Shown piece by piece: positions 1 to 64,000 of a stretch of DNA of 64,000 bases (within the stretch, counting starts at the first letter, position 1; each line of letters opens with the position of its first letter). The stretch is from a virus: the IMG/VR virus record IMGVR_UViG_3300045988_183453. One strand, 5' to 3'. Position numbers and translations under genes: made by a program. The notes beneath the pieces are model-generated. The model saw nothing but the letters and a program-made list of their open reading frames with translations, ran no database searches and was not told where the DNA came from.

Positions 1-49
1 GGACCCCGAAATTGAAATGAGTAACTAAACTAATTGAAGAAAGGAGTAA

Positions 50-84
50 GGCCCCACTTGAGATAGAAGTGGGGTCATTTTTAT
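50..84 (+). terminator. Rho-independent terminator
   Basis: Hairpin ccccacttgagatagaagtgggg (52-74) followed by a T-run; likely ends an upstream + strand gene. Confidence 0.6.
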
Positions 85-85
85 T

Positions 86-1492
86 ATGGACAACTTTATG
101 AAAAGTGCCGCTATTTTGGGTGCTTGCCTTTGCTGTCTGACTGCTTGTAAAGGAAACAGCGGAAACAGCGACACGAATGCTAATAGCTCCACCGCGCCGA
201 CCCCGTCCATTCAAAGTACATCGGAACCGTCATCAAATCCCGATATCGGTGGTGAAGTGGATACATCAGGCGGCACCCAAATGAAAGACGGTGAAATCGT
301 TCTAACCAAGCTTAATGTCAAAAACCCGAACAACCTCGATTGCAACGGATACAAGGAAGTGAAAATGGGCGATGGCTCTCCTTTATATAAGGAGAAGGCT
401 CAGGTGATAGAAAGCATGGGCTTGATTCCGTATACGGATGATAACGGAAACGGCCTTGAGATTTTCAGCGGCCATACCGTGTATCTGCGTCCGAACCCGG
501 AACACATGGAGCCGGAAGAGACTCCCGTTCCTGACGATGAAGCCTCGGAAAGTGAGACTGTGGATGAGACGGAGACTTCCTCCGATGACTCCGCGTCAAG
601 TGAAGAATCCGATGGCACGGTTTTGGGCGTTGATGAGAAGGATATCGTTTCGGAATCCGGACACTTTGATGCTGATGGGAACTATGTTGTCGATAGAGTG
701 AGCACGACTGGATATGACGATTCGAACGGCTATAGCGTTGACGATGAATATTTGAAGTGCATTGTTTCCGGTGAGGAAGTCTATGAGCTTGATAAGGATT
801 CGCTTGTCATTGATTATCCAACAGATTTTTCACAGCTTCGAAAAGAAGGTTCCTGTGAACGGCTTTACATCTTCGGCACCCAGGAAGATTACGACCAGGC
901 AATCAAGAATCGAGAAGATGGTCAGGCTATCCTGAAAGGTGAAAAGACTGCTCCTACGAAATGCGTTATCTTGAACGGTTCTTTGGTGCCCGGGATGCAC
1001 TTCTCCATCAATAGCGATGGCCGCTTGTGCGTTTCGGTTCGTGCGTTGGCTGAGGCTTATGACAGCAATACGCAGTATGCGGAAGACGCAGGTCTTCTCT
1101 ATGTTCCCATCACTTATGGGCATTGGGAATATGTGCCGTCCGCAAGAGCTTTGACCAAAGCAAGCGAGTATTTTGAAATCCACGGTGACAGGAAAAACTT
1201 CAAATATACGTCGCGCAATACATCGTATGCCTGGACCGATACGATGACGCTGGCCCAAGATAATACGTTCACAATGCCGATTGAAGACGTTTCGAGAATC
1301 TTTGGCTGGGAATTCTGGTACAGCGATAATATTTTGAAGGTCGTCACGGATTCTCTTGACGATACAAACCCTAACAACTTTATCTTGCAGGAAGTGGATA
1401 CGACCGTTACAGAAGGAGAAGTTGAGGATTTGGATACTTCCGACAGCGAAGAAGAAACCGAAAACACTGACAGTGAGGTGGACAACCAGTGA
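86..1492 (+). CDS. Acidic Ser/Asp/Glu-rich lipoprotein, unknown function
   Basis: ORF of 468 aa. An alternative start at 104 (MKSAAILGACLCCLTAC) gives a signal peptide plus LTAC lipobox; low-complexity acidic repeats. Confidence 0.6.
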   Translation: MDNFMKSAAILGACLCCLTACKGNSGNSDTNANSSTAPTPSIQSTSEPSSNPDIGGEVDTSGGTQMKDGEIVLTKLNVKNPNNLDCNGYKEVKMGDGSPLYKEKAQVIESMGLIPYTDDNGNGLEIFSGHTVYLRPNPEHMEPEETPVPDDEASESETVDETETSSDDSASSEESDGTVLGVDEKDIVSESGHFDADGNYVVDRVSTTGYDDSNGYSVDDEYLKCIVSGEEVYELDKDSLVIDYPTDFSQLRKEGSCERLYIFGTQEDYDQAIKNREDGQAILKGEKTAPTKCVILNGSLVPGMHFSINSDGRLCVSVRALAEAYDSNTQYAEDAGLLYVPITYGHWEYVPSARALTKASEYFEIHGDRKNFKYTSRNTSYAWTDTMTLAQDNTFTMPIEDVSRIFGWEFWYSDNILKVVTDSLDDTNPNNFILQEVDTTVTEGEVEDLDTSDSEEETENTDSEVDNQ

Positions 1493-3657
1493 CCAAATGG
1501 AACGAATTCAAAACGAAAATTCTGATGCTATCAAAGGGAGAAAAGCTCGTACTTTTGTTCTGCTTTTCCTTTCTTGTCAGCCTTTTCCCAGCAGGATGTA
1601 TTGCGAAAGTCTTTGTCGGGGAATGGGATGCGGGGCTTTTGCGGGGTTTCGTGCTTGCCTTGACGACAGGCTACGGCATTGTGACGGCGCTTGTCTTTGC
1701 GTGTGCCATTACATTCATTATTATCCGGTTTTCCGTCAATAACACAGACCTCAATGCAACCAAAGAAGTTGACGACCGTGGCGTTGCAACGTCTATGGCG
1801 GGCACATACGGCACAGCTCGCTGGATGAATGAAACGGAAGCTAAAAAAGTCTATGAGGTTGGTCCTGTCGAAAACGTAACGGGTACGATTCTTGGACAGT
1901 TCACGCAAGACGGTGAGGAAGTCATCGCACTTCCTTTTGAACCTACCGGCAACCGAAACCTTATCCTTATCGGACCTCCGGGCTCCGGCAAGTCTTTTGG
2001 CTATGTCAGAACGGCTGTATTTCAGTCTATTGTACGCGGTGAATCAGTTGTGGTCACTGACCCGAAAGGCGAAATCCACAACGATATGCGTAAACTTTTG
2101 GAGTCCCGTGGTTATAAGGTCAAGGTCTTTAACCTTATCAATCTGGACCTTTCTAATGCGTGGGATTGTGTTCAGGAAATCTACGACCCGATTACTGGTA
2201 ACATTGATGACCAGCGTGTGATTACCTTCTGTAAGACCGTTATTGCTAACACGGGAGGCGGTGCAAACAGTAAGGGCGACCCGTTCTGGGAAAGCTCGGA
2301 AGAAAACTTGTTCCGCGTTGCTGTTTCCTATTGTGCGTATATCCGTGAAAAGAGCTTAATTGAGATTTATGAGCGCCGTGCAAAAGAGCTTTTGACTCAG
2401 CTGCCGTATATCACTCAGGAAGATGAGCAATCTCTGATTGAGATTGTAAAGAACCCGGAATCCGCCATGGTGGATAGACGCCGGGTTGTAGAATATCTTG
2501 CTCATTCGTTCTATGGCGATGAAGAAGGGAACAGAAAACTCTCTGAATGGGAGGAGGATGCTCCGACCTGTAACATCTCCGATATCTATGACGCGCTGCT
2601 TCACAACGACCTGGATAAATGGGAAGCAAACTTCAAGTATGTACCGCTGAGCCATCCGGCCGCATCTGCATGGGCAGTGTTTAAGGGTATGGGTGAGCGC
2701 GTACAGCCCAACATTGTTGGCGGCTTGAATACTCGACTCCAGCTGTTCATGACCTACAAGGTTCGCCGCGTTATCAGTAACGATGACATTCGCCTGGCAA
2801 ATCTTGGCGCGGAAAAAACCGCATTGTTCCTTATCATTTCCGATGATAACGCTTCTATGCAGCTGCTTTCCTCTCTGCTTTTGAGCTTCCTGTTCAAAGA
2901 CCTGAAAGAAGCTTTCGATGCAGTTGGTGGTGAAGGACGCATCCCGGTCAACGTTGTTGCGGACGAGTTGGCAAACACTGGCGTCTGGCCGAACTTTGAA
3001 AAGACGATTGCTACTGCACGTTCTCGTAAGATTGCAGTTTCCCTCATTTTGCAGAGCTTGCCGCAGTTGACTCAGTTGTACGGCGAAGAAAACGCCGAAA
3101 CTATCATCGGCTGCTGCAATACGATGCTGGTTCTGGGCTGTAATGATAAGTATACAGCCGAATACATTTCCGATAAGAGCGGCATTGTTACGATTCGCGC
3201 TAAGAGCGTCAGCGATACTCGTGCTTCCTCTGCCGGAAATCGCGGCGTGATGCAAGGGTATTCGCTCAGTGAAGGCGACGGCAAACGCAATCTTGTGAAC
3301 CCTGATGAAGTTCAGCATTTGGACAAGGAACAGATTTTGATTATGACGAATGGCCAGAACATGTTGGAAGCCAAGCGCTTCGGATTTATTCATCATCCTC
3401 TGTTCAATGACTCGCATTTTGTCCCCACCAAATGGGCAGAACTTCCGAAAACCGCAGACCTTTATCCCAATGCCCGGAAACACGACGCAATTGAATCCCG
3501 TGAATCGTCGTTCGGTGATATCCAGCGCCAGAAAGAAATCAATACAGATATTACGCAGAAGCGTTCCGAAGAGCGCATGAAACCGCGTTTGTCCAAGAAA
3601 GATTTGCTGGCTACGGATGAACCTGCTCCCAAAAAGAAAAACGCATTCAAAAAATAA
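1489..3657 (+). CDS. Type IV secretion coupling protein (TraG/VirD4 family)
   Basis: N-terminal TM helices, Walker A LILIGPPGSGKSF, the T4CP motif VVTDPKGEIH, and Walker-B-like VVADELANTG. GTGA overlap with the upstream gene. Confidence 0.85.
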   Translation: MTKWNEFKTKILMLSKGEKLVLLFCFSFLVSLFPAGCIAKVFVGEWDAGLLRGFVLALTTGYGIVTALVFACAITFIIIRFSVNNTDLNATKEVDDRGVATSMAGTYGTARWMNETEAKKVYEVGPVENVTGTILGQFTQDGEEVIALPFEPTGNRNLILIGPPGSGKSFGYVRTAVFQSIVRGESVVVTDPKGEIHNDMRKLLESRGYKVKVFNLINLDLSNAWDCVQEIYDPITGNIDDQRVITFCKTVIANTGGGANSKGDPFWESSEENLFRVAVSYCAYIREKSLIEIYERRAKELLTQLPYITQEDEQSLIEIVKNPESAMVDRRRVVEYLAHSFYGDEEGNRKLSEWEEDAPTCNISDIYDALLHNDLDKWEANFKYVPLSHPAASAWAVFKGMGERVQPNIVGGLNTRLQLFMTYKVRRVISNDDIRLANLGAEKTALFLIISDDNASMQLLSSLLLSFLFKDLKEAFDAVGGEGRIPVNVVADELANTGVWPNFEKTIATARSRKIAVSLILQSLPQLTQLYGEENAETIIGCCNTMLVLGCNDKYTAEYISDKSGIVTIRAKSVSDTRASSAGNRGVMQGYSLSEGDGKRNLVNPDEVQHLDKEQILIMTNGQNMLEAKRFGFIHHPLFNDSHFVPTKWAELPKTADLYPNARKHDAIESRESSFGDIQRQKEINTDITQKRSEERMKPRLSKKDLLATDEPAPKKKNAFKK

Positions 3658-3858
3658 ATAGTTTGTTCCTTAACCCCTGGTTACTGATTGTGTGACCGGA
3701 GGTTTTCTTTTTCCCTGATTCGCTCCATGCGGGTCAGGAACCACACAAATCGACAGCCTCCGCGCGGCGTGTGGTGGACAGTGCCCGAATCCTGCTACCG
3801 GGCAGCGACAAATGTCGATAATCTCATATTTCTTTTTAATACAAAGGAGACAAATACC

Positions 3859-4995
3859 ATGAACGAAAATGAAATGCTGAATCCCACTGCCGTTGAAACC
3901 AATGAAGCTGCTGTCGCTGCTGCGCCTGGAGAAAATGTAAACGCCGCGCCGGTATCTGAACCGCAGGAACCGAAAGAGGCTACCGAAGCAGCTCCCGCCG
4001 ATGAGGGCGTTGACGAAGAAGTCAATGAGGTTCCTCGTGCGACTCGCCGCTTCAATGATGATGACTTGGCGATTGGTGCTTTCATTGATGACGGCAACGA
4101 TATGCTGCATGTCGATATGCCCGAAGACCGCCGCGCTCGTGACCTGGCTGAGATGCGCCGCTGCGTTGCTGACAACAAGCACGGTCCTCGACGCTTCCTG
4201 CAGGGCAAGGTCTTTGGCGTTCGCCCGGTTCAGAATGGCAGCGCTGTCGTTGAAGTGAGCCGTGGCACGCTGCGCGTCATGATTCCGGCAGAGGACTTCT
4301 TCTACTTCAGTCTGATGAAGGGCATTGAGGAGAACGATGCGACTACCCGGCAGCGCCGTTATCTGCGTAAGGCAAAGCTGATGAATGGCGCTATCATCAA
4401 CTTCTGCCCGTACATGGAAGCCAAGTCTGAGGATGGCGAGGTCGTATTCGCTGGCTCTCGTCAGGACGCTATGCAGCTCCAGCGCAACCGTCACTTCTTT
4501 GGCCGTAATGCGGATGTTCAGAACGGCTCCCGCGCTATCGCTTCTATTCTGTCCAGCGGCCCGGATTACGTCATCGCTGAAGCTCTGGGCGTTGAGACCA
4601 GCATCGGTGCTGGTGCTCTGTCTGCTTACGAGTATATCGATGATGTGTCCAAGAAGTTTCATGTCGGTGAAGGCATTCCCGTGGTTATCGAAGACCTGAA
4701 CGTGGATAACGAAAATGGCACTGTCAGCCTGCGCATGAACCGCGCTATCCTGGAACGCCGCGCTAATCCCGCAATGAACATCCACAGCCTGGCTCGCAAC
4801 GGCGCATACGGTGCTACCGTGACTTCCGTTCAGGACAACTACTACCGCCTGATTGTGGATGTCGGTAACATTCAGGCTCGCGTTGCTCGTACCGCTTCCG
4901 ATGAACTGCTGACTCGCGGCGACCGCGTGACGCTGCTTGTCTACGGTTACGACGATAAGCGCAACTACGTTTGGGGCGCTTGCCATAAGGCGTAA
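3859..4995 (+). CDS. Hypothetical protein with repeated S1/OB-fold-like segments
   Basis: ATG at 3859 preceded by the RBS AAAGGAG; the ORF-track start at 3688 lacks an RBS. Acidic N-terminus, then about 5 segments resembling S1 domains (GKVFGVRPVQNGSAVVEVSRG...). Confidence 0.5.
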   Translation: MNENEMLNPTAVETNEAAVAAAPGENVNAAPVSEPQEPKEATEAAPADEGVDEEVNEVPRATRRFNDDDLAIGAFIDDGNDMLHVDMPEDRRARDLAEMRRCVADNKHGPRRFLQGKVFGVRPVQNGSAVVEVSRGTLRVMIPAEDFFYFSLMKGIEENDATTRQRRYLRKAKLMNGAIINFCPYMEAKSEDGEVVFAGSRQDAMQLQRNRHFFGRNADVQNGSRAIASILSSGPDYVIAEALGVETSIGAGALSAYEYIDDVSKKFHVGEGIPVVIEDLNVDNENGTVSLRMNRAILERRANPAMNIHSLARNGAYGATVTSVQDNYYRLIVDVGNIQARVARTASDELLTRGDRVTLLVYGYDDKRNYVWGACHKA

Positions 4996-5151
4996 CTGAA
5001 ACCCGGCCACTTACTTTTTCTGGCGAGTGGCCGGATACCGCGCATTGTCATCAGCCTTCTCGCGGCGCGTGGTGAGCAACTGCAAAAATTGCAGGCCAAT
5101 GATGACTCTTGTTGAAAATGAATTTATTAAGTGGTGACGAGGTGATTTTTT

Positions 5152-5493
5152 GTGAGTAGGTGTGCGAATATGCGGTCGGGAATGTTTCATACGACAATAA
5201 ATGACACAGAAATTTTTGTTACGTGCAGTATAAATGGGCCATGCGTCAAACTGACGGTCTCTGCGTTCTTTGAAAGTGGTTTATCTGATATGTGCAGTCA
5301 GATGCAGGCAATGAAAAGCGAGCCGGTTTTGCTTTCAATGGATGTCTATAAAAACGGTACAGTAGCAAACATCAGCGCTATTGGATTATTGTCCAGAAAA
5401 GAAAAGGAAGACCAGAATATGCTGATGCAGCTATATCGTAATTGCTGCGCCGCAATGCTTGTATTGGCTCGGCAAAAGGGGGAAAAAGCATGA
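5152..5493 (+). CDS. Hypothetical small protein
   Basis: 113 aa ORF; its stop overlaps the next start (ATGA), suggesting translational coupling. Confidence 0.35.
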   Translation: MSRCANMRSGMFHTTINDTEIFVTCSINGPCVKLTVSAFFESGLSDMCSQMQAMKSEPVLLSMDVYKNGTVANISAIGLLSRKEKEDQNMLMQLYRNCCAAMLVLARQKGEKA

Positions 5494-6827
5494 GTAAAGA
5501 AGAGCAGAAGCCAAATATTTATCAAATCCCCAAAAACTCGTTTGATACCGGGTATGTGTTGAACGGACAATTCAAAACTCGGAACTTCGTTGAAGGTATC
5601 ATCCTGGCACTACCGTTCTTGGGAATTTTCATTTATGGATGGCATGATTTGGGATGGGATGTACAAAGTACCGTGGCCTATTGCGCAATACTCTGTGCTG
5701 CTGCTTTCCTTGGTGCAGCTCATGGTGTTGGCGGCGATAGCTTGTTTGAGTTTATTCAACGTGTTATCCGTTTCCGGCAAAGTCGCAGAATCTCAAAATA
5801 CAATCCTCGTATCAAAACCGAACTTGAACCGGAATATCTGATTCATGACGGGCGGATGCTCCCGAAAGACAAGCTCAAGCAAATGCTTGGCACTGTAAAG
5901 GGAAAAGTCCTTGGTGAAGAGAACGGTCCTATCAGTTCCGATATTACAGATGAAGAGCTCAAGGTCTTCTACGATGATGACTATGGGTTCCTGGAAAAAC
6001 CGGATGCCCTCAAATCTAAAGCAGAACTCCGTGCTGAAGCAAAACAGCGTGCGAAAGAAGAGAAGGAATACATTAACTCTTTGCCCCGTTCTGAACGCAA
6101 GGCTGCTAGAGAAAAAATTAAGCGTAAGCGTGAGCAGGAAGAGGCTGAGAAGAAGGCAAAAGAGGCAGAGCGCGAACGCATTATTAACGAAGCTATCAAG
6201 AAGCGTCTGGATAAAGCCGAGCGTGTTAAGACCGCACAGTATTACGAGAAGTTCATGGACCCCGACAATGAGCAGGAAGATGACAAGCTGGAAGAGAATA
6301 ACGCTGAACTGAATCCTCAGGCTGTAGAGTTCAAGCCCGTCACTGTAGGGCCGAGCAATAATGTGGTTCAGGATGATGTCGATATCTTTGACAGTGAAGA
6401 AAGCATCGACACCGATGAAGTAGAAGCGAATGTGGAAGCAGATGCGGATACAGAGCTGTTTGAGGACGGCACTGATACCGACATCCAAGCCCCGCAGATT
6501 GATGATGTAGTCTTTGACGATGAAACGGAAGTACTTGACGTCGATGAGGACTGGGATGACTTATCGGTTGATATCCAGGATACTCAGTCTGCACAGCCCG
6601 CAAAGCAGGGCAGGGGACAAGTCGTGAACAGCGATGACGATGTCAGCTTGGATGATGTAGACCTTTTCGATGACAGCACGGTCAGCCGCACAGAGGAAAG
6701 ACCTCAGAACGTCAAAACCTCTGGAAAGACGATGGGCTCGCAAAAGCAGCCGCAAACCACACAGAACAACAGCGATATTGATTATATGTCCTTGAATGAC
6801 ATTTCTATCTTTGATAGTGAGGAGTGA
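5490..6827 (+). CDS. Membrane protein, possible VirB3/PrgI/TcpE-like T4SS component with acidic C-terminal tail
   Basis: RBS GGGGG then ATG at 5490 (MSKEEQ...). Two TM helices near the N-terminus and a long D/E-rich tail; lies immediately upstream of the VirB4-like ATPase. Confidence 0.5.
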   Translation: MSKEEQKPNIYQIPKNSFDTGYVLNGQFKTRNFVEGIILALPFLGIFIYGWHDLGWDVQSTVAYCAILCAAAFLGAAHGVGGDSLFEFIQRVIRFRQSRRISKYNPRIKTELEPEYLIHDGRMLPKDKLKQMLGTVKGKVLGEENGPISSDITDEELKVFYDDDYGFLEKPDALKSKAELRAEAKQRAKEEKEYINSLPRSERKAAREKIKRKREQEEAEKKAKEAERERIINEAIKKRLDKAERVKTAQYYEKFMDPDNEQEDDKLEENNAELNPQAVEFKPVTVGPSNNVVQDDVDIFDSEESIDTDEVEANVEADADTELFEDGTDTDIQAPQIDDVVFDDETEVLDVDEDWDDLSVDIQDTQSAQPAKQGRGQVVNSDDDVSLDDVDLFDDSTVSRTEERPQNVKTSGKTMGSQKQPQTTQNNSDIDYMSLNDISIFDSEE

Positions 6828-6832
6828 AGCCT

Positions 6833-9493
6833 ATGTTTCGATTCAAAAATGGCGGAGAAATCCCCCACGGTGTTGTGGAACAGAGTATCGGTACAATCCC
6901 GCTGACGAAAAAGGAACGCGATGAAATCGCCAAAGAAGAGCGGCGGCGGATGAATCAAAAGCTGGAAGCTCAGAATGAGCGCTATCAAATCATTCGAAGC
7001 ACACAGCGTATCATCCCTATTGAGGATATTTACGGCGGCATTGTTGTGACAAAGGACCACCGATATATCAAAATCATGGAATTTCGCCCTATCAACTTTG
7101 CCTATATGGACGCGGAAACTCAAAACCGTATTATTTCGCTTTTCTATCAAACGTTCAAAGCAACTCCCTGCAATATCCAGTTCAAAACCTTTTCTCGTAA
7201 AGCTGATGTCGAGAATTCAATCGCGACCGTGACGGACTATTACAAAGCAGAAAAGAATCCGAGTCGTAAGCGAATGCTGCAGGCATACATCGGATTGCTT
7301 CGTAAGACGGCTTTGTCCGTTGGTATTACCCGTCGCTTCTTTGTGGTCGTAGAATTCCAGCGCACTATCAGCAACGATGGTTCTAAATTTGAAATGGTTG
7401 TGGCCGACTTGAATGCCGTTGCGGCAAACGTCCGCTCTCACATGGAACAGTGTGGTAATATCTTTATTCCTGCACTTGGTAACCCTGACGGAAACGAGGA
7501 CGCAGGTCTACACCAGCTTTTTTACCAGCTCTTGAACCGTAGAAAAAGTGAGACCATCACGTTCAAGCAGCACATGGACCCCATTGTGGACCGTTATTTT
7601 GAAGCCGAAAAGAATGGCGTTAAGACGTCTTTGCAGGCAACGGAACTGATTGCTCCGGACTGGATTGACTTTACGCATCACGATTACATTGTCATTGATG
7701 GCAAGTTTTATACTTTCGCTTACATTCCCTCGAACGGGTTCAGCCAGCGTGTCTATGCGGGCTGGGTGGCTACGTTCGTAAATGCTGGTGAAGGCATTGA
7801 CGTCGATATGTTCTTTGAGCACATGTCCCGTGAAGCTGTCTTCAATAAAATCAGTACACAGCTTCGTCTGAGCCGTGCAAACGCCATGGACAGTCACGAT
7901 ACTGACTCTGACTATCAGGCGCGTATGGAAAAAATTTCGTCCAGTGAATATATGCTGCGCGGCCTTTCCAGCGGCGAAGAGTTCTATTACCTGTCAATGC
8001 TCATCACTATCGTGGCAGATACAAAGAAGGAACTCGATTACAAGTTCGATGCTTTGAAAAAGCGTATCGAAGGTCAGAGCATGAAGATTCGCCGTGCGGA
8101 TTTCATGATGGAAGAATGCTTCGATTCTTGCCTGCTTCCTCTTGCGAAAATCAATAAGGAGCTGGCAAAGAAATCTCATCGCAATCTTCTGACTTCGGGT
8201 GTTGCATCCTGCTATCCGTTCATCTCGTTTGAAATGCAGGACCCGGGCGGCGTTATGGTCGGTACAAACCATGTCAACAACTCTCTGGTCACCATCGATA
8301 TGTTTGATACCCGCGCTCATGCAAACGCAAACGCCGTTATCTTGGGCTCTTCCGGTTACGGCAAGACTTTCACCGCACAGCTGTTCGCACTACGCTTGTC
8401 TGAGATGGACACGCAGGTGTTTATCATCTCTCCTCTGAAAGGTTTGGAGGACTACGGCGGCGGTTGTAAGGCAGTCAATGGTCAGTTCGTCTCCATGGAC
8501 CCCTCTTCGGACAACAACATCAACATCATGGACATTCGCGCTCCTGACGATGAGGACGCAAAACTGCTGGATGATTATGAGGCTTCCGGTTCCTTCTTGA
8601 CCAAAAAGATTCACACGATTCTTTCGTTCCTGCACCTGGTTGTTCGCAATATGACGCAGGAAGAAGAGCAGCTAATTGACGGCTGCCTGTATGCGACATA
8701 CGCAAAGTTCGGCATTACCCGTGATAACAACTCTATCTACGATAAAGATGGCAACTATAAGGTGATGCCGCTGTTGGAAGATTTGCAGGAAGAAATGAGA
8801 AAAAAACCTGAACTGCATACCGTCTGCAACATCTTGAATCCGCTAATTAACGGTTCTATGGCTTGCTTCAATCACCACACCAACGTGGACCTTGACTCCA
8901 AGTACATCGTATTTGACTTCAATGGCATGAAAGGCTCTTTGCTTACCATGTCTATGTTCGTGGTTCTGGACTTTGTCTGGACGAAAATCAAAGAGGACCG
9001 TACACAGCGCAAAGCCGTATTTATTGACGAATGCTGGAAATTGATTGGCACTGACTCCAACGAGCAGGCAGCTGAAGACGTTGTTGAAATCTTCCGTACG
9101 ATTCGTGCTTATGGCGGTTCCGCTTTTGCTATGACTCAGGATATTTCTCAGTTCTACGAATACAAGGGCGGCAAATACGGCAAGGCAATTATTGGTAACG
9201 CCGATACCAAAATCATTATGCACCTGATTCCGTCCGAAGCAAAAGCCCTTCAGGAAGCCATTCAGCTGACCAGCGTTGAGATGGAAGCGGTATCCAGCCT
9301 GCCGCGTGGTCAAGGTCTGGTTTGCTCTGCATCCGCAAAACTGTTCGTCGATTTTGTGGCCGATGACTATGAAGCCAAGGAAATCACAACCGATGCTAAG
9401 TCCTTCTACGAACGCCGCAAGGCTCTGGAAAAGAAAAAGCGGGAAGAAGAAGAGAAGGCGGCGGAAAATACCGTCATTGATGTTGAAATGTGA
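6833..9493 (+). CDS. VirB4-family conjugal transfer ATPase (TrsE/TcpF/Orf16-like)
   Basis: Walker A VILGSSGYGKTF and Walker B VFIDECWKL; about 885 aa, a size typical for Gram-positive VirB4. RBS GGAGTGA before ATG 6833 (the track uses GTG 6824). Confidence 0.85.
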   Translation: MFRFKNGGEIPHGVVEQSIGTIPLTKKERDEIAKEERRRMNQKLEAQNERYQIIRSTQRIIPIEDIYGGIVVTKDHRYIKIMEFRPINFAYMDAETQNRIISLFYQTFKATPCNIQFKTFSRKADVENSIATVTDYYKAEKNPSRKRMLQAYIGLLRKTALSVGITRRFFVVVEFQRTISNDGSKFEMVVADLNAVAANVRSHMEQCGNIFIPALGNPDGNEDAGLHQLFYQLLNRRKSETITFKQHMDPIVDRYFEAEKNGVKTSLQATELIAPDWIDFTHHDYIVIDGKFYTFAYIPSNGFSQRVYAGWVATFVNAGEGIDVDMFFEHMSREAVFNKISTQLRLSRANAMDSHDTDSDYQARMEKISSSEYMLRGLSSGEEFYYLSMLITIVADTKKELDYKFDALKKRIEGQSMKIRRADFMMEECFDSCLLPLAKINKELAKKSHRNLLTSGVASCYPFISFEMQDPGGVMVGTNHVNNSLVTIDMFDTRAHANANAVILGSSGYGKTFTAQLFALRLSEMDTQVFIISPLKGLEDYGGGCKAVNGQFVSMDPSSDNNINIMDIRAPDDEDAKLLDDYEASGSFLTKKIHTILSFLHLVVRNMTQEEEQLIDGCLYATYAKFGITRDNNSIYDKDGNYKVMPLLEDLQEEMRKKPELHTVCNILNPLINGSMACFNHHTNVDLDSKYIVFDFNGMKGSLLTMSMFVVLDFVWTKIKEDRTQRKAVFIDECWKLIGTDSNEQAAEDVVEIFRTIRAYGGSAFAMTQDISQFYEYKGGKYGKAIIGNADTKIIMHLIPSEAKALQEAIQLTSVEMEAVSSLPRGQGLVCSASAKLFVDFVADDYEAKEITTDAKSFYERRKALEKKKREEEEKAAENTVIDVEM

Positions 9494-9747
9494 TATTTGA
9501 AACGTCAAAATAAGGCAAAGGAGCGCTGATTATTATAAAGAATGATACATTTTGAGTAAAGCTGTGAATGTACACGTTAAAATGTGTTCATTTTGCACTT
9601 TCAAAATGTGTCATTCTTTTTCTTTTATCCATAAAAAGGCACAATTCAATTTCACGTAAGCACAACGCTAATGCGTTTAATTTATGGTTCACAAACGGCA
9701 AAAGAACACATTGGTTCATTTTGCTAGAAATGAAAGGAGACATTTGT

Positions 9748-10338
9748 ATGTCTGAGATTCACAATTCCGATATCCGCGAACTGCTGGATGCTATCCCCGT
9801 TATTCCCAATGAACTGATGGCCGAGTATCTCACTCGTCAATATCAGGTCAGCAAAAACATGGCACAGGAAATCATTTACAACGCCTGCCGTAAAGGCTCC
9901 AACCGCCGTCCGGCTTGCTATCCTACCAAAGAAGGGTTGGCAAAAGCCGATTACATCACGATGACGAGCAGTATCCGCAAGCGCTGCCGTGCTTTCCGCG
10001 TTGCATGTGAATTTTTGCCGGAGAGTCGTAATTTTACGATTCCCAGCGGCACTCCCTGGCTGTTGAGCTTCTGCTTCGATGGCAGTGTCTACTATGTTTG
10101 TGAATTTGAACGTGGCAACGAACTTATTTTGGGAGACACGATTCGGAGCCTTGGCATTCGTGAGGATATGATGCCGGTCACTTCCCGTATCGCAATCCTG
10201 GCCCCCGGCGCAAATCGAAAGCTTCTGAGTGAATGCGGGATTCGTTATTTCTGCATGGTCAGCGACAACTATGACCTGAATGTGACGGAACAAATTGACG
10301 ACGAGGATGTTTGGAATGGCGTTCCCATCATTAAATGA
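9748..10338 (+). CDS. Hypothetical protein
   Basis: ATG at 9748 with RBS AAAGGAGA; the upstream part of the track ORF is AT-rich and non-coding. Confidence 0.5.
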   Translation: MSEIHNSDIRELLDAIPVIPNELMAEYLTRQYQVSKNMAQEIIYNACRKGSNRRPACYPTKEGLAKADYITMTSSIRKRCRAFRVACEFLPESRNFTIPSGTPWLLSFCFDGSVYYVCEFERGNELILGDTIRSLGIREDMMPVTSRIAILAPGANRKLLSECGIRYFCMVSDNYDLNVTEQIDDEDVWNGVPIIK

Positions 10339-11083
10339 TTATAAACGTTGTATCGATAAAAACGATGTCAAACGCAACGCCGGTGATGATGCCCCTGAAG
10401 CCGAATATCAAGCCCCGGTTTTGTACAATGCATCGACAAAGTTCGTAAAAAGCAAGCTCCAAAAGGCAGTGGATGCTTTGAAATCGGTTCCGGATGATGT
10501 TCCCTTGAAAAAGCTGCCGGATTCCATTCGCAATGATGTCTCGATTGAGATTCTTAAAGCCGAGCGGTCAATCATTGTCTCATTTGAGAGTGATGAAGCC
10601 CCTGCACCGTATCAGCGAAAAAACATTGCAACGTCAATTCAAAACGATTTCTGTATGGTTTCTATCCCTCAAAATGGCTTTCTCAAGCTCCGGTTTTCTT
10701 CCTTTTTGCCGCCTTTTCAGCATGAGTGGTACAGCCGCAAGGCAAAGGCGAAAGACGCTGTTGGGCAGTATTATCTTGATGCCGAATTCGATTACATCAC
10801 AGAGGCTGCTATCAAGGCATTTATCGCTCAAAATGGGCCAATTAACCTGCCTTCCGAACAGCTTTTTCTCGTGTTTTGTCGCGGCGTTTCACCCACGAAA
10901 AAGACCCCGATTGACAGCAACAATGTCTATACGGGAGCCATCACAAATGCCATTTGCAGGGTGCTCCAACACGGTGATGGATGGGATATGATGAGCTTCC
11001 TTTACACTGCAATTCCGACCGAATATGACCCGTATTTGGAAGTGATTCTTTGCTCAAAAGCCGACCTCTTTCATTGGCTTTAA
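10316..11083 (+). CDS. Hypothetical protein
   Basis: ORF overlapping the previous stop; start uncertain (track start 10295, ATG 10316). Confidence 0.45.
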   Translation: MAFPSLNDYKRCIDKNDVKRNAGDDAPEAEYQAPVLYNASTKFVKSKLQKAVDALKSVPDDVPLKKLPDSIRNDVSIEILKAERSIIVSFESDEAPAPYQRKNIATSIQNDFCMVSIPQNGFLKLRFSSFLPPFQHEWYSRKAKAKDAVGQYYLDAEFDYITEAAIKAFIAQNGPINLPSEQLFLVFCRGVSPTKKTPIDSNNVYTGAITNAICRVLQHGDGWDMMSFLYTAIPTEYDPYLEVILCSKADLFHWL

Positions 11084-11092
11084 CGTAGTCCG

Positions 11093-11170
11093 GTAGTAAC
11101 ATTTTAAGGGATATAAAAGAGTAACATTTTTAGGTGTCATATTTTCGTTCCCTAGAAATGTTACTCTTTC
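11093..11170. promoter_or_regulatory. Operator-like repeats GTAACATTT (two direct, one inverted)
   Basis: ggtagtaacatttt ... aagagtaacattt ...(30 bp)... aaatgttactctt. A 13-bp perfect inverted repeat upstream of gene 11256. Confidence 0.5.
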
Positions 11171-11255
11171 TTTTTGATTTTACGCGGTACGATATGAATT
11201 TCAGCCCTGCGATTCGTATGAGGTACGGAATCGAACGGACAACTTTGGTGGTACT

Positions 11256-12533
11256 ATGACGAACGAACAAAAGCTTCTCGTATATCTCTATAGCGTTGAT
11301 TCTATCCAGCACAAGCAGCTTGCCATTGCTCTCTCTGACATCCCATATCAATGCGTTACCAAAGCTCTGAGAGCGGCCAAAAAGCATGGGTATGTTGAGG
11401 TCTTTATGAGAGATGAATCGCGGTATGTGCGTATCTCTCCGGACGGTCTGAAATACATTCGAAGCACTCAAAAAGACGCTCTGGATGTAGACAAGCGGGC
11501 GGCTATGAAGCGGCGAATCAAAGGCGAACAAGGACGGCTCACCAGGGTGGAAACGACACTCTGCATGTGCCGAGCAGCGGGAATTCAGCCTGCCAAGGAA
11601 GCTGGTATCAAGTTAATCGATGTGCTTGACCCCGAGCAGGATGCGACCCAAACTTTCATGAATGACTTCTTCTATGACAAAGGACTTCTTTTCCTGTCCG
11701 ATGAAATCTCTGCAACTATCAAGACGAGCACCACAATGGGCGAGGAGTACACGCTCGGTCAAAGCCGTCTGGTAGGTATCGTAATCAACCGCACAGGCAT
11801 TTCTTTTCTCTACTGTACGCTCGATAAGCTGATGCGATGGGTTGTGTCTTACGAACAGCGGCGTGTAAGTGCAGTGATGGAACTCTTGAAATCCAGCTCA
11901 CTTGCGGCAACTGACGAGGACTTCGCAACAATCTGCAATATGTCTCCTAAGTGCATCGTTATCGGCAAGACCTGCGCTATAGTTCCAAAAATCATTACTG
12001 GCGATAAGTATGGCAAAGCAATCGACAGCACTGATATTATCAAAACCCATAACGCAACAAGGCTCTTGACGCTCACGAATCTCGAACAAGTCTACAAGTA
12101 CAGCTATTTCGTTCCAGCAAGTTCTATCGGCGTGGAACTTCTTGCTCGAACAGCAGCTTTAACACGAAACGAACTCAATGAAATGATTTCCGTGTGGCTG
12201 GATGAGATGGCTGAAAGCCATACAACCGTTACTACTGGGCGATATGTTGAAGCATACATCAATGAACAGAAATGCAAAACCATAACGCTGCCGGTCATTG
12301 AGTTTGAAGAACTCGAATATCAAAAAAACGGACGAGTGCCTTATCATGTCGTTTGTGAGCGAGGAACGCAAGACGGTATCAGCCGGGCACTAGGAAGCAA
12401 AGTTCTCGATTTCAAGGATTTTGACAACATCCCAATGCCAGCACATAAATACGACGACGACGGAATTCGCCGCGATGGAATTAACCCATTGACGCATAAT
12501 GGATACAATGAAGAGGAGATGGATGACCAATGA
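11256..12533 (+). CDS. Hypothetical protein with N-terminal winged-HTH-like region
   Basis: 425 aa; the N-terminal 70 aa look wHTH-like (…QHKQLAIALSDIPYQCVTKALRAAKKHGYVEV…). No relaxase or recombinase motifs recognised. Confidence 0.55.
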   Translation: MTNEQKLLVYLYSVDSIQHKQLAIALSDIPYQCVTKALRAAKKHGYVEVFMRDESRYVRISPDGLKYIRSTQKDALDVDKRAAMKRRIKGEQGRLTRVETTLCMCRAAGIQPAKEAGIKLIDVLDPEQDATQTFMNDFFYDKGLLFLSDEISATIKTSTTMGEEYTLGQSRLVGIVINRTGISFLYCTLDKLMRWVVSYEQRRVSAVMELLKSSSLAATDEDFATICNMSPKCIVIGKTCAIVPKIITGDKYGKAIDSTDIIKTHNATRLLTLTNLEQVYKYSYFVPASSIGVELLARTAALTRNELNEMISVWLDEMAESHTTVTTGRYVEAYINEQKCKTITLPVIEFEELEYQKNGRVPYHVVCERGTQDGISRALGSKVLDFKDFDNIPMPAHKYDDDGIRRDGINPLTHNGYNEEEMDDQ

Positions 12534-12832
12534 TAGCGATTCGAGTATGTCCAACCTGCAAGCGCAAGTTTGAAGCTCGTGTGGGAGAACCCCAAACTTA
12601 TTGTGAAGAGTGTCTTGAACTCAAAACCATGAGTGAATCGTCCGTGTGCTCTTGGTTCTTTGATGACGATGACTTCGATGACGATTTCGATATCTCGGAA
12701 GCTGGAAAAGAAGAAAAGGCGGAGACACAAGAGGGAAAGCAGAGTAGACAAGTATTTGACTTGATTCCGCCGCACAAGGAAAAGACAAGACGCATGGACA
12801 ACGCTTTCTTCCAGGAAGCATTGAAAGGCTGA
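12530..12832 (+). CDS. Small zinc-ribbon protein with acidic tail
   Basis: CPTCKRKF…YCEEC is a CxxC…CxxC motif. Overlaps the upstream stop (ATGA). Confidence 0.5.
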   Translation: MIAIRVCPTCKRKFEARVGEPQTYCEECLELKTMSESSVCSWFFDDDDFDDDFDISEAGKEEKAETQEGKQSRQVFDLIPPHKEKTRRMDNAFFQEALKG

Positions 12833-12930
12833 CAGAAGGGTTGATGGAGCTACTTCAACCTCTCGTCTGGCAGGCTGGCAACACTTTGACCGCTAATCGT
12901 GAACTTTCATTTAACAAACCGGCTTCCAAA

Positions 12931-12959
12931 TTGAGAAAAAGTGCAATTTATGGTATAAT
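12931..12959 (+). promoter_or_regulatory. Sigma70-like promoter (TTGAGA-N17-TATAAT), degenerate copy of the element-wide spacer motif
   Basis: ttgagaaaaagtgcaatttatggtataat; the spacer GTGCAATTT resembles the GTGCGAATT motif. Confidence 0.5.
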
Positions 12960-13063
12960 GCAGATATAGAAAAGAAAAATTGTACATACCTCTGACCACA
13001 AATCATTCAGATGCAATCTAATCAAAGTTTGAGGTTATCTAAATCAAATCGGAAGCATGTCCT

Positions 13064-13732
13064 ATGAAAAGAAAGTTTTTAATTCCATACGCTGCAGCAA
13101 CACTGGCAATGGCAGCCGCAATCTGCACTGCCAGAATACCTTCCGTTGCTTTAGCAAGGACCTATGAGGGCTATAATGGAATGAAGCGTAGCTCGACGGC
13201 AGAAGAGACATTCCAGGAAATCAAAGTTTCTGCCTTTGCCTCCATCAAAGAAGTGACGGCGGAGGAAGCACGAAGCGTAGCTGATGGCATCATCGTTTTT
13301 GCATTTCCTACCTGCCCTTATTGCCGGAACCTGATGCCGGAACTTATCGAGACCGCAAAAGAGGAGGGAAAGACCCTCTACTATTGCCAGATTGATAACT
13401 ACCGCGACAAGTATGAATTTGATGAGACTCTGAATGGCCCGGTCATGACCGTGGCTCCCGGAAAAGGGTATTATGAGCTTCTTGACTGGCTGAGCGATTA
13501 TCTCAGCGACTATACTGTGAAAGACGAGAACGGCGAAAGCATCAGTATCGGTGAAAAGAGAATCGGAGCGCCCACCATAATTACAGTCCAGAACGGGGTT
13601 CCTGTATCCTCCTGGAAGCTGAGCATGGTAGAGAACGCCGAGTTCCCTGACAATGCGTATACTCGTTGGAGCCAGGAAACACAGGAAATCGTATCGGAGT
13701 CACTGCATCAATATTTTGCTGAGGAGGCATAA
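13064..13732 (+). CDS. Secreted thioredoxin-fold protein (CPYC active site)
   Basis: Signal peptide (…AAICTARIPSVALA), then FAFPTCPYCRNLMPEL, a thioredoxin/glutaredoxin-like CxxC. Confidence 0.7.
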   Translation: MKRKFLIPYAAATLAMAAAICTARIPSVALARTYEGYNGMKRSSTAEETFQEIKVSAFASIKEVTAEEARSVADGIIVFAFPTCPYCRNLMPELIETAKEEGKTLYYCQIDNYRDKYEFDETLNGPVMTVAPGKGYYELLDWLSDYLSDYTVKDENGESISIGEKRIGAPTIITVQNGVPVSSWKLSMVENAEFPDNAYTRWSQETQEIVSESLHQYFAEEA

Positions 13733-13735
13733 ATC

Positions 13736-13960
13736 ATGTCGAATATCACTGTTGGTCGAATCTTGCTTCTGGACCTTGTGTTCCTTGTTAATTCTGCTTT
13801 AACTCTTGTTGTTTTCAAGTTCGTTGGCCTTTTGGATGTTATGACTACACCGGCCTTGTTCTTTCATTTTGTTGGTTCTTATATTATCCTGGCATATTTC
13901 ATGTTTTGGATTTATCCGCAGATTCTGGAAGACCGGGAAAACAACGACGACGATAAATAA
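13736..13960 (+). CDS. Small membrane protein
   Basis: 74 aa with two hydrophobic helices; starts 4 nt after the upstream stop. Confidence 0.4.
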   Translation: MSNITVGRILLLDLVFLVNSALTLVVFKFVGLLDVMTTPALFFHFVGSYIILAYFMFWIYPQILEDRENNDDDK

Positions 13961-13964
13961 CTTG

Positions 13965-14195
13965 GTCGGAACCGTAGGTGCTTGAAACCGTAGGTACTTG
14001 CCTAAAGTTGAGCGAAATGTACTTGCGGGAAGCGTAGCCGCAATAGACTACTCCGAAAGTACCGTAGGCCCGCATGCCGTAGGCCATACAATGAAGCGTA
14101 GCTGTTTGTAAAGAAATGAAAGACGGATGATGGAAGCGTAGCCGCTGCCCGGTAACAGGCTGCCGGTTGCGTAGCTGCCATTCGTCTTTTTTGGT
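13965..14195. repeat. Cluster of short repeats (A)ACCGTAGG and GAAGCGTAGC
   Basis: CCGTAGG occurs 4 times and GCGTAGC 4 times within 230 bp. The same motif pair recurs at 47280-47340. Confidence 0.6.
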
Positions 14196-14212
14196 TTAGA
14201 GGAGAGACGAGA

Positions 14213-14446
14213 ATGGTATATGAGGTAATCAGTCCACGCCCACATGGTTCAGAAACATTCGTGGGATTGCATACGCAATACCCGGAATGCATCGACCCGT
14301 TGAGTGTGCAGGAAGCGATGCTCAGCGGCGGTAACAAAATTACATTCAAGGGCACTGAGAAAGAATATGAGGCGGTCAAGAAAAAGCTGGCAGCCAAAGT
14401 CAAGGTGACCATCATCAAAGAACAGAAAACGGAGAAAGAAAGATAA
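14213..14446 (+). CDS. Hypothetical small protein
   Basis: 77 aa with RBS GGAGAGA; the next gene starts 2 nt after its stop. Confidence 0.4.
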   Translation: MVYEVISPRPHGSETFVGLHTQYPECIDPLSVQEAMLSGGNKITFKGTEKEYEAVKKKLAAKVKVTIIKEQKTEKER

Positions 14447-14447
14447 T

Positions 14448-15197
14448 ATGGTAAAGACTGATTTCAAGAACACTTATGAAGCATTTATGCATTGCGATAA
14501 AAACAAGCTGGCGAAAGAATTTGCTGCCATGTATTCCGATAACGAGGAACAGGCGGCAGCAGTTAAGGAGGTCGATAGAGCATTTGCCAGAATGAAGACC
14601 GTCACGCCAAAAGCAGTAAACCCGGATGAGCAAAGTATCATTGTGGTTTGCAAGGGATTTGGCGATGAAGGCGATGACACTGTCTGTATCGAAGTGAGAG
14701 ACCTCCGTAACTGGAAAGAAAAGCACACGAAAAAGTCTGAGCCTATTAGTGACGAGATGCTGACCTTTATGAGCACGGACGAAATCGAGAATGCAGTGAT
14801 GAAGCAGGACCTTCCCACGAAATATGCTTTTGAGCTCAGTGCTTGGAATGAAATTCTTAGCTGGAAACTGGCACCATCCAGCATCTACATCTATGGCCTT
14901 GAATTCTGCCTGTCCCGTGTGTTATGGGAAATAACCTTCTTTGGTGTAGATGCATCCGGCGTTGAGCTGGAAAAGGAAAAGCTCGATACGAGATTTGAGG
15001 AAGCGCAGAGGGCTTTTGATGAAAACAAGGAACCTCGAATTGGATTCTCAATTGAAGACATTGCCAAGAAACTTCTCGGTGATGACTATACCGAAGACTG
15101 GTATCCCGAAGAGGAGCAGGAACGCGACCGCCGAAATATGGTTATTTCCTCCTATAAGGACAACAATGAAATGGAACGGCTGCTCATGATGCTTTAA
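14448..15197 (+). CDS. Hypothetical protein
   Basis: 249 aa acidic ORF; no motif recognised. Confidence 0.5.
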   Translation: MVKTDFKNTYEAFMHCDKNKLAKEFAAMYSDNEEQAAAVKEVDRAFARMKTVTPKAVNPDEQSIIVVCKGFGDEGDDTVCIEVRDLRNWKEKHTKKSEPISDEMLTFMSTDEIENAVMKQDLPTKYAFELSAWNEILSWKLAPSSIYIYGLEFCLSRVLWEITFFGVDASGVELEKEKLDTRFEEAQRAFDENKEPRIGFSIEDIAKKLLGDDYTEDWYPEEEQERDRRNMVISSYKDNNEMERLLMML

Positions 15198-15222
15198 GAG
15201 AAAACGAGAAGGGGAGATGAGG

Positions 15223-16062
15223 ATGAGCGAAATCTTCGTGGCGGGAGATATCCATGGAAACTATCAAGGATTGATGGAATCTCTCAATGCAGCAGGCTGG
15301 CAGGAAGGCGATACCATCATCTGCGTGGGAGATGTCACCGACCGTGGAAAAGATAATGCCAGAACGGTGTCCTTTCTGCAGGAGCATGAATGTAATGTGA
15401 GATTGGTTCAGGGCAACCATGAGCTTCAGCATAAGAAGCTGCTGCAGTACTATCATGTGCTAATCAAAGTTCCACAGATTCGATTGTTTGCAGCAGGGAT
15501 ATTCAGAACATACAAGGCAGGATATACTTATCCCAAAACAAAAGAAGAACTCAAAGAGTATGAGTGCAGTGCCGATAAACGAATCGAAATCATTCAGGGA
15601 AAGCCTAAGACCTTTCATGCTTTTGTTCGAGCCTTTATCGCTTATACATTAGCATGGGAAGACGATAGCCTTTGGAAGATTATTCTGTACTTGCTGGAAG
15701 TGATGTGCGGCAATCCCTATGATGCCGAAAGAACTATATACGAGTATCTCTCCTGTACAAGGAAACAAAGAGCAGCGTTTGAATGGCTTTGGAATCAGAC
15801 GGCTACTGAGGTTAATATCGATTATACGGAACCATATAAGTATCAGCATATAGTGATTACGCATAATAATCCTTTTGGAAGATATTATAGCTATGACCCG
15901 GATGAGGTACGGTCTGGACACGATAAGACGCTCTATATCTTTGGGCACATCCCGCATTCCGAAATCGTCAGGTTTGACAGGGCTTGTTCCGGATGCACTT
16001 ATCTGGACATTGACACATCCCTGAATTCGGTCGGCGTCATTAAGCTGAGTGATTATCTCTAA
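15223..16062 (+). CDS. Metallophosphoesterase, PPP (lambda phosphatase-like) family
   Basis: Motifs GDIHGN, GDVTDRG and GNHE. ATG 15223 has better RBS spacing than 15217. Confidence 0.8.
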   Translation: MSEIFVAGDIHGNYQGLMESLNAAGWQEGDTIICVGDVTDRGKDNARTVSFLQEHECNVRLVQGNHELQHKKLLQYYHVLIKVPQIRLFAAGIFRTYKAGYTYPKTKEELKEYECSADKRIEIIQGKPKTFHAFVRAFIAYTLAWEDDSLWKIILYLLEVMCGNPYDAERTIYEYLSCTRKQRAAFEWLWNQTATEVNIDYTEPYKYQHIVITHNNPFGRYYSYDPDEVRSGHDKTLYIFGHIPHSEIVRFDRACSGCTYLDIDTSLNSVGVIKLSDYL

Positions 16063-16071
16063 GAAAGCATA

Positions 16072-16114
16072 AGCACCATGGGGGCAGAGAGCCTCTGTGG
16101 TGCTTTTTCTTTTT
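16072..16114 (+). terminator. Rho-independent terminator
   Basis: agcaccatgggggcagagagcctctgtggtgct followed by TTTTTCTTTTT. Confidence 0.65.
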
Positions 16115-16625
16115 GTGCGGGTAAGTTCTCTCCTGACTCGCACGGAAGCGGAGCGCAGGCGACGGCTTTCTGGCGGCTGTGGGGTGGTAGAACAATCAGT
16201 CCAAAGTCTGGTTTCATAATGTTCATCAGAACGGATGGCCTGGTCAAAACGAATCTATGCCAAGGCATACCGATTTCTCAGCAGAGCGCAGTCGTCCCAA
16301 TAAGATAGGTTCAGAACGTCTGCAGCAGTTTGCGACAACTGCCAGCTTATCACTTTTGCTGCCTGCTTGTCTCAGCAAACTCTCCTGTAACCAAAACCAG
16401 AGACTTGGCTATTCGGCTTTGATAAAAGCAGTTCACAAAGCGGACTTCCCATTGTATAATAGTGACATACATTTGAGTTTCGCAGGACTGATATCAGGTG
16501 GAGCAGATGGGCAAGAATCGGATGAACTGCAGGGAAGCGTGAGCAAAGAAAACCACAAGGACAGCAAAGATAATCTTGGCAGAACGGGGAAATTCTGATA
16601 TCGTTCAAGGAAGGAGGAATGAGAC

Positions 16626-18023
16626 ATGGAACAAACGATTGACACAGAGACAGAGGGGCTCTCAAAGCGGGAAAAGTACCGCGAATGGCGCGGTGAGGAG
16701 TATGATGTTGTCTCAAAAGTCGCTTTCCTTATTGGCGTGACAGACTCTCACTGGAAGAGCCAGTATACGGGTTTGGATTCAGATATTTATGAGCAACTCA
16801 GCGATAACCGAGACGCTCGCATTATCCGAAACCTCTGTGGCTTACGAACCGAGATAGAGCGGAACTTCAAGCGCTTCTCAATGCTGATTCTGATGGAGTT
16901 AAAGAACCTGCATACGATTCCGCAGACACAGGGAATGGTCAATCAACTCCGCAAGGATGGAATCGATATCATAAAAGCAAATCCAAAGCTGGAAGAATAC
17001 CTTCCAAAAATCAATGCTCTCTTGCTGCAGCACATCGATGCCTGTAAATCTCTGTTTCCAATCTGGGTCAACTGGGAGTTCGTGCGGCAGCTGTTTATCA
17101 TCCCTGGCGGCAACAGCACAAAGAAGTCCAAGGAAGTCTTCGAGTATTATATGGAGAACCTCGAACGCTATCCGTATCGCATGTTCATTAACTGGCGGTG
17201 GAGCAAAGACGAAGAGGGGAATCTTCTCTATAATGACGAAAAGTTCCTGAGCCGACTCTATCAGCAGAATGGTGAGGTGTTCACCGGTTATTCCAATGTC
17301 AGAGGAGAAGGAAGAGAAACCAAGAGAAACATTTATGGATTTGTGGATGCCAGCGAACAGACGGTTGCTCTCGTTGACTGCGAAAACTGTGACCCGCTGA
17401 AACTGTGTGCGGCTCTTCAAAGTATGCAGCCGGAAACGCTTGCTAAAATCACAAAAATCATTTTGTACAATGATGTTAATGCTTCTTCTGCCTGGAATCT
17501 GCTTCAGAAACACACAAAGGCGGTTATTGAACATCAGATGTCGGAACGGGTCCTTACAGGGAAAAGCCTTGTGGATGTGATGCTAGTGGCAGGATGCTGT
17601 AAGGAGCACTATGTCAACAAGGTGGACAGTTTCTTACTGTTTTCATCGGATTCTGATTATTGGGGGCTTATCAGCTCGGTGTCCACTGCCAAATTTCTCG
17701 TGATGGTTGAGCAAAATAAAGTCAGCAGCGAAATTGTACAGAAAATGATTGACAGTGATATTCCCTTTTGCTATCTAGACCAGTTTTGCCAAGGTGGGCA
17801 ATCTCACAAAATGAAGGTTGATGCACTGCTCAGTGAATGCCAGCGCTTTGTCGGCAGGCACTTTGAAAGCTTTAACGTCAAGGAAATGATGAATGTGGCT
17901 CATCTACAGACCCGCATCGAGCTTTCGAAGGCTGAGGAAAAACAGTTTTATGAACGATATATCAAAACCATGCGCATCAAGATTTCAGCGGATGGTTCCG
18001 TAAATATTGAGTTCGGAAGCTGA
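16626..18023 (+). CDS. NYN/LabA-like (PIN-fold) nuclease domain protein with unknown N-terminal domain
   Basis: C-terminal half carries VALVDCENCD … LFSSDSDYWGLI, matching the NYN aspartate motifs. RBS AAGGAGGA. Confidence 0.55.
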   Translation: MEQTIDTETEGLSKREKYREWRGEEYDVVSKVAFLIGVTDSHWKSQYTGLDSDIYEQLSDNRDARIIRNLCGLRTEIERNFKRFSMLILMELKNLHTIPQTQGMVNQLRKDGIDIIKANPKLEEYLPKINALLLQHIDACKSLFPIWVNWEFVRQLFIIPGGNSTKKSKEVFEYYMENLERYPYRMFINWRWSKDEEGNLLYNDEKFLSRLYQQNGEVFTGYSNVRGEGRETKRNIYGFVDASEQTVALVDCENCDPLKLCAALQSMQPETLAKITKIILYNDVNASSAWNLLQKHTKAVIEHQMSERVLTGKSLVDVMLVAGCCKEHYVNKVDSFLLFSSDSDYWGLISSVSTAKFLVMVEQNKVSSEIVQKMIDSDIPFCYLDQFCQGGQSHKMKVDALLSECQRFVGRHFESFNVKEMMNVAHLQTRIELSKAEEKQFYERYIKTMRIKISADGSVNIEFGS

Positions 18024-18028
18024 AGACG

Positions 18029-18361
18029 ATGCACAATGATAGCAAGGAGGGTAAATACCAAGTGATACCGATTGTATGTGTCGATGACCAATTCGGCATG
18101 GCGTTCAACAAACGGCGCTGCAGCTCGGATGTGGCCGTCCTCAAAGATATTCTTGGCAGAACGGATAATGCCAAGCTATGGACCGACTCGTACTCAGCAA
18201 AACTGTTTTCACCTGAATCTGAGATTCTAGTGGATGACAGGGCTTTTGAGAAAGCCGGGGCAGGGGAATATGTGTTTTGCGAGCGAGTAGACCCAGGAAA
18301 ATATCAGGATAGAATCGAGAAAGTCCTTGTGTATTTCTGGAACCAGAAATATCCTTCCTGA
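18029..18361 (+). CDS. Hypothetical protein
   Basis: 110 aa ORF, 5 nt after the upstream stop. Confidence 0.45.
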   Translation: MHNDSKEGKYQVIPIVCVDDQFGMAFNKRRCSSDVAVLKDILGRTDNAKLWTDSYSAKLFSPESEILVDDRAFEKAGAGEYVFCERVDPGKYQDRIEKVLVYFWNQKYPS

Positions 18362-18390
18362 AGCCAATAAATTATTGCGGAGAAACCTTA

Positions 18391-19536
18391 ATGGGAACAT
18401 ATATCACACATGAGGGCCTGCCATTTCATGGGGGTCTCAAGAAAATCAGAATCAGGTCCTACCGAGCAACCGACCCATCTATGCCAGGATTTGATGAAGA
18501 GCAGCTTCTCGAAATCACACGGGACGGAACAGTGAAGCTCACGCAAAAGACTCCGTCAGGAACAGAAAAGGTGAAAACCCGTATTTCACAAGCTGATGCT
18601 GCTTATATCTTTGCTGCATTCTCCGAAGTATTCGCGAGCTATCGAAGGGAACACATCCCATCACTTAGTGGTCATTGGCGAGTTCGGCTTCTAACGGATA
18701 ATAATGAGGTATACTTCTACCACGGCGCAAATGGGCAGGATTACCGCTACCATGACGAGTCTCTTACGGATATTCTTCGACAAAGAACCGGAATGCAGAA
18801 ACTATTTGGTCTGAGCGTTAAGGCTGAGACAAAGAGTAAGGTGGAATCCATAGAAATCAGTCTGGAACAGACTGCAACAGATGAGGTAAAAGACAAATAT
18901 GCCAGCGAGTATGGAATTTGTATACATGATATAAATGAGTGGCTGCTTGTCAGTTCAGAAGGTACGCTGACCTATAACCGCCGTATCGCAAAGATAGGAA
19001 GAGTCTCCTTGCAGTATGAGCTAAAAGACAAGGTGGCGGAATTCCTCAAACTATATGAGGACCGAGATGTGTTTTCTCGTCCAAAAGGGAACTCGCCAGA
19101 TACTGTACAAAATGAGATTCGAAAGACATACAAGATAGTTGTGACCCGTGATGACGGAGAAAGTTCCGTTCTGGAAGGCTCATTCGACAAGGACGGTCTG
19201 CCCGATAACTGGGCGGACTTTGTTGGCAGGCTGACAGACTTCTTCCAAGGTCAAAGCCTCGGGATGCTTTTCGATTCTCGCTCGTACAACAAGGTGCTGA
19301 GGAAGAACAATGAAGTGGCTTTTTGCGGCGTTGATATTGATGGCGCAGTAGGAACGCGCTATTACCGCTGCGGAGATGAAATCTGCGAGGGAGATACGGT
19401 CGTGGTCCCGACACCGATGAAGCACACATTGGCTATAGGACGGGCTGTCGAAATTCGGTATTGTCCCAAAGACCAGATTCCGAAAGAGATGGCGCAGGCA
19501 CAAGAGATTCTGGGCCTTGCCAAAGAAACAGAATAG
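18391..19536 (+). CDS. Hypothetical protein
   Basis: 381 aa ORF; no motif recognised. Confidence 0.5.
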   Translation: MGTYITHEGLPFHGGLKKIRIRSYRATDPSMPGFDEEQLLEITRDGTVKLTQKTPSGTEKVKTRISQADAAYIFAAFSEVFASYRREHIPSLSGHWRVRLLTDNNEVYFYHGANGQDYRYHDESLTDILRQRTGMQKLFGLSVKAETKSKVESIEISLEQTATDEVKDKYASEYGICIHDINEWLLVSSEGTLTYNRRIAKIGRVSLQYELKDKVAEFLKLYEDRDVFSRPKGNSPDTVQNEIRKTYKIVVTRDDGESSVLEGSFDKDGLPDNWADFVGRLTDFFQGQSLGMLFDSRSYNKVLRKNNEVAFCGVDIDGAVGTRYYRCGDEICEGDTVVVPTPMKHTLAIGRAVEIRYCPKDQIPKEMAQAQEILGLAKETE

Positions 19537-19540
19537 GGAA

Positions 19541-19580
19541 AAGAAAAAAGAGGGGCTTAGAACAGCTCCTCTTTTCTTGT
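19541..19580. terminator. Bidirectional terminator between convergent genes
   Basis: A-run, then hairpin aagaggggcttagaacagctcctctt, then T-run. Confidence 0.6.
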
Positions 19581-19584
19581 TGCT

Positions 19585-19974
19585 TTATTCGCCCAGAGCC
19601 TCTCCGAGCGAAAGGACCGCATTGCGGACACATTCAGGGCAGGGACACAGAACTTTGCCGGTTCCAATGCCTTTCAGGTCCTTGCAGATGGTAGCACCGC
19701 ATTTACGCTCGAAATTCTGTACAAGCTCTTTGGAAATACGGGGCGTGCCTTTGCCATCTGTGAGAATGCCTGCCACCATGACAGCGCCAATCAGGGCCCC
19801 GCAAGTGCTTTCCATACACCCCATCCCGGCAGCGTATCCCGCCGTCAGCTTCATCAGCGTTTCATCATCGATAGGTAGTTTATCCTCAAACACCTTGACC
19901 ACAGACTGTGTGCAGTTGCATTTCCCGGTCGCCTTCAGTTCAGCAGCCACCGCTGCGCGTTCCTCAATACTCAT
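19585..19974 (-). CDS. Cysteine-rich putative redox protein (C_GCAxxG_C_C-like)
   Basis: 129 aa with CNC…C-GALIGA…C…CPC; the spacing resembles the C-GCAxxG-C-C family. Confidence 0.5.
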   Translation of the reverse strand: MSIEERAAVAAELKATGKCNCTQSVVKVFEDKLPIDDETLMKLTAGYAAGMGCMESTCGALIGAVMVAGILTDGKGTPRISKELVQNFERKCGATICKDLKGIGTGKVLCPCPECVRNAVLSLGEALGE

Positions 19975-20021
19975 ATTTTACACTCCTTTTTCTTTCCAGT
20001 ATACCACAAAAAGACGGGCAC

Positions 20022-20058
20022 AGGCAAAAAAAGAAAGGAGCCACCCGAAGGTGACTCC
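20022..20058 (-). terminator. Rho-independent terminator (minus strand)
   Basis: Minus-strand hairpin ggagtcaccttcgggtggctcc followed by TTTCTTTTTTT. Confidence 0.6.
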
Positions 20059-20093
20059 AATAGTTTAGGTTCCTGTTTTAGCCGTAAAAAGCA

Positions 20094-21131
20094 TCAGGCG
20101 ACAGATGGGGTATCCGTTGCTGCGTCAAAGAGCAGTGTGCCTTCGCCGTTATAGCTTGCGTCGTTCAGAGCGGCGTAGATGTAGTCAATGAAATAGCCAT
20201 CATCACCATTGTAGGTGGACTTCATGGAGACAAGATTGCCGTTGTCATCATAGGTGTTCTCGAAGGTCTGTTCGAAGTTGCCCATCGTAGCATCTTTGCC
20301 CTGCTGTTTGGTCATATTACCATGCTCATCGTATTCGGTCGAGACCTCACTGCCCTGACCAAAATAATAAGTGGTCTTGTTGTCGCTCACGCGCTTGTGA
20401 TACACAATGTCATCTGCACCATCTTCGCTGACAGTCTCGATATACAGACTATCGACGTCCATCGTATCAAAGTCACGAGTCGTGGTTTGAACGCCACTGT
20501 CATTCGTGATGACCTCCGTAACAGGCAGCTCGTGGGTGTCATCATAGGTGTAGGCAGTGGAGTAGTTCAGATACTGCTCACCATCACTTACGGTGTAGGA
20601 CTCTTCGCTCAGTTTCCGGCCGTTGTCATCATAGGTATACTGGCACACGATGGAAGGATTGCCATCCTCATCATCGCGTTCAATCAGGTCCCCGTGGTCG
20701 TTAAAAACCTGAGTGTACAGATAGTTTTGCTCGCCATTGAGGTAGGAGGTCATTTTCAGGACATTGCCGTTCTCGTCCAGCTCTTTGATGATAACGGTGT
20801 CCATATCACTTGCTTTGTCGATTTCACGCATGAAAACCTCATTGCCGTTCTCATCGTACTTATGGACGGTAACAACGCCATCTTCATCATCAGCACTGTA
20901 GTGCATCGTCTCGGTGCTCAACAGCAGGTCCTCTGCAGCAGCTTCGTCTACATCAGTAACCTCGGAAGGCGCTTCCTTCGGCGTAGTCTCCTCAACCACA
21001 GAACTTTCAGCCGGGGCGGTAGAAGCTGCTTCGGACGAGGAAGCGGCAAGCTTCTGGGTAGCACATCCGGCAAGCATCAGGGCTGTGGCGGTTGCCATGG
21101 CAGCGGCAGCGGTCAAGTTTTTGTTTCTCAT
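20094..21131 (-). CDS. YD-repeat (RHS-like) lipoprotein
   Basis: Start MRNKNLTAAAAMATATALMLAGCAT with a lipobox, after the RBS GAAGGAGAA. Repeated YDENGN / YDDNGN YD-repeat units. The track ORF extends 36 aa upstream without an RBS. Confidence 0.6.
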   Translation of the reverse strand: MRNKNLTAAAAMATATALMLAGCATQKLAASSSEAASTAPAESSVVEETTPKEAPSEVTDVDEAAAEDLLLSTETMHYSADDEDGVVTVHKYDENGNEVFMREIDKASDMDTVIIKELDENGNVLKMTSYLNGEQNYLYTQVFNDHGDLIERDDEDGNPSIVCQYTYDDNGRKLSEESYTVSDGEQYLNYSTAYTYDDTHELPVTEVITNDSGVQTTTRDFDTMDVDSLYIETVSEDGADDIVYHKRVSDNKTTYYFGQGSEVSTEYDEHGNMTKQQGKDATMGNFEQTFENTYDDNGNLVSMKSTYNGDDGYFIDYIYAALNDASYNGEGTLLFDAATDTPSVA

Positions 21132-21289
21132 GTTCTTTCGTTCTCCTTCGTTTGGATAGTTTTTGCACAAATACTTCAATGTAGTATTTGTTGTACATCT
21201 CCTATTGTATCTGGCTCGCATATCCCGGCAAGCAAACAAGCATTACAAATTGGTAACCATTCGTGCAGCTACTGAAAAAATCGCGAAAT

Positions 21290-21425
21290 TTCTTCGATGA
21301 CTTCCGGTTGTAGTGTATTTGATTGGACTTCCAAATTCTATTTTATCCGCACATATTGCAACTTACGGTTGTATTTGCTATACTATTAACAACCAATTAC
21401 AACCAGCAGAACATAAATAACAACC
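21290..21425. promoter_or_regulatory. Repeated TACAACC(R)/CGGTTGTA motifs upstream of the Y-family polymerase
   Basis: ccggttgtagtgtatttg, acggttgtatttgc, aacaaccaattacaaccagc, aacaaccaac. Confidence 0.35.
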
Positions 21426-21458
21426 AACAGGTGTTGCAGCGGACGGAGGAGGCCAATC

Positions 21459-22760
21459 GTGGCGAGTGAACGAATCATTCTTCATTGTGACATGAATTGC
21501 TTTTATGCAAGCGTGGAGATGGCCTATAACCCAAAGCTGCAGGGGAAGCCGATTGCAGTATGTGGTGACCCGGAAAGGCGAAACGGCATTGTGTTGACTG
21601 CCTCGTATCCGGCCAAACGGATGGGCGTGAAAACCGGGATGGCACTCTGGGAAGCGCAGCAGCATTGCCGTGACATCATCTTTGTTCCGGCTCATTATGA
21701 CCTATATACCAGGTACAGTGGGTATACCAGAGAGATATTCCTCAGATACTCTGACATGGTCGAACCGTTTGGCTTGGATGAAGCATGGCTCGATTGTACC
21801 GCAAGCCGGTCTCTCTTTGGAAGCGGGGAAGAGATAGCCAAGAAAGTATCTGATACCGTGAAGAATGAACTGGGCATTACCTGTTCCATCGGAGTGAGCT
21901 GGAATAAAGTCTTTGCCAAGTTGGGGTCTGATTACAAGAAGCCAGATGCCACCACCGTTATATCAAGGTCAAACTGGAAAGATATCGTGTTCCCGCTGCC
22001 TGCCACGGACCTTCTGTATGTTGGGTCCAGAACGGGGAAAAAGTTATCAAGCTACTGTATCCATACAATCGGTGATTTGGCGACCGCCAATCCAAACTTT
22101 CTGAAAGAAAAATTCGGGAAAATCGGCCCGATGCTTTGGGGATTCGCCAATGGCCTTGACACGGGAGCAGTGGCGAAATACGAGGGAAGGGAAGCTCAGG
22201 TACCTATCAAGAGCATCGGAAACAGCTGGACAACGCCACGGGACTTGAAGACTAACCGGGATGTCTGGATTGTTATTTATCTGCTCGCGGAAAGTGTCGC
22301 TGCGCGGCTCAGAGAGAACCATTTCCGATGCCGAGGCGTAGAGGTGAGTCTCCGGGATTCCAGCCTTTTCTCTTTTGAGAGACAGTGCAAGCTCGGCCAG
22401 CCAACGATGCAGGAAAAGGATATTGCGGAGGCAGCTTACCAGCTGTATAAGAAGAACTACCGGTGGAGTGAGCACCTACGCTCAGTTGGCGTGCGTGCCA
22501 TTGACCTGCGGCCGGATACCGAGCCAAATCAGATATCTTTTGAGTACAGCGCCGAAAAGCAGGAAGAGACCGAGCGGCTTGAATCCGCGATTGACGGAAT
22601 ACGGAACCGATTCGGGTATTACTCTGTGCAGCGAGCCGTCATGTACAAAGACCGGTTTCTCTCTCATTGTGATGCAAAGGGAGACCATACGATTCACCCA
22701 CATGGGTATTTACAGGGAAGCACAGGGGAGCATCTAATCTATGTCAGAACCAAGAATTAA
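21459..22760 (+). CDS. Y-family DNA polymerase (UmuC/DinB-like)
   Basis: N-terminal ILHCDMNCFYASVE, the DxDxFFAxVE signature; 433 aa. Confidence 0.85.
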   Translation: MASERIILHCDMNCFYASVEMAYNPKLQGKPIAVCGDPERRNGIVLTASYPAKRMGVKTGMALWEAQQHCRDIIFVPAHYDLYTRYSGYTREIFLRYSDMVEPFGLDEAWLDCTASRSLFGSGEEIAKKVSDTVKNELGITCSIGVSWNKVFAKLGSDYKKPDATTVISRSNWKDIVFPLPATDLLYVGSRTGKKLSSYCIHTIGDLATANPNFLKEKFGKIGPMLWGFANGLDTGAVAKYEGREAQVPIKSIGNSWTTPRDLKTNRDVWIVIYLLAESVAARLRENHFRCRGVEVSLRDSSLFSFERQCKLGQPTMQEKDIAEAAYQLYKKNYRWSEHLRSVGVRAIDLRPDTEPNQISFEYSAEKQEETERLESAIDGIRNRFGYYSVQRAVMYKDRFLSHCDAKGDHTIHPHGYLQGSTGEHLIYVRTKN

Positions 22761-23013
22761 GAAATATGTCGAGGTCATTGCCGATTTCTCTCCTGAAGGC
22801 ATTTTGACACCGCAGACAGTCATCTGGGACACGGGCCAGAGATTCGATATCACCTGCATCTCGGAAGTGTTGCCCCGGAAATACTCGAAAACTGGCGGAG
22901 TAGGAGTTCGCTATGCCTGCCAGATAGGAAGAGCCAAAACATATCTGTTCTTTGAGGAGGACAGGTGGTTCGTGGAAGCAAAGGAAAATGCTGCAGCCGG
23001 AGACCCCTGCTAA
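22741..23013 (+). CDS. Small protein downstream of Y-polymerase, possible YolD-like accessory
   Basis: 90 aa overlapping the polymerase gene. Called from position and size only. Confidence 0.35.
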   Translation: MSEPRIKKYVEVIADFSPEGILTPQTVIWDTGQRFDITCISEVLPRKYSKTGGVGVRYACQIGRAKTYLFFEEDRWFVEAKENAAAGDPC

Positions 23014-23399
23014 AAATCGAAGAAATAATCGCCCGTCAAGACTCCACCAACTTCCATGGTCGAGTTTGGGTCGGGCTTGCAACCAGATTTGCAGCAGAAT
23101 GACTCCATTTCGGGCGTCAACACAGATTGGATAATAATGCGGTGTACGCCGTTTTCTTCGCAGATTTTCTTTAAGGCAAAAAGTATCGCTGTCATCGTAC
23201 CACAACGTTTGTGAGCAAACTCAACGCGAGAAAGAACCAATGCAAAATTTCCAAGGAAAGCAACACGCAGCTCATTTTCCCCGTCGCTAGAAGTAATCCA
23301 AATAGTACGCATACTGTTGGAAACACTGCAATGACAGTCTTGCTTGCTCTCGATAGTATCTACAAGTTGTTGTATTTGCTCTTTCGTAAGCTCAAGCAT
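23010..23399 (-). CDS. Hypothetical protein, possible GNAT-fold
   Basis: Start MLELTKEQ chosen after the RBS GGAGG; the track start is an upstream TTG. Weak GNAT-like core (HKRCGTMTAIL…). Confidence 0.35.
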   Translation of the reverse strand: MLELTKEQIQQLVDTIESKQDCHCSVSNSMRTIWITSSDGENELRVAFLGNFALVLSRVEFAHKRCGTMTAILFALKKICEENGVHRIIIQSVLTPEMESFCCKSGCKPDPNSTMEVGGVLTGDYFFDF

Positions 23400-23494
23400 A
23401 CCTAAAGCCTCCATCATTTTTTGGTTGTAAAAATTATACCACAAACAGTGTCAAGCAGACGAAGTGATTTTGCAACGAAAGGAGAAGAAACAAG

Positions 23495-24025
23495 GTGAAT
23501 AGCAAATACCGAGAGCAAACCTGCTGCTTTGTTGGGCACAAGGATATCCCACCGGGCGAGCAGCTCAAAATATTGGCCAGGGTGGAACACCGGCTTATTC
23601 CACTTATCCAGCAGGGAGTCACTTACTTTGGTATCGGCGGTTCTTTAGGTTTTGATACTCTTATGGCGGATATGCTGGTTTCGTTGAAAGCAGCACATCC
23701 CCGAATTCGCGTTATTGAGGTTTTGCCTTTTGAGGGATACCGTTCTAAATGGAGCTTAGAACAGCAGCGGCATGCCGAGAAAATAGACAAGCAGGTAGAC
23801 AAAATAGTATATGCTGCGAAAGAACCAGGCAGGGGAGTATACCTTCTAAGAGACCGACATCTAGTCGATTACTCTGCTTATTGTATCTCCTATTGCACAA
23901 GGACTACCGGCGGCACGGCATATACGGTGAAATACGCTCTGGAACACGGCATAACGGTGTACAACGCCTCCAGTTTCGATGTGAGCGCCTTGCTTCAGGC
24001 CCGACCGCTTGCGAAGAACGGATGA
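23495..24025 (+). CDS. DUF1273/SLOG-family (YoqJ-like) protein
   Basis: CCFVGHKDIP … GIGGSLGFD … TGGTAYT. Rossmann-like SLOG pattern, common in prophages and plasmids. Confidence 0.55.
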   Translation: MNSKYREQTCCFVGHKDIPPGEQLKILARVEHRLIPLIQQGVTYFGIGGSLGFDTLMADMLVSLKAAHPRIRVIEVLPFEGYRSKWSLEQQRHAEKIDKQVDKIVYAAKEPGRGVYLLRDRHLVDYSAYCISYCTRTTGGTAYTVKYALEHGITVYNASSFDVSALLQARPLAKNG

Positions 24026-24106
24026 AAAAGCGCCCTTGCACAAAACATGAGGGAGATTTCCTGGCGTTTGGAAAAAGCACCCCTATGACTTTGAGCTTTG
24101 CCGCAC

Positions 24107-24145
24107 AAAAAGCGAGCCTCCGCTCTTTGGCGGGGGCTCTTCTTG
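24107..24145 (+). terminator. Rho-independent terminator
   Basis: gagcctccgctctttggcgggggctc followed by ttcttgtattc. Confidence 0.5.
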
Positions 24146-24279
24146 TATTCTCAAAAACGTTGAATTCAATTTCACTGAATTCCGATTCAGCATTATTTGG
24201 CGTGGCTCAGCTTGGCCCGGTAGCACGATACCATGGCGGCCGAACACAATGATTCTCCAGAACGGAATTCTCGACATTC

Positions 24280-24298
24280 GGTGCGAATCGTATATAAT
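24280..24298 (+). promoter_or_regulatory. Promoter carrying the element-wide spacer motif (GGTGCGAATCGTATATAAT)
   Basis: TCGACA-N16-TATAAT with GTGCGAATCG in the spacer. Confidence 0.55.
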
Positions 24299-24330
24299 CT
24301 AAATAATAAAACAGTATAGGAATATAGCTA

Positions 24331-24372
24331 AGCCGCCAAGCGAGTGAAATCGTTTGGTGGCTTTTCTTTTTG
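24331..24372 (+). terminator. Terminator closing a short RNA about 65 nt from promoter 24280
   Basis: gccgccaagcgagtgaaatcgtttggtggc followed by TTTTCTTTTT. The tail GGTGGCTTTTCTTTTTG recurs at 16095 and 47440. Confidence 0.5.
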
Positions 24373-24395
24373 CTACGGAAAAGTAGACATTGTAC

Positions 24396-24470
24396 TTGTC
24401 ATGAGCTTGTTGCATACTTGCTACGAACTTGCTAAAAACTTGCTAAGCACTTGCTACGCTTCACCTCGAA
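24396..24470 (+). repeat. Iteron-like direct repeats ACTTGCTA (4 perfect copies plus 2 degenerate) at 10-11 bp spacing
   Basis: acttgtcatg agcttgttgcat acttgctacg aacttgctaaa aacttgctaag cacttgctacg. The last repeat forms a hairpin with gcaagt, followed by T9. Confidence 0.6.
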
Positions 24471-24978
24471 GCAAGTTCATTTTTTTTTGCGCGAAAGAAT
24501 ATCGGATAAGTGACGCTTCCTACTCGTATGACCGAAAGAAAACATGCAAAGACTCTACCATTCTGGTAGGGCTTTTTTGCTGCCCAAAAAGTTGGAAAAA
24601 TGTCGCAAGCGAGCCGCTGAAACCTCGGAATTTTGTCGCAGCCTTTCCGAATATGAGATGTATCTCACAAAAGCGAAATGCGCTGCTTCGTATCTGTGGT
24701 GAGACAATCGGAACAGGCGAATAGCAAAATCTCAGCTGCCGCAAATGCTGTCAAGTTCAAATCACAACTCCCAAAAGTTTCGTTTGGGAAAGCCTGCATT
24801 AAAAGTTTCGTTCTGGAAAATGCAGAGGGGAAAGGAAAATGCCGAAGCATATATGCACTGATTTTCTTCTTGCTATTTGTGCAATCCGCTCAAATTGGCG
24901 ATAAATATTCCCAAAATAAATAAGTCAAAGTGCTTTTGGTGTATAATGGCTCTGACAAACAGAAAAAAGGAGAACACT

Positions 24979-26061
24979 ATGAAAAAGGTTGTATCATTAG
25001 CACTTTCGACTTTGCTCGTCCTCTCGTTGGCTGCCTGCGGCAAGGCGAATAGTTCCGCTGCAACAGCCGCAAGTGAATCCAAGTCAAGTGCTTCGTCAAA
25101 TAGCACTTCCAATAGCACGCAAGATTACAGCCCTGACGGGATTAAAGTAGGAGAGACATATACTACAGAAGACGGCAAAACATATGAAAGGGTGTGGAAC
25201 GGCACAGGCAGCGATTTACCTACGCCGTCCCCCGAACCCAAAATTACATACGATAATGATTTCCAGGCACAGACACTTGTTGATAATGAAGAATGCACCA
25301 TTATCTTGCAGAGCGTTGGTTACGATGATGATTACGGCTATTATTGGAAGCTTTATTTCAAGAATAAGACATCAGATAAAAAACTCGGTTACTCGTTTGA
25401 TGACTGCACATTGAATGGCGTGGGTGCGAGCCTTTGGCTTACGAGTGTTGAACCTGGTCAAGAGGAAACGGAGATTCATCATTGGGAAAGTTCCGGGCTT
25501 AAAATTTATAACATCAATCCGCAGGATATCAATACGGTAAGTTTTTATCTCGATGTCTATAACGAATTAGATTATGATGTTATCCCACGGCATGACTTTG
25601 TTGATGACGATTTCGTGGTTTATCCAAAAGGGGAAGAAAACGCAACCGAGCCAAAGCATGAAACCCAACCCACAGACCTCGTACTGGTTGATAATGACGC
25701 TTGCGCCCTGATGATTTGTGGATTTGACCCCAACGGCCTACACGGTTATACGGCCAAAGCTTACATAGAAAACAAGACGGATAAAGAAATCATGTTTGCC
25801 TTTAGAAGCGGAGGCTCTATAAACGGTTTTGAGTGCTTCCCTGAAACAGATACAATGGGAATTGATGCGCACACTAATGCCTATGTAGACATCTACTATT
25901 ACGATTATTTAGATACTTATGAGGCCAACGGTAAAGACCCCACCTCTGTCACCGAAATGGTGATGCCAATCGTTATAAACAATTCCAGCACTCGGGACAT
26001 CTATGTAGATGAGACTTTCACTATTAACCCTCAGACAAATTCCGTGACAACATCGGAATAA
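24979..26061 (+). CDS. Lipoprotein, paralog A (internally duplicated domain)
   Basis: MKKVVSLALSTLLVLSLAACG lipobox with RBS AAAAGGAG. Two internal repeats (…CTIILQSVGYDDDYGYYWK… and …ACALMICGFDPNGLHGYTAKAY…). Confidence 0.7.
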   Translation: MKKVVSLALSTLLVLSLAACGKANSSAATAASESKSSASSNSTSNSTQDYSPDGIKVGETYTTEDGKTYERVWNGTGSDLPTPSPEPKITYDNDFQAQTLVDNEECTIILQSVGYDDDYGYYWKLYFKNKTSDKKLGYSFDDCTLNGVGASLWLTSVEPGQEETEIHHWESSGLKIYNINPQDINTVSFYLDVYNELDYDVIPRHDFVDDDFVVYPKGEENATEPKHETQPTDLVLVDNDACALMICGFDPNGLHGYTAKAYIENKTDKEIMFAFRSGGSINGFECFPETDTMGIDAHTNAYVDIYYYDYLDTYEANGKDPTSVTEMVMPIVINNSSTRDIYVDETFTINPQTNSVTTSE

Positions 26062-26218
26062 TTTGACGCCCTCCTGCGATTAAAATTATTAACTTTCCCG
26101 GGCTTCGTTTGCAACTTTGTAAGTAAAGGTTTCGTTCTGGGAAAACACGGTGGAAAAGTAAAATGTCGAAGCGCTTTTGATGTATAATAGCCTTATACAA
26201 AGAAAAAAGGAGAAAATC

Positions 26219-27241
26219 ATGAAAAAGGTTGTATCATTAGCACTTTCGGCTTTGCTTGTACTTTCCCTGGCCGCCTGTAGCAGCTCTAACACTACCAGTA
26301 CTGCTGCCAGCAGTGCAGCTACATCTGATGCTGCATCCTCCGAGGAAAGCACCAGCGACTCTTCAACGAGTACTGCAAGTAGTGCTGCCGATAATGCAAC
26401 GGCTGAACCCGACATCCAGTTCGATGAGAGCTTCCAGCCACAGACGATTGCCGACAACGATACCTGTACCATCATCTTGCAGAACGTGGGTTATGATGAC
26501 AGCTATGGCTACTACTGGACCGTTGATTTCCAAAATAAAACGGATGACAAAACTCTTTGCGCTATCACAAGCAGCTCGTCCTTGAATGGAATCCCGGCAG
26601 ATACCAGTTGGTTCCCGGAAATTGGACCAGGAGTGAAAACCACCGAGGTCGTTTCGTGGGATAAAGCAGGACTGGAAATCTATGGAGTGAAACCGCAAGA
26701 CATCGATACCGTCAAACTTCACATCGATGTCTATGATGAAGCAGAATGGGATGTGTCGAATCGTGATGACCCTGTCGATGATGACTTTGTGATTTATCCG
26801 AAAGGTGAAGAGAAAGCGACAGAACCAAAACACGAGATTCAGCCCACGGATATTGTGCTGTTCGACAATAATGCCTGCAGCATGGTCGTTTGCGGATTTT
26901 ATTCTGATAGTTTCATGGGCTATACGGCAAAAGCCTACTACGAAAACAAAACCAACGACCGTATCAATGTCATTCTGGACAAAGGCTCTATCAATGGTTT
27001 TGAGTGTACCCCGGAAGGGACAACGCTGCTGGAACCACATTCTAACGCCTATATTGATATTCGTTGGCAGGAATATGCCGAAACCTACGCAGAAAATGGC
27101 AATGACCCAACATCCATCACAGAAATTGTAATGCCAGTTTTTGTGAGAAAAGACACAGGGAGCAATACGGTATACATTGACGCCACTTATTCCATTGACC
27201 CACAAGCAAGAACAGCAACGCCGATAGTGAATCCCCAATGA
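26219..27241 (+). CDS. Lipoprotein, paralog B of 24979..26061
   Basis: MKKVVSLALSALLVLSLAAC. Motifs colinear with paralog A (CTIILQNVGYDDSYGYYW, DFVIYPKGEEKATEPKHEIQPTD); the upstream ~100 bp is also duplicated. Confidence 0.7.
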   Translation: MKKVVSLALSALLVLSLAACSSSNTTSTAASSAATSDAASSEESTSDSSTSTASSAADNATAEPDIQFDESFQPQTIADNDTCTIILQNVGYDDSYGYYWTVDFQNKTDDKTLCAITSSSSLNGIPADTSWFPEIGPGVKTTEVVSWDKAGLEIYGVKPQDIDTVKLHIDVYDEAEWDVSNRDDPVDDDFVIYPKGEEKATEPKHEIQPTDIVLFDNNACSMVVCGFYSDSFMGYTAKAYYENKTNDRINVILDKGSINGFECTPEGTTLLEPHSNAYIDIRWQEYAETYAENGNDPTSITEIVMPVFVRKDTGSNTVYIDATYSIDPQARTATPIVNPQ

Positions 27242-27353
27242 TAGCCGCATAATTTTCCAAAGCCAAAAAAATTCTTGGGAAAACAGCAAAACTTTTCTGA
27301 GTTCAAAAAACTTTTAGTATTTTTGGGAAAAGTTTTCTGGAACGGAAAATATT

Positions 27354-27395
27354 AAAGCGCTCACCATCTTCGGTGGGCGCTTTCGTGTTTATTCT
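27354..27395. terminator. Bidirectional terminator
   Basis: aaagcgctcaccatcttcggtgggcgcttt with T-rich flanks on both strands. Confidence 0.55.
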
Positions 27396-28918
27396 TCAGT
27401 TTTCTTTTTCAGCCACTGCCTTCTAACGAACGGCGTTACATAGGTTTCATCACTCTTCAGCTCATAGCCATAGCTTTCAGCTATCAGGATGGCACGTTCG
27501 CTTGCTTTCTGTCCGGCAGGCAGATGGCGAATGAAACCATTGATGTTTTTGGACGAAGCATCATATTTGGACTTGTCGAACACCCGCAGCGGCTCGTCGT
27601 CATCATTGCCTTTCTTGCGATAATCGCGGGGCTTTCCGCCAATCATCAGACAACGAATCCCGAATGGAGTATCCGCGTGTGTCACAAACGAAGACCGGAA
27701 CGACGCATCAGTGGGCAGGACATCCGGCAAATCACAGGCGAGAGAAGTGTACAGCCAGAGAATCAGATTCGTGACGCTGTCAACCAGCTCTGGAAATTGA
27801 GCCCGGTCAGTCAAAATATAAAACCACTCGGTGCTTGTGTTATAGTATCCGGCCAGGTCACCAAACTTGGTTACGATTTTATACAGACACACAATCTCGT
27901 TGTCGCGGCAAGTCTCTTTCAGCTTAATTTCCTGTATCAGCTGGCAGGCATCAAACTGAAACAATGCACCGTTGGCGGGAAGAGTTCTGCGGCGATGGTG
28001 CAGCGTATCTTTCAGAAACTCTGTCGTATATTTGGGTGAGATGGGCTTTGGCCACCAGGACCACATGTTCGGAGTATTCTCAATCAGCGGCTTGTCCGGC
28101 AGCATGTCCACGGTATACTCGTTCACATAGGTAGCCATCGAAAGGACTGTGTTCGTATACAAATGTGAGAGCAAAGCGAGGTTGTTGATGCTGTCGAAGT
28201 CGGCAACGCCCTCATAACCATAACGCTTATAGTACGAAAAGACCATATCCAAGCGTCTGTCTTCAGAAATCTGAGATTCACATTTGTCGTATGGCCGATT
28301 GTTGAAAAGAGCATCACTATAATAGACAGGAACATCGGCGAGGGGATAGGGGTCCCGGATGATGATTGGCTCGTTCTCAGTTGAGATACCGACAATGTTG
28401 TTCACAATATCGAATTCCTGAGGCTTGAGGTATTCGCTCCCCTGCATCAGCATATCGATTACCGCGTACAGGACAGAATCATTACGTTCCACATTTCCGT
28501 CAATGGTCAAACCTAAATGAACGCATTCCTGCGCATAAGCAATAGCCTTAAAATACAAAGCATAGTCCTTATTCTTCTTGATGGGCTTTGTGAGCTCCTG
28601 CAAGAACCGATGATATCCCTTGATGAATTTATCAGAGTTCGCCATGGCAAGCTCTACCTGAGAGCTGACGGCCTCAATGATGGGTTTGCACTCCTCAGCT
28701 TCACGGACCAGGTGAAAGAGGAAAGTAGATGCTTTCCCAAAATCCATGTCATGCAATGTCGTCGCAACCTGGCAAGCGCTGGACAGGGTTCTTCTCTGAA
28801 ATACCCAGATAGACTCGCCTTTGCTCCGATACTTCTTATCCCATACCGGTGCGTATTTATCGACTAAGGCATTACCGAAATCTTCCTGCACTGCCAAAAC
28901 ACCATTTTCGTTCTGCAC
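27389..28918 (-). CDS. Hypothetical protein (509 aa)
   Basis: Long ORF, last in a 3-gene minus-strand operon; no motif recognised. Confidence 0.55.
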   Translation of the reverse strand: MQNENGVLAVQEDFGNALVDKYAPVWDKKYRSKGESIWVFQRRTLSSACQVATTLHDMDFGKASTFLFHLVREAEECKPIIEAVSSQVELAMANSDKFIKGYHRFLQELTKPIKKNKDYALYFKAIAYAQECVHLGLTIDGNVERNDSVLYAVIDMLMQGSEYLKPQEFDIVNNIVGISTENEPIIIRDPYPLADVPVYYSDALFNNRPYDKCESQISEDRRLDMVFSYYKRYGYEGVADFDSINNLALLSHLYTNTVLSMATYVNEYTVDMLPDKPLIENTPNMWSWWPKPISPKYTTEFLKDTLHHRRRTLPANGALFQFDACQLIQEIKLKETCRDNEIVCLYKIVTKFGDLAGYYNTSTEWFYILTDRAQFPELVDSVTNLILWLYTSLACDLPDVLPTDASFRSSFVTHADTPFGIRCLMIGGKPRDYRKKGNDDDEPLRVFDKSKYDASSKNINGFIRHLPAGQKASERAILIAESYGYELKSDETYVTPFVRRQWLKKKTEE

Positions 28919-28928
28919 AGTATCCTCC

Positions 28929-29729
28929 TCATAGTTTCAGCTGCCCTACACAGCTCTGCGCAGTGGGCAGTAGTTTGTGGGTTATCTCGTTGCGGAAATA
29001 CTTAGGGTCCACGGCCCGCATCCCGAACCGCACACGGTCTAAAGCATCTGCATCCTTGAGAATCGTATATAGCAGCCACACCCGTTCTTTGTTTCGAATA
29101 TTGGATGTTTTGAGGTCTGCAAGAGCCTTGCGGTCATCCAAGCAATGATACTCGATGAGGAAAGCAGTTGCCGGATTGCAGTCGGAGACTGTGTCATAAT
29201 AAATGTCCCTAGACTTTGCTCCGTGGCTGTCATCGACATCATCGTTTGTCCGCCCAATATCATGGTAAAGAATCGCATCACATAGCTGGTGGGATTCTTT
29301 TCTTGTTAAGGCAATGCCCTGAACCTGAACCAAAAGCAGCGCATCAAAGAGAACTCGCAGCGTATGCTCGGCGTCGTGCTCCTCATCATTAGCCCGGCCA
29401 TAAGCATCATACAGAGTGGAAATGCGGCTCCGGTAGTGCTGGTAGAGAGGGTAGAACGCCTGGATTTCGTCTGTCAGAGCGTTGATACCGAGAAGCACAT
29501 CGACCTTTACATCTTTTACGGCAGCCGTGGGGACAAGGACCTCTTTTTCCTCATCGTCCGGAAAATACTCGATAATATCACTTTTGTTGATATGGGCAGT
29601 GATGATTCTGCTGTTCTCGAGACTCGGAATGCGGCAGGCGAAGAAACAGGCTGCCTTGTAGCTCGTGGTCCAGGAAAAGGACTTTTTGTATGTAGTAGAC
29701 TTGCTGCCTTCCCCACGATAAACAGTCAC
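28929..29729 (-). CDS. HD-domain phosphohydrolase-like protein
   Basis: H..R…LYHDIGR … KDADALDRV, the HD superfamily metal-binding motifs. Confidence 0.6.
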   Translation of the reverse strand: MTVYRGEGSKSTTYKKSFSWTTSYKAACFFACRIPSLENSRIITAHINKSDIIEYFPDDEEKEVLVPTAAVKDVKVDVLLGINALTDEIQAFYPLYQHYRSRISTLYDAYGRANDEEHDAEHTLRVLFDALLLVQVQGIALTRKESHQLCDAILYHDIGRTNDDVDDSHGAKSRDIYYDTVSDCNPATAFLIEYHCLDDRKALADLKTSNIRNKERVWLLYTILKDADALDRVRFGMRAVDPKYFRNEITHKLLPTAQSCVGQLKL

Positions 29730-29777
29730 GGTATCCGGCAGGCTGGATAGCCTCTTTATAGTATCCTGCTTTTGTTT

Positions 29778-30326
29778 CTAAGATTTTTCGGCAAAGACTT
29801 TTTGGAGGTCATCCTCCTTGAGAGCAGAGAAGCCAAAGTCGCTGGTACGATAAAGGTCCAGAAAGAGTGAGTACAAGTCCTCGTCAGGGTTAGACAACTC
29901 AATGTACCTGGAAAGAACAGACACACGAAGGCTGTTTTCCAGGGAAAAGAGGTAGCTGCGAATGAAGGGGGCGTTTCCCGATGAGATTTTCTCGGCCATA
30001 TCCAGAACTCTCTGCTGAAACTTTTCGTCCGATTCGCCGTTCACAGCCAGACGCTTGTCCCCGTAAATGTTCAGAGAGAGAACAATGGGAACGGTCGTGC
30101 TATCGAGCTCGCAATAATAAAGAGGAGCAAGCATATTGTGCGCAGCATAAATCTTGTCGACGGGGAGTCTCGGATACTTTTTAGCGAATTCAGTGGCCGT
30201 TATACCGATGCTGTAGCCTTCTTTGTAGTACCGTTCAATGTCAGCACTTGTCTGCACTGCAGTGAGGGGTAGCATCGTCTCGAGACTTGCTTGGTTGATG
30301 CTTACAAGAATATTCCCGACCGTCAT
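29778..30326 (-). CDS. Hypothetical protein (182 aa), first gene of the HD-domain operon
   Basis: ORF with an 8-codon gap to the HD gene. Confidence 0.5.
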   Translation of the reverse strand: MTVGNILVSINQASLETMLPLTAVQTSADIERYYKEGYSIGITATEFAKKYPRLPVDKIYAAHNMLAPLYYCELDSTTVPIVLSLNIYGDKRLAVNGESDEKFQQRVLDMAEKISSGNAPFIRSYLFSLENSLRVSVLSRYIELSNPDEDLYSLFLDLYRTSDFGFSALKEDDLQKVFAEKS

Positions 30327-30625
30327 TGTTTTTCTCCTCCCACAATTCTTTCTAACATAATTATATCATATTTTACAGATGGACGGGCCAAAATCGCAAC
30401 TTTGTTCATGAATACTTAAACTTTATGCACGAGATTTATTGTTGCCCTAATATATAAAACTAGAACCCCGTCATCTTGGATGGGGCTCTTGAGTTGTAAC
30501 TGGAGGTGTATCTCATTTTGTGCCAGGGGTATTGTATGGTAGTTTTCGAAAATGAGTGCAAAAAAACAAACACCAGAAGTCGAACTCAAAAATATCTTAG
30601 TCTTGGCAAGTTTACCCTTGCGCCG

Positions 30626-30645
30626 CTGTGCGAACTTCGTACAAT
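30626..30645 (+). promoter_or_regulatory. Motif promoter P1a (TTGCGC-N16-TACAAT, spacer CTGTGCGAACTTCG)
   Basis: ctgtgcgaacttcgtacaat. Confidence 0.55.
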
Positions 30646-30651
30646 AAGAAT

Positions 30652-30786
30652 TGTACAAGAGAAACGGCAAGAGACATTTGTAGTGATTATAGTTGGTCGC
30701 CACGAATCGATGCCGTGTCTGCTTGCGCATAATTACCTCTTTTCGAAGCCCACAGGTCATTCTCTCACCTGTGGGTTTTGTTTATT
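30652..30786 (+). ncRNA. Candidate short RNA (~135 nt) between P1a and a strong intrinsic terminator
   Basis: Terminator hairpin cccacaggtcattctctcacctgtggg (30748-30773) plus TTTTGTTTATT. No credible ORF with an RBS. Confidence 0.4.
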
Positions 30787-30794
30787 GCGGAATC

Positions 30795-30812
30795 GTGCGA
30801 ATTGCAGACAAT
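30795..30812 (+). promoter_or_regulatory. Motif promoter P1b (GTGCGAATTGCAGACAAT)
   Basis: TTGCGG-N16-GACAAT immediately after the terminator. Confidence 0.55.
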
Positions 30813-30883
30813 TAAAGACAGAGCGATTGTGAGATGGGGCGATACCGATGCAGTAGGGATGAGAATCTTAGCAGCTAAAAGAG

Positions 30884-30958
30884 TCAACAACCCCGCCTAA
30901 ACCGGTTCACCGGTTATAGACGGGGCTTGCGGGGTAACCCGTAAGCTCGGTTGATTAG
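30884..30958 (+). ncRNA. Conserved structured RNA-like module, copy A
   Basis: caacaaccccgcctaaaccggttcaccggttatagacggggcttgcggggtaacccgtaagctcggttgattagcc. Nested hairpin (ccccgcc[aaccggt-ttca-accggtt]ggcgggg) plus hairpin gcttgcgggg-taa-cccgtaagc. About 92% identical to 43118-43195. Confidence 0.45.
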
Positions 30959-31138
30959 CCTAAGTCTGCTGCTCCGGCGGCAGGAAACTACGTTGTGTAC
31001 TAATAATATAGGCACCTTATCCATGCTCCACAAGTGGTGAGCTCTGCAGGCGTTTCGTTAAACATCTCCGAGGGGAGGAGAAGTGCGAGCGTCATGTCGA
31101 AAGGCTAAAACAGTGCATAACATTGGCGAAGTGGACCA

Positions 31139-31178
31139 CAGGACGCAAGTCCTGACTTATAGTTTTATTACTATTTTA
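31139..31178 (+). terminator. Possible leader terminator before the flotillin gene
   Basis: caggac-GCAA-gtcctg hairpin followed by a U-rich tract (acttatagttttattactatttta). Weak. Confidence 0.35.
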
Positions 31179-31198
31179 CGAATGGAGAAACAAAAATT

Positions 31199-32842
31199 AT
31201 GGTATATGTGATTGGAATTGTAGCAGCCCTGATTATTCTCTTTGGATTTCTCTGCTACAAGAAAGCTCCGCCCACGGAGGCTATCGTTGTAACTGGCTTT
31301 GGCCTGTCTAAGCCTAAAGTGGTTTGCGGAAAGGGTACATTTGTTCTGCCCGTTCTTCAACGGGCTGACCGACTGAATATGCGCCTTTTGAAAATCGATG
31401 TCAAGACTCCTGAAACAGGTGTTAAGACGAAGAACGGCGTAAGTCTCTGGATTGACTCTGTTGTCACGATTCAAGTCTACAGCGAAAACTCTACCGTTCT
31501 GGATGAAGAAGTGAAGGCATCCGGTCTGAAAGACGCCAAGGCGTACATCATGTCCCGACAACAGGCAGCCATCTCGAACTTTCTGGGCATGAACGAGCAG
31601 GGCATCAATGAGAAAGTTAATGACGTTCTGCAGGGCAATTTGCGTGAGATTGTCTCTGACATGACCGTTGACCAAATTCTGACGAACCGCAAGCAGATGG
31701 CTGTGAGCGTTATCGAGAATGCTCGCCCCGACCTTGCTAAGATGGGACTTGAGGTCGTGACTTTTAATGTCCAGGACATCAGGGATGCAGTGGATGTTCA
31801 AGGCCACAATCACGGCGTTATCGAAGCTATCGGCATTGAACAGGAAGAGCTTGTGAAAAAACAGGCTGAAATTGCCCGTGCTCAGGCTGCCCGTGATGTA
31901 GCCTGCGCGAAGGCCGATGCTGAGATGGCTGCAAATGCCAAGGAAGTTGAAGCGCAGACTGCGATTGCAAAACGCAACAATGAATTGCAGCTCGCCAAGG
32001 CAAAGCTGAAAGCTGAAGCTGATAAAGCTGCGGCTGACGCAGATGCTGCCGGTCAGATTCAGATGAATCTCCGCGCCAAAGAAATCAAAGAAGCGGAAGC
32101 GGATGCTGAAATCGCCAAGCAGAAGAAAATGGTAGACCTTGCCGCACAGGAAGCCGAGGTCCAGCAACGCAAACTGGATGCGGAAGTCCGCAAACAGGCA
32201 GATGCTGACCTGTACCGCCGCCAGAAAGAGGCAGAAGCCAAGAAATATGAGGCGGAACGTGCAGCTGAGGCACAGAAGTTCTCCAAGCAGCAGGAAGCAG
32301 AAGGCATTGAGCTTGTCGGTAAGGCAGAAGCTGAAGCGATTCGTCAGAAAGGCTTGGCTGAAGCGGAAGCCATGAAACAGAAAGCAGAGGCATATAAGCA
32401 GTATAACGATGCGGCTGTGGCTGAAATGCTCATCAAGGTTCTTCCTGACATTGCCAAGAGCGTGGCTCAGCCTTTGTCCAGCATTGATAAGGTTTCTATC
32501 ATTGGCGGTGATGCCTCCGGCGTATCCGGCGTTTCCGGGAACGTTCCTATCCTGATGGCTCAAACCATGCAGACGGTGAAAGAAGCGACCGGCATTGACA
32601 TGGGCGAAATTGTCCGTGCCAACAGCATCCAGGCAAAGACAGACCGCAACATCAACATTATGACTCAATGTGAACAGCCTGAGAATAACAAAGAGAAAGG
32701 AGGTGCCAAGGCAATGGAACGCGTAGAAGGCGGCTATCTGATTCATGAGAAGAATCTCAACGGTGAGGAAGTCACTCATTTTCGACCGGATGTGACCGAA
32801 GAAGAGAAGGCTATCATGAAAGACAAAAAGGCCAAAGATTAA
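31199..32842 (+). CDS. Flotillin-like SPFH/band-7 protein (FloT/YuaG-like)
   Basis: N-terminal TM, SPFH domain, long Ala/Glu-rich coiled coil (AEAEAIRQKGLAEAEAMKQKAEAYKQY); 547 aa. Confidence 0.85.
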   Translation: MVYVIGIVAALIILFGFLCYKKAPPTEAIVVTGFGLSKPKVVCGKGTFVLPVLQRADRLNMRLLKIDVKTPETGVKTKNGVSLWIDSVVTIQVYSENSTVLDEEVKASGLKDAKAYIMSRQQAAISNFLGMNEQGINEKVNDVLQGNLREIVSDMTVDQILTNRKQMAVSVIENARPDLAKMGLEVVTFNVQDIRDAVDVQGHNHGVIEAIGIEQEELVKKQAEIARAQAARDVACAKADAEMAANAKEVEAQTAIAKRNNELQLAKAKLKAEADKAAADADAAGQIQMNLRAKEIKEAEADAEIAKQKKMVDLAAQEAEVQQRKLDAEVRKQADADLYRRQKEAEAKKYEAERAAEAQKFSKQQEAEGIELVGKAEAEAIRQKGLAEAEAMKQKAEAYKQYNDAAVAEMLIKVLPDIAKSVAQPLSSIDKVSIIGGDASGVSGVSGNVPILMAQTMQTVKEATGIDMGEIVRANSIQAKTDRNINIMTQCEQPENNKEKGGAKAMERVEGGYLIHEKNLNGEEVTHFRPDVTEEEKAIMKDKKAKD

Positions 32843-32970
32843 AGACAACATGAAAAGAGGGTGACTCGAAAGAGCCATCCTTTTTTCTGTTGTGACGCAA
32901 ACGAAAAGTTCATGGTAGCCATCCAATTTGGGTAACTGTCTTTTTTGCATGTTAAGGCTTTGTTGCTGAA

Positions 32971-32989
32971 TTGTGCGAATTGAAGATAA
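32971..32989 (+). promoter_or_regulatory. Motif promoter P2 (TGTGCGAATTGAAGATAAT)
   Basis: TTGCTG-N16-GATAAT. Confidence 0.55.
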
Positions 32990-33044
32990 TTAAAAACAAA
33001 AGATGCTTTGTATCAAATCGATTGAAACCGAAGAGGTGAAGTTA

Positions 33045-33848
33045 ATGCTCGGCGTGAGTTTGATTATCATAGCAGCGGCTATAGTCTACATGGTCGAAAC
33101 CTATATCAGCACCTATTACACTATCGAATACATGCACGGAACATCGCTGTTCCTTATCCTCCTTGCGAAATATGGCACGCCAGTCCTGTTCCTGCTGCTC
33201 TGCGCCTACATTGCATATCGCAATTTCCTCAAAAAGCAGAAAGCTGCGGCTTCTGCTGCATCTGAACGGCCTACAAGCAAAGAAGAGCTGTATACCAACA
33301 AAATTCAAACGGCAGTAAAGACAAAAAGCGTCTTCTCAGAGCAGGCTGACCAAATGCTGTATCAGGTACGGCGCTTCGGGCAAAAAATGGCCGTTGCCTA
33401 CAGCATGACCCAGGATAGCAAGACATCCGGGGAACAAGCCAAGTGCCTAACGTTATTGGAATCCGCAGAACGTATCTTCTATGACCGACTGGATGACGCG
33501 ATTCGCTCGGCTTCAATGTTTGATGAAACGGAATACAAGGCTTTCTGTCAAGGCTCTATCTCGTTTGGAAACAAAGAAGAAGCGCAGAAAAAGAAAGAAA
33601 TCTACAATGGTATCGTAAGTACCGTGGATAAGGTAGTTCATGACAATGAGCGCTTAATCCTCCGATTAGATTCTTTAGCATACGCTCTGAACCAACGTTC
33701 TGCCCAGAATCCGTGGGATACAGAGGTTGTGCTCGCAATGTCAAAGCTCGATGCTGTCATTAACAAGACGACGCAGGATATTGAACAGGATGAAGATATC
33801 AGTCGTGAGGCTATGAAACGATATAACAACTTGAAAGGAGAAATTTAA
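33045..33848 (+). CDS. Membrane protein (3 TM) with soluble C-terminal domain
   Basis: Start MLGVSLIIIAAAIVYM with RBS GAGGTG (the track start 33003 lies in the promoter). Adjacent to the flotillin gene. Confidence 0.5.
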   Translation: MLGVSLIIIAAAIVYMVETYISTYYTIEYMHGTSLFLILLAKYGTPVLFLLLCAYIAYRNFLKKQKAAASAASERPTSKEELYTNKIQTAVKTKSVFSEQADQMLYQVRRFGQKMAVAYSMTQDSKTSGEQAKCLTLLESAERIFYDRLDDAIRSASMFDETEYKAFCQGSISFGNKEEAQKKKEIYNGIVSTVDKVVHDNERLILRLDSLAYALNQRSAQNPWDTEVVLAMSKLDAVINKTTQDIEQDEDISREAMKRYNNLKGEI

Positions 33849-33849
33849 C

Positions 33850-35544
33850 GTGACAAAAAAGAACATTTTCCCTGTAGTTGCAACCATCGCCGTGGTGGGT
33901 GTTGTTCTCGGAGTATTTTCGATGACGGTGATGAGGGACTCGAATGTCAGCATCAGCACGATGACTTCCGAGCAGGCATATGCCAACTTGAGCAGCAAGA
34001 TGAAACGTATCGGGGTGCAGGAAGTATCCGTCAATCCGCAGCAGCTTGATGTATCGGAGTTTCTGGACGCAAAGGATGAACTGCCCGACATTGAATCCTC
34101 CTACCCATTCGTGGTGGAGGGGAACGGTGATGTCAACATTGAAGTCTTCTCTTCCGGCGAGAAAGCAGCAGAATCCGGCTCCGATTCTTTCCTGACAAGC
34201 ATGGCAAAAAAGTTCAATGCCCAGCACAACAAGACTTCCGGAGACAAGACTATGAGTGTCTCCCTGCGCTCCGTTCCGTCCGGTACGGCGGCTGAGTACA
34301 TCTCGACGGGAAAGTATCAGCCCGAGTGCTATACCCCCTCAAATACGCTCTTTGGCGAGCTGGTGAAGAACGAGGGCGTAGAATTGACCGTTGAGGCTGA
34401 CCGTCTGGTCGGCAATGTGGCGGGTATTCTCGTATCAAAGAAGACAGGGGATATGCTTCGCTCTGAATACGGTGAAGCGTCTGTTTCTTCCGTTCTGAAC
34501 GCAACCATCGATGGCAAACTCATGATGGGGTATTCCAACCCATATACCAGCGCAACTGGTCTTAACTTCCTGCTTGCTGCATTGGCAAGCAGCGGCAGCG
34601 ATACGATTGTCGATACGGCTGCTGTTGAGAATTTCCAGAAATTTCAAGCGAACGTCCCTCTCGTATCCTTCACGACCCAGCAGATGGTCCAGTCGGCTGA
34701 CAAGGGTATCGTGGACGGTGTCGTGATGGAGTACCAGTCTTATCAGAATGACCCGACCTTGCAGCGCAACTACGAGTTCATCCCGTTCGGTGTGCGGCAT
34801 GATAACCCCCTGTATTCTATTGGAAGCATCTCGGCCGAAAAGAAGGAAGTTATTGCTGCGTTCGTTTCCCTCTGCGCCCAGAATCAGGCAGAAGCGACGA
34901 AGGACGGGTTCAATGGTCTTGACGACTATGCTTATACAGGCAAGGCATACGACGGCAACACCATCGCACAGGCTCAGAGTGTCTGGAAAGAAGAGAAGGA
35001 TTCCGGTATTCCTATTGTGGCAGAGTTCGTTGTCGATACTTCCGGCTCGATGCGCGGCGAACCCCTGAATGCCCTGAAAACCGCGATGATAAACACCATC
35101 CAGTATATCAATGACGACAACTATATCGGCATCATTGGCTTTGATTCAGATGTCAGGGAATACCTGCCCATTGACCAGTTCTCTCTGACCCAGAAAACTC
35201 TGTATAAGGGTGCCGTGAACTCCCTCGATGCGAACGGCAGCACCGCAATGTACAACGGTCTTTGCGTTGCTATGGACCGCATCTACCAGAAATCTCAGGA
35301 ACTGGGTGGGAATTGCACGCTCATCATCTTTGTGCTCACGGACGGTGACAACAATACCGGATATGGCTTCTCCGATACGAAGAACATCATTGCCGGTATG
35401 GATATCCCCATTTACACCATCAGCTACAACTACGCAGCGGATAGTCTTTCGGAGCTCGCTTCCATCAACGAAGCGGCAGCTATCGTTGGTAACAGCGAGG
35501 ATATCACCTACAAGCTCCGCAACCTGTTTAACGCAGAGATGTAA
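33850..35544 (+). CDS. Membrane-anchored protein with C-terminal von Willebrand factor A (vWA) domain
   Basis: N-terminal TM; MIDAS-like VVDTSGSMRGEPL and the LTDGDNNTG motif. Confidence 0.7.
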   Translation: MTKKNIFPVVATIAVVGVVLGVFSMTVMRDSNVSISTMTSEQAYANLSSKMKRIGVQEVSVNPQQLDVSEFLDAKDELPDIESSYPFVVEGNGDVNIEVFSSGEKAAESGSDSFLTSMAKKFNAQHNKTSGDKTMSVSLRSVPSGTAAEYISTGKYQPECYTPSNTLFGELVKNEGVELTVEADRLVGNVAGILVSKKTGDMLRSEYGEASVSSVLNATIDGKLMMGYSNPYTSATGLNFLLAALASSGSDTIVDTAAVENFQKFQANVPLVSFTTQQMVQSADKGIVDGVVMEYQSYQNDPTLQRNYEFIPFGVRHDNPLYSIGSISAEKKEVIAAFVSLCAQNQAEATKDGFNGLDDYAYTGKAYDGNTIAQAQSVWKEEKDSGIPIVAEFVVDTSGSMRGEPLNALKTAMINTIQYINDDNYIGIIGFDSDVREYLPIDQFSLTQKTLYKGAVNSLDANGSTAMYNGLCVAMDRIYQKSQELGGNCTLIIFVLTDGDNNTGYGFSDTKNIIAGMDIPIYTISYNYAADSLSELASINEAAAIVGNSEDITYKLRNLFNAEM

Positions 35545-35815
35545 CTCAAAAGCGCGGTTTTGTCCGCGCAGCTGCTCCAAAAGACAGCCTCCACACGGCG
35601 AGCAGCGGGAACATGCTGGTCGGAAACGGCACGGTCGGCAGCTACCAGTGCCACTCGATGAATGAGGCGGTCGATATGGTCGCCGCCTTGTACAATGGCA
35701 GAAAAACAGAAGCAGCGCAAGCATAACCATTCTGCAAAAATATATGCCGTTCACCTTTTTGGGTGGACGGCTTTTTGTTTTGTGAATACAGCGATTCAGT
35801 GGCGAAGCGAGCCGA

Positions 35816-35860
35816 TTTTACCAGCAGTTTGATATTCTGCGGCATGATTTCCAGCAGTTT
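35816..35860 (+). repeat. Direct repeats ACCAGCAGTTTGATAYTCTG, two copies with a third at 42008-42030
   Basis: ccagcagtttgatattctgcgg … ccagcagtttgatactctgtgg; compare ccagcactttgatattttgtgg at 42010. Confidence 0.5.
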
Positions 35861-35884
35861 GATACTCTGTGGGCAGTTGCACAG

Positions 35885-35904
35885 CCGTGCAAATTGCATA
35901 CAAT
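35885..35904 (+). promoter_or_regulatory. Motif promoter P13 (CCGTGCAAATTGCATACAAT)
   Basis: TTGCAC-N16-TACAAT, followed by a ~340-nt leader before gene 36248. Confidence 0.5.
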
Positions 35905-36247
35905 GGGAATTGAAGAACAAAAAGAGCGATGCAAGGCTGTATTTACAAAAAATCCTGTGAGCGTTTTTTAGTATTCATTAAACGACACGAAATTCAACAA
36001 AACGTGAAGAGAATACAAGAAAAGGTGAATGAAATCCGGCTGAGGCGGATAAAACTTGCGCTGAGTGGTTTGAAGTCCGGACAATGGGACAGCTAAAGTG
36101 GTAAAATGAAACTAGGAATACCTAAAATCAGATTTAACCGAAAAAACAAAAACCATGAATGAATAATTGGTTGCTAAAAAGTAACCGCTCGCTTTTATAC
36201 CCAAACCAACAAATGACCCAAATCTGTTTAGGAAGGATAGGTACAAA

Positions 36248-38413
36248 ATGGCAAGAAGAAAAGCAAACGACTTGGAAAATCAGATGTCGCTGATGGACAT
36301 GATGGCATCGGAAAGCCCCGAATATACCGAAGAAGGTCCGGAAGAACTCTTGGACCCCGGCGAGGACATGGGGGACAGTGAAGGGCAGACGGATAAGCCC
36401 TTCAAACTCGTGGCGAACAAGACCACGAAGACAAAGGTGAGCATCTCCACGCAGGCGCTGAATGTTGTGAAGGCGGTATATGCTGATACGGTCGAAACGA
36501 ATTGGGAAGAGTTGTTTGACGGGTTCGACAGACTCTATGCTATCACTTTTTCGTCCGGTATCGAGTTCGTGAATAAGGTCATCAACAAGTTCTCGTATGC
36601 GGAAGTCGTGTTCGGATGCGAGAAAATCATCGCCAACGACATTGCTGCCATCATGTCGGTGCAAATCGACAGCGTGCAGCGGCTCGCTAAGTCTAAGTCG
36701 GCAGGGAACCTTGCGAACCGCCTCGATGACGGGTCTTTGCAGTTGTATGTATCGCGGGACACGAAATCGCACGAGAAAATCTTCATTTTGGAGAGCGCTG
36801 ACCATAAGCGTGTCCGAGTCATCACCGGCAGTGCGAATATGTCGGCATCGGCGTTTTGCGGCATCCAGCGAGAGAATATCGTTTGCTTCGATGACGAGGC
36901 GGCATTTTCGCATTATAAGGTCCTGTTCGAGACCTTCAAGGAGACCTGCTCCGACAATGTCTCCTATAAGGCAGTCGTGAACACCATGAACCAGGAAGAT
37001 TATCTGAAAGAGAACATCAAAGAAGTGCCCGTCTTTCAGTCTATTGAAAAGCAGAAGCTTGTCTTTCTGGAACAGGCACAGCCCGAGGATGAGGTCGAAT
37101 ACGAGATAGTTGCCGATGTCAAGAAAATGCAGGAACTCGTCAAGCCAATCATGCCTAAGATGCCAGTACAGGCGAATCGTATTGTAGTGGCAGCGGAACC
37201 GATGCGCGTTTTCGGGAAACGATATACCGAGGTTCGGCATGTGGCAGCTGAGGCAGTTAAGCAGCTCCCGAAATTACATATCGACTATGATGCCGGGACA
37301 ATGACCTTCAACGACGAGAATATCGACCTCAATCCGAATCTCAACGAGGTGGCAAAGAACATCAAGAGCATCCAGAAGTTTTTCTCAGGCATGGACTACT
37401 TTTACGGCGATGTCGAGCAGGCCAAGAAGGACTACTTCAAATACATGACCTGGTATCTGGCTACTCCGTTCATGGCGTTTCTGCGGTATTTCGCATCGAG
37501 GAACAACTACGATACGAAGCTGTTCCCGATGTACGGCGTTATATACGGCGACTCAAACGGCGGCAAGACGACATTTATAAAATTTCTTGTCAAACTCATG
37601 TGCGGTGAGACCGTTAAGATGAACACAACGGAGGATTTCACAGCCACAAGAATCGACGGCCTCAAACGAGTTTGTGAGGGACTGCCGCTGAACATCGACG
37701 ACCTCGCCAAGACCCAGTTCCAGAACCATTCAGAACGGGTAATCAAGAACGATGAATGGGGCATCTCGGACAGGCTCGTGAACTATCCTGCTGTATCTAT
37801 CACATCGAATAAAATCACCTCGCTGACAAAAGACCTCTCGAAACGCGCTATCATCTGTCGAATCGGTGCTAAAATCGACAACGAGCGCGGTGCCAAGAAC
37901 TCGAAGCGTGTGAATGAGAGTATGTCGGAGCTGACAACCGCGTTCTATGGCGAATATGTCCGCCGAATGCTTGTTTGCATCGATGAGATGACGACGGAAA
38001 TGCGTGAAAATGCGAATGGCAAGGAATACTTCCCGGATATCTTCCATGCCTCGTCCAGCGTGATTGCGGATATCTTCGAAGATTGCAGAATCGATTTGCC
38101 GGACTATGTGCGTATCCTGTATTACAACGACTACATGGGTGATGAGAGCATTGGTCGTGCTGCGATTGAAAAAATCGAACTGGCGTGGCAGGCTGACCCG
38201 AGCAAGTTCCGGGTGGATAAGAAGCAGAACCGGCTCATTTACTCCTATCCACCGGATGGACCGTGGTACGAACTGAAATACATTGCAGATGAGCTGCCGA
38301 ACTCCCTCGAAGCAGAGATTTCTGGCGGCAACCAGCTTATCATGAACTACGAGCAGGCACAGGAATTGTTCGGCATCAAGTTTCGGCGCTGGCTGGGCAT
38401 CTTTAACCTCTAA
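36248..38413 (+). CDS. Fusion protein: N-terminal PLD-like (HKD-type) domain plus C-terminal SF3 (D5/VirE-like) helicase P-loop NTPase; candidate replication initiator
   Basis: SHEKIFILESADHKRVRVITGSANMS is an HxK…GSxN-like motif. Walker A GDSNGGKTTF, Walker B LNIDDL, and motif C AVSITSN. Confidence 0.55.
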   Translation: MARRKANDLENQMSLMDMMASESPEYTEEGPEELLDPGEDMGDSEGQTDKPFKLVANKTTKTKVSISTQALNVVKAVYADTVETNWEELFDGFDRLYAITFSSGIEFVNKVINKFSYAEVVFGCEKIIANDIAAIMSVQIDSVQRLAKSKSAGNLANRLDDGSLQLYVSRDTKSHEKIFILESADHKRVRVITGSANMSASAFCGIQRENIVCFDDEAAFSHYKVLFETFKETCSDNVSYKAVVNTMNQEDYLKENIKEVPVFQSIEKQKLVFLEQAQPEDEVEYEIVADVKKMQELVKPIMPKMPVQANRIVVAAEPMRVFGKRYTEVRHVAAEAVKQLPKLHIDYDAGTMTFNDENIDLNPNLNEVAKNIKSIQKFFSGMDYFYGDVEQAKKDYFKYMTWYLATPFMAFLRYFASRNNYDTKLFPMYGVIYGDSNGGKTTFIKFLVKLMCGETVKMNTTEDFTATRIDGLKRVCEGLPLNIDDLAKTQFQNHSERVIKNDEWGISDRLVNYPAVSITSNKITSLTKDLSKRAIICRIGAKIDNERGAKNSKRVNESMSELTTAFYGEYVRRMLVCIDEMTTEMRENANGKEYFPDIFHASSSVIADIFEDCRIDLPDYVRILYYNDYMGDESIGRAAIEKIELAWQADPSKFRVDKKQNRLIYSYPPDGPWYELKYIADELPNSLEAEISGGNQLIMNYEQAQELFGIKFRRWLGIFNL

Positions 38414-38474
38414 TATGCATGGCAGGTTCTTTTCGGAGCCTGCCTTCTTATTTCGCAAAAATAGTTGCCCATTT

Positions 38475-38493
38475 GTGCGAATTGCAGACAATC
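38475..38493 (+). promoter_or_regulatory. Motif promoter P3 (TGTGCGAATTGCAGACAAT) with a structured ~125-nt leader
   Basis: TTGCCC-N16-GACAAT. The leader has hairpins cccacgatttcaatcgtggg and ccgcatacaaggcagcgagttatgcgg. Confidence 0.55.
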
Positions 38494-38620
38494 AGAATTG
38501 ACACCTCCCACGATTTCAATCGTGGGATTCCCGGGTGGCGGTGGCAAGGCTTATCACCATGCCGCATACAAGGCAGCGAGTTATGCGGTTCCCCACCATC
38601 CGCTACGGGTGTAGCGCACA

Positions 38621-38866
38621 ATGAGCATCCAGCCTAAAAGGGTAAAGCATAAAGCAGTCAACAAGGTAAACCTTAATCCGGGTGATTTAGTCTCTCTCAA
38701 CGGAGAAGTTCTCGTTGTGCATGGTACTCATACCAATAAAAAGGGTGCTGTAAATGTAGAATTCAAAACACCCGGAAAAAGCGGTCAAAAATCTGCAAGC
38801 CTTAAAAAACTTAAAATTGTAAAAGCAGCAGATTCCATGCATTCTGCATGGGAAAAAATATCTTAA
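38621..38866 (+). CDS. Hypothetical small basic protein
   Basis: 81 aa ORF. Confidence 0.45.
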   Translation: MSIQPKRVKHKAVNKVNLNPGDLVSLNGEVLVVHGTHTNKKGAVNVEFKTPGKSGQKSASLKKLKIVKAADSMHSAWEKIS

Positions 38867-38996
38867 TCATTTAAAGAAAGGAGTAGCAGGGTATTTGTGC
38901 TAACTGAGTACACTTCAAATTGCCTCTTGGTTAGCGCATTCCTCACCGCCTAAGTCGCAAGCGACTATAGACGGTGTACCCTGCGCACATAATTTG

Positions 38997-39635
38997 ATGA
39001 AATGGATTGTCAAGCAAACCAAATCGAAAGGATATGAGTTCACCTTCGATATCGTGAAAGGCAAGGCCGTTATCGGGCAGGCACACTATATCCCGAAAAT
39101 GCTGCGGCAGGGTTATGGTATTCGACTGAATGATTCCAAGTTCCTGCTGCAATACATGCCAGCTGCTGACGCAAGGGCGTACATGCGCGGCATCAACACG
39201 AAAGATATTCTGAGACACCCTTTTGCTATCTGTGAGAACAACCGCACGGTAGGCGAGATTTCCGTCATCCATACAAAAACCGGATTCCTCCAAGGATACA
39301 ATTCTATCGCCATGCAGCTGTATGGCGAGGAATACCAGAGCTACAAAATCGGCTTTGGAAAAGAAGGAGTATGCTGCCCTGTATTCCTTTGCGGACAGCA
39401 AATCGCCCAAATCAATAAGAGCGCGGTGGTCAAGGATAATCTGGATGAATACCTGATTTACGCAGTGAATGAAAAGGCACTGATGCCGTCCGTCATGTTC
39501 GCCATTTATATCGATGGAATATACTACGCAAACCGAGGCGTGTATGTGGATGACGCAACGACTATCAACTGCGAATACAGCTTGAACGAGGAAGTTCTGT
39601 CCCACTACGACCCGAATTTTGTCAAGGGACTATGA
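38997..39635 (+). CDS. Hypothetical protein
   Basis: ATG 38997 (the track uses TTG 38994). A conserved ~55-nt module lies upstream, shared with 43264-43333. Confidence 0.5.
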   Translation: MKWIVKQTKSKGYEFTFDIVKGKAVIGQAHYIPKMLRQGYGIRLNDSKFLLQYMPAADARAYMRGINTKDILRHPFAICENNRTVGEISVIHTKTGFLQGYNSIAMQLYGEEYQSYKIGFGKEGVCCPVFLCGQQIAQINKSAVVKDNLDEYLIYAVNEKALMPSVMFAIYIDGIYYANRGVYVDDATTINCEYSLNEEVLSHYDPNFVKGL

Positions 39636-39676
39636 CTCCGATAACTGGTATTCACAGACAATATCATGTTGCGAAA

Positions 39677-39696
39677 CTGTGCGAATCGCAGACAAT
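39677..39696 (+). promoter_or_regulatory. Motif promoter P4 (CTGTGCGAATCGCAGACAAT)
   Basis: TTGCGA-N16-GACAAT. Confidence 0.55.
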
Positions 39697-39735
39697 TAAA
39701 AGTGAATGAATTACAAAAGCTACAGAGGATAAACA

Positions 39736-40332
39736 ATGAGCTATGAACCCATTATCACACCGGGCAGGAATTTCTTTCTTGTCTCGACGGAGTACAAAGA
39801 GAGCTGCTCTGCCTGGTGCCGCAAGCAAATTAGAGCGACACTGAGGACCTGTCAGGGACGAGTCATCATCATTGATGCAACGGGCGAGTACGCGGACTTG
39901 GCGCTTGAACATGACAGATTGATTCGAGAGAAAATTCCGTCCATTATTTATCGGTATAAGCTGGTGGACGGGAAACCGTATATTGCTCATGTCATTGAAG
40001 TTGATACGGAAGCAAATGAAGCACCGCACCTGATTGTATACGATATCAGCCGGACCATAATCATCAGCTGGAAGGTCGGCGTGGAAGCCGTCAATAAAAT
40101 CCTGCAATCCTATGCCGTGATGCAGGACAGTGAAATTGCGTGGCTGTATGTTCCGTTGGACCTATATACCAATGTCAAGCCCGAAAGCGAATCCTGGAAC
40201 ATTCTGGAACGAACCATCAAGGGCAATGAAGGAAAGCTCATGACAGTGCTAACGACTCGAAAATTCACCATCGGCATGGTTCAGCGCTGTTTGCATATGA
40301 CAAAAAATAAACTTTTGGAGGATAGCAAATGA
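39736..40332 (+). CDS. Hypothetical protein
   Basis: 198 aa with RBS AGAGGA. Confidence 0.5.
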   Translation: MSYEPIITPGRNFFLVSTEYKESCSAWCRKQIRATLRTCQGRVIIIDATGEYADLALEHDRLIREKIPSIIYRYKLVDGKPYIAHVIEVDTEANEAPHLIVYDISRTIIISWKVGVEAVNKILQSYAVMQDSEIAWLYVPLDLYTNVKPESESWNILERTIKGNEGKLMTVLTTRKFTIGMVQRCLHMTKNKLLEDSK

Positions 40333-41216
40333 CCAATGAACAGCTGAGAATCGCATTGACGGCGAATGCCGTTACCAAACAGACCCGTAACCATTTTGGG
40401 TTCAGTGACCCGTGTGGGAAGACTCTGGAAGAGTACAACAAATCTTCAACGCTTTGCTGTGTGACGGCAGCGCAGAAAATGAACACGCCGGGTTTCGAGC
40501 GTGTCCTTGCTGCACAGATTTTCCCCTGCTTCACCATCGGCTGCTGGAACCAGACGAAGACGGTCTATGATTTTGACTACGAGTTCCAGAAAATTCTTAT
40601 GGATACGGATGACATGGCGATTCATCAGGATATCCTGCAGCGGCTTCCGATTCGTGATTTCTTTATCCCGGTGTATGACAGCTACGACTACAACGGTATG
40701 TTCGTGCATGTGGAATTCGAAGAGAAAGAGAAGACCACTGCTTTCGGCATCGTTCTTGTCGGCCCGGCCAAAGGCAGCCATGATGATTTCACGTTCCTGA
40801 CTCTGCCTGCCTGGGCCAAAGAAAACCAGAGTTTGACGGAAGCAACTCGGAGCACGAAAGAATACCTGGAAAAGGCAGCCGGGCAGCGGCAGGTAAATGG
40901 TATCAGCGTACCGGCTGTGATGGAAGCAGTTCCTTCGGTCTTTGACGGCGGCACACCTTATGTTCGCCTGGCAATCCTGTGTGCCTACTATCTTGCCAGT
41001 AAGAACCCTGATGTCCGCTTGGAAACTTCCAAAAAGCGCGACCGCCCAGTATTCGTGTTTCAGGGAAAGGCACAGCGAATCAACGTCAAGACATATACCG
41101 TTGGTGAGAATGCGGCCAAAGAATACAAAAAGAATGGGGAAGGCAAAACTCCCCGCTGGCGGCATTACTGGTGCGGCAATGGCCGGGAACGCCGGGAATG
41201 CAAGTTTATTTACTGA
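40329..41216 (+). CDS. Hypothetical protein
   Basis: 295 aa; ATGA overlap with the upstream gene. Confidence 0.5.
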   Translation: MTNEQLRIALTANAVTKQTRNHFGFSDPCGKTLEEYNKSSTLCCVTAAQKMNTPGFERVLAAQIFPCFTIGCWNQTKTVYDFDYEFQKILMDTDDMAIHQDILQRLPIRDFFIPVYDSYDYNGMFVHVEFEEKEKTTAFGIVLVGPAKGSHDDFTFLTLPAWAKENQSLTEATRSTKEYLEKAAGQRQVNGISVPAVMEAVPSVFDGGTPYVRLAILCAYYLASKNPDVRLETSKKRDRPVFVFQGKAQRINVKTYTVGENAAKEYKKNGEGKTPRWRHYWCGNGRERRECKFIY

Positions 41217-41234
41217 TGGCGGTGAGGGTGAATC

Positions 41235-41942
41235 ATGGCTCCCCATACTTATCAGGACCCGATTGGGTTCTATGAATGGTTCGATGACCTTCCTTATGCT
41301 ATCCAGGATAGTATTCTGAAACACCTGCCGCATATGGAAGGCGAGGAATGGCTCATTGTCATTATCCTTGCAGCTCTTCTTCTGATGATTCTGGTTTCAG
41401 CGTATCTGGGCTTTGCAAGACATAATGTCAAAAAAACGAGTGAACGACTCAACGCTTTGAAAGAGCTGAACAACACGACTGAATTCATGCCGGTCGAGGC
41501 GCAGTACCGCTACTATCTACGTTCTGATACGAAGCTGGAATACGAGGAGTTCTCGCTCCCGAAATTCTTCCGCCGCGAAGTGAGAGAAAACTTTAAGCTG
41601 TTCAACACTCTTCTTGGCAATGCTCGGGCAAACACGGTATTGTATGAAACATACGGCCGCGAAATCCAGGAACTCCCGGATTGGACAGAATCGGATGACG
41701 ATTGCGGGCGGCATATCCCGTTCTTTCTCTACCACAACATCGAGAAAGAGTTGTACGATGAAACTGTCCTGGACTGCCCTGTAACGAGCCCTGAGTTTGT
41801 CTGTACGAAAAGCTATCTGCCCAAAGATGCCAAAGAGCCGATTGAGACGGAAGAGACCTATACACTGGAGGAACTGGAAGAGTACATACGCCGCTTGAAG
41901 GTTGCAGCCGATGTCAAGAAGAACAGCCAGAACGCAGGCTGA
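41235..41942 (+). CDS. Hypothetical membrane-anchored protein
   Basis: One TM helix (WLIVIILAALLLMILVSAYLGF) near the N-terminus. Confidence 0.5.
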   Translation: MAPHTYQDPIGFYEWFDDLPYAIQDSILKHLPHMEGEEWLIVIILAALLLMILVSAYLGFARHNVKKTSERLNALKELNNTTEFMPVEAQYRYYLRSDTKLEYEEFSLPKFFRREVRENFKLFNTLLGNARANTVLYETYGREIQELPDWTESDDDCGRHIPFFLYHNIEKELYDETVLDCPVTSPEFVCTKSYLPKDAKEPIETEETYTLEELEEYIRRLKVAADVKKNSQNAG

Positions 41943-42089
41943 AAAAGGCGGTAAACAAATGCAAGAGGCGGGAGTCCCGGGTTTGTTGGTTCCAGAACGT
42001 CTTCTCACCTTAATTTTACCAGCACTTTGATATTTTGTGGTTATTGACAAACGGCGCAAAAGGTGCTTGAGTTAAAAGCCATTGCAAAA

Positions 42090-42109
42090 AAGTGCGATAT
42101 CCATATAAT
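42090..42109 (+). promoter_or_regulatory. Degenerate motif promoter P14 (AAGTGCGATATCCATATAAT)
   Basis: TTGCAA-N16-TATAAT. The upstream repeat ccagcactttgatattttgtgg matches the 35816 repeats. Confidence 0.45.
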
Positions 42110-42139
42110 AAATTGAAATCCAAAAGGGAGATACACATT

Positions 42140-42748
42140 ATGAGTGAACAGAAAGAAAATGCTCAGCTCGAAGCTTATCGGAAGCTCGTTGAAGATTTCA
42201 AGCGCTTTGTCAGCTCTGAGATTCGGACGGAGGAAAACAGTTACCGAATTGTGGACATGACTTCTGAAGATGCCGAAATCAATGACCCTAGTGTTCCGGT
42301 AACTCAGCTGGAAGACGATAAGGCAGAGAAGCTTGCCGGTATCTGCATGGACCTGTCCAATGCCACGCTGTGGCTCTACTACAACCGTGACAAATTTGCA
42401 AACGTCGAGTTTATGCCCCTGACTGATGAAACTCTGAAAGAATACCAGAAGCAGGCTCAGAATGCTCTGAATGAACCGAAGAGCCCTCTGTATCTGAAAT
42501 CCTGGTATCAGCTCATTGAAATGTTGAGTCAGGAATGTATCCCGCAGCGCTACGAGGACGACGGTCAGCGATATACAGACGTCTATGTGAACACCTATAT
42601 GCTCATGTACCTGACCATGACCCGACTCAAGAATGGCGGCACCTTTACGCGCCTTGCAAACGGGCAGGGAAGCGATGCTGTGAAAATCACGACCATCGCA
42701 ATGTACTACTTCTCCAGCCTTTTGACGGTTCTCTGCACTGAATATTAA
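42140..42748 (+). CDS. Hypothetical protein
   Basis: Start MSEQKENAQ after the RBS AGGGAG; the track start 42092 lies in the promoter. Confidence 0.5.
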   Translation: MSEQKENAQLEAYRKLVEDFKRFVSSEIRTEENSYRIVDMTSEDAEINDPSVPVTQLEDDKAEKLAGICMDLSNATLWLYYNRDKFANVEFMPLTDETLKEYQKQAQNALNEPKSPLYLKSWYQLIEMLSQECIPQRYEDDGQRYTDVYVNTYMLMYLTMTRLKNGGTFTRLANGQGSDAVKITTIAMYYFSSLLTVLCTEY

Positions 42749-42823
42749 GAAATTTTTTCCCGTGTGAGCAGTGACGCTCATGCGGGAATTTTTTGTAATT
42801 TTCTATTGTCAATCTGTGCGAAT

Positions 42824-42843
42824 TGCGTACAATGAAAAATATA
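42824..42843 (+). promoter_or_regulatory. Motif promoter P5 (CTGTGCGAATTGCGTACAAT)
   Basis: TTGTCA-N16-TACAAT. Confidence 0.6.
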
Positions 42844-42866
42844 AACCAAAAATATATCTTATCGTT

Positions 42867-42903
42867 GTCCCGCATGAGTTGTTTGTGCGGGACTTTTTGT
42901 TTG
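42867..42903 (+). terminator. Leader (promoter-proximal) intrinsic terminator / attenuator
   Basis: gtcccgcatgagttgtttgtgcgggac followed by TTTTTGTTT, between P5 and the start codon at 42921. Confidence 0.55.
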
Positions 42904-42920
42904 CGGAAAGGAAATGCACT

Positions 42921-43127
42921 ATGTACGGTTTATCAGAAGAAAGCTTAACGATTGTTGGTGTTATTTTGATTGTGGTTGGTGTCGCTATGATTGGTTGGGG
43001 ATTTGAATGGAATCAGGACATTACCAATGATAAACGGGTCGGAACCGTTGTCAGAGACATTGGCGTTATGGTTTTGGCAACCGGCATCATATTTGTGATG
43101 CAGCGGGCAGTCAACAACCCCGCCTAA
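42921..43127 (+). CDS. Small membrane protein (68 aa)
   Basis: MYGLSEESLTIVGVILIVVGVAMIGWGFEW… after the RBS GAAAGGAAA. Its last 6 codons overlap the conserved structured module. Confidence 0.4.
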   Translation: MYGLSEESLTIVGVILIVVGVAMIGWGFEWNQDITNDKRVGTVVRDIGVMVLATGIIFVMQRAVNNPA

Positions 43128-43195
43128 ACCAGTTCGCCGGTTATAGGCGGGGCTTGCGGGGCAACCCGTAAGCCCGGTTGATTAGCCTTGGTGAA
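43118..43195 (+). ncRNA. Conserved structured RNA-like module, copy B
   Basis: caacaaccccgcctaaaccagttcgccggttataggcggggcttgcggggcaacccgtaagcccggttgattagcc. Same double-hairpin architecture as 30884-30958, with compensatory-looking loop differences. Confidence 0.45.
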
Positions 43196-43474
43196 CGGCA
43201 ACTTCGGTTGCTGCGAACTCCGTTATGCATTTGAGTAAGCAGGAAATGCTGTATCTTAGTCTTTTCTAAGAAGCGCATTCCTCCCCACCAAAGCCTTACG
43301 GCTATAGATGGGGTGTCCTGCTCCATTATCATGAAACTTACAAGAGTGAGCAGGCAGCTCAGAATGCCCGAAAGCAGATTACCCGGCGCGGTGAGACGGC
43401 AGTGTATGCCACAGTAGAGGAAGCCGAAGCGTGGGTCGAACAACAGAAGGCGGCAAGAACCAGGAGGTAATCAT

Positions 43475-44017
43475 ATGCGTACAGACAAAACAGCAAGCCA
43501 CATTTGCTACGAGCTTGACCACGATGTGCAGGAATATGCGAAACGGCTTTTAGCCAAAAAAGTTCTGCACGCGGTACGGCAGGACAATACTGCTTCATTG
43601 CCTGACGAAATGGCAAAAAAACTCTCCGAAACGGCAGTATTTCTGACCGAACGCCTCGCGCTTTTGTATGAGCTGAATTCTGGATTCCGAGGCATCCGAT
43701 TCAGCACTTTCGGAGAACAACCTGCTGTTTACACTACCATGGTCCAGCACAATGCTCCGCTGTACGATGAGCTGATGCTTGGACGGGCCTATAACCTTGC
43801 CAACTACCTTGCTGCTGATAACGCGGATATCAAAGAATCTGCTTTGATGAAGCACAAGGTTTTGGCAGCAATTTATAGTGCCGCTGCACACATGAAAGGG
43901 CAGACTCCGGAGCGGAGAAAAATCTCGATTCAGAACCAGCTGTTTGTGTCTACGGCTGTTGAGCTGTTTGATGGTCTTTTGAGTGCAGCGGAAGAGAAAA
44001 AAGAACGGCAGCGATAA
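43475..44017 (+). CDS. Hypothetical protein
   Basis: 180 aa with RBS AGGAGG. Confidence 0.5.
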   Translation: MRTDKTASHICYELDHDVQEYAKRLLAKKVLHAVRQDNTASLPDEMAKKLSETAVFLTERLALLYELNSGFRGIRFSTFGEQPAVYTTMVQHNAPLYDELMLGRAYNLANYLAADNADIKESALMKHKVLAAIYSAAAHMKGQTPERRKISIQNQLFVSTAVELFDGLLSAAEEKKERQR

Positions 44018-44052
44018 AAGTGCCGCCTGAGTTAGAAATTAGGAGAATTTGC

Positions 44053-44505
44053 ATGATTCGAGTTAAGAAAGAGAACCACCGTAGTTGGTTCATGAGCAAC
44101 TATTATCCTTGCGAATTTGTGATGAATGGGATTCGCTACAAGAACGCTGAAGCAGCGTTTCAGAGTCACAAGGTCCCACTGGAAGAGCGCAGACAGTTTG
44201 CGGACATGCCACCGGCTTCTGCCAAGCGCTTTGGCCGCAATGTAGCTATCCCCGCAAACTGGGGTGAGGCTCGGGACGACGTGATGCGCCGCGTGGTGAT
44301 GGCCAAGTTCGAGCAGAATGAGGACCTCAAACAGCGCCTCCTCGAAACGGGTACGCAGCCTATTGAGGAAGACACGACCAGCTGGCATGACAATTACTGG
44401 GGCAACTGCCACTGCCCGAAATGCCAGAACATCCCAGGTCAAAACCGGCTTGGGATTATTCTGATGGAAACGAGGGATAAACTGAAAAAGCAAGCGGGCA
44501 AATAA
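44053..44505 (+). CDS. NADAR-domain protein (YbiA-like ADP-ribose / N-glycosidase family)
   Basis: Colinear with E. coli YbiA: NYYPCEFVMNGIRYKNAEAAFQSHKV; VMRRVVMAKFEQNEDLKQRLLETG; SWHDNYWG…GQNRLGIILMETR. Confidence 0.85.
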   Translation: MIRVKKENHRSWFMSNYYPCEFVMNGIRYKNAEAAFQSHKVPLEERRQFADMPPASAKRFGRNVAIPANWGEARDDVMRRVVMAKFEQNEDLKQRLLETGTQPIEEDTTSWHDNYWGNCHCPKCQNIPGQNRLGIILMETRDKLKKQAGK

Positions 44506-44707
44506 TGCTTGCAATGCATTGCGGGTTCCATATAATTAAAACCGTAATCAAAAAGAACTATCTTTTGCGAGGACTCCGTTGCCGACGGTGTTCTCGTTTT
44601 CTTTTTTCAAGACAAAAGGCTGCCGCCCAGTAATGGGTAGCAGCCTTCTTTTTTTTGATTGTGTCAGCCAATATGGCAGCAAATCACCTTACCGCGTTCA
44701 GAACGAT

Positions 44708-46594
44708 TCACTGCACAATCTCGCCAAGGTCGTTTGCATATTTCGGGCCACACATCATGAAGTAGTTGACGGGGCCGTACTCCAGACCGAGCTCCTGCGC
44801 GTATGCCTTGATAGCTTCCAGAACGTCCTCTTTCTTGAGGCCAAACTTGGAATGCAGACGGGCAAACTCTTTGTCAGAGACAGAAACGCAAGAGCAATTT
44901 TCTGCATCGGTTTCTTTGCTGCCCAGCATCCCGTCAAAGATGTCCTGCCCTGCACAGAGAATCGTCTCATTGTTCATCGCATAGGCGATAACGGAAGCCT
45001 TACAGTCAAAGTCGCTGTCTTCCACAAGGAAATCCTCAGGGCGGCCGTGACGCTCAACAACGTTTTCATAGATGTCCCGGAGTTCGATAGGAGCAGAAGG
45101 AGCGGTCAGAGCTGCTTTATGAAGGCGCATGAATTCCACAAACTTTTCATTCGAGAGGGTATCGGTATAAAAGCCGATGCCGGAAACGCGAACCTTCACT
45201 TCGCTGGCAAAGTAATCGTCAATTTTGGAAACGATTTTCTGCTGGACCCGCTTGTATGCTTCCTGAACATTGGAAGCCGTGTAAAATACCGGGAACTTCA
45301 TGATGTCGATTCCCTCCGGCAGACTCGCGTCATAGGCCGCATCAATGCCACCTCGCAGCGCCGGAACCGCGTCATGCAGCTCTTTCACAGAAGAAATGTA
45401 TCCGGTAATGTACAGCTCATCGTTTTTGCTGTAATGCCCGATAAGTCCCACATAGAGGGTCTGCATCAGCATCCGCTTGAAGCTGAACCAACAAAGACGA
45501 ATGGGTAGAATGACATTAGCAGCCGTACCTTCCGCACGATAGGTGCCGGGGGCAGAGACCTTTTCCAGCAGAATCTGGTCGTTCTTGTCACCGTATTTTT
45601 CCTTGAAAAGAGCTTGAAGAATTTCAGTGGACGAAAGAGGAGTGGACATTGGAATCGTTTCATTCAGAAAAGAGAGGAATGCATCCACGTTGTCTTTCTG
45701 CCATGCGTCATCAGACATGCTTGCACGCTGCATAGAGAGCTTGTCTTTCCCGTCGTCAGGCAAGGGCTTATACCCACAGGCGATACGAAGCTCGTTCTCC
45801 GTGACAGCATCCGTTGCGCTTGCAATTTTCTTGATGGTATTTTCGGTCGGCTGAGCTTTTGCGTTGCCATTCACGAGGCTGCTGATATACCCACGAGTCA
45901 GTCCTGCCTGAAACGCAAACTTACCCTGTGTTCGGGTTCCGATGGCTTTTTTGACCAGCGATGCCAGCCTTTGAAAGTCGGGCTCTTTGGGAAAGGTGGC
46001 CTCCGTATCCTTATTGCTGTTCTTTTCAAGTACCGACTTGTCCCAACCGGTGACAAGAGAATACCCAATATCCCTCAAGGATTGATAGGCAACCCCATTC
46101 TGGTCAAGAGCCGGGGAGTATGTACCGCTGTTATCTTCCAGCTGCTCTACTGCGTCACGCACCATCCTTGCTTCGTTCATCAGGATGACGTCCGGGGCTT
46201 CAAGCCGGGCAAGACTCTTGTACCGATTATTGAGGCGCTCGACTCGTGCGGCCAATGCAGTGATGTTGGCAACTTGGTCTTCCGTTGCATGGGCAGAGAT
46301 ATCTGCACCAAGTTCAAAATGGTTCAGTGCAGGAATATCCACGCCTTTGCTCTTGGCGAATTCCACAATGGCTTCCGCGCCATAGAAACGCTTCTCATGG
46401 GCTGCGACAACTTTCGTTATCGTGTCGGCCGAGTTGTCCAGCTCAAGCACTTCACCTTTTCCGGCATCCTCGACATAACACCTGGCGTTGGTGAGAAAGC
46501 CTTTCAAAAAATCAGCATCCACATCCAGCTTCTTAGCGATGCCGGGCAGCTGCTTATAGAAAATCACGGGCGTGGCGAGGTTAACAGAAATCAT
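44708..46594 (-). CDS. Large protein with central XRE-type HTH (628 aa)
   Basis: Central GLTRGYISSLVNGNAKAQPTENTIKKIASATDAVTENELRIACGY, an HTH_XRE pattern. The flanking domains are unassigned. Confidence 0.55.
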   Translation of the reverse strand: MISVNLATPVIFYKQLPGIAKKLDVDADFLKGFLTNARCYVEDAGKGEVLELDNSADTITKVVAAHEKRFYGAEAIVEFAKSKGVDIPALNHFELGADISAHATEDQVANITALAARVERLNNRYKSLARLEAPDVILMNEARMVRDAVEQLEDNSGTYSPALDQNGVAYQSLRDIGYSLVTGWDKSVLEKNSNKDTEATFPKEPDFQRLASLVKKAIGTRTQGKFAFQAGLTRGYISSLVNGNAKAQPTENTIKKIASATDAVTENELRIACGYKPLPDDGKDKLSMQRASMSDDAWQKDNVDAFLSFLNETIPMSTPLSSTEILQALFKEKYGDKNDQILLEKVSAPGTYRAEGTAANVILPIRLCWFSFKRMLMQTLYVGLIGHYSKNDELYITGYISSVKELHDAVPALRGGIDAAYDASLPEGIDIMKFPVFYTASNVQEAYKRVQQKIVSKIDDYFASEVKVRVSGIGFYTDTLSNEKFVEFMRLHKAALTAPSAPIELRDIYENVVERHGRPEDFLVEDSDFDCKASVIAYAMNNETILCAGQDIFDGMLGSKETDAENCSCVSVSDKEFARLHSKFGLKKEDVLEAIKAYAQELGLEYGPVNYFMMCGPKYANDLGEIVQ

Positions 46595-46837
46595 GGTGTA
46601 CTCCTTTCAAACGTGTCATTTACTGTACAAAACTGTCATCTTATGTAATTATAATAGCACATCTCGCACTAAAAAGCAAGCGCTAATTTACAACAAATGA
46701 CAATAAAACACACAAGATGACATATTTGAGCAAAGCGATTGATTCTTGAGCTTTCCGGCTTGGTGACAGAACAAGCTCTATGCGCCTTGTCTTTACCACA
46801 ATTTTGCCACAGTTTTGCCTTGTGCATCCGTGCAAAT

Positions 46838-46857
46838 TGAATGCAATTAAAGATGTC
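46838..46857 (+). promoter_or_regulatory. Variant motif promoter P6 (CCGTGCAAATTGAATGCAAT)
   Basis: TTGTGC-N16-TGCAAT, in the divergent region between 44708..46594(-) and 46897(+). Confidence 0.45.
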
Positions 46858-46896
46858 GAAAGATAAAGCACAACACACAAAAAAGGAAATTTCACT

Positions 46897-47217
46897 ATGA
46901 ACACCAGTATTTTGAAACTCGAAGCCACTGTAATCCGCCCCAAAGACGATGATGAACTTGACGACCTTGCCGCATCCATCAGCTTTCCCGTCGAATGCGA
47001 TGATGAAGCAATTGGCGAGGCTCTGGGCGACCATGACCTGATGGCCTATGTTGTCGGAGAGCTACACGACCTCGTTGTCCGAATGCGTCCCGAATGGCTG
47101 GATAATGAGGATACTAGCCTGACCATCAAGGCATTCCTGGACGAAGCTGAGTACCAGACGTTCAAGGGCCTTGTCGCGATGAAAGAAGACAGCTACACCT
47201 TTGATATTGAGGGCTAA
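46897..47217 (+). CDS. Small acidic protein (106 aa)
   Basis: RBS AAAAAGGAAA. Confidence 0.5.
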   Translation: MNTSILKLEATVIRPKDDDELDDLAASISFPVECDDEAIGEALGDHDLMAYVVGELHDLVVRMRPEWLDNEDTSLTIKAFLDEAEYQTFKGLVAMKEDSYTFDIEG

Positions 47218-47244
47218 ACGCCACAGAGCAAAAAGCAAACCCTG

Positions 47245-47274
47245 CCTGCAGTAAAATGCGGGTAGGACTTTTTT
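47245..47274 (+). terminator. Possible terminator
   Basis: cctgca-gtaaaa-tgcggg followed by ttttttg after a 6-nt gap. Confidence 0.35.
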
Positions 47275-47279
47275 GTCTG

Positions 47280-47340
47280 CGTAGCTGCATCCTTTTGTCC
47301 GCAGAAACCGTAGGTGCCAGGATGCGTAGCTGCCAGTATG
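47280..47340. repeat. Second locus of the GCGTAGCTGC / AACCGTAGGTGCC motif pair
   Basis: gtctgcgtagctgc…aaaccgtaggtgccaggatgcgtagctgcc; the same 10-12-mers occur in 13965-14195. Confidence 0.55.
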
Positions 47341-47352
47341 ACTTGACCTGAT

Positions 47353-47370
47353 GTGCGAATTTTATACAAT
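47353..47370 (+). promoter_or_regulatory. Motif promoter P7 (TGTGCGAATTTTATACAAT)
   Basis: TTGACC-N16-TACAAT. Confidence 0.55.
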
Positions 47371-47376
47371 CGGATT

Positions 47377-47455
47377 TGTACGAGAGATACTATTCACACA
47401 ATAGGATTCACACGAAGCTGCTCGGGAGCCGTATGGCTGCTGGGTGGCTTTTTCT
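47377..47455 (+). ncRNA. Candidate short RNA (~80 nt) from P7, ending in a T-run terminator
   Basis: Contains AGATACTA…ATAGGATTCACA, shared with the leader at 54915-54965. 3' end …GGGTGGCTTTTTCTTTT. Confidence 0.4.
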
Positions 47456-47458
47456 TTT

Positions 47459-47477
47459 GTGCGAGTTGCGTACAATA
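47459..47477 (+). promoter_or_regulatory. Motif promoter P8 (TGTGCGAGTTGCGTACAAT)
   Basis: Directly after the P7 RNA terminator; weak -35. Confidence 0.5.
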
Positions 47478-47500
47478 TAAATCAAACGGAGGAAATTACC

Positions 47501-47908
47501 ATGAAAAAATTTATTGGAACTGCTTTGGCATTATGCTGCCTGGCTCTACCTTTGGCTGGCTGTGAGGACGCAATCAGCACTGTGACAAGTACCACAATGT
47601 CTGAACTCGAAGATATCCCGAACCAGATATTGGCCACACCGGAAAGTGCTGAGATGAAACTGGAATACAATTACATTCATTTTCGTTACGACAACATCTG
47701 GACTGTATCCGCTCTCGTAAGCTACGAAATCGTGGACAACGGGCAAAACATCAAATTTGAAATCAACGATAGTCGTTATCGAGACAAGGTTTTCTATACC
47801 AGCATGTCGAATGTAGAGCTCGTATACCGAGACAATAACGTTGATTATGACACGGACTACACCATCTATCCAGGGAATGCTTCGAAATTTGGAAAGGGTG
47901 GTAAGTAA
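47501..47908 (+). CDS. Lipoprotein (135 aa)
   Basis: MKKFIGTALALCCLALPLAGC lipobox after the RBS GGAGGAAA. Confidence 0.6.
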   Translation: MKKFIGTALALCCLALPLAGCEDAISTVTSTTMSELEDIPNQILATPESAEMKLEYNYIHFRYDNIWTVSALVSYEIVDNGQNIKFEINDSRYRDKVFYTSMSNVELVYRDNNVDYDTDYTIYPGNASKFGKGGK

Positions 47909-47909
47909 G

Positions 47910-48386
47910 ATGGGCATTAGATTTATCGACGGCAATATTTTTTCACGACTTTCTGCGAGTAAGCCAACTTACATTTGCCAGCAAGTAAATTGCAAAGGCG
48001 TGATGGGAGCCGGACTCGCGATGCAAATTCGCAGCCAATGGCCGGTAGTATATCGGCGCTATCTGGGACTTTGCTATGGCAGTGATGGCAACAAGCTTGG
48101 GACTTATCAAGAAGTTCTGGTAGAGCCGAAGCTGTACATCGTGAACCTGTTCGGCCAAAATGGCTATGGCCGGAGCGAAAGACAAACAAATTACGCTGCA
48201 CTGGCGGCTGCGCTGTTCTCGTTTTTTAGAGACTGCGCTCGAAAGAATCAGGACGTAACTATCCGGCTGCCATATGGTTTAGGCTGCGGACTTGCCGGAG
48301 GCGACTGGGACACGGTTCTGGACATCATCAGCGATGCAGCAAAAGCCTGGAATCTGAATGTTGAGATTTGGGAACTCCAGAAATAA
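47910..48386 (+). CDS. Macro-domain protein (ADP-ribose binding / hydrolase fold)
   Basis: FIDGNIF…YICQQVNCKGVMGAGLAMQI … LPYGLGCGLAGGDW, colinear with YmdB/MacroD-type macro domains. ATG 1 nt after the upstream stop. Confidence 0.6.
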   Translation: MGIRFIDGNIFSRLSASKPTYICQQVNCKGVMGAGLAMQIRSQWPVVYRRYLGLCYGSDGNKLGTYQEVLVEPKLYIVNLFGQNGYGRSERQTNYAALAAALFSFFRDCARKNQDVTIRLPYGLGCGLAGGDWDTVLDIISDAAKAWNLNVEIWELQK

Positions 48387-48395
48387 TAGCAATAA

Positions 48396-48433
48396 GACCT
48401 TTACCGAAATTCGGTAAGGGTCTTTCTTTTTTT
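48396..48433 (+). terminator. Rho-independent terminator
   Basis: agacctttaccgaaattcggtaagggtct followed by TTCTTTTTTT. Confidence 0.7.
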
Positions 48434-48556
48434 GTAGGGATGCAAATATGTACAGATTGCAAACAAATGACACCTGCCGTTGCAGAAAAAGCACGATAGT
48501 GGGATAATATTAGTAAAGAAACAACAACATCATCAGTAAAGTAAGTGAAAAAGCCT

Positions 48557-49564
48557 ATGACAAACGCAGAACTAAAAGCAATCGTCCAGCGCGAGGAATA
48601 CGATTTCCTGCGCACTAACAAACACTTGGGGAGCAACATTTTATTCCTAACGCTTAGCGGCAGTCACGCCTACGGAACCAACGTCGAAGGCTCCGATATC
48701 GATATACGTGGCGTGGCAGGCTCACCCGAAATCTTAGGGTTTAACCACTTCGAGCAGGCCATTGACAACCGGACAGATACAGTCATCTACGCTGTGAACA
48801 AGTTTGTCAGCTTGCTTGCGCAGGGTAATCCCAACATTATCGAACTTTTTGGCAATGACCCGGAGCTATATGTGAACATGACGCCGGAAGGCCAAATGCT
48901 GCTTGACAATAGGGAACTGTTCTTGACTCGGCGCATTGCCTACAGCTATGGCGGCTTTGCGAACGACCAGCTCAGACGTTTGCAGATGGGACTCCTTCGT
49001 AATGGGGCCTCGCCGGAAGCATTCAAGAACAAATTCGAGAAGAGAAGCCTGGAACGGTCGATTACCGGATGGGGCGTGGATGACATTTTTGAAATCTCCA
49101 TCAGTGAGGATACAGATGAAGAAGGCAAACATCCGCTCCTGATTTCTTGCAGCTTGAACGATTATCCAGTCACCTCTCTAAAGTCGCTGCTAAAGAGTCT
49201 GACTACGACCATCGACCAGTATGAGCAGCCGCAGCATCCGAAAGCACAAAAAGATGCTGCCCACATCAACAAACACGCGATGCACATTGTGCGGTTATAC
49301 TACACGGCGTTCGATATTCTGGAAAAAGGCGAGATTATCACTCACCGAGACAAGGAACGCGAGGAACTGTTGGCGATTCGCAACGGCAAGTACCTGCGTG
49401 AAGACGGGTCGTACGCACCCGAATTCTTTGAGTTTGTTGATGCGCTTGAAAAGAGATTTCAGGATGACGTGAGGAAAACCTCTCTTCCTGCTAAGCCTGA
49501 CTTTGGAAAAATTGAGGAGCTTCTGGTGGAAATCAACAAGTCATATTTGCGGCGTATCGTGTGA
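48557..49564 (+). CDS. Pol-beta superfamily nucleotidyltransferase-domain protein
   Basis: LTLSGSHAYGTNVEGSDIDIRGV, the hG[GS]…[DE]h[DE]h NTase signature. Confidence 0.6.
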   Translation: MTNAELKAIVQREEYDFLRTNKHLGSNILFLTLSGSHAYGTNVEGSDIDIRGVAGSPEILGFNHFEQAIDNRTDTVIYAVNKFVSLLAQGNPNIIELFGNDPELYVNMTPEGQMLLDNRELFLTRRIAYSYGGFANDQLRRLQMGLLRNGASPEAFKNKFEKRSLERSITGWGVDDIFEISISEDTDEEGKHPLLISCSLNDYPVTSLKSLLKSLTTTIDQYEQPQHPKAQKDAAHINKHAMHIVRLYYTAFDILEKGEIITHRDKEREELLAIRNGKYLREDGSYAPEFFEFVDALEKRFQDDVRKTSLPAKPDFGKIEELLVEINKSYLRRIV

Positions 49565-49688
49565 AGCGGAACACCAACGACAACAACCATTAAGGCTGTA
49601 CAAGATTATGCGCTCATTCGCAAGTCGCGGGTGGGCGTTCTTTTTTGCCCAAAAAACAAAAATAAACATAGTAAAAAGCCTTGCACAT

Positions 49689-49708
49689 CTGTGCGAATCA
49701 GATATAAT
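49689..49708 (+). promoter_or_regulatory. Motif promoter P9 (CTGTGCGAATCAGATATAAT)
   Basis: TTGCAC-N16-TATAAT. Confidence 0.6.
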
Positions 49709-49732
49709 AACCCTAATAAGATAAAAATTGTG

Positions 49733-49773
49733 CCCTGACGGCATCTGAATTGGATGCTGCCGGGGCATTTTTG
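49733..49773 (+). terminator. Leader hairpin plus T-run (attenuator-like) before the helicase gene
   Basis: ccctgacggcatctgaattggatgctgccgggg followed by cATTTTTG. Confidence 0.45.
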
Positions 49774-49794
49774 TTTGTTAAGGAGAATTTGGCT

Positions 49795-52515
49795 ATGACA
49801 CTGAACGACTTGTCAAGCGAACAGCAGGAATTCGTACATTTGGCATTGTCGGGCAAAAACGTATTGTGTGACGCCTGCATCGGCAGCGGAAAAACATCGA
49901 CTATCAACGTACTCTGCGATGCATATCCACCAGAACGGCGTATTTTGTACTTGACCTACAACCGATTACTCAAACTTGATGCCAAAGACAAAATCAAGAA
50001 TGGCAATGTCCTGGTTCAGAACTATCATGGATTTGCAAGCCTGCTGCTGAACAAAAAGGGAATCCGGAATTGCGGACAGGGCGAACAGCTTGCCATGGTA
50101 TTGGAAAAGAAAATTCCGATTCCGCCGATTGATACTCTTATCATTGACGAGTATCAGGATATCAATGACGAGATTGCAGAACTGCTCAAATATATCCGTT
50201 CTCAGAATCCGGGCCTTCAAATCGTCGCAGTGGGCGATATGAAGCAGAAAATCTACGATGATACAGCGCTGGATGTCTGGGAGTTCATGCAGAATTTTCT
50301 CGGCCGCCATGAACAGGTGGTTTTCACGAAATGCTTCCGTATTTCTCATGACTTGGCAGAACGACTCGGCAATATCTGGGGCAAGACCATCAACGGCGTA
50401 AATGGTTCCTGCATCGTGGAACAGATGTCAGTCGATGAGGTGACGGAGTTTCTGAATAAACAAAACCCGAAAGATGTTTTGTGTCTGGGCGCTCGAATCG
50501 GAGCTATGACAAAGGTGCTCAATGACCTGGAAAATCGCCCCGGAAACCTCTATGACAAGCATCACGTCTATGCAAGTATCGCGGACAATGACGGGGATAA
50601 GGCGGTAGCACCTTCCTCAGATGTTGGTATCTTCACAACATTTGACGGCAGCAAAGGTATGGAGCGACCTATCTGTGTCGTGTTCGATTTCACGGAAGAA
50701 TACTGGTCGTCTCGCACAAGCAAACCGATGGCACGATATGAGATTCTTCGGAATCTGTTTTGTGTCGCAGCAAGCCGAGGAAAGCAGCGAATCATTTTCG
50801 TAAACTCAGACCATCCGTTGAGCGATAAATCTCTGATGACCCCAACTGAAACTCTTCGCGGATTTCCGCATCCGTTCGCATTCTCTGAGATGTTTGACCA
50901 TAAATTCATCGAGGATGTAGATGCCTGCTATAAGCTGTTGGAAGTCACACCGATTGAACGTAATGATACCACGACCATTGATATCCAGACGGCAGATGCA
51001 ATGATTGATTTGTCTCCCTGCATCAGCATCTACATGCAGGCAGGATTCTTTAATTCCTACGATATAGATGACGCACTTGCGTATTACATGGACCTGCATA
51101 AAGACATGCAGTATTTGAAAATCAAGAAGGGCGCAACGGTCGAGGATAAGGTTCTACTGCTCACAGCACTCGAAACGAATCAGTGCAGGTATGTAAAACA
51201 GGTCAAGCCTCCTTTTGTGAACGCAAAAGCCAAAATGTCGCTCAGTATGCGGCTTGGAACCGTGTTCACTCCCGATGAATATGTTCAGGCACGCGGCGAT
51301 ATCGAAATTCATACTAAGGACTATAAAGTGATTTATACCTCGGGCCTTGCAGATGTCGTAAAGAACAACACCGTCTACTGCATCAAGTTCATTAGCAGTC
51401 TGGCACACAAGCATTTTCTGCAGTGTGCGTGTTCTATGATTGCGCTGGGTCTTCCATATGGCGTTGTCTGGAACGTGAAAAGTAACCTGATGTACAGCGT
51501 AAAAATCAAGGATAAGGACGCTCTGATTGACGCAATCCTCAAGTGCATCACGAAACGAGCTTACAACGGCGCGGATTATTACACCTGCCGAAAAGGCTTT
51601 GTACAGGATACGGCATCGATTATTGACCGCTGGACTGACGACGGATATGCGGAAGAGCCCACCACTATCACTTCTGGCGACGGTATCGCCATCATCAAGC
51701 AGGGAACTCGCTATTTTGTGATGGACGGAGCACGCCGAAACACCCTGAACGATAATTTCGGGCTTGGTTTTGCCGATGTGAAAGACGCTTGTCTTGCTTA
51801 TGCGAAGAGTTGCGAACTTCAAAAAACCGTGGACCATGATTCTCCTTATTCCGAAGTCGAGTTCTGGCTCGACCAGAACAAAGCGTTTGAGGAATACATG
51901 ACGCAAGTAAGCCATGAAATCGAACAGCACAAGGAAGGACCGTATGCAAAGTATAAGTCTTTTGCTGCTCCCGCTGTCCGAAAGATGCTGGCTGAAAAGG
52001 GACTGACCATCACGTTCCCGGAAAAAGCCCTCATCAAGGTCTGGAAGATGCGCCGTGTCGAAGATGCCATGTATCAGAAAATTGAAGAAGCAAAGAAGCA
52101 GAACAGCTCCAATGTACCGCTTGATGAGGCGTTCTTTGACTCTGAACTGGTGGATTCCGTTGAGGGAAGCATCGAAAGCGCCAAGGCAAAATCCAAGCCC
52201 AAAAAGGAATCCGCATTACCATTTTCCAAGTACGGCACAGATGAGAAGAAGAGCTATCGTGTCGTGAAAAGCGATGAACTCTCAAAGCCCAACCAGCCCC
52301 GTTATGTTGTGGTCGAGACCGCTACTGATAAAGTCCTGGACAATGCTAACGGATATGGCTACCTTTCCTATCAGGCTGCCTGGAAAGGCTATTCGTACAA
52401 GAGCAAGCATCATCTGGACGGCACGAAGAAAACGATAAGTAAGAGTGCAAAAGAGCAGGCAAAGAAAAAGGCGGCTTTCTTTTCAACTGACTCGGAGCAG
52501 CTCAGCTTTGGCTGA
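49795..52515 (+). CDS. UvrD/Rep-like superfamily 1 helicase
   Basis: Walker A CDACIGSGKTS and Walker B LIIDEYQDI (DExQD). 906 aa with RBS AAGGAGAA. Confidence 0.7.
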   Translation: MTLNDLSSEQQEFVHLALSGKNVLCDACIGSGKTSTINVLCDAYPPERRILYLTYNRLLKLDAKDKIKNGNVLVQNYHGFASLLLNKKGIRNCGQGEQLAMVLEKKIPIPPIDTLIIDEYQDINDEIAELLKYIRSQNPGLQIVAVGDMKQKIYDDTALDVWEFMQNFLGRHEQVVFTKCFRISHDLAERLGNIWGKTINGVNGSCIVEQMSVDEVTEFLNKQNPKDVLCLGARIGAMTKVLNDLENRPGNLYDKHHVYASIADNDGDKAVAPSSDVGIFTTFDGSKGMERPICVVFDFTEEYWSSRTSKPMARYEILRNLFCVAASRGKQRIIFVNSDHPLSDKSLMTPTETLRGFPHPFAFSEMFDHKFIEDVDACYKLLEVTPIERNDTTTIDIQTADAMIDLSPCISIYMQAGFFNSYDIDDALAYYMDLHKDMQYLKIKKGATVEDKVLLLTALETNQCRYVKQVKPPFVNAKAKMSLSMRLGTVFTPDEYVQARGDIEIHTKDYKVIYTSGLADVVKNNTVYCIKFISSLAHKHFLQCACSMIALGLPYGVVWNVKSNLMYSVKIKDKDALIDAILKCITKRAYNGADYYTCRKGFVQDTASIIDRWTDDGYAEEPTTITSGDGIAIIKQGTRYFVMDGARRNTLNDNFGLGFADVKDACLAYAKSCELQKTVDHDSPYSEVEFWLDQNKAFEEYMTQVSHEIEQHKEGPYAKYKSFAAPAVRKMLAEKGLTITFPEKALIKVWKMRRVEDAMYQKIEEAKKQNSSNVPLDEAFFDSELVDSVEGSIESAKAKSKPKKESALPFSKYGTDEKKSYRVVKSDELSKPNQPRYVVVETATDKVLDNANGYGYLSYQAAWKGYSYKSKHHLDGTKKTISKSAKEQAKKKAAFFSTDSEQLSFG

Positions 52516-52741
52516 TTCAGAAAATCGAACTATAGCTCATGAACTCGTGGTTCAATCGGCAGGGATGCCATATCGCTGCTGATGAGAGGGGGCGTTATGC
52601 ACAGACTCAGAACGTTGCGCATTGTTTCGATGCAGCCACGCCAACTCGACCAACACGAATATAATCACAAATCAGGGAATTTTTCTGAATATCAATAACA
52701 AATATCAAACACACGCCTACTTGGGCAGAAAGGAATCACAA

Positions 52742-53608
52742 ATGGGACGCTATAATTTTAATCAGAGGACTCGGGACGGCTACGAAATCTCGCCCGAACA
52801 GGCTAAAAAGTGGCTCGAAAAAAACGACAATAACCGGAACATCAACTACGCCAAAGTCAAGAAGATGGCGAAAGACATGAAGGAAGGACACTGGGATACA
52901 ACACATCAAGGTATCGCCATTGCCTCCGACGGTACACTGGTCGATGGTCAGCATAGATTGCTCGCTATCGTGGAGTCCGGCGTGACTGTGCGTATGAATG
53001 TTACCTTCAATGCCTCCAAATCTCAACATATCGACTCCGGCAACAGCCGCTCAATGGCAAACCGTGTACAGATGTCGGACTACGATATGAGTTGGACGAA
53101 CAAGACGATTCTCTCCGCAGCAAACCTCATTGGTCGCCTGTTTGCAGGCTCAAATCTCAGCCACGAAGAAGCTCTGAGCGAGTGGCTGATGAGGTATCGC
53201 ACGCAAATCGAATCTACATCCAAATGCATCAAAAAAGCTACGCTGCCGGGACTCAACTCCGCCGGTACGACAGCGGCTATCATTGTAGCCGCCATGAACG
53301 ATGTCCCCGCTATCTACATTGAGAAATTCATGGACGTGTTCTATTCTGGATTCACCAACAACGAAGCCGAGCATTATGCTATCACGCTGCGGGACGAACT
53401 GCTGCGTGAAAATCGTGTCAAACGCGGCACACAGTATGCAAAGTTTGCCTTCTACCGTACAGCCAACCGGCTGAACCAGTATTATAAGACGGCTACCGGG
53501 CAGCGCGTTGCCAAGCGCGTCAATGACGGCGATTTCCCGTACAATGTTTATGATGCCAACGGCGGTATCGTAAAACCAGAAACCAAGAAAACCAAGAAAG
53601 CCGGGTAA
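52742..53608 (+). CDS. DGQHR-domain protein (ParB/Srx-fold; DndB-like)
   Basis: EGHWDTTHQGIAIASDGTLVDGQHRLLAI contains the literal DGQHR motif. The start MGRYNF is inferred from the first ATG; the upstream part of the track ORF has many rare codons. Confidence 0.55.
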   Translation: MGRYNFNQRTRDGYEISPEQAKKWLEKNDNNRNINYAKVKKMAKDMKEGHWDTTHQGIAIASDGTLVDGQHRLLAIVESGVTVRMNVTFNASKSQHIDSGNSRSMANRVQMSDYDMSWTNKTILSAANLIGRLFAGSNLSHEEALSEWLMRYRTQIESTSKCIKKATLPGLNSAGTTAAIIVAAMNDVPAIYIEKFMDVFYSGFTNNEAEHYAITLRDELLRENRVKRGTQYAKFAFYRTANRLNQYYKTATGQRVAKRVNDGDFPYNVYDANGGIVKPETKKTKKAG

Positions 53609-53715
53609 TGCCATCAACTTGAGTCTTAACAGCTGTATGGATGTTGCAAAACTAAGATATAGCCCAAAAAATTCCGATAAATCGCATAAAAAATTGTTGC
53701 AAGGAGACAAAAACT

Positions 53716-53991
53716 ATGAATAAGTTTGAAGCAAGGAGCACGCTGGGGAGCGAGGCTGTCCCGGTTTTCGACGATGACGGTGAGCTCACGGAATGGCTGC
53801 ACCGGGATAACTACACTGTTGAAGAGCTGGAACTGATGAACTTCGTCGGCAAAGAAAAGCCTGTCATCAATAAGGATGGCGTGAAAATCGTTCGGGATGG
53901 CACGGTCATTCGGAGAACCAACACTGAAACAAGAAAAACTGAATTTCTATTCATCCCGCGCATTGTCACCAGCGAACAGAAAACGGTGTGA
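53716..53991 (+). CDS. Hypothetical small protein
   Basis: 91 aa with RBS AAGGAGA. Confidence 0.45.
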   Translation: MNKFEARSTLGSEAVPVFDDDGELTEWLHRDNYTVEELELMNFVGKEKPVINKDGVKIVRDGTVIRRTNTETRKTEFLFIPRIVTSEQKTV

Positions 53992-54281
53992 GGTGCAACG
54001 TGGTCAAAATTTATGGGTCCAGTGACGACCTTGTCTGCCTGGATAATTCCAACTATGGGGTCGATGAAATTGGTTGCTTCGATGTCAAGGGAGTTCGGCT
54101 GTTCCTGGATGATGACACGATTTTGGTAGTGCGCTATTCGAACGGTATCTGGCGCATCGAAATCGAGCGAAAGGGTACTGCACCATATCAGCATGAGGTC
54201 TGTGCGGGCAATGATGAGGCCGATTACAGCGATATCTTTTGTACGGAATCCGACGTTATTGCGCACGAAATCATTCGATGA
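53988..54281 (+). CDS. Hypothetical small protein
   Basis: GTGA overlap with the upstream gene; 97 aa. Confidence 0.4.
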   Translation: MRCNVVKIYGSSDDLVCLDNSNYGVDEIGCFDVKGVRLFLDDDTILVVRYSNGIWRIEIERKGTAPYQHEVCAGNDEADYSDIFCTESDVIAHEIIR

Positions 54282-54295
54282 GGATTGGAGCAGCC

Positions 54296-54481
54296 ATGGC
54301 AAAAACTCTTCTGACTCAAAAAATAGAATCAGCGCTAAAGGTTTGGCATCCTGCCAACTATGGTGAATACCAGGTTGATTCGTTCCGTCAAGGCTTCGAC
54401 GCTCTGGAAGTACCTGTCGAGTGCGGTTCGATAAAATCCGGCCTTGTTCGCCTATTCAAAACTGGAATATCAGTAATGTGA
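54296..54481 (+). CDS. Hypothetical small protein (61 aa)
   Basis: ATG after the RBS GAGGATTGGAG. Confidence 0.35.
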   Translation: MAKTLLTQKIESALKVWHPANYGEYQVDSFRQGFDALEVPVECGSIKSGLVRLFKTGISVM

Positions 54482-54554
54482 CTTCACGAACTGATATGTT
54501 TACAAATGCTCCGTGCGGTGACATCTTTGCATCTGCAGCATAAAGGAGGACTAA

Positions 54555-54674
54555 ATGAAAAGGCTTTTGAAAATCATCATTTTCGCTATCCTGGCCGGAC
54601 TTAGTATTTTTTGGTATACAGAAAGTCAGAAGCGCCGAACTCTGATTCCGCTCGAATTTCGAGGCGAGTGAGAT
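54555..54674 (+). CDS. Small single-TM protein (39 aa)
   Basis: RBS AAAGGAGGA; MKRLLKIIIFAILAGLSIFWY. Confidence 0.35.
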
Positions 54675-54885
54675 GCGAAAAGACATCAAAATTGTGCTGG
54701 AAACCATCTGGTATCTAATTCTGCCGGTGTTTATTTTTGTACTTAACATTAGATATTGGCATGGGTATCTTGCGAATCCCGGCTGGTCCTTGACCCATCC
54801 GTCATATGTTGTTCTTGGATTTGTCTTGAGCGCTGCATTGTGCTTTGAGATTGTATATATCGACATCAAGTTTGGGGAAAAATAG
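54673..54885 (+). CDS. Small two-TM membrane protein (70 aa)
   Basis: Overlaps the previous stop; hydrophobic helices. Confidence 0.4.
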   Translation: MRKDIKIVLETIWYLILPVFIFVLNIRYWHGYLANPGWSLTHPSYVVLGFVLSAALCFEIVYIDIKFGEK

Positions 54886-54895
54886 CGCTTGCCAA

Positions 54896-54913
54896 AATAT
54901 ACGAACGCCGTAC
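54896..54913 (+). promoter_or_regulatory. Degenerate motif promoter P10 (ATACGAACGCCGTACAAT)
   Basis: TTGCCA-N16-TACAAT. Confidence 0.5.
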
Positions 54914-54969
54914 AATGTAAAGTGTGAACAGATACTAAGCAATCAGTAGGATTCACAATCTGTATTTTA

Positions 54970-55008
54970 AGCGGACTTATCCCATCACGGGGTAGGTCCG
55001 CTTTTTTT
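54970..55008 (+). terminator. Leader terminator before the MBL-fold lipoprotein gene
   Basis: agcggacttatcccatcacggggtaggtccgct followed by TTTTTTTG. The leader shares AGATACTA…TAGGATTCACA with the 47377 RNA. Confidence 0.6.
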
Positions 55009-55026
55009 GTTGAAAGGAGAAAAAGT

Positions 55027-56187
55027 ATGAAACTCAAAAACAATCTATTCCGGAGCACGGCGGCAATCATCGCTACGCTCTTTGCACTCAGCTTCACCGG
55101 CTGCGGTCAGAATCCGATAATATCGGAAAGTCCATCCAGTATCGGGGTCGTCTCAGAAAGTACTGTGAGCAGTGACCAGACGGCTGGCGGTTCGGTGGAC
55201 GGCAGCTTTACCATTCATTTTATAGACGTAGGGCAGGCGGATTCCGCTCTTGTTACCTGCGACGGCCACTCAATGCTCATTGATGGCGGCAATGTCGATG
55301 ATTCTAACGTTCTTTACTCTGTCATGCAGCGTGAAACCGATGGACACCTGGATTATGTCGTTGGGACTCACGCGCACGAAGACCACATCGGCGGCTTGTC
55401 CGGTGCTTTTGAGGCCGTCTCTGCGGACATGACTCTATGCCCTGTGACAGAATACGACAGCAAAGCATTTCGGGACTTTGCAAGCTACGCGGAGCAAAAA
55501 GGCGGAGGCATCACGATACCGGATGTGGGTGAAACCTACACTCTAGGGGAAGCAGAATTCACGATAGTTGGTGTTAATTCTGTTCCCGATGATACGAACA
55601 ATACATCGATTGTTTTGCGTATTGTCTATGGAGACACCTCGTTCCTCTTTACCGGAGATGCGGAACAGGAAGCGGAAAACGTGATGCTTGCATCGGGACA
55701 AGACATTCAGTCAACAGTTCTGAAAGTAGGGCATCATGGCTCAAGTACATCTACCTCAGAGGCTTTTCTGGATGCGGTAAATCCAACATATGCTGTGATT
55801 TCTTGTGGCGCAGGGAACAGTTACGGCCACCCGCATCAGGAAACACTCGACAAGCTGCAAAACAAAGGTGTCGAGGTTTATCGCACAGACCTGCTGGGTG
55901 ATATTTACTGCACCTCGGATGGCAAAGAGGTAAGTTTCACTTCCGGTGAATATCATGATGAGAATCGGATTGAAGCCGGTTCTGCTGCAGAGTCCAATGA
56001 TGAACAAAACAGCAGACCTCTTGTAATAGACGAAACATACGTTCTGAATACAAGCACTATGAAGTTTCACAAACCCGATTGCTCTGTAGTCGAGTCCATG
56101 AGTCAAAAGAATAGAATCGACTATATGGGGCCCCGCGATGAGCTCATCCAGGAAGGGTATTCGGCGTGCGGGATTTGCAAACCTTAA
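55027..56187 (+). CDS. Secreted lipoprotein with MBL-fold metallo-hydrolase domain (ComEC-type extracellular beta-lactamase fold) and Cys-containing C-terminal domain
   Basis: Lipobox LSFTGC; HxHxDH motif in VVGTHAHEDHIGGL; C-terminal …PDCSVV…GYSACGICKP. Confidence 0.7.
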   Translation: MKLKNNLFRSTAAIIATLFALSFTGCGQNPIISESPSSIGVVSESTVSSDQTAGGSVDGSFTIHFIDVGQADSALVTCDGHSMLIDGGNVDDSNVLYSVMQRETDGHLDYVVGTHAHEDHIGGLSGAFEAVSADMTLCPVTEYDSKAFRDFASYAEQKGGGITIPDVGETYTLGEAEFTIVGVNSVPDDTNNTSIVLRIVYGDTSFLFTGDAEQEAENVMLASGQDIQSTVLKVGHHGSSTSTSEAFLDAVNPTYAVISCGAGNSYGHPHQETLDKLQNKGVEVYRTDLLGDIYCTSDGKEVSFTSGEYHDENRIEAGSAAESNDEQNSRPLVIDETYVLNTSTMKFHKPDCSVVESMSQKNRIDYMGPRDELIQEGYSACGICKP

Positions 56188-56524
56188 AGGGGTATTTACG
56201 AAATTTGGTGGCTTGAAATATAACCGTAACGATAAGGTAACGGACTTTCATCTGGCTTATTTACTGAACGAAGGGCGTGCTAAGAATCTCGATTCGAATA
56301 TCTATAAAAAGCGTGAACCTCATGTAGACAAGCTCGAATACGAATTCAACAAAACCGGCGATATCGACTTTTACAGCGGCGAGCTGTACTTGAACGCCAT
56401 CGGTGATGTCGTTTCCGGCTGCGATTGGTCCTACAAGTCGCAGAAGAAATATCGTTTTGGTAATGTAATGAACAAAAACTGGCTGGAGAACATTTCCAAC
56501 AGCGAGTTGTACATTGCAAGCTAA
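56138..56524 (+). CDS. Hypothetical protein, start uncertain
   Basis: The ORF overlaps the 3' end of the previous gene. The true start is probably downstream (TTG near 56210?); no clear ATG or RBS. Confidence 0.3.
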   Translation: MSSSRKGIRRAGFANLKGVFTKFGGLKYNRNDKVTDFHLAYLLNEGRAKNLDSNIYKKREPHVDKLEYEFNKTGDIDFYSGELYLNAIGDVVSGCDWSYKSQKKYRFGNVMNKNWLENISNSELYIAS

Positions 56525-56594
56525 ACCATATCACTTATACATTGCCACTGTTTTCCTACAGAAACGGTGGCTTTTTTAGAAAAGGAGACCACAA

Positions 56595-58028
56595 ATGACT
56601 GAAACAAAAGACATGTTTGAACAAATCAGCGCCATCTTAACCGATAAGAAAGATAAGCCGTTTTCCTATGAGGAGCTTGCAGCAATGCTCAAAACTGACC
56701 CTGATGCCCTCAAAACCTTTGATGAGGTCTATAAGACACAGGTTCTTGAAAGCGGAGAGCTGCATGAAAATATGCTCCAGTGGGATACAGCTACAGTCAA
56801 AGCAATTCTCGACAAAAAGGTCTACTTCCCACCGGAACTCAATTCGCTCATTGACCGCATCGTCACAGAACTGGTGCTTGAAACGCGTCTGTACATCTAC
56901 AACGCGGAACGCGGTGGCTATTATGTGACATACTCTGCCAACCGCGACTTTATGACAGAGGTTACAAACGAGGAGTTGAAACGCTACCCCGAAGAACTCC
57001 GTCCGCAGCTCACCGGAAAGTTGATGAAGATTGACATTTCTGAGCCGTCGTACAAGGAACTGCTTCAAAACTACGCAGGCTACAAGAATGCAAAGAACGA
57101 CAGCACAAAAATGTTTTACTACAACATGTTCCGTCAAGGTCTTGACATCCTCGACCTTGATGACTTCACTTATCAGATGCTTGAGATGAACCCCAACTCT
57201 ATGGGCTTCTGGTTTCCTCCTCTGGTAGAGGGATTGTACGGCAGCGCATTTTTCAAGGTTCCGGACACAAAAATTCTTCGCGTACCTATCACCATGCTGC
57301 AGCTTACCCGCCTTGGTTTCGAGACGTTGAATCCCGTTACAAAGGAAATCGTGAACCGTTATTGCCAGAAAGTCTTCCATCTTGATGGATACGAAGACTA
57401 TTTTATCAAAACGGGCACGTATTCTTCCAAATACGAATTCCGCAACGCTCATATCCATAACCCGAAGGAAATCAATGAGATGGGCGAGTATTTCTTGTTT
57501 TTGAATCATCTGACATGTTCGATGGCATCCCCTCTGAACAATCGCTGCTTCTACGGCGCGAACACCACGAACGAGTGGGTCGTCAGAGAATACATCAAGG
57601 ACAAAGAAAATAACCCCACCATCTACAACGGTTTGCCGCTGCACACTGAATATCGCGTGTTTGTGGATTTTGATACAAAGGAAATCCTTGGCGCAAGTCC
57701 TTATTGGCGCAGCGATGTTATGAAGAACGAATTCAAAAAAGTCAGCAGCCCACAGGAACGCCATGATTATGTTGTCTACAAGATGCATGAAGACATTCTG
57801 AACCAGCGTTACCACGAAAGCGTTCAAACTGTTCTGGCTGAGCTGAAGAAGGTTATTCCTCGCATTGAGTTGACAGGGCAGTGGAGCATCGATGTGATGC
57901 GCAATGGTGATGACTATTACATCATCGACATGGCTCTTGCTGAACACTCCGCTCTGAACGACTGCGTGCCAAAGAACCTGCTTCGAGCTTATCCGCAACA
58001 GTGGCTGCCGGGGGAATCGAATAGCTAA
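56595..58028 (+). CDS. Hypothetical protein, possible ATP-grasp fold
   Basis: C-terminal IELTGQWSIDVMRNGDDYYIIDMALAEHS resembles the ATP-grasp metal-binding loop; EYRVFVDF resembles the central strand motif. Weak. Confidence 0.4.
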   Translation: MTETKDMFEQISAILTDKKDKPFSYEELAAMLKTDPDALKTFDEVYKTQVLESGELHENMLQWDTATVKAILDKKVYFPPELNSLIDRIVTELVLETRLYIYNAERGGYYVTYSANRDFMTEVTNEELKRYPEELRPQLTGKLMKIDISEPSYKELLQNYAGYKNAKNDSTKMFYYNMFRQGLDILDLDDFTYQMLEMNPNSMGFWFPPLVEGLYGSAFFKVPDTKILRVPITMLQLTRLGFETLNPVTKEIVNRYCQKVFHLDGYEDYFIKTGTYSSKYEFRNAHIHNPKEINEMGEYFLFLNHLTCSMASPLNNRCFYGANTTNEWVVREYIKDKENNPTIYNGLPLHTEYRVFVDFDTKEILGASPYWRSDVMKNEFKKVSSPQERHDYVVYKMHEDILNQRYHESVQTVLAELKKVIPRIELTGQWSIDVMRNGDDYYIIDMALAEHSALNDCVPKNLLRAYPQQWLPGESNS

Positions 58029-58064
58029 CAACAACTGACTAATAACATTTCAGGAGGTAAAATT

Positions 58065-59144
58065 ATGGCCACTATTAACAACGTGAAACATCTGACAGAA
58101 GAAGGAGTATATGAATTTCTTCACAACCCGAACGAGAATTATTTTGAGGGGTTCGCGGTAGATAAGGAACCCGCTTTCTATTGTCCACGCAACTGCGAAG
58201 ATGGAGCGTATATAAAGCTCTTCAAGGCCCCGGTTAACAGTAGGATGACAGAACTGTTTATGCAGAATTTTAGATGGAGCGCACGAGAAGGCTGTTACAA
58301 CACGCCGCTCCCTGAAGACTGCACAATCAGCTTTAAGCGTGCTGGATTTATTGCCGATTCATCCAAGTTCTGGATTTTGTCGGATTATCTTCTTAAAGTT
58401 TGCCCTAAATTGAAACCTGAATTAGCAGATTTTCGTCAGCAGTTTGAGCAGGCGTTCTGCAAGAAAATTCTCGATGATTTCAGTATAAGCCAAAGCCCTA
58501 TCAATAGCAAAGAAGCAGAAGAACGTGCAGAGCAGTATGCCATCTATGCTATGCTTGAAAAAGAACCGGTTTACCATGAATATGTACTTCAAGATGCAAT
58601 GAGCATTGTTCGCAGTTTTGGCTTTAGAAGCATGGCAAACTATATTCTTGACGCGAATGATTATCTTGAAAGTGCATTAGCCAATCTCAAAGATAGAGTA
58701 ATAAGAAGCTTTGTTTTTCAAGGAGTTTGGTACAGCAGACGAGCATATGAATTTCCTAAAAAAGTTGAAGCAGCAAGACTGGCAGATAAAATTGCACATA
58801 CGTTCATTGCTGACGACAACGAGTCTCAACGTATTGCAAAAAGTGTATGTGCATATTGCTCACGGGAACTTAATGATAGAAAAAACATGACCATCACGAT
58901 TGGAACCGGCGATGACAACGGCATTTCCGTTAAAGTTTCTTGCGATACCCTGCTTCATTACGAGCCAACCTCCAAAGAGGTTTTTGTCAATGTCAAATCC
59001 GCAAGCAAGAACGAACGCGAAAAAATCAATCAATACGTAAAAGACAACGGCACTTTTGTAAGCGAAGACCTTGTTCCAATGAGCCTTTTACAGTCTGTTG
59101 TCTCCTACGGTTTGGAATATTGGAATCGAGACTTTCCTGAATAA
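58065..59144 (+). CDS. Hypothetical protein
   Basis: 359 aa with RBS AGGAGG. Confidence 0.5.
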   Translation: MATINNVKHLTEEGVYEFLHNPNENYFEGFAVDKEPAFYCPRNCEDGAYIKLFKAPVNSRMTELFMQNFRWSAREGCYNTPLPEDCTISFKRAGFIADSSKFWILSDYLLKVCPKLKPELADFRQQFEQAFCKKILDDFSISQSPINSKEAEERAEQYAIYAMLEKEPVYHEYVLQDAMSIVRSFGFRSMANYILDANDYLESALANLKDRVIRSFVFQGVWYSRRAYEFPKKVEAARLADKIAHTFIADDNESQRIAKSVCAYCSRELNDRKNMTITIGTGDDNGISVKVSCDTLLHYEPTSKEVFVNVKSASKNEREKINQYVKDNGTFVSEDLVPMSLLQSVVSYGLEYWNRDFPE

Positions 59145-59301
59145 TAATCCTAGATATTTGTATCACTCATACAAGGCCGGAAAACTACTGGATTGATTTT
59201 CAAAAGCAATAGCAATCGAGACCACTGCCCCGAAAAGGGTAGTGGTCTTATTTTTTGCACAATACTTACCATAAATTACCAGAAAGAAAAACATTGTGCA
59301 T

Positions 59302-59321
59302 CTGTGCGAATTGCATATAAT
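59302..59321 (+). promoter_or_regulatory. Motif promoter P11 (CTGTGCGAATTGCATATAAT)
   Basis: TTGTGC-N16-TATAAT. Confidence 0.6.
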
Positions 59322-59388
59322 ACAAAATATAGAACGAAAGGCATCAAAAAATATCGTTGGTCGGGCAAAATTCGACCGAAAGGCTAGG

Positions 59389-59421
59389 GCAGGCTCAGTT
59401 TTGAACCTGCTCTTTCTTTTT
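59389..59421 (+). terminator. Leader terminator before the HTH-repeat gene trio
   Basis: gcaggctcagttttgaacctgc followed by TCTTTCTTTTT. A second upstream hairpin is tcggtcgggcaaaattcgaccga. Confidence 0.5.
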
Positions 59422-59433
59422 ATCGGAGGCTTT

Positions 59434-59961
59434 ATGTCAAACAAAGAGGAACGCATGAACCGCAATAAAAGCATCATCGAAGATTACAAAAATGGAAAGC
59501 CGATTTTAGAAATCGCGAGGGAATATAATCTTTCAGAAACGATGTGCTACAAGATTCTAAAAGGTACGCAGGAGCCGCCCCGTTATTTTGAAAAAAAGAG
59601 GAAGAGACTTACCACTCGAAATGAGCAGATTGTTAAACAGTATAAAGGCGGTATGACGGCCAGAGAATTGGGCAAGATGTACGGCATTTCCATGCAGCGT
59701 ATTTATGCAATCTTGCATTCGAGCGGAGAGTACGAAAGCCAAAAATACAATCATATTGAAACGACTCTCAAAAAAGAGAAAAAGATGCGGAACCAAACTT
59801 TTCTTGATGCTTACAAGAAAAATCCTCGAAAATCGATTATCGAGTTGAGCAGGGAGGTAAATATCAGCCCTTCACTAGGTTACCTTATCCTTCATCAAAA
59901 TGGGATTTACCAGTATAACGTAAAAGCCAGAGCTAAGGAGAATAGCGAAAATGCCGATTAA
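59434..59961 (+). CDS. Tandem HTH-repeat protein (3 repeats)
   Basis: Three ~50-aa repeats of the pattern Y(K/E)xGx(S/T)xxEIAxEYxISxxxxYxIL, resolvase/sigma-region-4-like HTHs. Confidence 0.6.
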   Translation: MSNKEERMNRNKSIIEDYKNGKPILEIAREYNLSETMCYKILKGTQEPPRYFEKKRKRLTTRNEQIVKQYKGGMTARELGKMYGISMQRIYAILHSSGEYESQKYNHIETTLKKEKKMRNQTFLDAYKKNPRKSIIELSREVNISPSLGYLILHQNGIYQYNVKARAKENSENAD

Positions 59962-60469
59962 CAAGATTACCCACATGTGTCTAACTCATGACAAAGTCAG
60001 AGCACGAAATGAAAAGATGCTGGAGGATGCCAAGGACGGTATGTCCCAGGAACAGCTGGCCGAAAAGTATCAAATTTGTGTTTCTACTGTCCGATATAGT
60101 CTGAAGGACTTTTACAAAGAACAGGCCCGGCAGAGGAAAGCAAAGAAGAAAGCCTGGCAAACCCAGATGATTCATGAATATGAGATGGGCGCAAAATCTC
60201 CGGAGCTCCAGGAAAAATACGGCATCAGTGGAACGCTCTTTTATCGGATTCTTCATGCGCATGGAAAGAATGGCCGACAAATCCACAGCCAAAACCGTAT
60301 CGAGACTGGCAAGAAAAGAAACGCCGAGATGGTCAGGAAATACAAAAACGGCGTTTCTGTCAAAGAGCTTGCGGAAGAATACGGGCTCAAAAAGGGAAGC
60401 GTATATCGCGCCATGAAGCGGTATAGTCCAGGCCCAGGGAAAAGTAAAAGTTGTCAAAGCGAGGAATAA
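59951..60469 (+). CDS. Tandem HTH-repeat protein (3 repeats), paralog
   Basis: DAKDGMSQEQLAEKYQICVSTVRYSL; EYEMGAKSPELQEKYGISGTLFYRIL; KYKNGVSVKELAEEYGLKKGSVYRAM. Overlaps the upstream gene. Confidence 0.6.
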   Translation: MPINKITHMCLTHDKVRARNEKMLEDAKDGMSQEQLAEKYQICVSTVRYSLKDFYKEQARQRKAKKKAWQTQMIHEYEMGAKSPELQEKYGISGTLFYRILHAHGKNGRQIHSQNRIETGKKRNAEMVRKYKNGVSVKELAEEYGLKKGSVYRAMKRYSPGPGKSKSCQSEE

Positions 60470-60473
60470 TTGC

Positions 60474-61427
60474 ATGGCTGCATCAAAGAAAGATGTTGCG
60501 AAGCAGCAGGTCAAAGAAGACCGCGAAAAGGTTCGGGAAATGTATCTTTCTGGCAAAACTGTCAAGGAAATCGCCAAGGAAACGTATTTTTCAAGCTCTT
60601 ATTGCTATGCCATGGTGAGAGACCTAGCAAAAGAAAAGAATCTTGCAAAGAAAGCAAAAAGAGCACCTCTCGACGAAGCTATGATTCAAGATGCGAAAGC
60701 CGGGATGACGGTTGCTGAAATCGCAAAGAAGCATGGCGTGACCTATCAGCAGTGCTACTATACTGTTTCTGAATACGCTCAAGCTACGATTAAGAAGAAC
60801 AAGAAAAAGCAGTCTGCTGCCACGAAAGTTCGCAATGCGGCTATGTTGGAAGATGCGAAAGCCGGAATGACTGATAAGGAAATCGCCAAAAAATACTTTT
60901 TGTCTCGAAGCAGTGTCCGTACCGTCCTTGCAGGGCATTTACATACAAATTCCAAAAAGTTGGATGAAAGGCGCAAGGCGATTCTTGCGGATTATGAGGC
61001 AGGAACGTCCTCAAAAGACATCTGTGAAAAATACGGTATTTCAAAATCCACTCTTTACAAGGACATACGCCAAATTGGAAAAACCTGTCAGGAATACTAT
61101 CACAAGGCGCTGAAAGACAAGACCAATCAAAGGAATTCCGATATTCGAAGCAAAATCGAAAGAGGGGTCTCGGTCAGCACTATTGCCAAGGAATACGGAA
61201 TCTCTAAAACGGCGATTTATGAAACGTTTCATCAGGAAAATGTCAGAGCTGGAATTTTACAGAAACGCGGCCGTCCGCGAAAAAACACGGAACGTAATGC
61301 ACTGATTGCTAAACGCCACAGGGAAGGCGAGAAGGTGCAGGCGCTTGCCACTGAATATAATCTCTCTGTTTCGACGGTAAACACTATTTGCAGTAGAAAC
61401 AAAAATCAGAATATAACCTCATATTAA
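60474..61427 (+). CDS. Tandem HTH-repeat protein (6 repeats), paralog
   Basis: Six repeats (…DAKAGMTVAEIAKKHGVTYQQCYY…, …DYEAGTSSKDICEKYGISKSTLYKDI…, etc.). Confidence 0.65.
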   Translation: MAASKKDVAKQQVKEDREKVREMYLSGKTVKEIAKETYFSSSYCYAMVRDLAKEKNLAKKAKRAPLDEAMIQDAKAGMTVAEIAKKHGVTYQQCYYTVSEYAQATIKKNKKKQSAATKVRNAAMLEDAKAGMTDKEIAKKYFLSRSSVRTVLAGHLHTNSKKLDERRKAILADYEAGTSSKDICEKYGISKSTLYKDIRQIGKTCQEYYHKALKDKTNQRNSDIRSKIERGVSVSTIAKEYGISKTAIYETFHQENVRAGILQKRGRPRKNTERNALIAKRHREGEKVQALATEYNLSVSTVNTICSRNKNQNITSY

Positions 61428-61430
61428 CAG

Positions 61431-61460
61431 GCTGCCATTTGGCGGCCTATTTCTTTTTTA
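61431..61460 (+). terminator. Rho-independent terminator
   Basis: ggctgcc-attt-ggcggcc followed by TATTTCTTTTTT. Confidence 0.6.
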
Positions 61461-61472
61461 GGAGGAAATGAA

Positions 61473-62387
61473 ATGACAGACGACGTACGTAATTTAATTC
61501 GATTTGTGGTGGATGGCGATATTCGAAACGCGCAGACTCAGTGTCGAATCATGCTTGAAAAGAATGTACCCGAAAAGGACGCCAGGTTCAAAGAAAACGA
61601 ACTCAGAAAGTTGAATCTTCTGAAACCGGAACTGATTCAGCTGCCCGCCAACCTGGAAAACCTCTTGATTGCGGAGGATGCCACGAATTTCCCTGAGAGC
61701 CGGTTCCTGCTCCGCGAGGAGGAAGAAACAGTCATCAACAAGCTCTTGGCCACCAGAAAAGCAGCTTTAGCCATCAAGGAGCTTGGCATCCACTATACTT
61801 GCTCTTTGCTTTTGACGGGCCTTCCTGGTGTTGGTAAGACTGAATTGGCCCGCTACATTGCACACAAGGCGAATTTACCGTTTGTTTTCCTGAAATTTTC
61901 TGGCCTTGTCAATTCTGCTCTTGGCCGGACACAGCAGAACATCGGCAGAGTGTTCGATTACGCAAAGCGCACGCCTTGTGTTCTTTGTGTTGATGAAATT
62001 GATGCCATCGGAATGTGCCGTGGCAGCCGCGATGATGTCGCTGAAATGAGCCGCGTCACCATCGCATTGATGCAGGAACTTGACCGGCTCCCGAATGACG
62101 TCATTCTCATTGGCACTACAAACCGCGTCGATAACCTTGACGAAGCCCTCATTCGCCGATTCACTTTCAAACACCGCGTCAAGCCTTTAGGCGACGATGA
62201 TATGAAAGAACTGTGCAAGAAGTTCCTTGCTTCGGCAGACTATCCCTTCACGGAATCCGAACTCGACGAACTCTGCCATTCGCTGCGTGAACAGCGGACT
62301 GCCAGCGCCGCTGTCAATGCCTGTACAGAACGTATCGTTACACATATCGTATCGCAGCTGCCTGAAAATTCGGCAGATGCCGTGTAA
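61473..62387 (+). CDS. AAA+ family ATPase
   Basis: Walker A LLLTGLPGVGKTELA, Walker B VLCVDEIDAI, sensor-1 IGTTNR, and arginine finger region LIRRFTF. Confidence 0.8.
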   Translation: MTDDVRNLIRFVVDGDIRNAQTQCRIMLEKNVPEKDARFKENELRKLNLLKPELIQLPANLENLLIAEDATNFPESRFLLREEEETVINKLLATRKAALAIKELGIHYTCSLLLTGLPGVGKTELARYIAHKANLPFVFLKFSGLVNSALGRTQQNIGRVFDYAKRTPCVLCVDEIDAIGMCRGSRDDVAEMSRVTIALMQELDRLPNDVILIGTTNRVDNLDEALIRRFTFKHRVKPLGDDDMKELCKKFLASADYPFTESELDELCHSLREQRTASAAVNACTERIVTHIVSQLPENSADAV

Positions 62388-62427
62388 AAGTATGATAGCC
62401 TGGGAAGAAAGCCCTCGTCAGTTTAAG

Positions 62428-63090
62428 ATGTCCAAGCAACTCGATGAGGGAAAATTCGGAGAAGACTTGGCTCGCAAATTCCTTAACGACCCGATTATCA
62501 AAGTGAATCATGGCATTAGCCATTACGATGACGTGACTCAGGATAAATCATATCAAGACAAAGATACCGATTTCATTGTCTGGAAGAAGAATGGTAAGAC
62601 CTTTGGCCTGGAAGCGAAAGTGGACAGTCACAATACCGGAAATTTCTACCTGGAAACCTCGGTGGACTACTTCTCCATGGTGCCTGACGCTCTGAACGAA
62701 CAGCGGGTAGCGCGGCGGTATCGGGATGGCATCGACCCTTTATGGCACACCCCGGGCTGGGTATACAGGAGTGGTGCGGACCAGATTCTCTATTATTTCA
62801 GAACCACGCAGCTGCTTTACATTTTCTCCCGCGTTGATGTCTGGTTCTATGCTGAAAAGCTGATGCGCGGTGGAATTCATCTCGACCCCGGAATCAGAAA
62901 GCCAAAAATGTATTCTGCCGAAAATATCAGTGAACGCAATGGTTCCACTCTCTTCTTTGCCAACGGCTTATGCGTGAATGCTGAGCAGACATACAAGGCT
63001 TTAGGGGCGCAAAAAAGAGTCATTAAATACCAGGTTGAGAACCCGAATTCAGACGTCCCAACGTTCAGCTTTTGCCCTTTCAAATTATGA
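62428..63090 (+). CDS. Hypothetical protein with PD-(D/E)xK-like nuclease motif
   Basis: DKDTDFIVWKKNGKTFGLEAKVD is a D…(E)xK arrangement. The start is ambiguous (62377, 62392 or 62428), overlapping or adjacent to the AAA gene. Confidence 0.45.
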   Translation: MSKQLDEGKFGEDLARKFLNDPIIKVNHGISHYDDVTQDKSYQDKDTDFIVWKKNGKTFGLEAKVDSHNTGNFYLETSVDYFSMVPDALNEQRVARRYRDGIDPLWHTPGWVYRSGADQILYYFRTTQLLYIFSRVDVWFYAEKLMRGGIHLDPGIRKPKMYSAENISERNGSTLFFANGLCVNAEQTYKALGAQKRVIKYQVENPNSDVPTFSFCPFKL

Positions 63091-63171
63091 ATTTTCCGCT
63101 AACAATCGACAAAAAATCACATTTCAGTTCAGCGGAAGAGTATAATTGTAGTAGAAAGAGAGGAAAAAAGC

Positions 63172-63294
63172 ATGAACCAAATCAACGTTGTCACGATTGG
63201 GAAACTCATTGAAGCGCATCGTGGAGGTGACGAGCAGAAGTTCAAAACTCACGTCGATTTTATAAAAACAAGCCGGGAAAACCCACGACTTTAG
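63172..63294 (+). CDS. Possible small ORF (40 aa)
   Basis: RBS GAGAGGAAAAAAG with an upstream TATAAT. Ends inside the hairpin cccacgactttagtcgtggg. Confidence 0.25.
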   Translation: MNQINVVTIGKLIEAHRGGDEQKFKTHVDFIKTSRENPRL

Positions 63295-63373
63295 TCGTGG
63301 GATGAAAGGCGTTAAGAACGAATCAATTCACGCTGCATATCCGCAAGATGGACAGCATTTTTTTGCTGTCAAA

Positions 63374-63393
63374 GCGTGCGAATTGCGTACCAT
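63374..63393 (+). promoter_or_regulatory. Motif promoter P12 (GCGTGCGAATTGCGTACCAT) directly upstream of tnpB
   Basis: 17 of 19 identical to P5; the tnpB RBS AAAGGAGG follows. Confidence 0.55.
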
Positions 63394-63429
63394 AGATAGT
63401 AGATTCTAAAGAAAAGGAGGCTACTACTC

Positions 63430-64000
63430 ATGCGTCTGGTTGTTAAAACTTACAAGTATAAGCTGTACAACAGTAAAAAGAACAGATACCTGGTGCGCCA
63501 GATTGAACTTGCCTCCGAGATTTGGAATTTTTGCATTGCTATGCGGCGTATGTACTATTTGGTCTATGGCAAAACGCTTAAAGCCAATGATTTGAAAAAG
63601 TACATTGCTAAAATCTGCAAGCGCCGCAAGTGGGCACATTGGCATAATCTCGGCAGCCAGGCGATTCAGGATGTGGTGGAACGGGTTGACCGTGCCTATA
63701 AAGCCTATTTCGATAATAAGAAAAAGGAGCATCCAAAAAAGAAGTCCCTACCAAAATTCAAGAAGCGTGAACTGTACAAAAGTTTTACACTCAAGCAAGC
63801 AGGCTACAAGTTTGAAGGAAAAGGCCGCATTACCATCAATGGCAAAAGGTATCGGTATTTTGATTCTCGGCCATTGAAAGGTAAAGTGAAAACCTTAACC
63901 GTCAAGCGCGACAATTTGGGCGACATCTATATTTTTGCCGTCACGCAGGAAGAATACAATGAAGTCCTTCCACGAGCAGGTAAAGCTGTCGGGATGGATT
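63430..64000 (+). CDS. tnpB: TnpB (IS200/IS605 OrfB family RNA-guided nuclease-like protein), N-terminal 190 aa, truncated by the window end
   Basis: MRLVVKTYKYKLYNSKKNRYLVRQIELASEIWNFCI… matches the OrfB_IS605 N-terminal pattern (yKfrlyP.k.q…r.vyN). Also …KFKKRELYKSFTLKQ…GKVKTLTVKRDNLGDIYIFAV. The frame stays open to the window end and is not in the ORF track for that reason. Confidence 0.75.
   Translation, partial: MRLVVKTYKYKLYNSKKNRYLVRQIELASEIWNFCIAMRRMYYLVYGKTLKANDLKKYIAKICKRRKWAHWHNLGSQAIQDVVERVDRAYKAYFDNKKKEHPKKKSLPKFKKRELYKSFTLKQAGYKFEGKGRITINGKRYRYFDSRPLKGKVKTLTVKRDNLGDIYIFAVTQEEYNEVLPRAGKAVGMD

Follow-up and report, generated by a model that had tools for sequence, protein, structure and literature searches.

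What would a plasmid do with three consecutive genes whose products contain nothing but HTH units, and what DNA would such proteins read? The genes lie in a window of 64 kb (the whole stretch of DNA analysed here) from a plasmid-like, conjugative replicon of 200-370 kb that belongs to uncultured Clostridia of the gut and whose genes include a T4SS coupling protein and a VirB4-like protein. The element is very common in the human gut, with a single 90%-identity cluster comprising 2,572 member sequences. An earlier note, made from the sequence alone, had described three paralogous ORFs of 3 + 3 + 6 HTH repeats resembling those of resolvases and sigma region 4, transcribed from an element-wide promoter motif through a leader terminator and followed directly by an AAA+ ATPase gene. 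All of these features were recovered (Table 1).

Table 1 Features of the tandem-HTH operon and its flanks, in window positions
Feature	Position	Strand	Details
Intrinsic terminator of the upstream gene (58065-59144)	59218..59249	+	13-bp stem, then T tract
Operon promoter, TTGTGC-ATCTGTGCGAATTGCA-TATAAT	59294..59321	+	PWM score 39.6
First leader hairpin	59359..59377	+	leader RNA fold, z = -2.6
Leader terminator/attenuator	59387..59421	+	imperfect 8+3 bp stem, then TTTCTTTTT
Protein A	59434..59961	+	175 aa, pI 9.7, three HTH units
Protein A HTH units	59452-59565, 59608-59721, 59779-59898	+	
Protein B	59951..60469	+	172 aa, pI 9.8, three HTH units
Protein B HTH units	59993-60109, 60143-60259, 60305-60421	+	
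Protein C	60474..61427	+	317 aa, pI 9.8, net charge +30, six HTH units
Protein C HTH units	60510-60623, 60657-60773, 60816-60935, 60954-61073, 61116-61235, 61278-61397	+	
Hairpin and T tract between C and the AAA gene	61429..61459	+	8-bp stem (6 GC pairs), then ATTTCTTTTTT
AAA+ ATPase, classical clade, IetA-like	61473..62387	+	304 aa; PF00004 E 4.7e-29
232-aa protein, coupled translationally to the AAA gene	62392..63090	+	no family match

The three ORFs are all present on the plus strand and metagenome gene callers predict the same three genes, of 175, 172 and 317 aa. Each is preceded by a Shine-Dalgarno sequence, the end of A overlaps the start of B by 11 nt and only 4 nt separate B from C; A, B and C are translationally coupled paralogues. 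Between strains their dN/dS is 0.15-0.33, compared with 0.04-0.06 for neighbouring genes, indicating that they are real genes under purifying selection. Positive selection on the HTH genes was considered and rejected, as these ratios denote relaxed yet purifying selection.

Within each protein, the three-helix HTH units (3, 3 and 6, each of ~40 aa) and their linkers of 6-19 aa fill the chain, leaving tails of at most 20 aa. An HMM of the unit recovered all 3 + 3 + 6 (per-unit i-Evalue 1e-14 to 1e-19) and gave no further match with E < ~1 among 702 window ORFs, but it was trained on the units of A, B and C themselves and so the independent evidence carries more weight. In Pfam, five separate stretches of C are recognised by HTH_23 (E 1e-27) and likewise by HTH_28 (E 1e-25), and four by HTH_7 (E 3e-25), while in A and in B two stretches are matched and the third unit is recognised by further HTH families. 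Blastp aligns the three proteins with one another in multiple registers, at E 1e-7 to 1e-24, confirming that they are paralogous, and an AlphaFold2 model of C contains six three-helix units (pLDDT ~80-93) separated by disordered linkers. The linkers are mostly basic, with net charges of +2 to +5, although two of nine are 0 or -1. The units are HTHs of the resolvase, sigma-region-4 or Mor type.

Judged by sequence, each unit resembles the C-terminal HTH of the Mor/C and CD3324 proteins. The Mor profile (PF08765) matches two to three stretches per protein with its positions 57-101 of 107 (E 4e-11 to 3e-7), phrog_836 and phrog_532, annotated 'late transcriptional activator', give E 5e-22 to 1.5e-11, and the CD3324 model (NF040785, cutoff 65 bits) scores 84.8 bits with C over four stretches, covering only its positions 39-82 of 82, and 51.9 and 57.6 bits with A and B. 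Mor and C of Mu, which activate late transcription, carry a single HTH per chain in addition to a dimerisation domain at the N terminus and recognise a dyad adjacent to the -35 element, whereas positions 1-56 of the Mor profile are unmatched by A, B and C, in which HTHs are instead joined covalently in tandem.

No recognisable effector or oligomerisation domain was found in the three proteins. Sigma-70 region 2, responsible for -10 recognition and core binding, is lacking, and of the serine recombinases only the HTH_7 family is represented, the Resolvase domain being unmatched. The earlier note had also raised a centromere-binding partition adaptor or a packaging organiser akin to a terminase small subunit, and either is now very improbable. 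Terminase small subunits yielded only weak single-unit PHROG matches and no large terminase is adjacent; the sole 'terminase' PHROG match in fact falls on the P-loop of the VirB4-like protein, and the proteins scanned included no large terminase, portal or capsid protein, whereas a T4SS coupling protein and a VirB4-like protein are encoded on the element. With respect to partition, the neighbouring ATPase is a classical AAA+ protein with no ParA/Walker-type, TubZ or ParM partner alongside and no tandem array of centromere-like repeats. Moreover, the HTH genes are dispensable and variable in number.

Tandem three-helix HTHs that read adjacent major grooves are known from Pipsqueak (four psq repeats), Pax, Myb R1R2R3, Tc3/Mos1 and IS21/IS630. 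The Pfam families HTH_psq, CENP-B_N and HTH_Tnp match the units, the NCBIfam IS21 N-terminal pair spans two of them and Foldseek returned a match to Tc3 (1U78). This likeness is at the generic HTH superfamily level only, as A, B and C have no catalytic or other domain, contain more units and occur in another phylogenetic context.

Tandem-HTH readers of long sites are well studied in eukaryotes (Pax, Myb, Pipsqueak), but those of prokaryotes known to have been studied are essentially only Cbp1 and Cbp2, which bind the CRISPR DNA repeats of Sulfolobales and Desulfurococcales. The trio is an uncharacterised bacterial counterpart of archaeal Cbp1. Cbp2 (2LVS) is the best PDB sequence relative of C (phmmer E 0.005), while the NCBIfam Cbp1 model (NF040595), the cutoff of which is 140, gives 50.2 bits with C (E 2.4e-13), 25.9 with A and 20.8 with B. 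The units share a similar motif, L/Y..G.s..EIA......S.vY, and Cbp1 and Cbp2 follow the same principle as A, B and C, being small basic proteins of only three (Cbp1) or two (Cbp2) imperfect HTHs with basic linkers, in which distinct, non-interacting units are laid along one site of ~25 bp. In Cbp1, three HTHs are aligned along one 25-bp CRISPR repeat (PMC10883916, PMC3597662). Unlike these archaeal, chromosomal proteins, A, B and C are bacterial and plasmid-borne and have no Cren7 partner, and they extend the building principle to as many as six units per chain and to three paralogous chains encoded in a row in one operon. The earlier note had envisaged either recognition of extended sites or binding to long arrays of DNA repeats; the former is plausible by analogy with Cbp1, but for the latter no CRISPR-like or long tandem array was found in the 64 kb window.

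The reading favoured here, which is held tentatively, is that A, B and C are binders of long asymmetric sites, acting as fast-evolving accessory regulators or in a chromatin-like manner. The analysis directly shows how the proteins are built, their HTH fold and basic charge, the signals for co-expression, the purifying selection on the genes and their distribution; DNA binding itself, the footprint size, the regulatory role and the nature of the targets we infer as follows. The proteins would be monomeric and bind as 'beads-on-a-string', with each ~40-aa unit presumably derived from a Mor/C-CD3324 type domain and short, mostly basic linkers tethering successive units, so that these would occupy successive major grooves of one DNA molecule. 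The three HTHs of Cbp1 on the CRISPR repeat and the bipartite domains of Pax and Tc3 have been shown to sit in successive major grooves in this way. As the 12 units are all different (7-43% pairwise identity), each is expected to recognise a long site that is asymmetric, predicted to span ~25-30 bp in the case of A and B and ~50-60 bp in that of C. Translational coupling would ensure that the three proteins are made together from the strongest copy of the promoter family, with the conserved leader terminator throttling output and the reduced transcription carrying on into the IetA-like AAA+ gene and the further coupled gene. Most likely they would occlude or silence targets that are specific to a lineage, either on the megaplasmid or in the host. 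Support for this reading comes from the 12 HTH units recovered by Pfam, NCBIfam and PHROG scans, self-alignment and AlphaFold2, the pI of ~9.8, the mostly basic linkers, the precedent of Cbp1 and Cbp2 and the position of Cbp2 as best PDB relative, as well as from the coupled starts, the best promoter copy, the leader terminator, the dN/dS values, the fast divergence and the variable gene number. Furthermore, a distant poly-HTH relative (L010) occupies a phage late-regulatory position beside sigma-like and Mor genes, which supports the same reading. Counting against it, a leader terminator is an unusual control for an autoregulated repressor, no DNA target of A, B or C was identified, and the only long composite repeats in the window are those of the promoter family. 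The lack of a recognisable effector or oligomerisation domain, the poorly conserved recognition helices and the mixed contexts of distant relatives also weigh against it.

Comparison of lineages shows how fluid the trio is. The 3+3+6 arrangement is found in 61 of 69 main-lineage loci from IMG/VR and metagenomes, and the unit number of C is polymorphic, with five-unit forms in three of the 69 and length variants besides. HTH gene number differs by lineage (3, 2, 1 or 0); A is the most widely retained paralogue, with orthologues in three lineages, whereas C is confined to the main lineage and a lipoprotein-like ORF takes its place elsewhere. Units C3-C5 of C resemble the B units. Orthologues of A and B are 28-38% identical between lineages where the AAA+ ATPases are 60-63% identical, and what is conserved is the HTH scaffold residues and the basic charge, not the recognition-helix residues. 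Poor conservation of the recognition helices could equally mean non-specific binding, and on this alternative the trio would be nucleoid-associated or coating proteins of high avidity, whose many weak HTHs would cover, condense or shield the 200-370 kb element, for instance as it enters a new cell, with no defined target sequence. We regard such a coat as rather unlikely. The drift of the recognition helices, the constraint relaxed relative to neighbouring genes, the freely varying numbers of units and genes and the possession of the strongest promoter copy all fit it, as does a locus region rich in anti-defence-like genes (e.g. AcrVA2-like and NADAR). However, the 12 units are kept distinct and their order is colinear between orthologues, as in Cbp1, suggesting that each position has a role of its own; a conserved leader terminator that limits expression is odd for an abundant coat; and a natural variant (L273), in which the HTH gene has been lost by deletion, shows the proteins to be dispensable there.

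Transcription of the operon bears on a further proposal of the earlier note, that the trio reads the promoter motif itself. The upstream terminator bounds the HTH transcription unit on its 5' side and the promoter beyond it is the top-scoring of 18 PWM matches in the window, 17 of which are on the plus strand, where shuffled sequences are expected to give 0.35. It belongs to repeat family D1/D2. The family motif, TTGc-N6-GTGCGAATTGC-aTAcAAT, occurs in 17 copies on the same strand, is asymmetric and has a conserved part of ~29 bp with three information peaks spaced 11-12 bp apart; the spacer block (GTGCGAAT) is conserved to the same degree as the hexamers and there is no conserved sequence upstream of the -35 element. 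Compared by eye with the cre, Spo0A and LexA boxes, the spacer block bears no convincing likeness to them. The motif also lies upstream of the orthologous operons in two other lineages (the 63% and 60% lineages), and a scan of a genome collection with it returned a distant relative in a Clostridiales MAG together with chance or cyanobacterial matches.

Conjugative plasmids do carry HTH regulators, such as KorA (TrfB) and KorB of RK2 and ArdK of R388, whose operators recur in many plasmid promoters, and the trio could by comparison be a global, autoregulating reader of the element-wide motif. Single units of A, B and C superpose on these regulators at 1.5-1.7 A and the window has a regulon-like promoter family. 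The same-strand copies with their spacer block as conserved as the hexamers, the match of three peaks to three HTHs, the asymmetry expected of a monomeric multi-HTH reader and the best match lying at the operon's own promoter would all suit this role, and the window yielded just one other DNA-binding protein, which is of XRE type, 628 aa long and encoded on the minus strand. The comparative evidence nevertheless speaks against it, making it distinctly unlikely. The motif stays the same in lineages whose A and B orthologues share only 28-38% identity and differ in their recognition helices, it is kept in a far more distant relative with only 45-56% protein identity, and it persists in L273, which has no HTH gene; C is absent from all lineages but the main one. 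Moreover, the housekeeping sigma factor accounts for the -35 and -10 peaks, which leaves only ~9 bp in need of a special reader. KorA and ArdK are also one-HTH dimers that bind palindromic operators, whereas A, B and C are tandem arrays. The trio is thus probably not the reader of the motif, and the search for the real one is redirected.

Between promoter and A, the leader terminator ends 4 nt before the RBS (59425-59429). An equivalent leader hairpin and U tract with an identical GCAGGNUC...GANCCUGC stem is present in L149 (z = -6.0) and L271; the terminator is conserved in three lineages. Rfam recognised no known RNA element in the leader, and its one match in the window, at 30883-31141, is to a HEARO RNA. 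At the other end of the HTH genes, the hairpin following C is probably a partial terminator and would reduce expression of the distal genes. There is no motif promoter between C and the AAA gene, which is within the same transcription unit as A, B and C.

The ATPase matches PADLOC IetA over ~240 residues (E 4.8e-55), phrog_3757 over its full length (E 2.7e-59) and NCBIfam IteA with 167.6 bits, which is under the cutoff of 510. The subtilisin-like IetS protease that accompanies IetA in IetAS is absent and in its place is the 232-aa protein, for which nothing was found in Pfam, NCBIfam, PADLOC or PHROG and for which the AlphaFold2 model was unusable (pLDDT 34, shallow alignment). It may be a PD-(D/E)xK-type nuclease, a putative assignment based solely on a D...ExK motif seen by eye. 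In the 63% and 60% lineages the AAA gene is likewise followed by a homologue of this protein, and the order HTH genes, AAA gene, 232-aa homologue is kept in these and in the main lineage.

Such an arrangement invites an explanation in which A, B and C would be the subunits for DNA recognition or control in a conflict module formed with the IetA-like AAA+ protein and the putative nuclease, serving defence, plasmid competition or addiction, with the HTH arrays supplying target specificity. The single transcription unit, the conserved gene order and the matches of the ATPase to IetA models are in keeping with this, as are the rates of divergence, since fast HTH proteins (~30% identity) and a fast 232-aa homologue (34%) beside a slow ATPase (63%) resemble specificity and effector parts beside a motor; in L008, an unrelated poly-HTH gene is likewise followed by a multi-AAA protein. 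A role of this kind is unlikely all the same. L273 has lost its HTH gene but retains those for the AAA protein, the Zn-ribbon protein and the 232-aa homologue, AAA homologues at 57-62% identity (L245, L276) lie among wholly different genes with no HTH array, an AAA gene is lacking at most other poly-HTH loci, the IetS partner is missing and the nuclease assignment hangs on the motif seen by eye. Linkage of HTH arrays to AAA genes as a general rule was accordingly rejected, as these AAA homologues have no HTH neighbours and most of the distant poly-HTH genes have no AAA neighbour.

Beyond the element itself, megablast of the locus against phage and plasmid collections found no match. More than 100 other protein clusters with 3-12 such units occur in metagenomes, phages and archaea, none of which is characterised. 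A search of representatives shows hundreds of uncharacterised proteins with 3-12 such units in bacteria, archaea and phages. Distant relatives occur in mixed contexts (HNH, transposase, AAA, archaeal chromosome), which indicate no single function. Close DNA relatives were sought with tblastn of C and B, which gave marginal two-unit matches only, and a genome collection searched with protein C gave nothing; nor did the literature on tandem-HTH proteins of plasmids yield anything specific. An identity of the element with pMMCAT, a gut megaplasmid of Bacteroidales that is present in PLSDB (PMC12056005), was rejected, as the locus has no PLSDB match.

Should the targets of the long-site binders favoured here be mapped, they would show how a large plasmid of uncultured gut bacteria controls or protects its own DNA and would test whether modular combination of HTH units allows long sites to be read. 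An improbable further reading is that A, B and C form a modular DNA-reading system of 12 distinct units on three co-translated chains, a prokaryotic analogue of zinc-finger or TALE-type recognition, in which recombination between units would retarget recognition of 25-60 bp sites; gut megaplasmids would use it to silence competing elements or genes of the host in a lineage-specific way, and it might pass targets on to the AAA+ and putative nuclease pair. Metagenomes contain in-register unit deletions, five- versus six-unit forms and A-C chimeras.

The earlier note had described three consecutive ORFs, here A, B and C, as built solely of tandem HTH repeats (3 + 3 + 6), and all three were confirmed on the + strand, with the same products found in independent gene calls on near-identical metagenome contigs. 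All three have Shine-Dalgarno sequences, with an 11-nt overlap between A and B and a gap of only 4 nt between B and C, indicating that they are translationally coupled. Twelve single repeats (units) of 38-40 aa were delimited, joined by mostly basic linkers of 6-19 aa and flanked by N- and C-terminal tails of no more than 20 aa, so the description was correct. A unit HMM recovered all 12 (i-Evalues 1e-14 to 1e-19) and gave no other match with E below ~1 among the 702 ORFs of the window, although this is circular because the model was made from the units themselves. In Pfam searches five separate stretches of C were matched by HTH_23, likewise by HTH_28, and four by HTH_7; A and B each had two such stretches as well as matches to other HTH families. 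The proteins also align with one another in several registers (blastp, E 1e-7 to 1e-24). The unit consensus, RN..h...Y..G.s..EIA.kYgIS..TvY, agrees with the repeat motif given in the earlier note, although identity among the 12 units is only 7-43%. An AlphaFold2 model of C has six three-helix units (pLDDT ~80-93) connected by low-confidence linkers (pTM 0.29), so that C is modelled as a flexible string of beads. All three proteins are basic (pI 9.7-9.8; net charges +14, +16 and +30 for A, B and C). The tandem-HTH observation is therefore real and cleanly confirmed, while the interpretation first placed on it is supported in part.

Features of the HTH operon and of the replicon that carries it
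Feature	Position (nt)	Strand	Details
VirD4-type coupling protein	1489-3657
VirB4/TraG-like ATPase	6824-9493
HEARO RNA	30883-31141	+	Rfam RF02033, 96 bits
NgoFVII-like PLD nuclease	36248-38413		Pfam hit
AcrVA2-like protein	40329-41216		Pfam hit
NADAR domain protein	44053-44505		Pfam hit
628-aa protein	44711-46594	-	internal XRE-type HTH_3
Strong terminator	59218-59249		ends upstream gene
Operon promoter	59294-59321		TTGTGC-ATCTGTGCGAATTGCA-TATAAT
Second leader hairpin	59387-59412		followed by TTTCTTTTT
A	59434-59961	+	175 aa; units at residues 7-44, 59-96, 116-155
B	59951-60469	+	172 aa; units at residues 15-53, 65-103, 119-157
C	60474-61427	+	317 aa; units at residues 13-50, 62-100, 115-154, 161-200, 215-254, 269-308
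Second hairpin and T tract	61429-61459		between C and AAA gene
AAA gene	61473-62387		classical-clade AAA+
232-aa gene	62392-63090		coupled to AAA gene

The best family matches of the units always involve the DNA-binding HTH part alone: the Mor profile was matched at positions 57-101 of 107 and the CD3324 family model in its C-terminal half, and the PHROG 'late transcriptional activator' families 836 and 532, resolvase HTH_7, Sigma-70 region 4 and the N-terminal bipartite HTH of IS21 and IS630 transposases were also among them. Cbp2 (2LVS) was the only PDB chain with E below 0.01 by sequence search. To our knowledge, the only prokaryotic proteins of this design to have been studied, with nothing but tandem HTHs and basic linkers, are Cbp1 and Cbp2, and by analogy they are the closest functional counterpart of A, B and C. 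Cbp1 aligns three HTHs 5' to 3' on one 25-bp CRISPR repeat (PMC3597662, PMC10883916), while Cbp2 is a two-unit CRISPR repeat-binding protein, compared with six units in C. Membership of the Cbp1/Cbp2 family itself was rejected, as the NCBIfam Cbp1 model matched C (E 2.4e-13) far below the model's cutoff.

Our tentative best explanation is that A, B and C are Cbp1-type multi-HTH binders of long sites, acting as accessory, lineage-specific regulators or chromatin-like proteins. As monomers built from Mor/CD3324-like HTHs, they would place successive units in successive major grooves while the basic linkers contact the backbone or minor groove, giving a long asymmetric site per chain of ~25-30 bp for A and B and ~50-60 bp for C. 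Because every unit is different and orthologues keep their units in colinear order, each chain should read such a site; the main rival, that these basic proteins coat DNA non-specifically in the manner of nucleoid proteins, is considered unlikely. The analysis establishes the architecture, fold and charge of the proteins, their expression signals, selection and distribution, from which DNA binding, footprint size, targets and regulatory effect are inferred; occlusion or silencing would be the most likely action. A strong promoter drives joint production of the three proteins, with a conserved attenuator placed ahead of them.

In the window's own lineage the 3 + 3 + 6 arrangement is found in 61 of 69 loci, and three have a five-unit C. 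Database proteins that differ from C in length do so through in-register deletions between units, and one A-C chimera was also seen. Strain comparisons give dN/dS values of 0.15-0.33 for A, B and C and of 0.04-0.06 for the AAA and 232-aa genes, showing that the HTH genes are genuine and under constraint, though 3-5 times more weakly than their neighbours. In a lineage with 63% AAA identity to the window C is missing and the order is promoter motif, A', B', a lipoprotein-like ORF, AAA, a Zn-ribbon protein and the 232-aa homologue. Orthologue identity is 28-38% for A and 31% for B, with only scaffold positions conserved and exposed recognition-helix positions differing. In the 60% lineage, locus L271 has only an A-like gene left and L273 has lost even this through a natural deletion via short microhomology (L273 5338-5943 versus L271 4745-5943), which leaves ~15 codons from the start of the A-like gene fused to the middle of the lipoprotein-like gene that follows; the AAA gene, downstream genes and motif promoters were retained. 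Relatives with 57-62% AAA identity (L245, L276) have the AAA gene among unrelated genes, without HTH array or motif promoter. A, B and C diverge rapidly, vary in unit and gene number and are dispensable, all of which marks them as accessory, and they lie outside the element's conserved core circuitry.

Transcription from a motif promoter through a leader terminator had also been proposed, and both elements are present. The promoter family (consensus TTGc-N6-GTGCGAATTGC-aTAcAAT) has 17 copies by PWM, all on the + strand, against 0.35 expected in shuffles; they span 24271-63394 (for example 30785, 38465, 39669, 42806, 49681 and 59294), while the T4SS part, which makes up the first 24 kb, has none. 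Within the motif, the spacer block is conserved as strongly as the -35 and -10 hexamers. The 105-nt leader of the HTH operon forms two hairpins, the second ending with its T tract just before the ribosome-binding site and missed by a consensus terminator scan owing to a mismatch in its stem. In two diverged lineages the orthologous operons likewise have a hairpin and U tract in front of them, built on the same GCAGGNUC/GANCCUGC stem (z = -6.0 in one), so the leader terminator is a conserved feature. Strong leader hairpins with U tracts also occur between other motif promoters and their first genes (30618-30780, 42806-42905, 54889-55010), pointing to attenuation or antitermination control across the element, or to small RNAs. 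HEARO is an HNH-endonuclease/IscB-associated RNA; in the window it comes directly after two motif promoters, and the gene that follows is flotillin-like, not an IscB/HNH gene, with a partial copy (80 nt, 94% identity) 12 kb away at 43109-43188.

It is very doubtful that A, B or C reads this promoter motif, as the earlier note had suggested. The conserved block is asymmetric and ~29 bp long with three information peaks one helical turn apart, its best match is the HTH operon's own promoter, and no other DNA-binding protein was found in the window except the 628-aa XRE-type protein; two of the three peaks, however, are ordinary -35 and -10 hexamers. Moreover, the motif is identical across lineages whose HTH proteins have diverged to ~30% identity, and is kept both in L273, which lacks the HTH gene, and in a relative sharing only 45-56% protein identity with the window. 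A motif reader should be a conserved protein, whereas no proteins of the operon are less conserved than A, B and C, and C occurs in the main lineage only. The XRE-type protein is a candidate alternative regulator of the promoter family; its gene, one of few on the minus strand, lies on the opposite strand just upstream of a motif promoter at 46820.

The claimed AAA+ neighbour is indeed present (PF00004, E 4.7e-29), and matches PADLOC IetA (E 4.8e-55), NCBIfam IteA (167.6 bits, cutoff 510) and, over its full length, phrog_3757; an IetS-type protease is absent beside it. The 232-aa protein has no family match and its AlphaFold model is unusable (pLDDT 34), but a D...ExK motif seen by eye and kept in diverged homologues makes it a putative nuclease. 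A hairpin and T tract separate C from the AAA gene and no motif promoter lies between them, so both downstream genes are read-through products. That A, B and C serve as specificity subunits of an AAA and putative-nuclease conflict module would fit the shared operon, the divergence pattern (HTH and 232-aa proteins fast, ATPase slow) and a second, unrelated poly-HTH gene also followed by a multi-AAA protein, but is improbable, since in L273, L245 and L276 the ATPase is present without HTH genes and hence does not depend on them. Beyond the 232-aa gene, 63366-64000 holds a motif promoter and an ORF from 63429 (MRLVVKTYKYKLYNSKKN...) that runs off the window end and by eye looks like the N-terminus of a TnpB / IS605 OrfB protein; relatives such as L001 have a different gene at this point.

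The suggested partition and packaging (terminase-small-subunit-like) roles found no backing: the window has no ParA-like partner or centromere-like repeats, and no packaging genes were found. Since the window has genes for a T4SS coupling protein and a VirB4-like protein, and no capsid, portal or terminase was found among the proteins scanned, the element is probably either a plasmid wrongly filed with the viruses or a phage-plasmid with structural genes outside the window. Its nearest coupling proteins are those of Clostridium megaplasmids (30% identity), and a distant relative with the same promoter motif lies on a 224 kb contig assigned to a Clostridiales MAG; we therefore regard the element as a large conjugative replicon of plasmid type, presumably hosted by uncultured gut Clostridia. 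The HTH locus has no megablast match in phage or plasmid collections and is very common in human-gut metagenomes (2,572 member sequences in one 90%-identity cluster of C alone), on contigs of up to 250-280 kb, or 370 kb in a sister lineage. Many of these are listed as viral in IMG/VR (L015-L159, 25-390 kb). Nearly all window genes are on the + strand and many are without known function; UmuC-like polymerase and UvrD-like helicase genes are present, and the 24-46 kb part carries AcrVA2-like, NADAR, PLD-nuclease, flotillin and VWA genes. A possible anti-defence or conflict cluster occupies 36248-44505, its assignments being Pfam hits precomputed on an identical contig. Two adjacent paralogous genes without assigned family (24877-26061 and 26177-27241) have DNA repeats within and upstream of them that are 71-82% identical (families D3, D10 and D16).

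A HMMER scan of 1.84 billion representative proteins gave 907 clusters at E <=1e-3; more than 100 of these have 3-12 units, and their proteins reach 2,823 aa. Around 20 multi-HTH proteins of cultured phages align over most of C in predicted structures, nearly all 'uncharacterized' or nameless in the tables used. A literature search on tandem-HTH plasmid proteins found only Cbp1/Cbp2 and eukaryotic or transposon examples, so this widely distributed architecture has hardly been studied in bacteria. A, B and C are thus best seen as a fresh variation on an established kind, the tandem-HTH protein that reads an extended site; they belong to a large, uncharacterised protein class and come from an element very common in the human gut. 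The contexts of distant poly-HTH genes are heterogeneous, including a phage late region beside a sigma-like gene, a Mor gene and a holin (L010), an HNH endonuclease (L161) and a transposase (L160). In L008 (6694-10312; also L007 and L009) a 285-aa poly-HTH protein 27% identical to C directly precedes a >900-aa protein with three classical AAA modules, in an AT-rich, chromosomal setting adjoining flagellar genes. An independent trio of consecutive poly-HTH paralogues (412, 476 and 140 aa, with Mor/HTH-type units) is found at 6757-9859 of L162, an archaeal chromosome by appearance that carries MCM-intein, TYW2 and SPP genes.

Follow-up and report, generated by a model that had tools for sequence, protein, structure and literature searches.

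A probable non-autonomous, mobile IS200/IS605-family element with a phage-type promoter in a large gut phage

Positions 63264–64000 (+ strand) of the viral DNA analysed here very probably form the left half of a mobile, non-autonomous insertion sequence (IS) of 1,399 bp. It has a phage-type promoter, and would be served by TnpA in trans and make use of RNA-guided homing. The window is the whole stretch of 64,000 nucleotides that was analysed (IMG/VR record IMGVR_UViG_3300045988_183453). It contains the left 737 bp of this tnpA-less IS200/IS605-family element, and the element ends past the edge, near position 64662 if the window numbering is continued. The transposon-adjacent motif (TAM), the activity of the promoter and the processing of the ωRNA were inferred from sequence.

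Results

The boundaries of the IS were drawn from a second copy in the related genome L002 and the empty site in contig L001. The identity of the second copy is 91.5% across some 1,400 bp, and its edges match the L001 empty site exactly. Comparison of the empty site (CTTAT-TTTTTGC) with the filled site (CTTAT-IS-TTTTTGC) showed that there is no target duplication. The tetranucleotide TTAT, which is the target and the putative TAM, lies directly 5' of the left end (63260–63263, +). It is found 5' of the IS at 13 of the 14 distinct insertion sites, and TTAC is found at the remaining one.

The original prediction had seen no typical IS200/IS605 left-end features other than a hairpin at 63278–63298. 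That hairpin is real, and its actual position is 3–4 nt away (63282–63301, +). It is the subterminal left-end (LE) hairpin, CCCACGAC-TTTA-GTCGTGGG, which is conserved in all copies. As single-stranded DNA it folds with −9.7 kcal/mol (z = −3.9), and none of 200 shuffled sequences folded equally well. It is presumed to be the structure that TnpA recognises. The right-end (RE) hairpin CCCACGATTTTAATCGTGGG (z = −5.2) is also conserved in all copies and closes the 3' region of the element (...GTGTGTCAA). Both ends carry subterminal hairpins instead of terminal inverted repeats, and insertion occurs 3' of a specific tetranucleotide without target duplication, as is characteristic of the IS200/IS605 family. 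The search for ends through other copies, which the original prediction had proposed, recovered a canonical LE and RE. This was largely the outcome that it had named as counting against itself. A megablast search of the region against GenBank phages gave no match.

The N-terminus of TnpB had been recognised correctly, with its reading frame open to the window edge. The start codon is at 63430 rather than 63431, and a ribosome-binding site conserved in the copies, AAGGAGG, was read 9 nt ahead of the ATG (63414–63420, +). The window contains codons 1–190 of 373 (63430–64000, +; Pfam OrfB_IS605 and Cas12f1-like_TNB, PF01385 and PF07282), and its last complete codon is the RuvC-I aspartate D190. 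Extension of the contig had been called for, together with a check of the RuvC residues and the zinc finger. Contig L001, whose sequence agrees with the final 10 kb of the window at 100% identity, supplied the missing sequence and gave the full TnpB of 373 aa. This protein aligns with ISDra2 TnpB (8H1J) over its full length (364 residues, E 5.5e-44). The RuvC triad D190/E274/D354 is intact and aligned with the ISDra2 catalytic positions, and the zinc finger is also intact (C325xxC328 and C344xxC347). Triad and zinc finger are kept in all nine copies examined. The dN/dS of tnpB is 0.05–0.07, with dS up to 1.3. As a separate observation, TnpB homologues are frequent in GenBank phages generally (425 records).

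The absence of a tnpA ahead of tnpB, as originally predicted, was confirmed for the whole unit. No tnpA was found between LE and RE, nor anywhere in the window. The absence within the element makes it a non-autonomous member of the IS200/IS605 family. Among its relatives, L028 (62% TnpB identity) has a tnpA directly upstream. L123, from the same phage clade, is an autonomous IS605 with the order LE, tnpA, large tnpB-like gene and RE; between its LE and that of the window element the identity is 90%. A TnpA encoded 6.6 kb downstream in L001 is not claimed as the mobiliser, because it is part of another IS, whose end hairpin is unrelated.

A search for a 3' ωRNA scaffold and guide had also been suggested, and a conserved structured region was found. 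It overlaps the 3' end of tnpB and the RE, and is conserved down to relatives of 47% identity. In this region 97% of cells are paired, compared with 34–45% in slid controls, and eight pairs show compensatory changes. A scaffold with a guide read from the flank is what defines OMEGA systems, and we regard the region as a candidate ωRNA. When the element was scanned over its whole length against Rfam (L001 11600–13500, E<=1), no family, no curated ωRNA and no group I intron was returned. The predicted 16-nt guide, TGTCAAAGCCTACGAC, is the DNA that directly follows the RE on its right. Of its 16 nt, 15 agree with the uninterrupted allele of relatives, and the 12 TAM-proximal nucleotides have no other match within the window. 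The original prediction had proposed to test whether any guide matches the promoter motif or sites on the replicon; no match to the promoter motif was found, and the guide fits the coding sequence of the interrupted gene. A second possible guide source, an RE-like sequence at 38497–38641 that abuts a promoter motif, was treated as a relic. It shares 98% identity with the RE of an L123-type IS605, and in a by-eye comparison the guide that it would provide agreed with other promoters at the TAM-distal end only.

To describe the distribution of the IS, 29 full-length copies were collected, 28 from phages and one from a metagenome-assembled genome (MAG). They have 14 distinct flanks, corresponding to 13 different phage sites and one site on the bacterial MAG contig. 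Two copies are present in L002, and two also in the contig represented by L013/L042. In sixteen viral contigs the 21-nt junction is uninterrupted and lies within an ORF of 142 aa; this is the empty site. The target used by the L002-type copy is also present in the window itself, between 59248 and 59252, and is unoccupied there. The IS is polymorphic among related phages, being present in some and absent from others. Several occupied loci and vacant sites in relatives are the mark of a mobile IS200/IS605 element. The copy on the MAG contig has the same promoter and lies among bacterial-looking genes (HipA-like, RloB-like), and the IS is therefore not strictly restricted to phages.

At the site in the window, tnpB is present in all 22 contigs that carry an identical AAA+ protein. 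The copies at this site all have one common flank, which includes a 723-bp deletion. This locus therefore reflects a single ancestral insertion that was passed on vertically, a point against reading it as a case of homing.

Two phage genes precede the insertion. The first encodes the predicted AAA+ ATPase (61473–62387, +; PHROG 3757), whose PF00004 domain covers residues 112–235 (E 4.7e-29) and includes Walker A (GLPGVGKT) and Walker B (VLCVDEID) motifs. The second encodes a 232-aa clade-restricted ORFan, p232 (62392–63090, +), which had been called PD-(D/E)xK-like. The ORF is real and is conserved in relatives, with close homologues only; the label has a motif, D60...E74-A-K76, as its sole basis. 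Members of the PD-(D/E)xK group have an alpha-beta-beta-beta-alpha-beta core bearing D...(D/E)xK. The predicted order of a helix followed by three strands, together with the motif, is compatible with this core, and the AlphaFold model, built from a 4-sequence alignment, has a pLDDT of 35 and is unusable. The protein had no Pfam match even at E<=10, none in PHROG and none in a PDB profile search. Both genes adjoin the unoccupied site at 97–99% identity in at least nine contigs. Most other insertion sites of the IS lack them, the exception being a 34%-identical p232 homologue beside the L054 copy. Thus, the proposed functional link of these two genes to TnpB did not hold. They are unrelated phage genes outside the IS.

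The gene interrupted by the IS encodes 142 aa in its uninterrupted form, which spans the exact junction in the 16 IMG/VR contigs. Its first 31 codons (MNQINVV...DFI) are left in the window (63172–63263, +). The annotated 40-aa ORF at 63172–63294 is this fragment reading on into the IS. The remainder of the gene has been deleted in the lineage of the window. The gene is small and dispensable, and belongs to a large uncultured gut phage. The IS interrupts it in the sense orientation, as would an IStron-like element, in which a group I intron and an IS605 TnpB module are spliced together out of the mRNA of the interrupted gene. We give this explanation practically no weight. The scan described above gave no match in Rfam, group I introns included, many other copies of the IS lie in intergenic DNA, and no exon is left to restore at this site because the rest of the gene was deleted.

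The original prediction suggested that this TnpB is integrated into the regulon of the surrounding DNA and is not a passenger IS. It would be a domesticated protein, either TldR-like or part of a defence or partition module, which would no longer belong to a mobile IS and could work with the AAA+ and D...ExK proteins. The phage-class promoter ahead of tnpB, the unit without tnpA and the presence of the gene in 22 of 22 contigs with the identical AAA+ protein are in line with this idea. However, the promoter lies inside the IS, LE and RE are intact, and the element occupies 14 sites 3' of TTAT or TTAC, is missing from the empty site in 16 contigs and occurs twice in one genome. The nuclease residues are all kept, and the guide has no match to the promoter motif. 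Furthermore, the AAA+ and p232 genes occur without the IS, and most copies of the IS occur without both genes. TldRs share with this protein the TnpB fold without an adjacent tnpA, but they are nuclease-dead, immobile and promoter-guided, whereas the TnpB here has all catalytic residues, functional-looking IS ends on both sides, a mobile locus and a guide to coding sequence. Neither loss of RuvC residues or C-terminal truncation, nor a promoter guide in a fixed locus, was found. A phage regulator derived from TnpB by domestication would have been notable; the evidence here points to an ordinary mobile IS, and we consider domestication very improbable.

The promoter motif noted ahead of tnpB was verified with a weight matrix, which was trained only on the 10 other copies in the window with the IS copy left out. 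The IS promoter scored 24.9 bits, compared with 16.9 bits for the best match in 50 shuffled windows. It consists of a −35 element CTGTCA, a 16-nt spacer with the motif CGTGCGAATTGC (63375–63386) and a −10 element TACCAT (63388–63393), and covers 63366–63393 (+). It is conserved in all IS copies and moves with the element. An IS-internal hairpin with a T-run, which resembles an intrinsic terminator, is placed in front of it (63332–63364, +). The stem covaries among IS variants and is followed by T6–8; in the window copy it has two mismatches and folds weakly. This layout of terminator followed by promoter matches the intergenic regions of the phage itself.

Nearly every phage contig that carries the IS has promoters of the same class in the flanking DNA, without exception in the orientation of the IS, and their density in phage DNA of the clade is 0.2–0.3 per kb. 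The conserved spacer GTGCGAA-TTGC is common to the IS promoter and the phage promoters, and is not a generic sigma-70 feature. A generic sigma-70 scan did not call the IS promoter (8/12 hexamer matches). The putative IS promoter resembles a phage-specific class, not the textbook consensus. Possible candidates for a factor that recognises the GTGCGAA spacer are the three Mor-like multi-HTH proteins encoded at 59296–61427. Since tnpB stands behind a genuine phage-class promoter, its transcription probably follows the phage schedule. The matrix scan found no promoter of the phage class in the relatives with 62–64% TnpB identity. L058, a more distant relative, has no recognisable terminator-promoter module, and its LE hairpin leads straight to the ribosome-binding site; for L060 the LE was covered by the matrix scan. 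In 47.6 kb of MAG loci, the single promoter match is the copy carried by the IS.

One possible reading, which we put forward tentatively, is that the IS lineage captured a terminator-promoter cassette from the phage clade in which it resides. The cassette would provide TnpB and ωRNA in the replication phase and insulate the IS from read-through, and the element would act as an RNA-guided gene drive on phage genomes during replication or co-infection. We regard it as rather unlikely that this is an ordinary bacterial IS that hops into phages, whose promoter likeness reflects the shared needs of the host RNA polymerase or chance shared ancestry, and not adaptation to or capture from phages. Such an origin would agree with the same-promoter copy on the MAG contig amid HipA-like and RloB-like genes, with the sigma-70-like −35 and −10 parts of the motif, and with the commonness of TnpB homologues in GenBank phages (425 records). 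A test of co-variation between the IS promoter and the variants of the resident phages also failed. The GAATGGCATA spacer of L052/L053/L055 is like that of nearby phage promoters, and was dropped as evidence because a collection scan showed this spacer to be clade-wide, including contigs with other IS variants. On the other side, the GTGCGAA-TTGC spacer is shared by IS and phage promoters although it is not generic to sigma-70, 28 of the 29 known copies come from phages with this one promoter class, and the MAG loci have no motif besides that of the IS copy. The lack of a matrix-scoring promoter in the 62–64% TnpB relatives, the L058 LE without the module and the layout copied from phage intergenic regions also argue against it.

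Discussion

A mechanism can be proposed for the mobile, non-autonomous IS. New insertions would be made by a Y1 TnpA provided in trans, for which autonomous IS605 relatives with near-identical end hairpins in the clade are candidates. During infection, the IS-borne promoter would fire alongside the genes of the phage replication region, and TnpB would load the ωRNA with its 16-nt guide. The complex would then cut uninterrupted alleles flanked by TTAT, either in genome copies that have lost the IS or in co-infecting relatives. The predicted cleavage target is TTAT-TGTCAAAGCCTACGA, and the predicted target sequence adjoining the TAM is TGTCAAAGCCTACGAA. Recombinational repair from IS-bearing copies would restore or spread the IS, which amounts to homing.

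The element resembles IS200/IS605 members of the ISDra2/ISGst2 type (Karvelis 2021, PMC8612924; Meers 2023, PMC10055086) in its subterminal hairpins and insertion without target duplication. It also resembles them in the full-length alignment to ISDra2 TnpB with its D/E/D triad and zinc finger, and in an ωRNA-like region that overlaps both the RE and the 3' end of tnpB. The TAM of ISGst2 is TTTAT and that proposed here is TTAT, and the insertion motif doubles as TAM in both (PMC10055086). Unlike them, the element here has no tnpA, its host replicon is a large lytic-looking phage, and its LE is extended by some 75 nt that comprise a terminator and a phage-class promoter, a module that L058 lacks.

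Derivatives without tnpA (IS1341-like tnpB-only, PATE-type) also have conserved ends, tnpB, no tnpA and many copies, and share a gene pool with autonomous relatives whose hairpins match, here L028 and L123. About 50 tnpA-less copies are present in G. stearothermophilus, and TAM-dependent TnpB homing and trans-mobilisation of such copies have been described (Meers et al., PMC10055086). Those derivatives radiated within a bacterial chromosome, whereas the IS here radiated across genomes of one phage clade.

TnpB-driven gene drive of an IS has been described in multicopy plasmids (PMC11870625). The phage case is alike in its multicopy replicon, its IS-plus and IS-minus alleles and its site-recording guide; the drive here is hypothetical. 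Cutting of IS-minus copies would bias inheritance, a parallel to that plasmid drive and to the homing endonucleases of T-even phages. The free-standing T-even enzymes (Seg/Mob; reviewed in PMC13565253) recognise their targets by protein, whereas recognition here would be RNA-guided. The same review mentions homing into co-infecting phages solely as something possible in theory. If the proposed mechanism is true, this IS would be a natural phage case of 'non-restorative transposon homing', which has so far been shown for plasmids only and is theoretical for phages.

Together, the copies make up a clean natural data set, in which a single IS lineage radiates through one phage clade and 13 insertion sites in phages are mapped. 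Alleles with and without the IS are known exactly, the TAM (TTAT) and the guide can be read from the sequence, and there are candidate TnpA partners in trans and a promoter that mimics those of the phage. With these, TnpB homing as a gene drive in phage populations and the adaptation of expression signals to a viral host become directly testable. The compact TnpB of 373 aa, with its predicted, defined TAM, may also be of use for tool development.

The tnpB gene belongs to a mobile IS200/IS605-type element

At least 22 metagenome contigs encode the exact AAA+ ATPase found upstream of tnpB. Among these, L001 matches the final 10 kb of the window at 100% identity and was used to extend it (window coordinate = L001 coordinate + 51472). 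Another related contig, L002, has a second tnpB unit 5.4 kb upstream of the first. The two L002 copies are 91.5% identical over ~1,400 bp, and their likeness ends abruptly on both sides. L001 holds the matching empty site (...GGTCTTAT|TTTTTGCAC...); the filled site reads ...GGTCTTAT[AAAAAC...GTGTGTCAA]TTTTTGCAC..., and target duplication is absent. The element at the window edge is 1,399 bp long and occupies 63264-64662 (window numbering), with TTAT on its 5' side (63260-63263).

The hairpin noticed in the original prediction is real. It lies in the left end (LE) at 63282-63301 (CCCACGAC-TTTA-GTCGTGGG; z = -3.9 as single-stranded DNA), and 0/200 shuffles fold equally well. The right end (RE) has its own hairpin, CCCACGATTTTAATCGTGGG (z = -5.2). 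Beyond one hairpin, typical IS200/605 left-end features had not been found originally, but these two hairpins, the sharp boundaries and the empty-site comparison define the IS. In an alignment of 18 copies, the LE has the order TnpA-type hairpin, second hairpin with T-run, promoter, AAGGAGG, ATG. The second hairpin has a stem that covaries from one IS variant to another and a T-run after it, and resembles an intrinsic terminator; in the window copy it is weakened by two mismatches.

TnpB protein search of viral contigs, together with the loci already gathered, gave 29 full-length IS copies (82-100% DNA identity). They occupy 14 distinct flanks, 13 in phage contigs and one in a gut MAG contig (L027, 10.9 kb, also carrying HipA-like and RloB-like genes). 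The site is preceded by TTAT in 13/14 cases and by TTAC in 1/14. The IS is therefore mobile. The site occupied by the second IS copy in contigs L002/L013/L042 is also present in the window, where it is empty (59248-59267, TTAT then TTTTTGCACAATACTT); the joined flanks match it at 99.3% identity across 300 bp. This target is just past a terminator and ~45 nt before the promoter of a Mor-like cluster (12-mer at 59303). In L054 the copy has entered a hairpin (ATGTTGTAC-TTAT-GTACAACAT) at its TTAT loop, and several further copies are within or just past terminator hairpins.

The IS at the window edge is inserted within a gene, and an open frame reappears when its flanks are joined. Sixteen IMG/VR contigs have the exact 21-nt junction without interruption, GTCGATTTTAT|TGTCAAAGCC, inside a 142-aa ORF starting MNQINVV. 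The apparent 40-aa ORF at 63172-63294 is the 31 initial codons of this gene, reading on into the IS.

TnpB retains its nuclease residues and a putative guide RNA

Only the N-terminal half of tnpB is in the window (63430 to the edge, 190 codons, open ORF), and the RuvC-I aspartate is its final complete codon, so the state of the RuvC residues could not be judged originally. Extension with L001 gave a full protein of 373 aa (63430-64551 in window numbering) matching Pfam OrfB_IS605 and Cas12f1-like_TNB. ISDra2 TnpB (8H1J) aligned over residues 7-370 (E 5.5e-44), and D190, E274, D354 and both CxxC pairs are kept. The protein is predicted to be nuclease-competent, and its conserved catalytic triad and CxxC pairs rule out a TldR-like, nuclease-dead TnpB. 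All nine compared copies (9/9) are intact 373-codon genes with dN/dS of 0.05-0.07 at dS up to 1.3, and the nuclease has long been under purifying selection. In conclusion, the element is a passenger IS and not a domesticated regulator; its defined ends, 14 flanks, empty sites and intact nuclease residues contradict the earlier view of a TnpB taken into the phage regulon.

Four contigs (L004, L008, L010 and L056) share the insertion site and flanks of the window IS. Inside the IS they are only 88% identical and resemble the L027/L048 variant, whereas their LE is like that of the window; in tnpB, ATG has become ATT, which shifts the start codon and gives a 369-aa protein. These copies look like products of recombination between IS variants rather than of independent insertion.

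Conservation of the 111 nt from the tnpB stop codon to the RE, and of the last coding part, extends to cyanobacterial relatives of 47% identity. A common secondary structure across this region pairs 97% of cells, versus 34-45% with partners slid, and includes 8 pairs with compensatory changes, a count reached in 1/500 shuffles. This conserved paired structure is a candidate for the 3' scaffold that had been proposed for checking, and its position and behaviour are as expected for an ωRNA. Rfam scan returned no matching family and no group I intron. The putative guide would be the 16 nt past the RE, TGTCAAAGCCTACGAC, which match the uninterrupted allele of relatives at 15/16 positions immediately after TTAT. 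A guide match to the promoter motif or to other sites on the replicon had been envisaged, but the TAM-proximal 12 nt have no other match in the window, promoter motif included.

Source of TnpA and relation to the neighbouring genes

As originally noted, no tnpA precedes tnpB; there is none within the IS or anywhere in the window. In the Clostridiales MAG locus L028, a TnpB 62% identical to ours has a Y1 tnpA directly upstream and a similar RE terminus (...GGGAGTATGTCAA), and that element is a canonical IS605. Contig L123, from the same phage clade, has an autonomous element composed of LE, tnpA, a 578-aa TnpB-like gene and RE; this element is close to the IS in its LE (90% identity) and has an almost identical RE hairpin. 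This tnpA-bearing relative and these near-matching ends point to trans-mobilisation of the IS. The window itself contains a 145-nt RE fragment of an L123-type element (38497-38641, minus strand, 98% identity; ωRNA-like scaffold and RE hairpin), so this lineage has visited this phage too. The fragment lies between a promoter at 38474 and an 81-aa ORF at 38621, forming the structured 5' leader of the ORF. An unrelated second IS200/IS605 element is present in the same phage ~6.6-7.2 kb past the window edge, at L001 19787-20915. Its Y1_Tnp TnpA (PF01797, E 3e-32) is followed by an apparently frameshifted tnpB-like ORF, and the end hairpin of the element, GCTGGAGTGAATTCCAGC, differs from that of the IS.

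The AAA+ ATPase gene (61473-62387; PF00004, E 4.7e-29) and the 232-aa ORF (62392-63090) had been suggested as possible functional partners of TnpB. Both are kept at 97-99% identity in at least 9 contigs whose site is unoccupied, and neither is found within 2.3 kb of the IS copies at most other sites. These genes are not partners of TnpB and are unrelated to the IS. The L054 copy, in a more distant phage, is an exception: just upstream of it (L054 1599-2342) lies a homologue of the 232-aa protein, with 34% identity. Since the 232-aa protein has close homologues only, no match in Pfam, PHROG or PDB profile searches and a structure model with pLDDT 35, its PD-(D/E)xK-like label is a guess at motif level. 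In P0038, a 200-aa protein from the homologue search, the first 55 residues of the 232-aa protein are fused to the gene partly deleted in the window; this suggests that, in these phages, the interval is a hotspot for recombination and deletion.

A promoter of the phage class travels with the IS

The phage carries a promoter class with -35 TTGCnn, a 16-nt spacer containing GTGCGAATTGC (GTGCGAA-TTGC) and -10 TAnAAT. About 17 such promoters, all on the + strand, lie between 24280 and 63393 and none in the terminase/structural half (1-24 kb); they head the replication and regulation half, frequently straight after a terminator. The copy before tnpB has the 12-mer CGTGCGAATTGC at 63375-63386, followed by TACCAT. 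With a weight matrix trained on 10 other window copies, leaving this site out, it scored 24.9 bits (rank 13 in the window) against a maximum of 16.9 over 50 shuffled windows, so the motif originally reported here is genuine and not a coincidence. As candidate regulators, the phage has three Mor-like multi-HTH proteins encoded in tandem at 59296-61427.

Because it has a fixed place in the conserved LE order of the 18 aligned copies, this promoter is part of the IS and moves with it, even to the MAG contig. Flanking sequences of almost all IS-bearing phage contigs also contain promoters of this class, in every case co-oriented with the IS. Phage DNA of the clade has 0.2-0.3 such promoters per kb; MAG loci totalling 47.6 kb gave a single match, the promoter inside the IS. 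Matrix scan found no promoter of this class in the 62-64% identical TnpB relatives or in the viral contigs holding them. In the LE of L058 the hairpin leads directly to the RBS, in that of L060 ~70 nt of other sequence separate the two, and in L028 tnpA occupies the place upstream of tnpB. Phage intergenic regions likewise run from terminator to promoter (e.g. 30750-30815), and on the simplest reading the IS lineage has gained an expression cassette of phage style. Because no donor locus was found for the cassette, a generic sigma-70 scan made no call at the site and a co-variation test on the promoter gave no support, we only infer its functional adaptation to the phage. The IS is otherwise a well-known kind of element, and these phage-type expression signals inside it are its modest novelty.

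Proposed action of the IS in the phage

Around the demonstrated architecture, mobility, target motif and intact nuclease residues of the IS, a mechanism can be proposed from established IS200/IS605 biology (PMC8612924; PMC10055086). TnpA supplied in trans would excise the single-stranded IS and insert it 3' of TTAT. TnpB with its ωRNA, guided by right-flank DNA, would cut uninterrupted alleles flanked by TTAT, and recombination with IS-bearing copies would restore or spread the IS. More speculatively, the IS-borne promoter may time this action to the phase with many genome copies and active recombination. TnpB gene drive has been shown in multicopy plasmids (PMC11870625), and a similar situation would arise in a replicating phage pool. 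The proposed action would also resemble homing into co-infecting phages, which a recent review raises as a theoretical possibility only (PMC13565253).

Genes for a terminase large subunit and a DNA polymerase are present in the window, and its relatives are IMG/VR viral contigs up to 389 kb; the host replicon is a large gut phage that has not been cultured. TnpB homologues are widespread among phages as a whole (425/50,697 GenBank phage records). Off the window, five tRNA genes are clustered at L001 15806-19129 (Thr-TGT, Gly-TCC, Thr-CGT, one with an odd anticodon loop, and Ser-TGA).

Relative to IS-free phages, the window lineage is without 723 bp right of the IS. The deletion begins 15 nt beyond the RE (L001 13191-13205 onward), is flanked by two TACGA microhomologies, and takes the remainder of the 142-aa gene and most of the following gene (64663 onward, off the window). 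Its break is close to the place expected for a TnpB cut, but this is a single event that permits no statistics.
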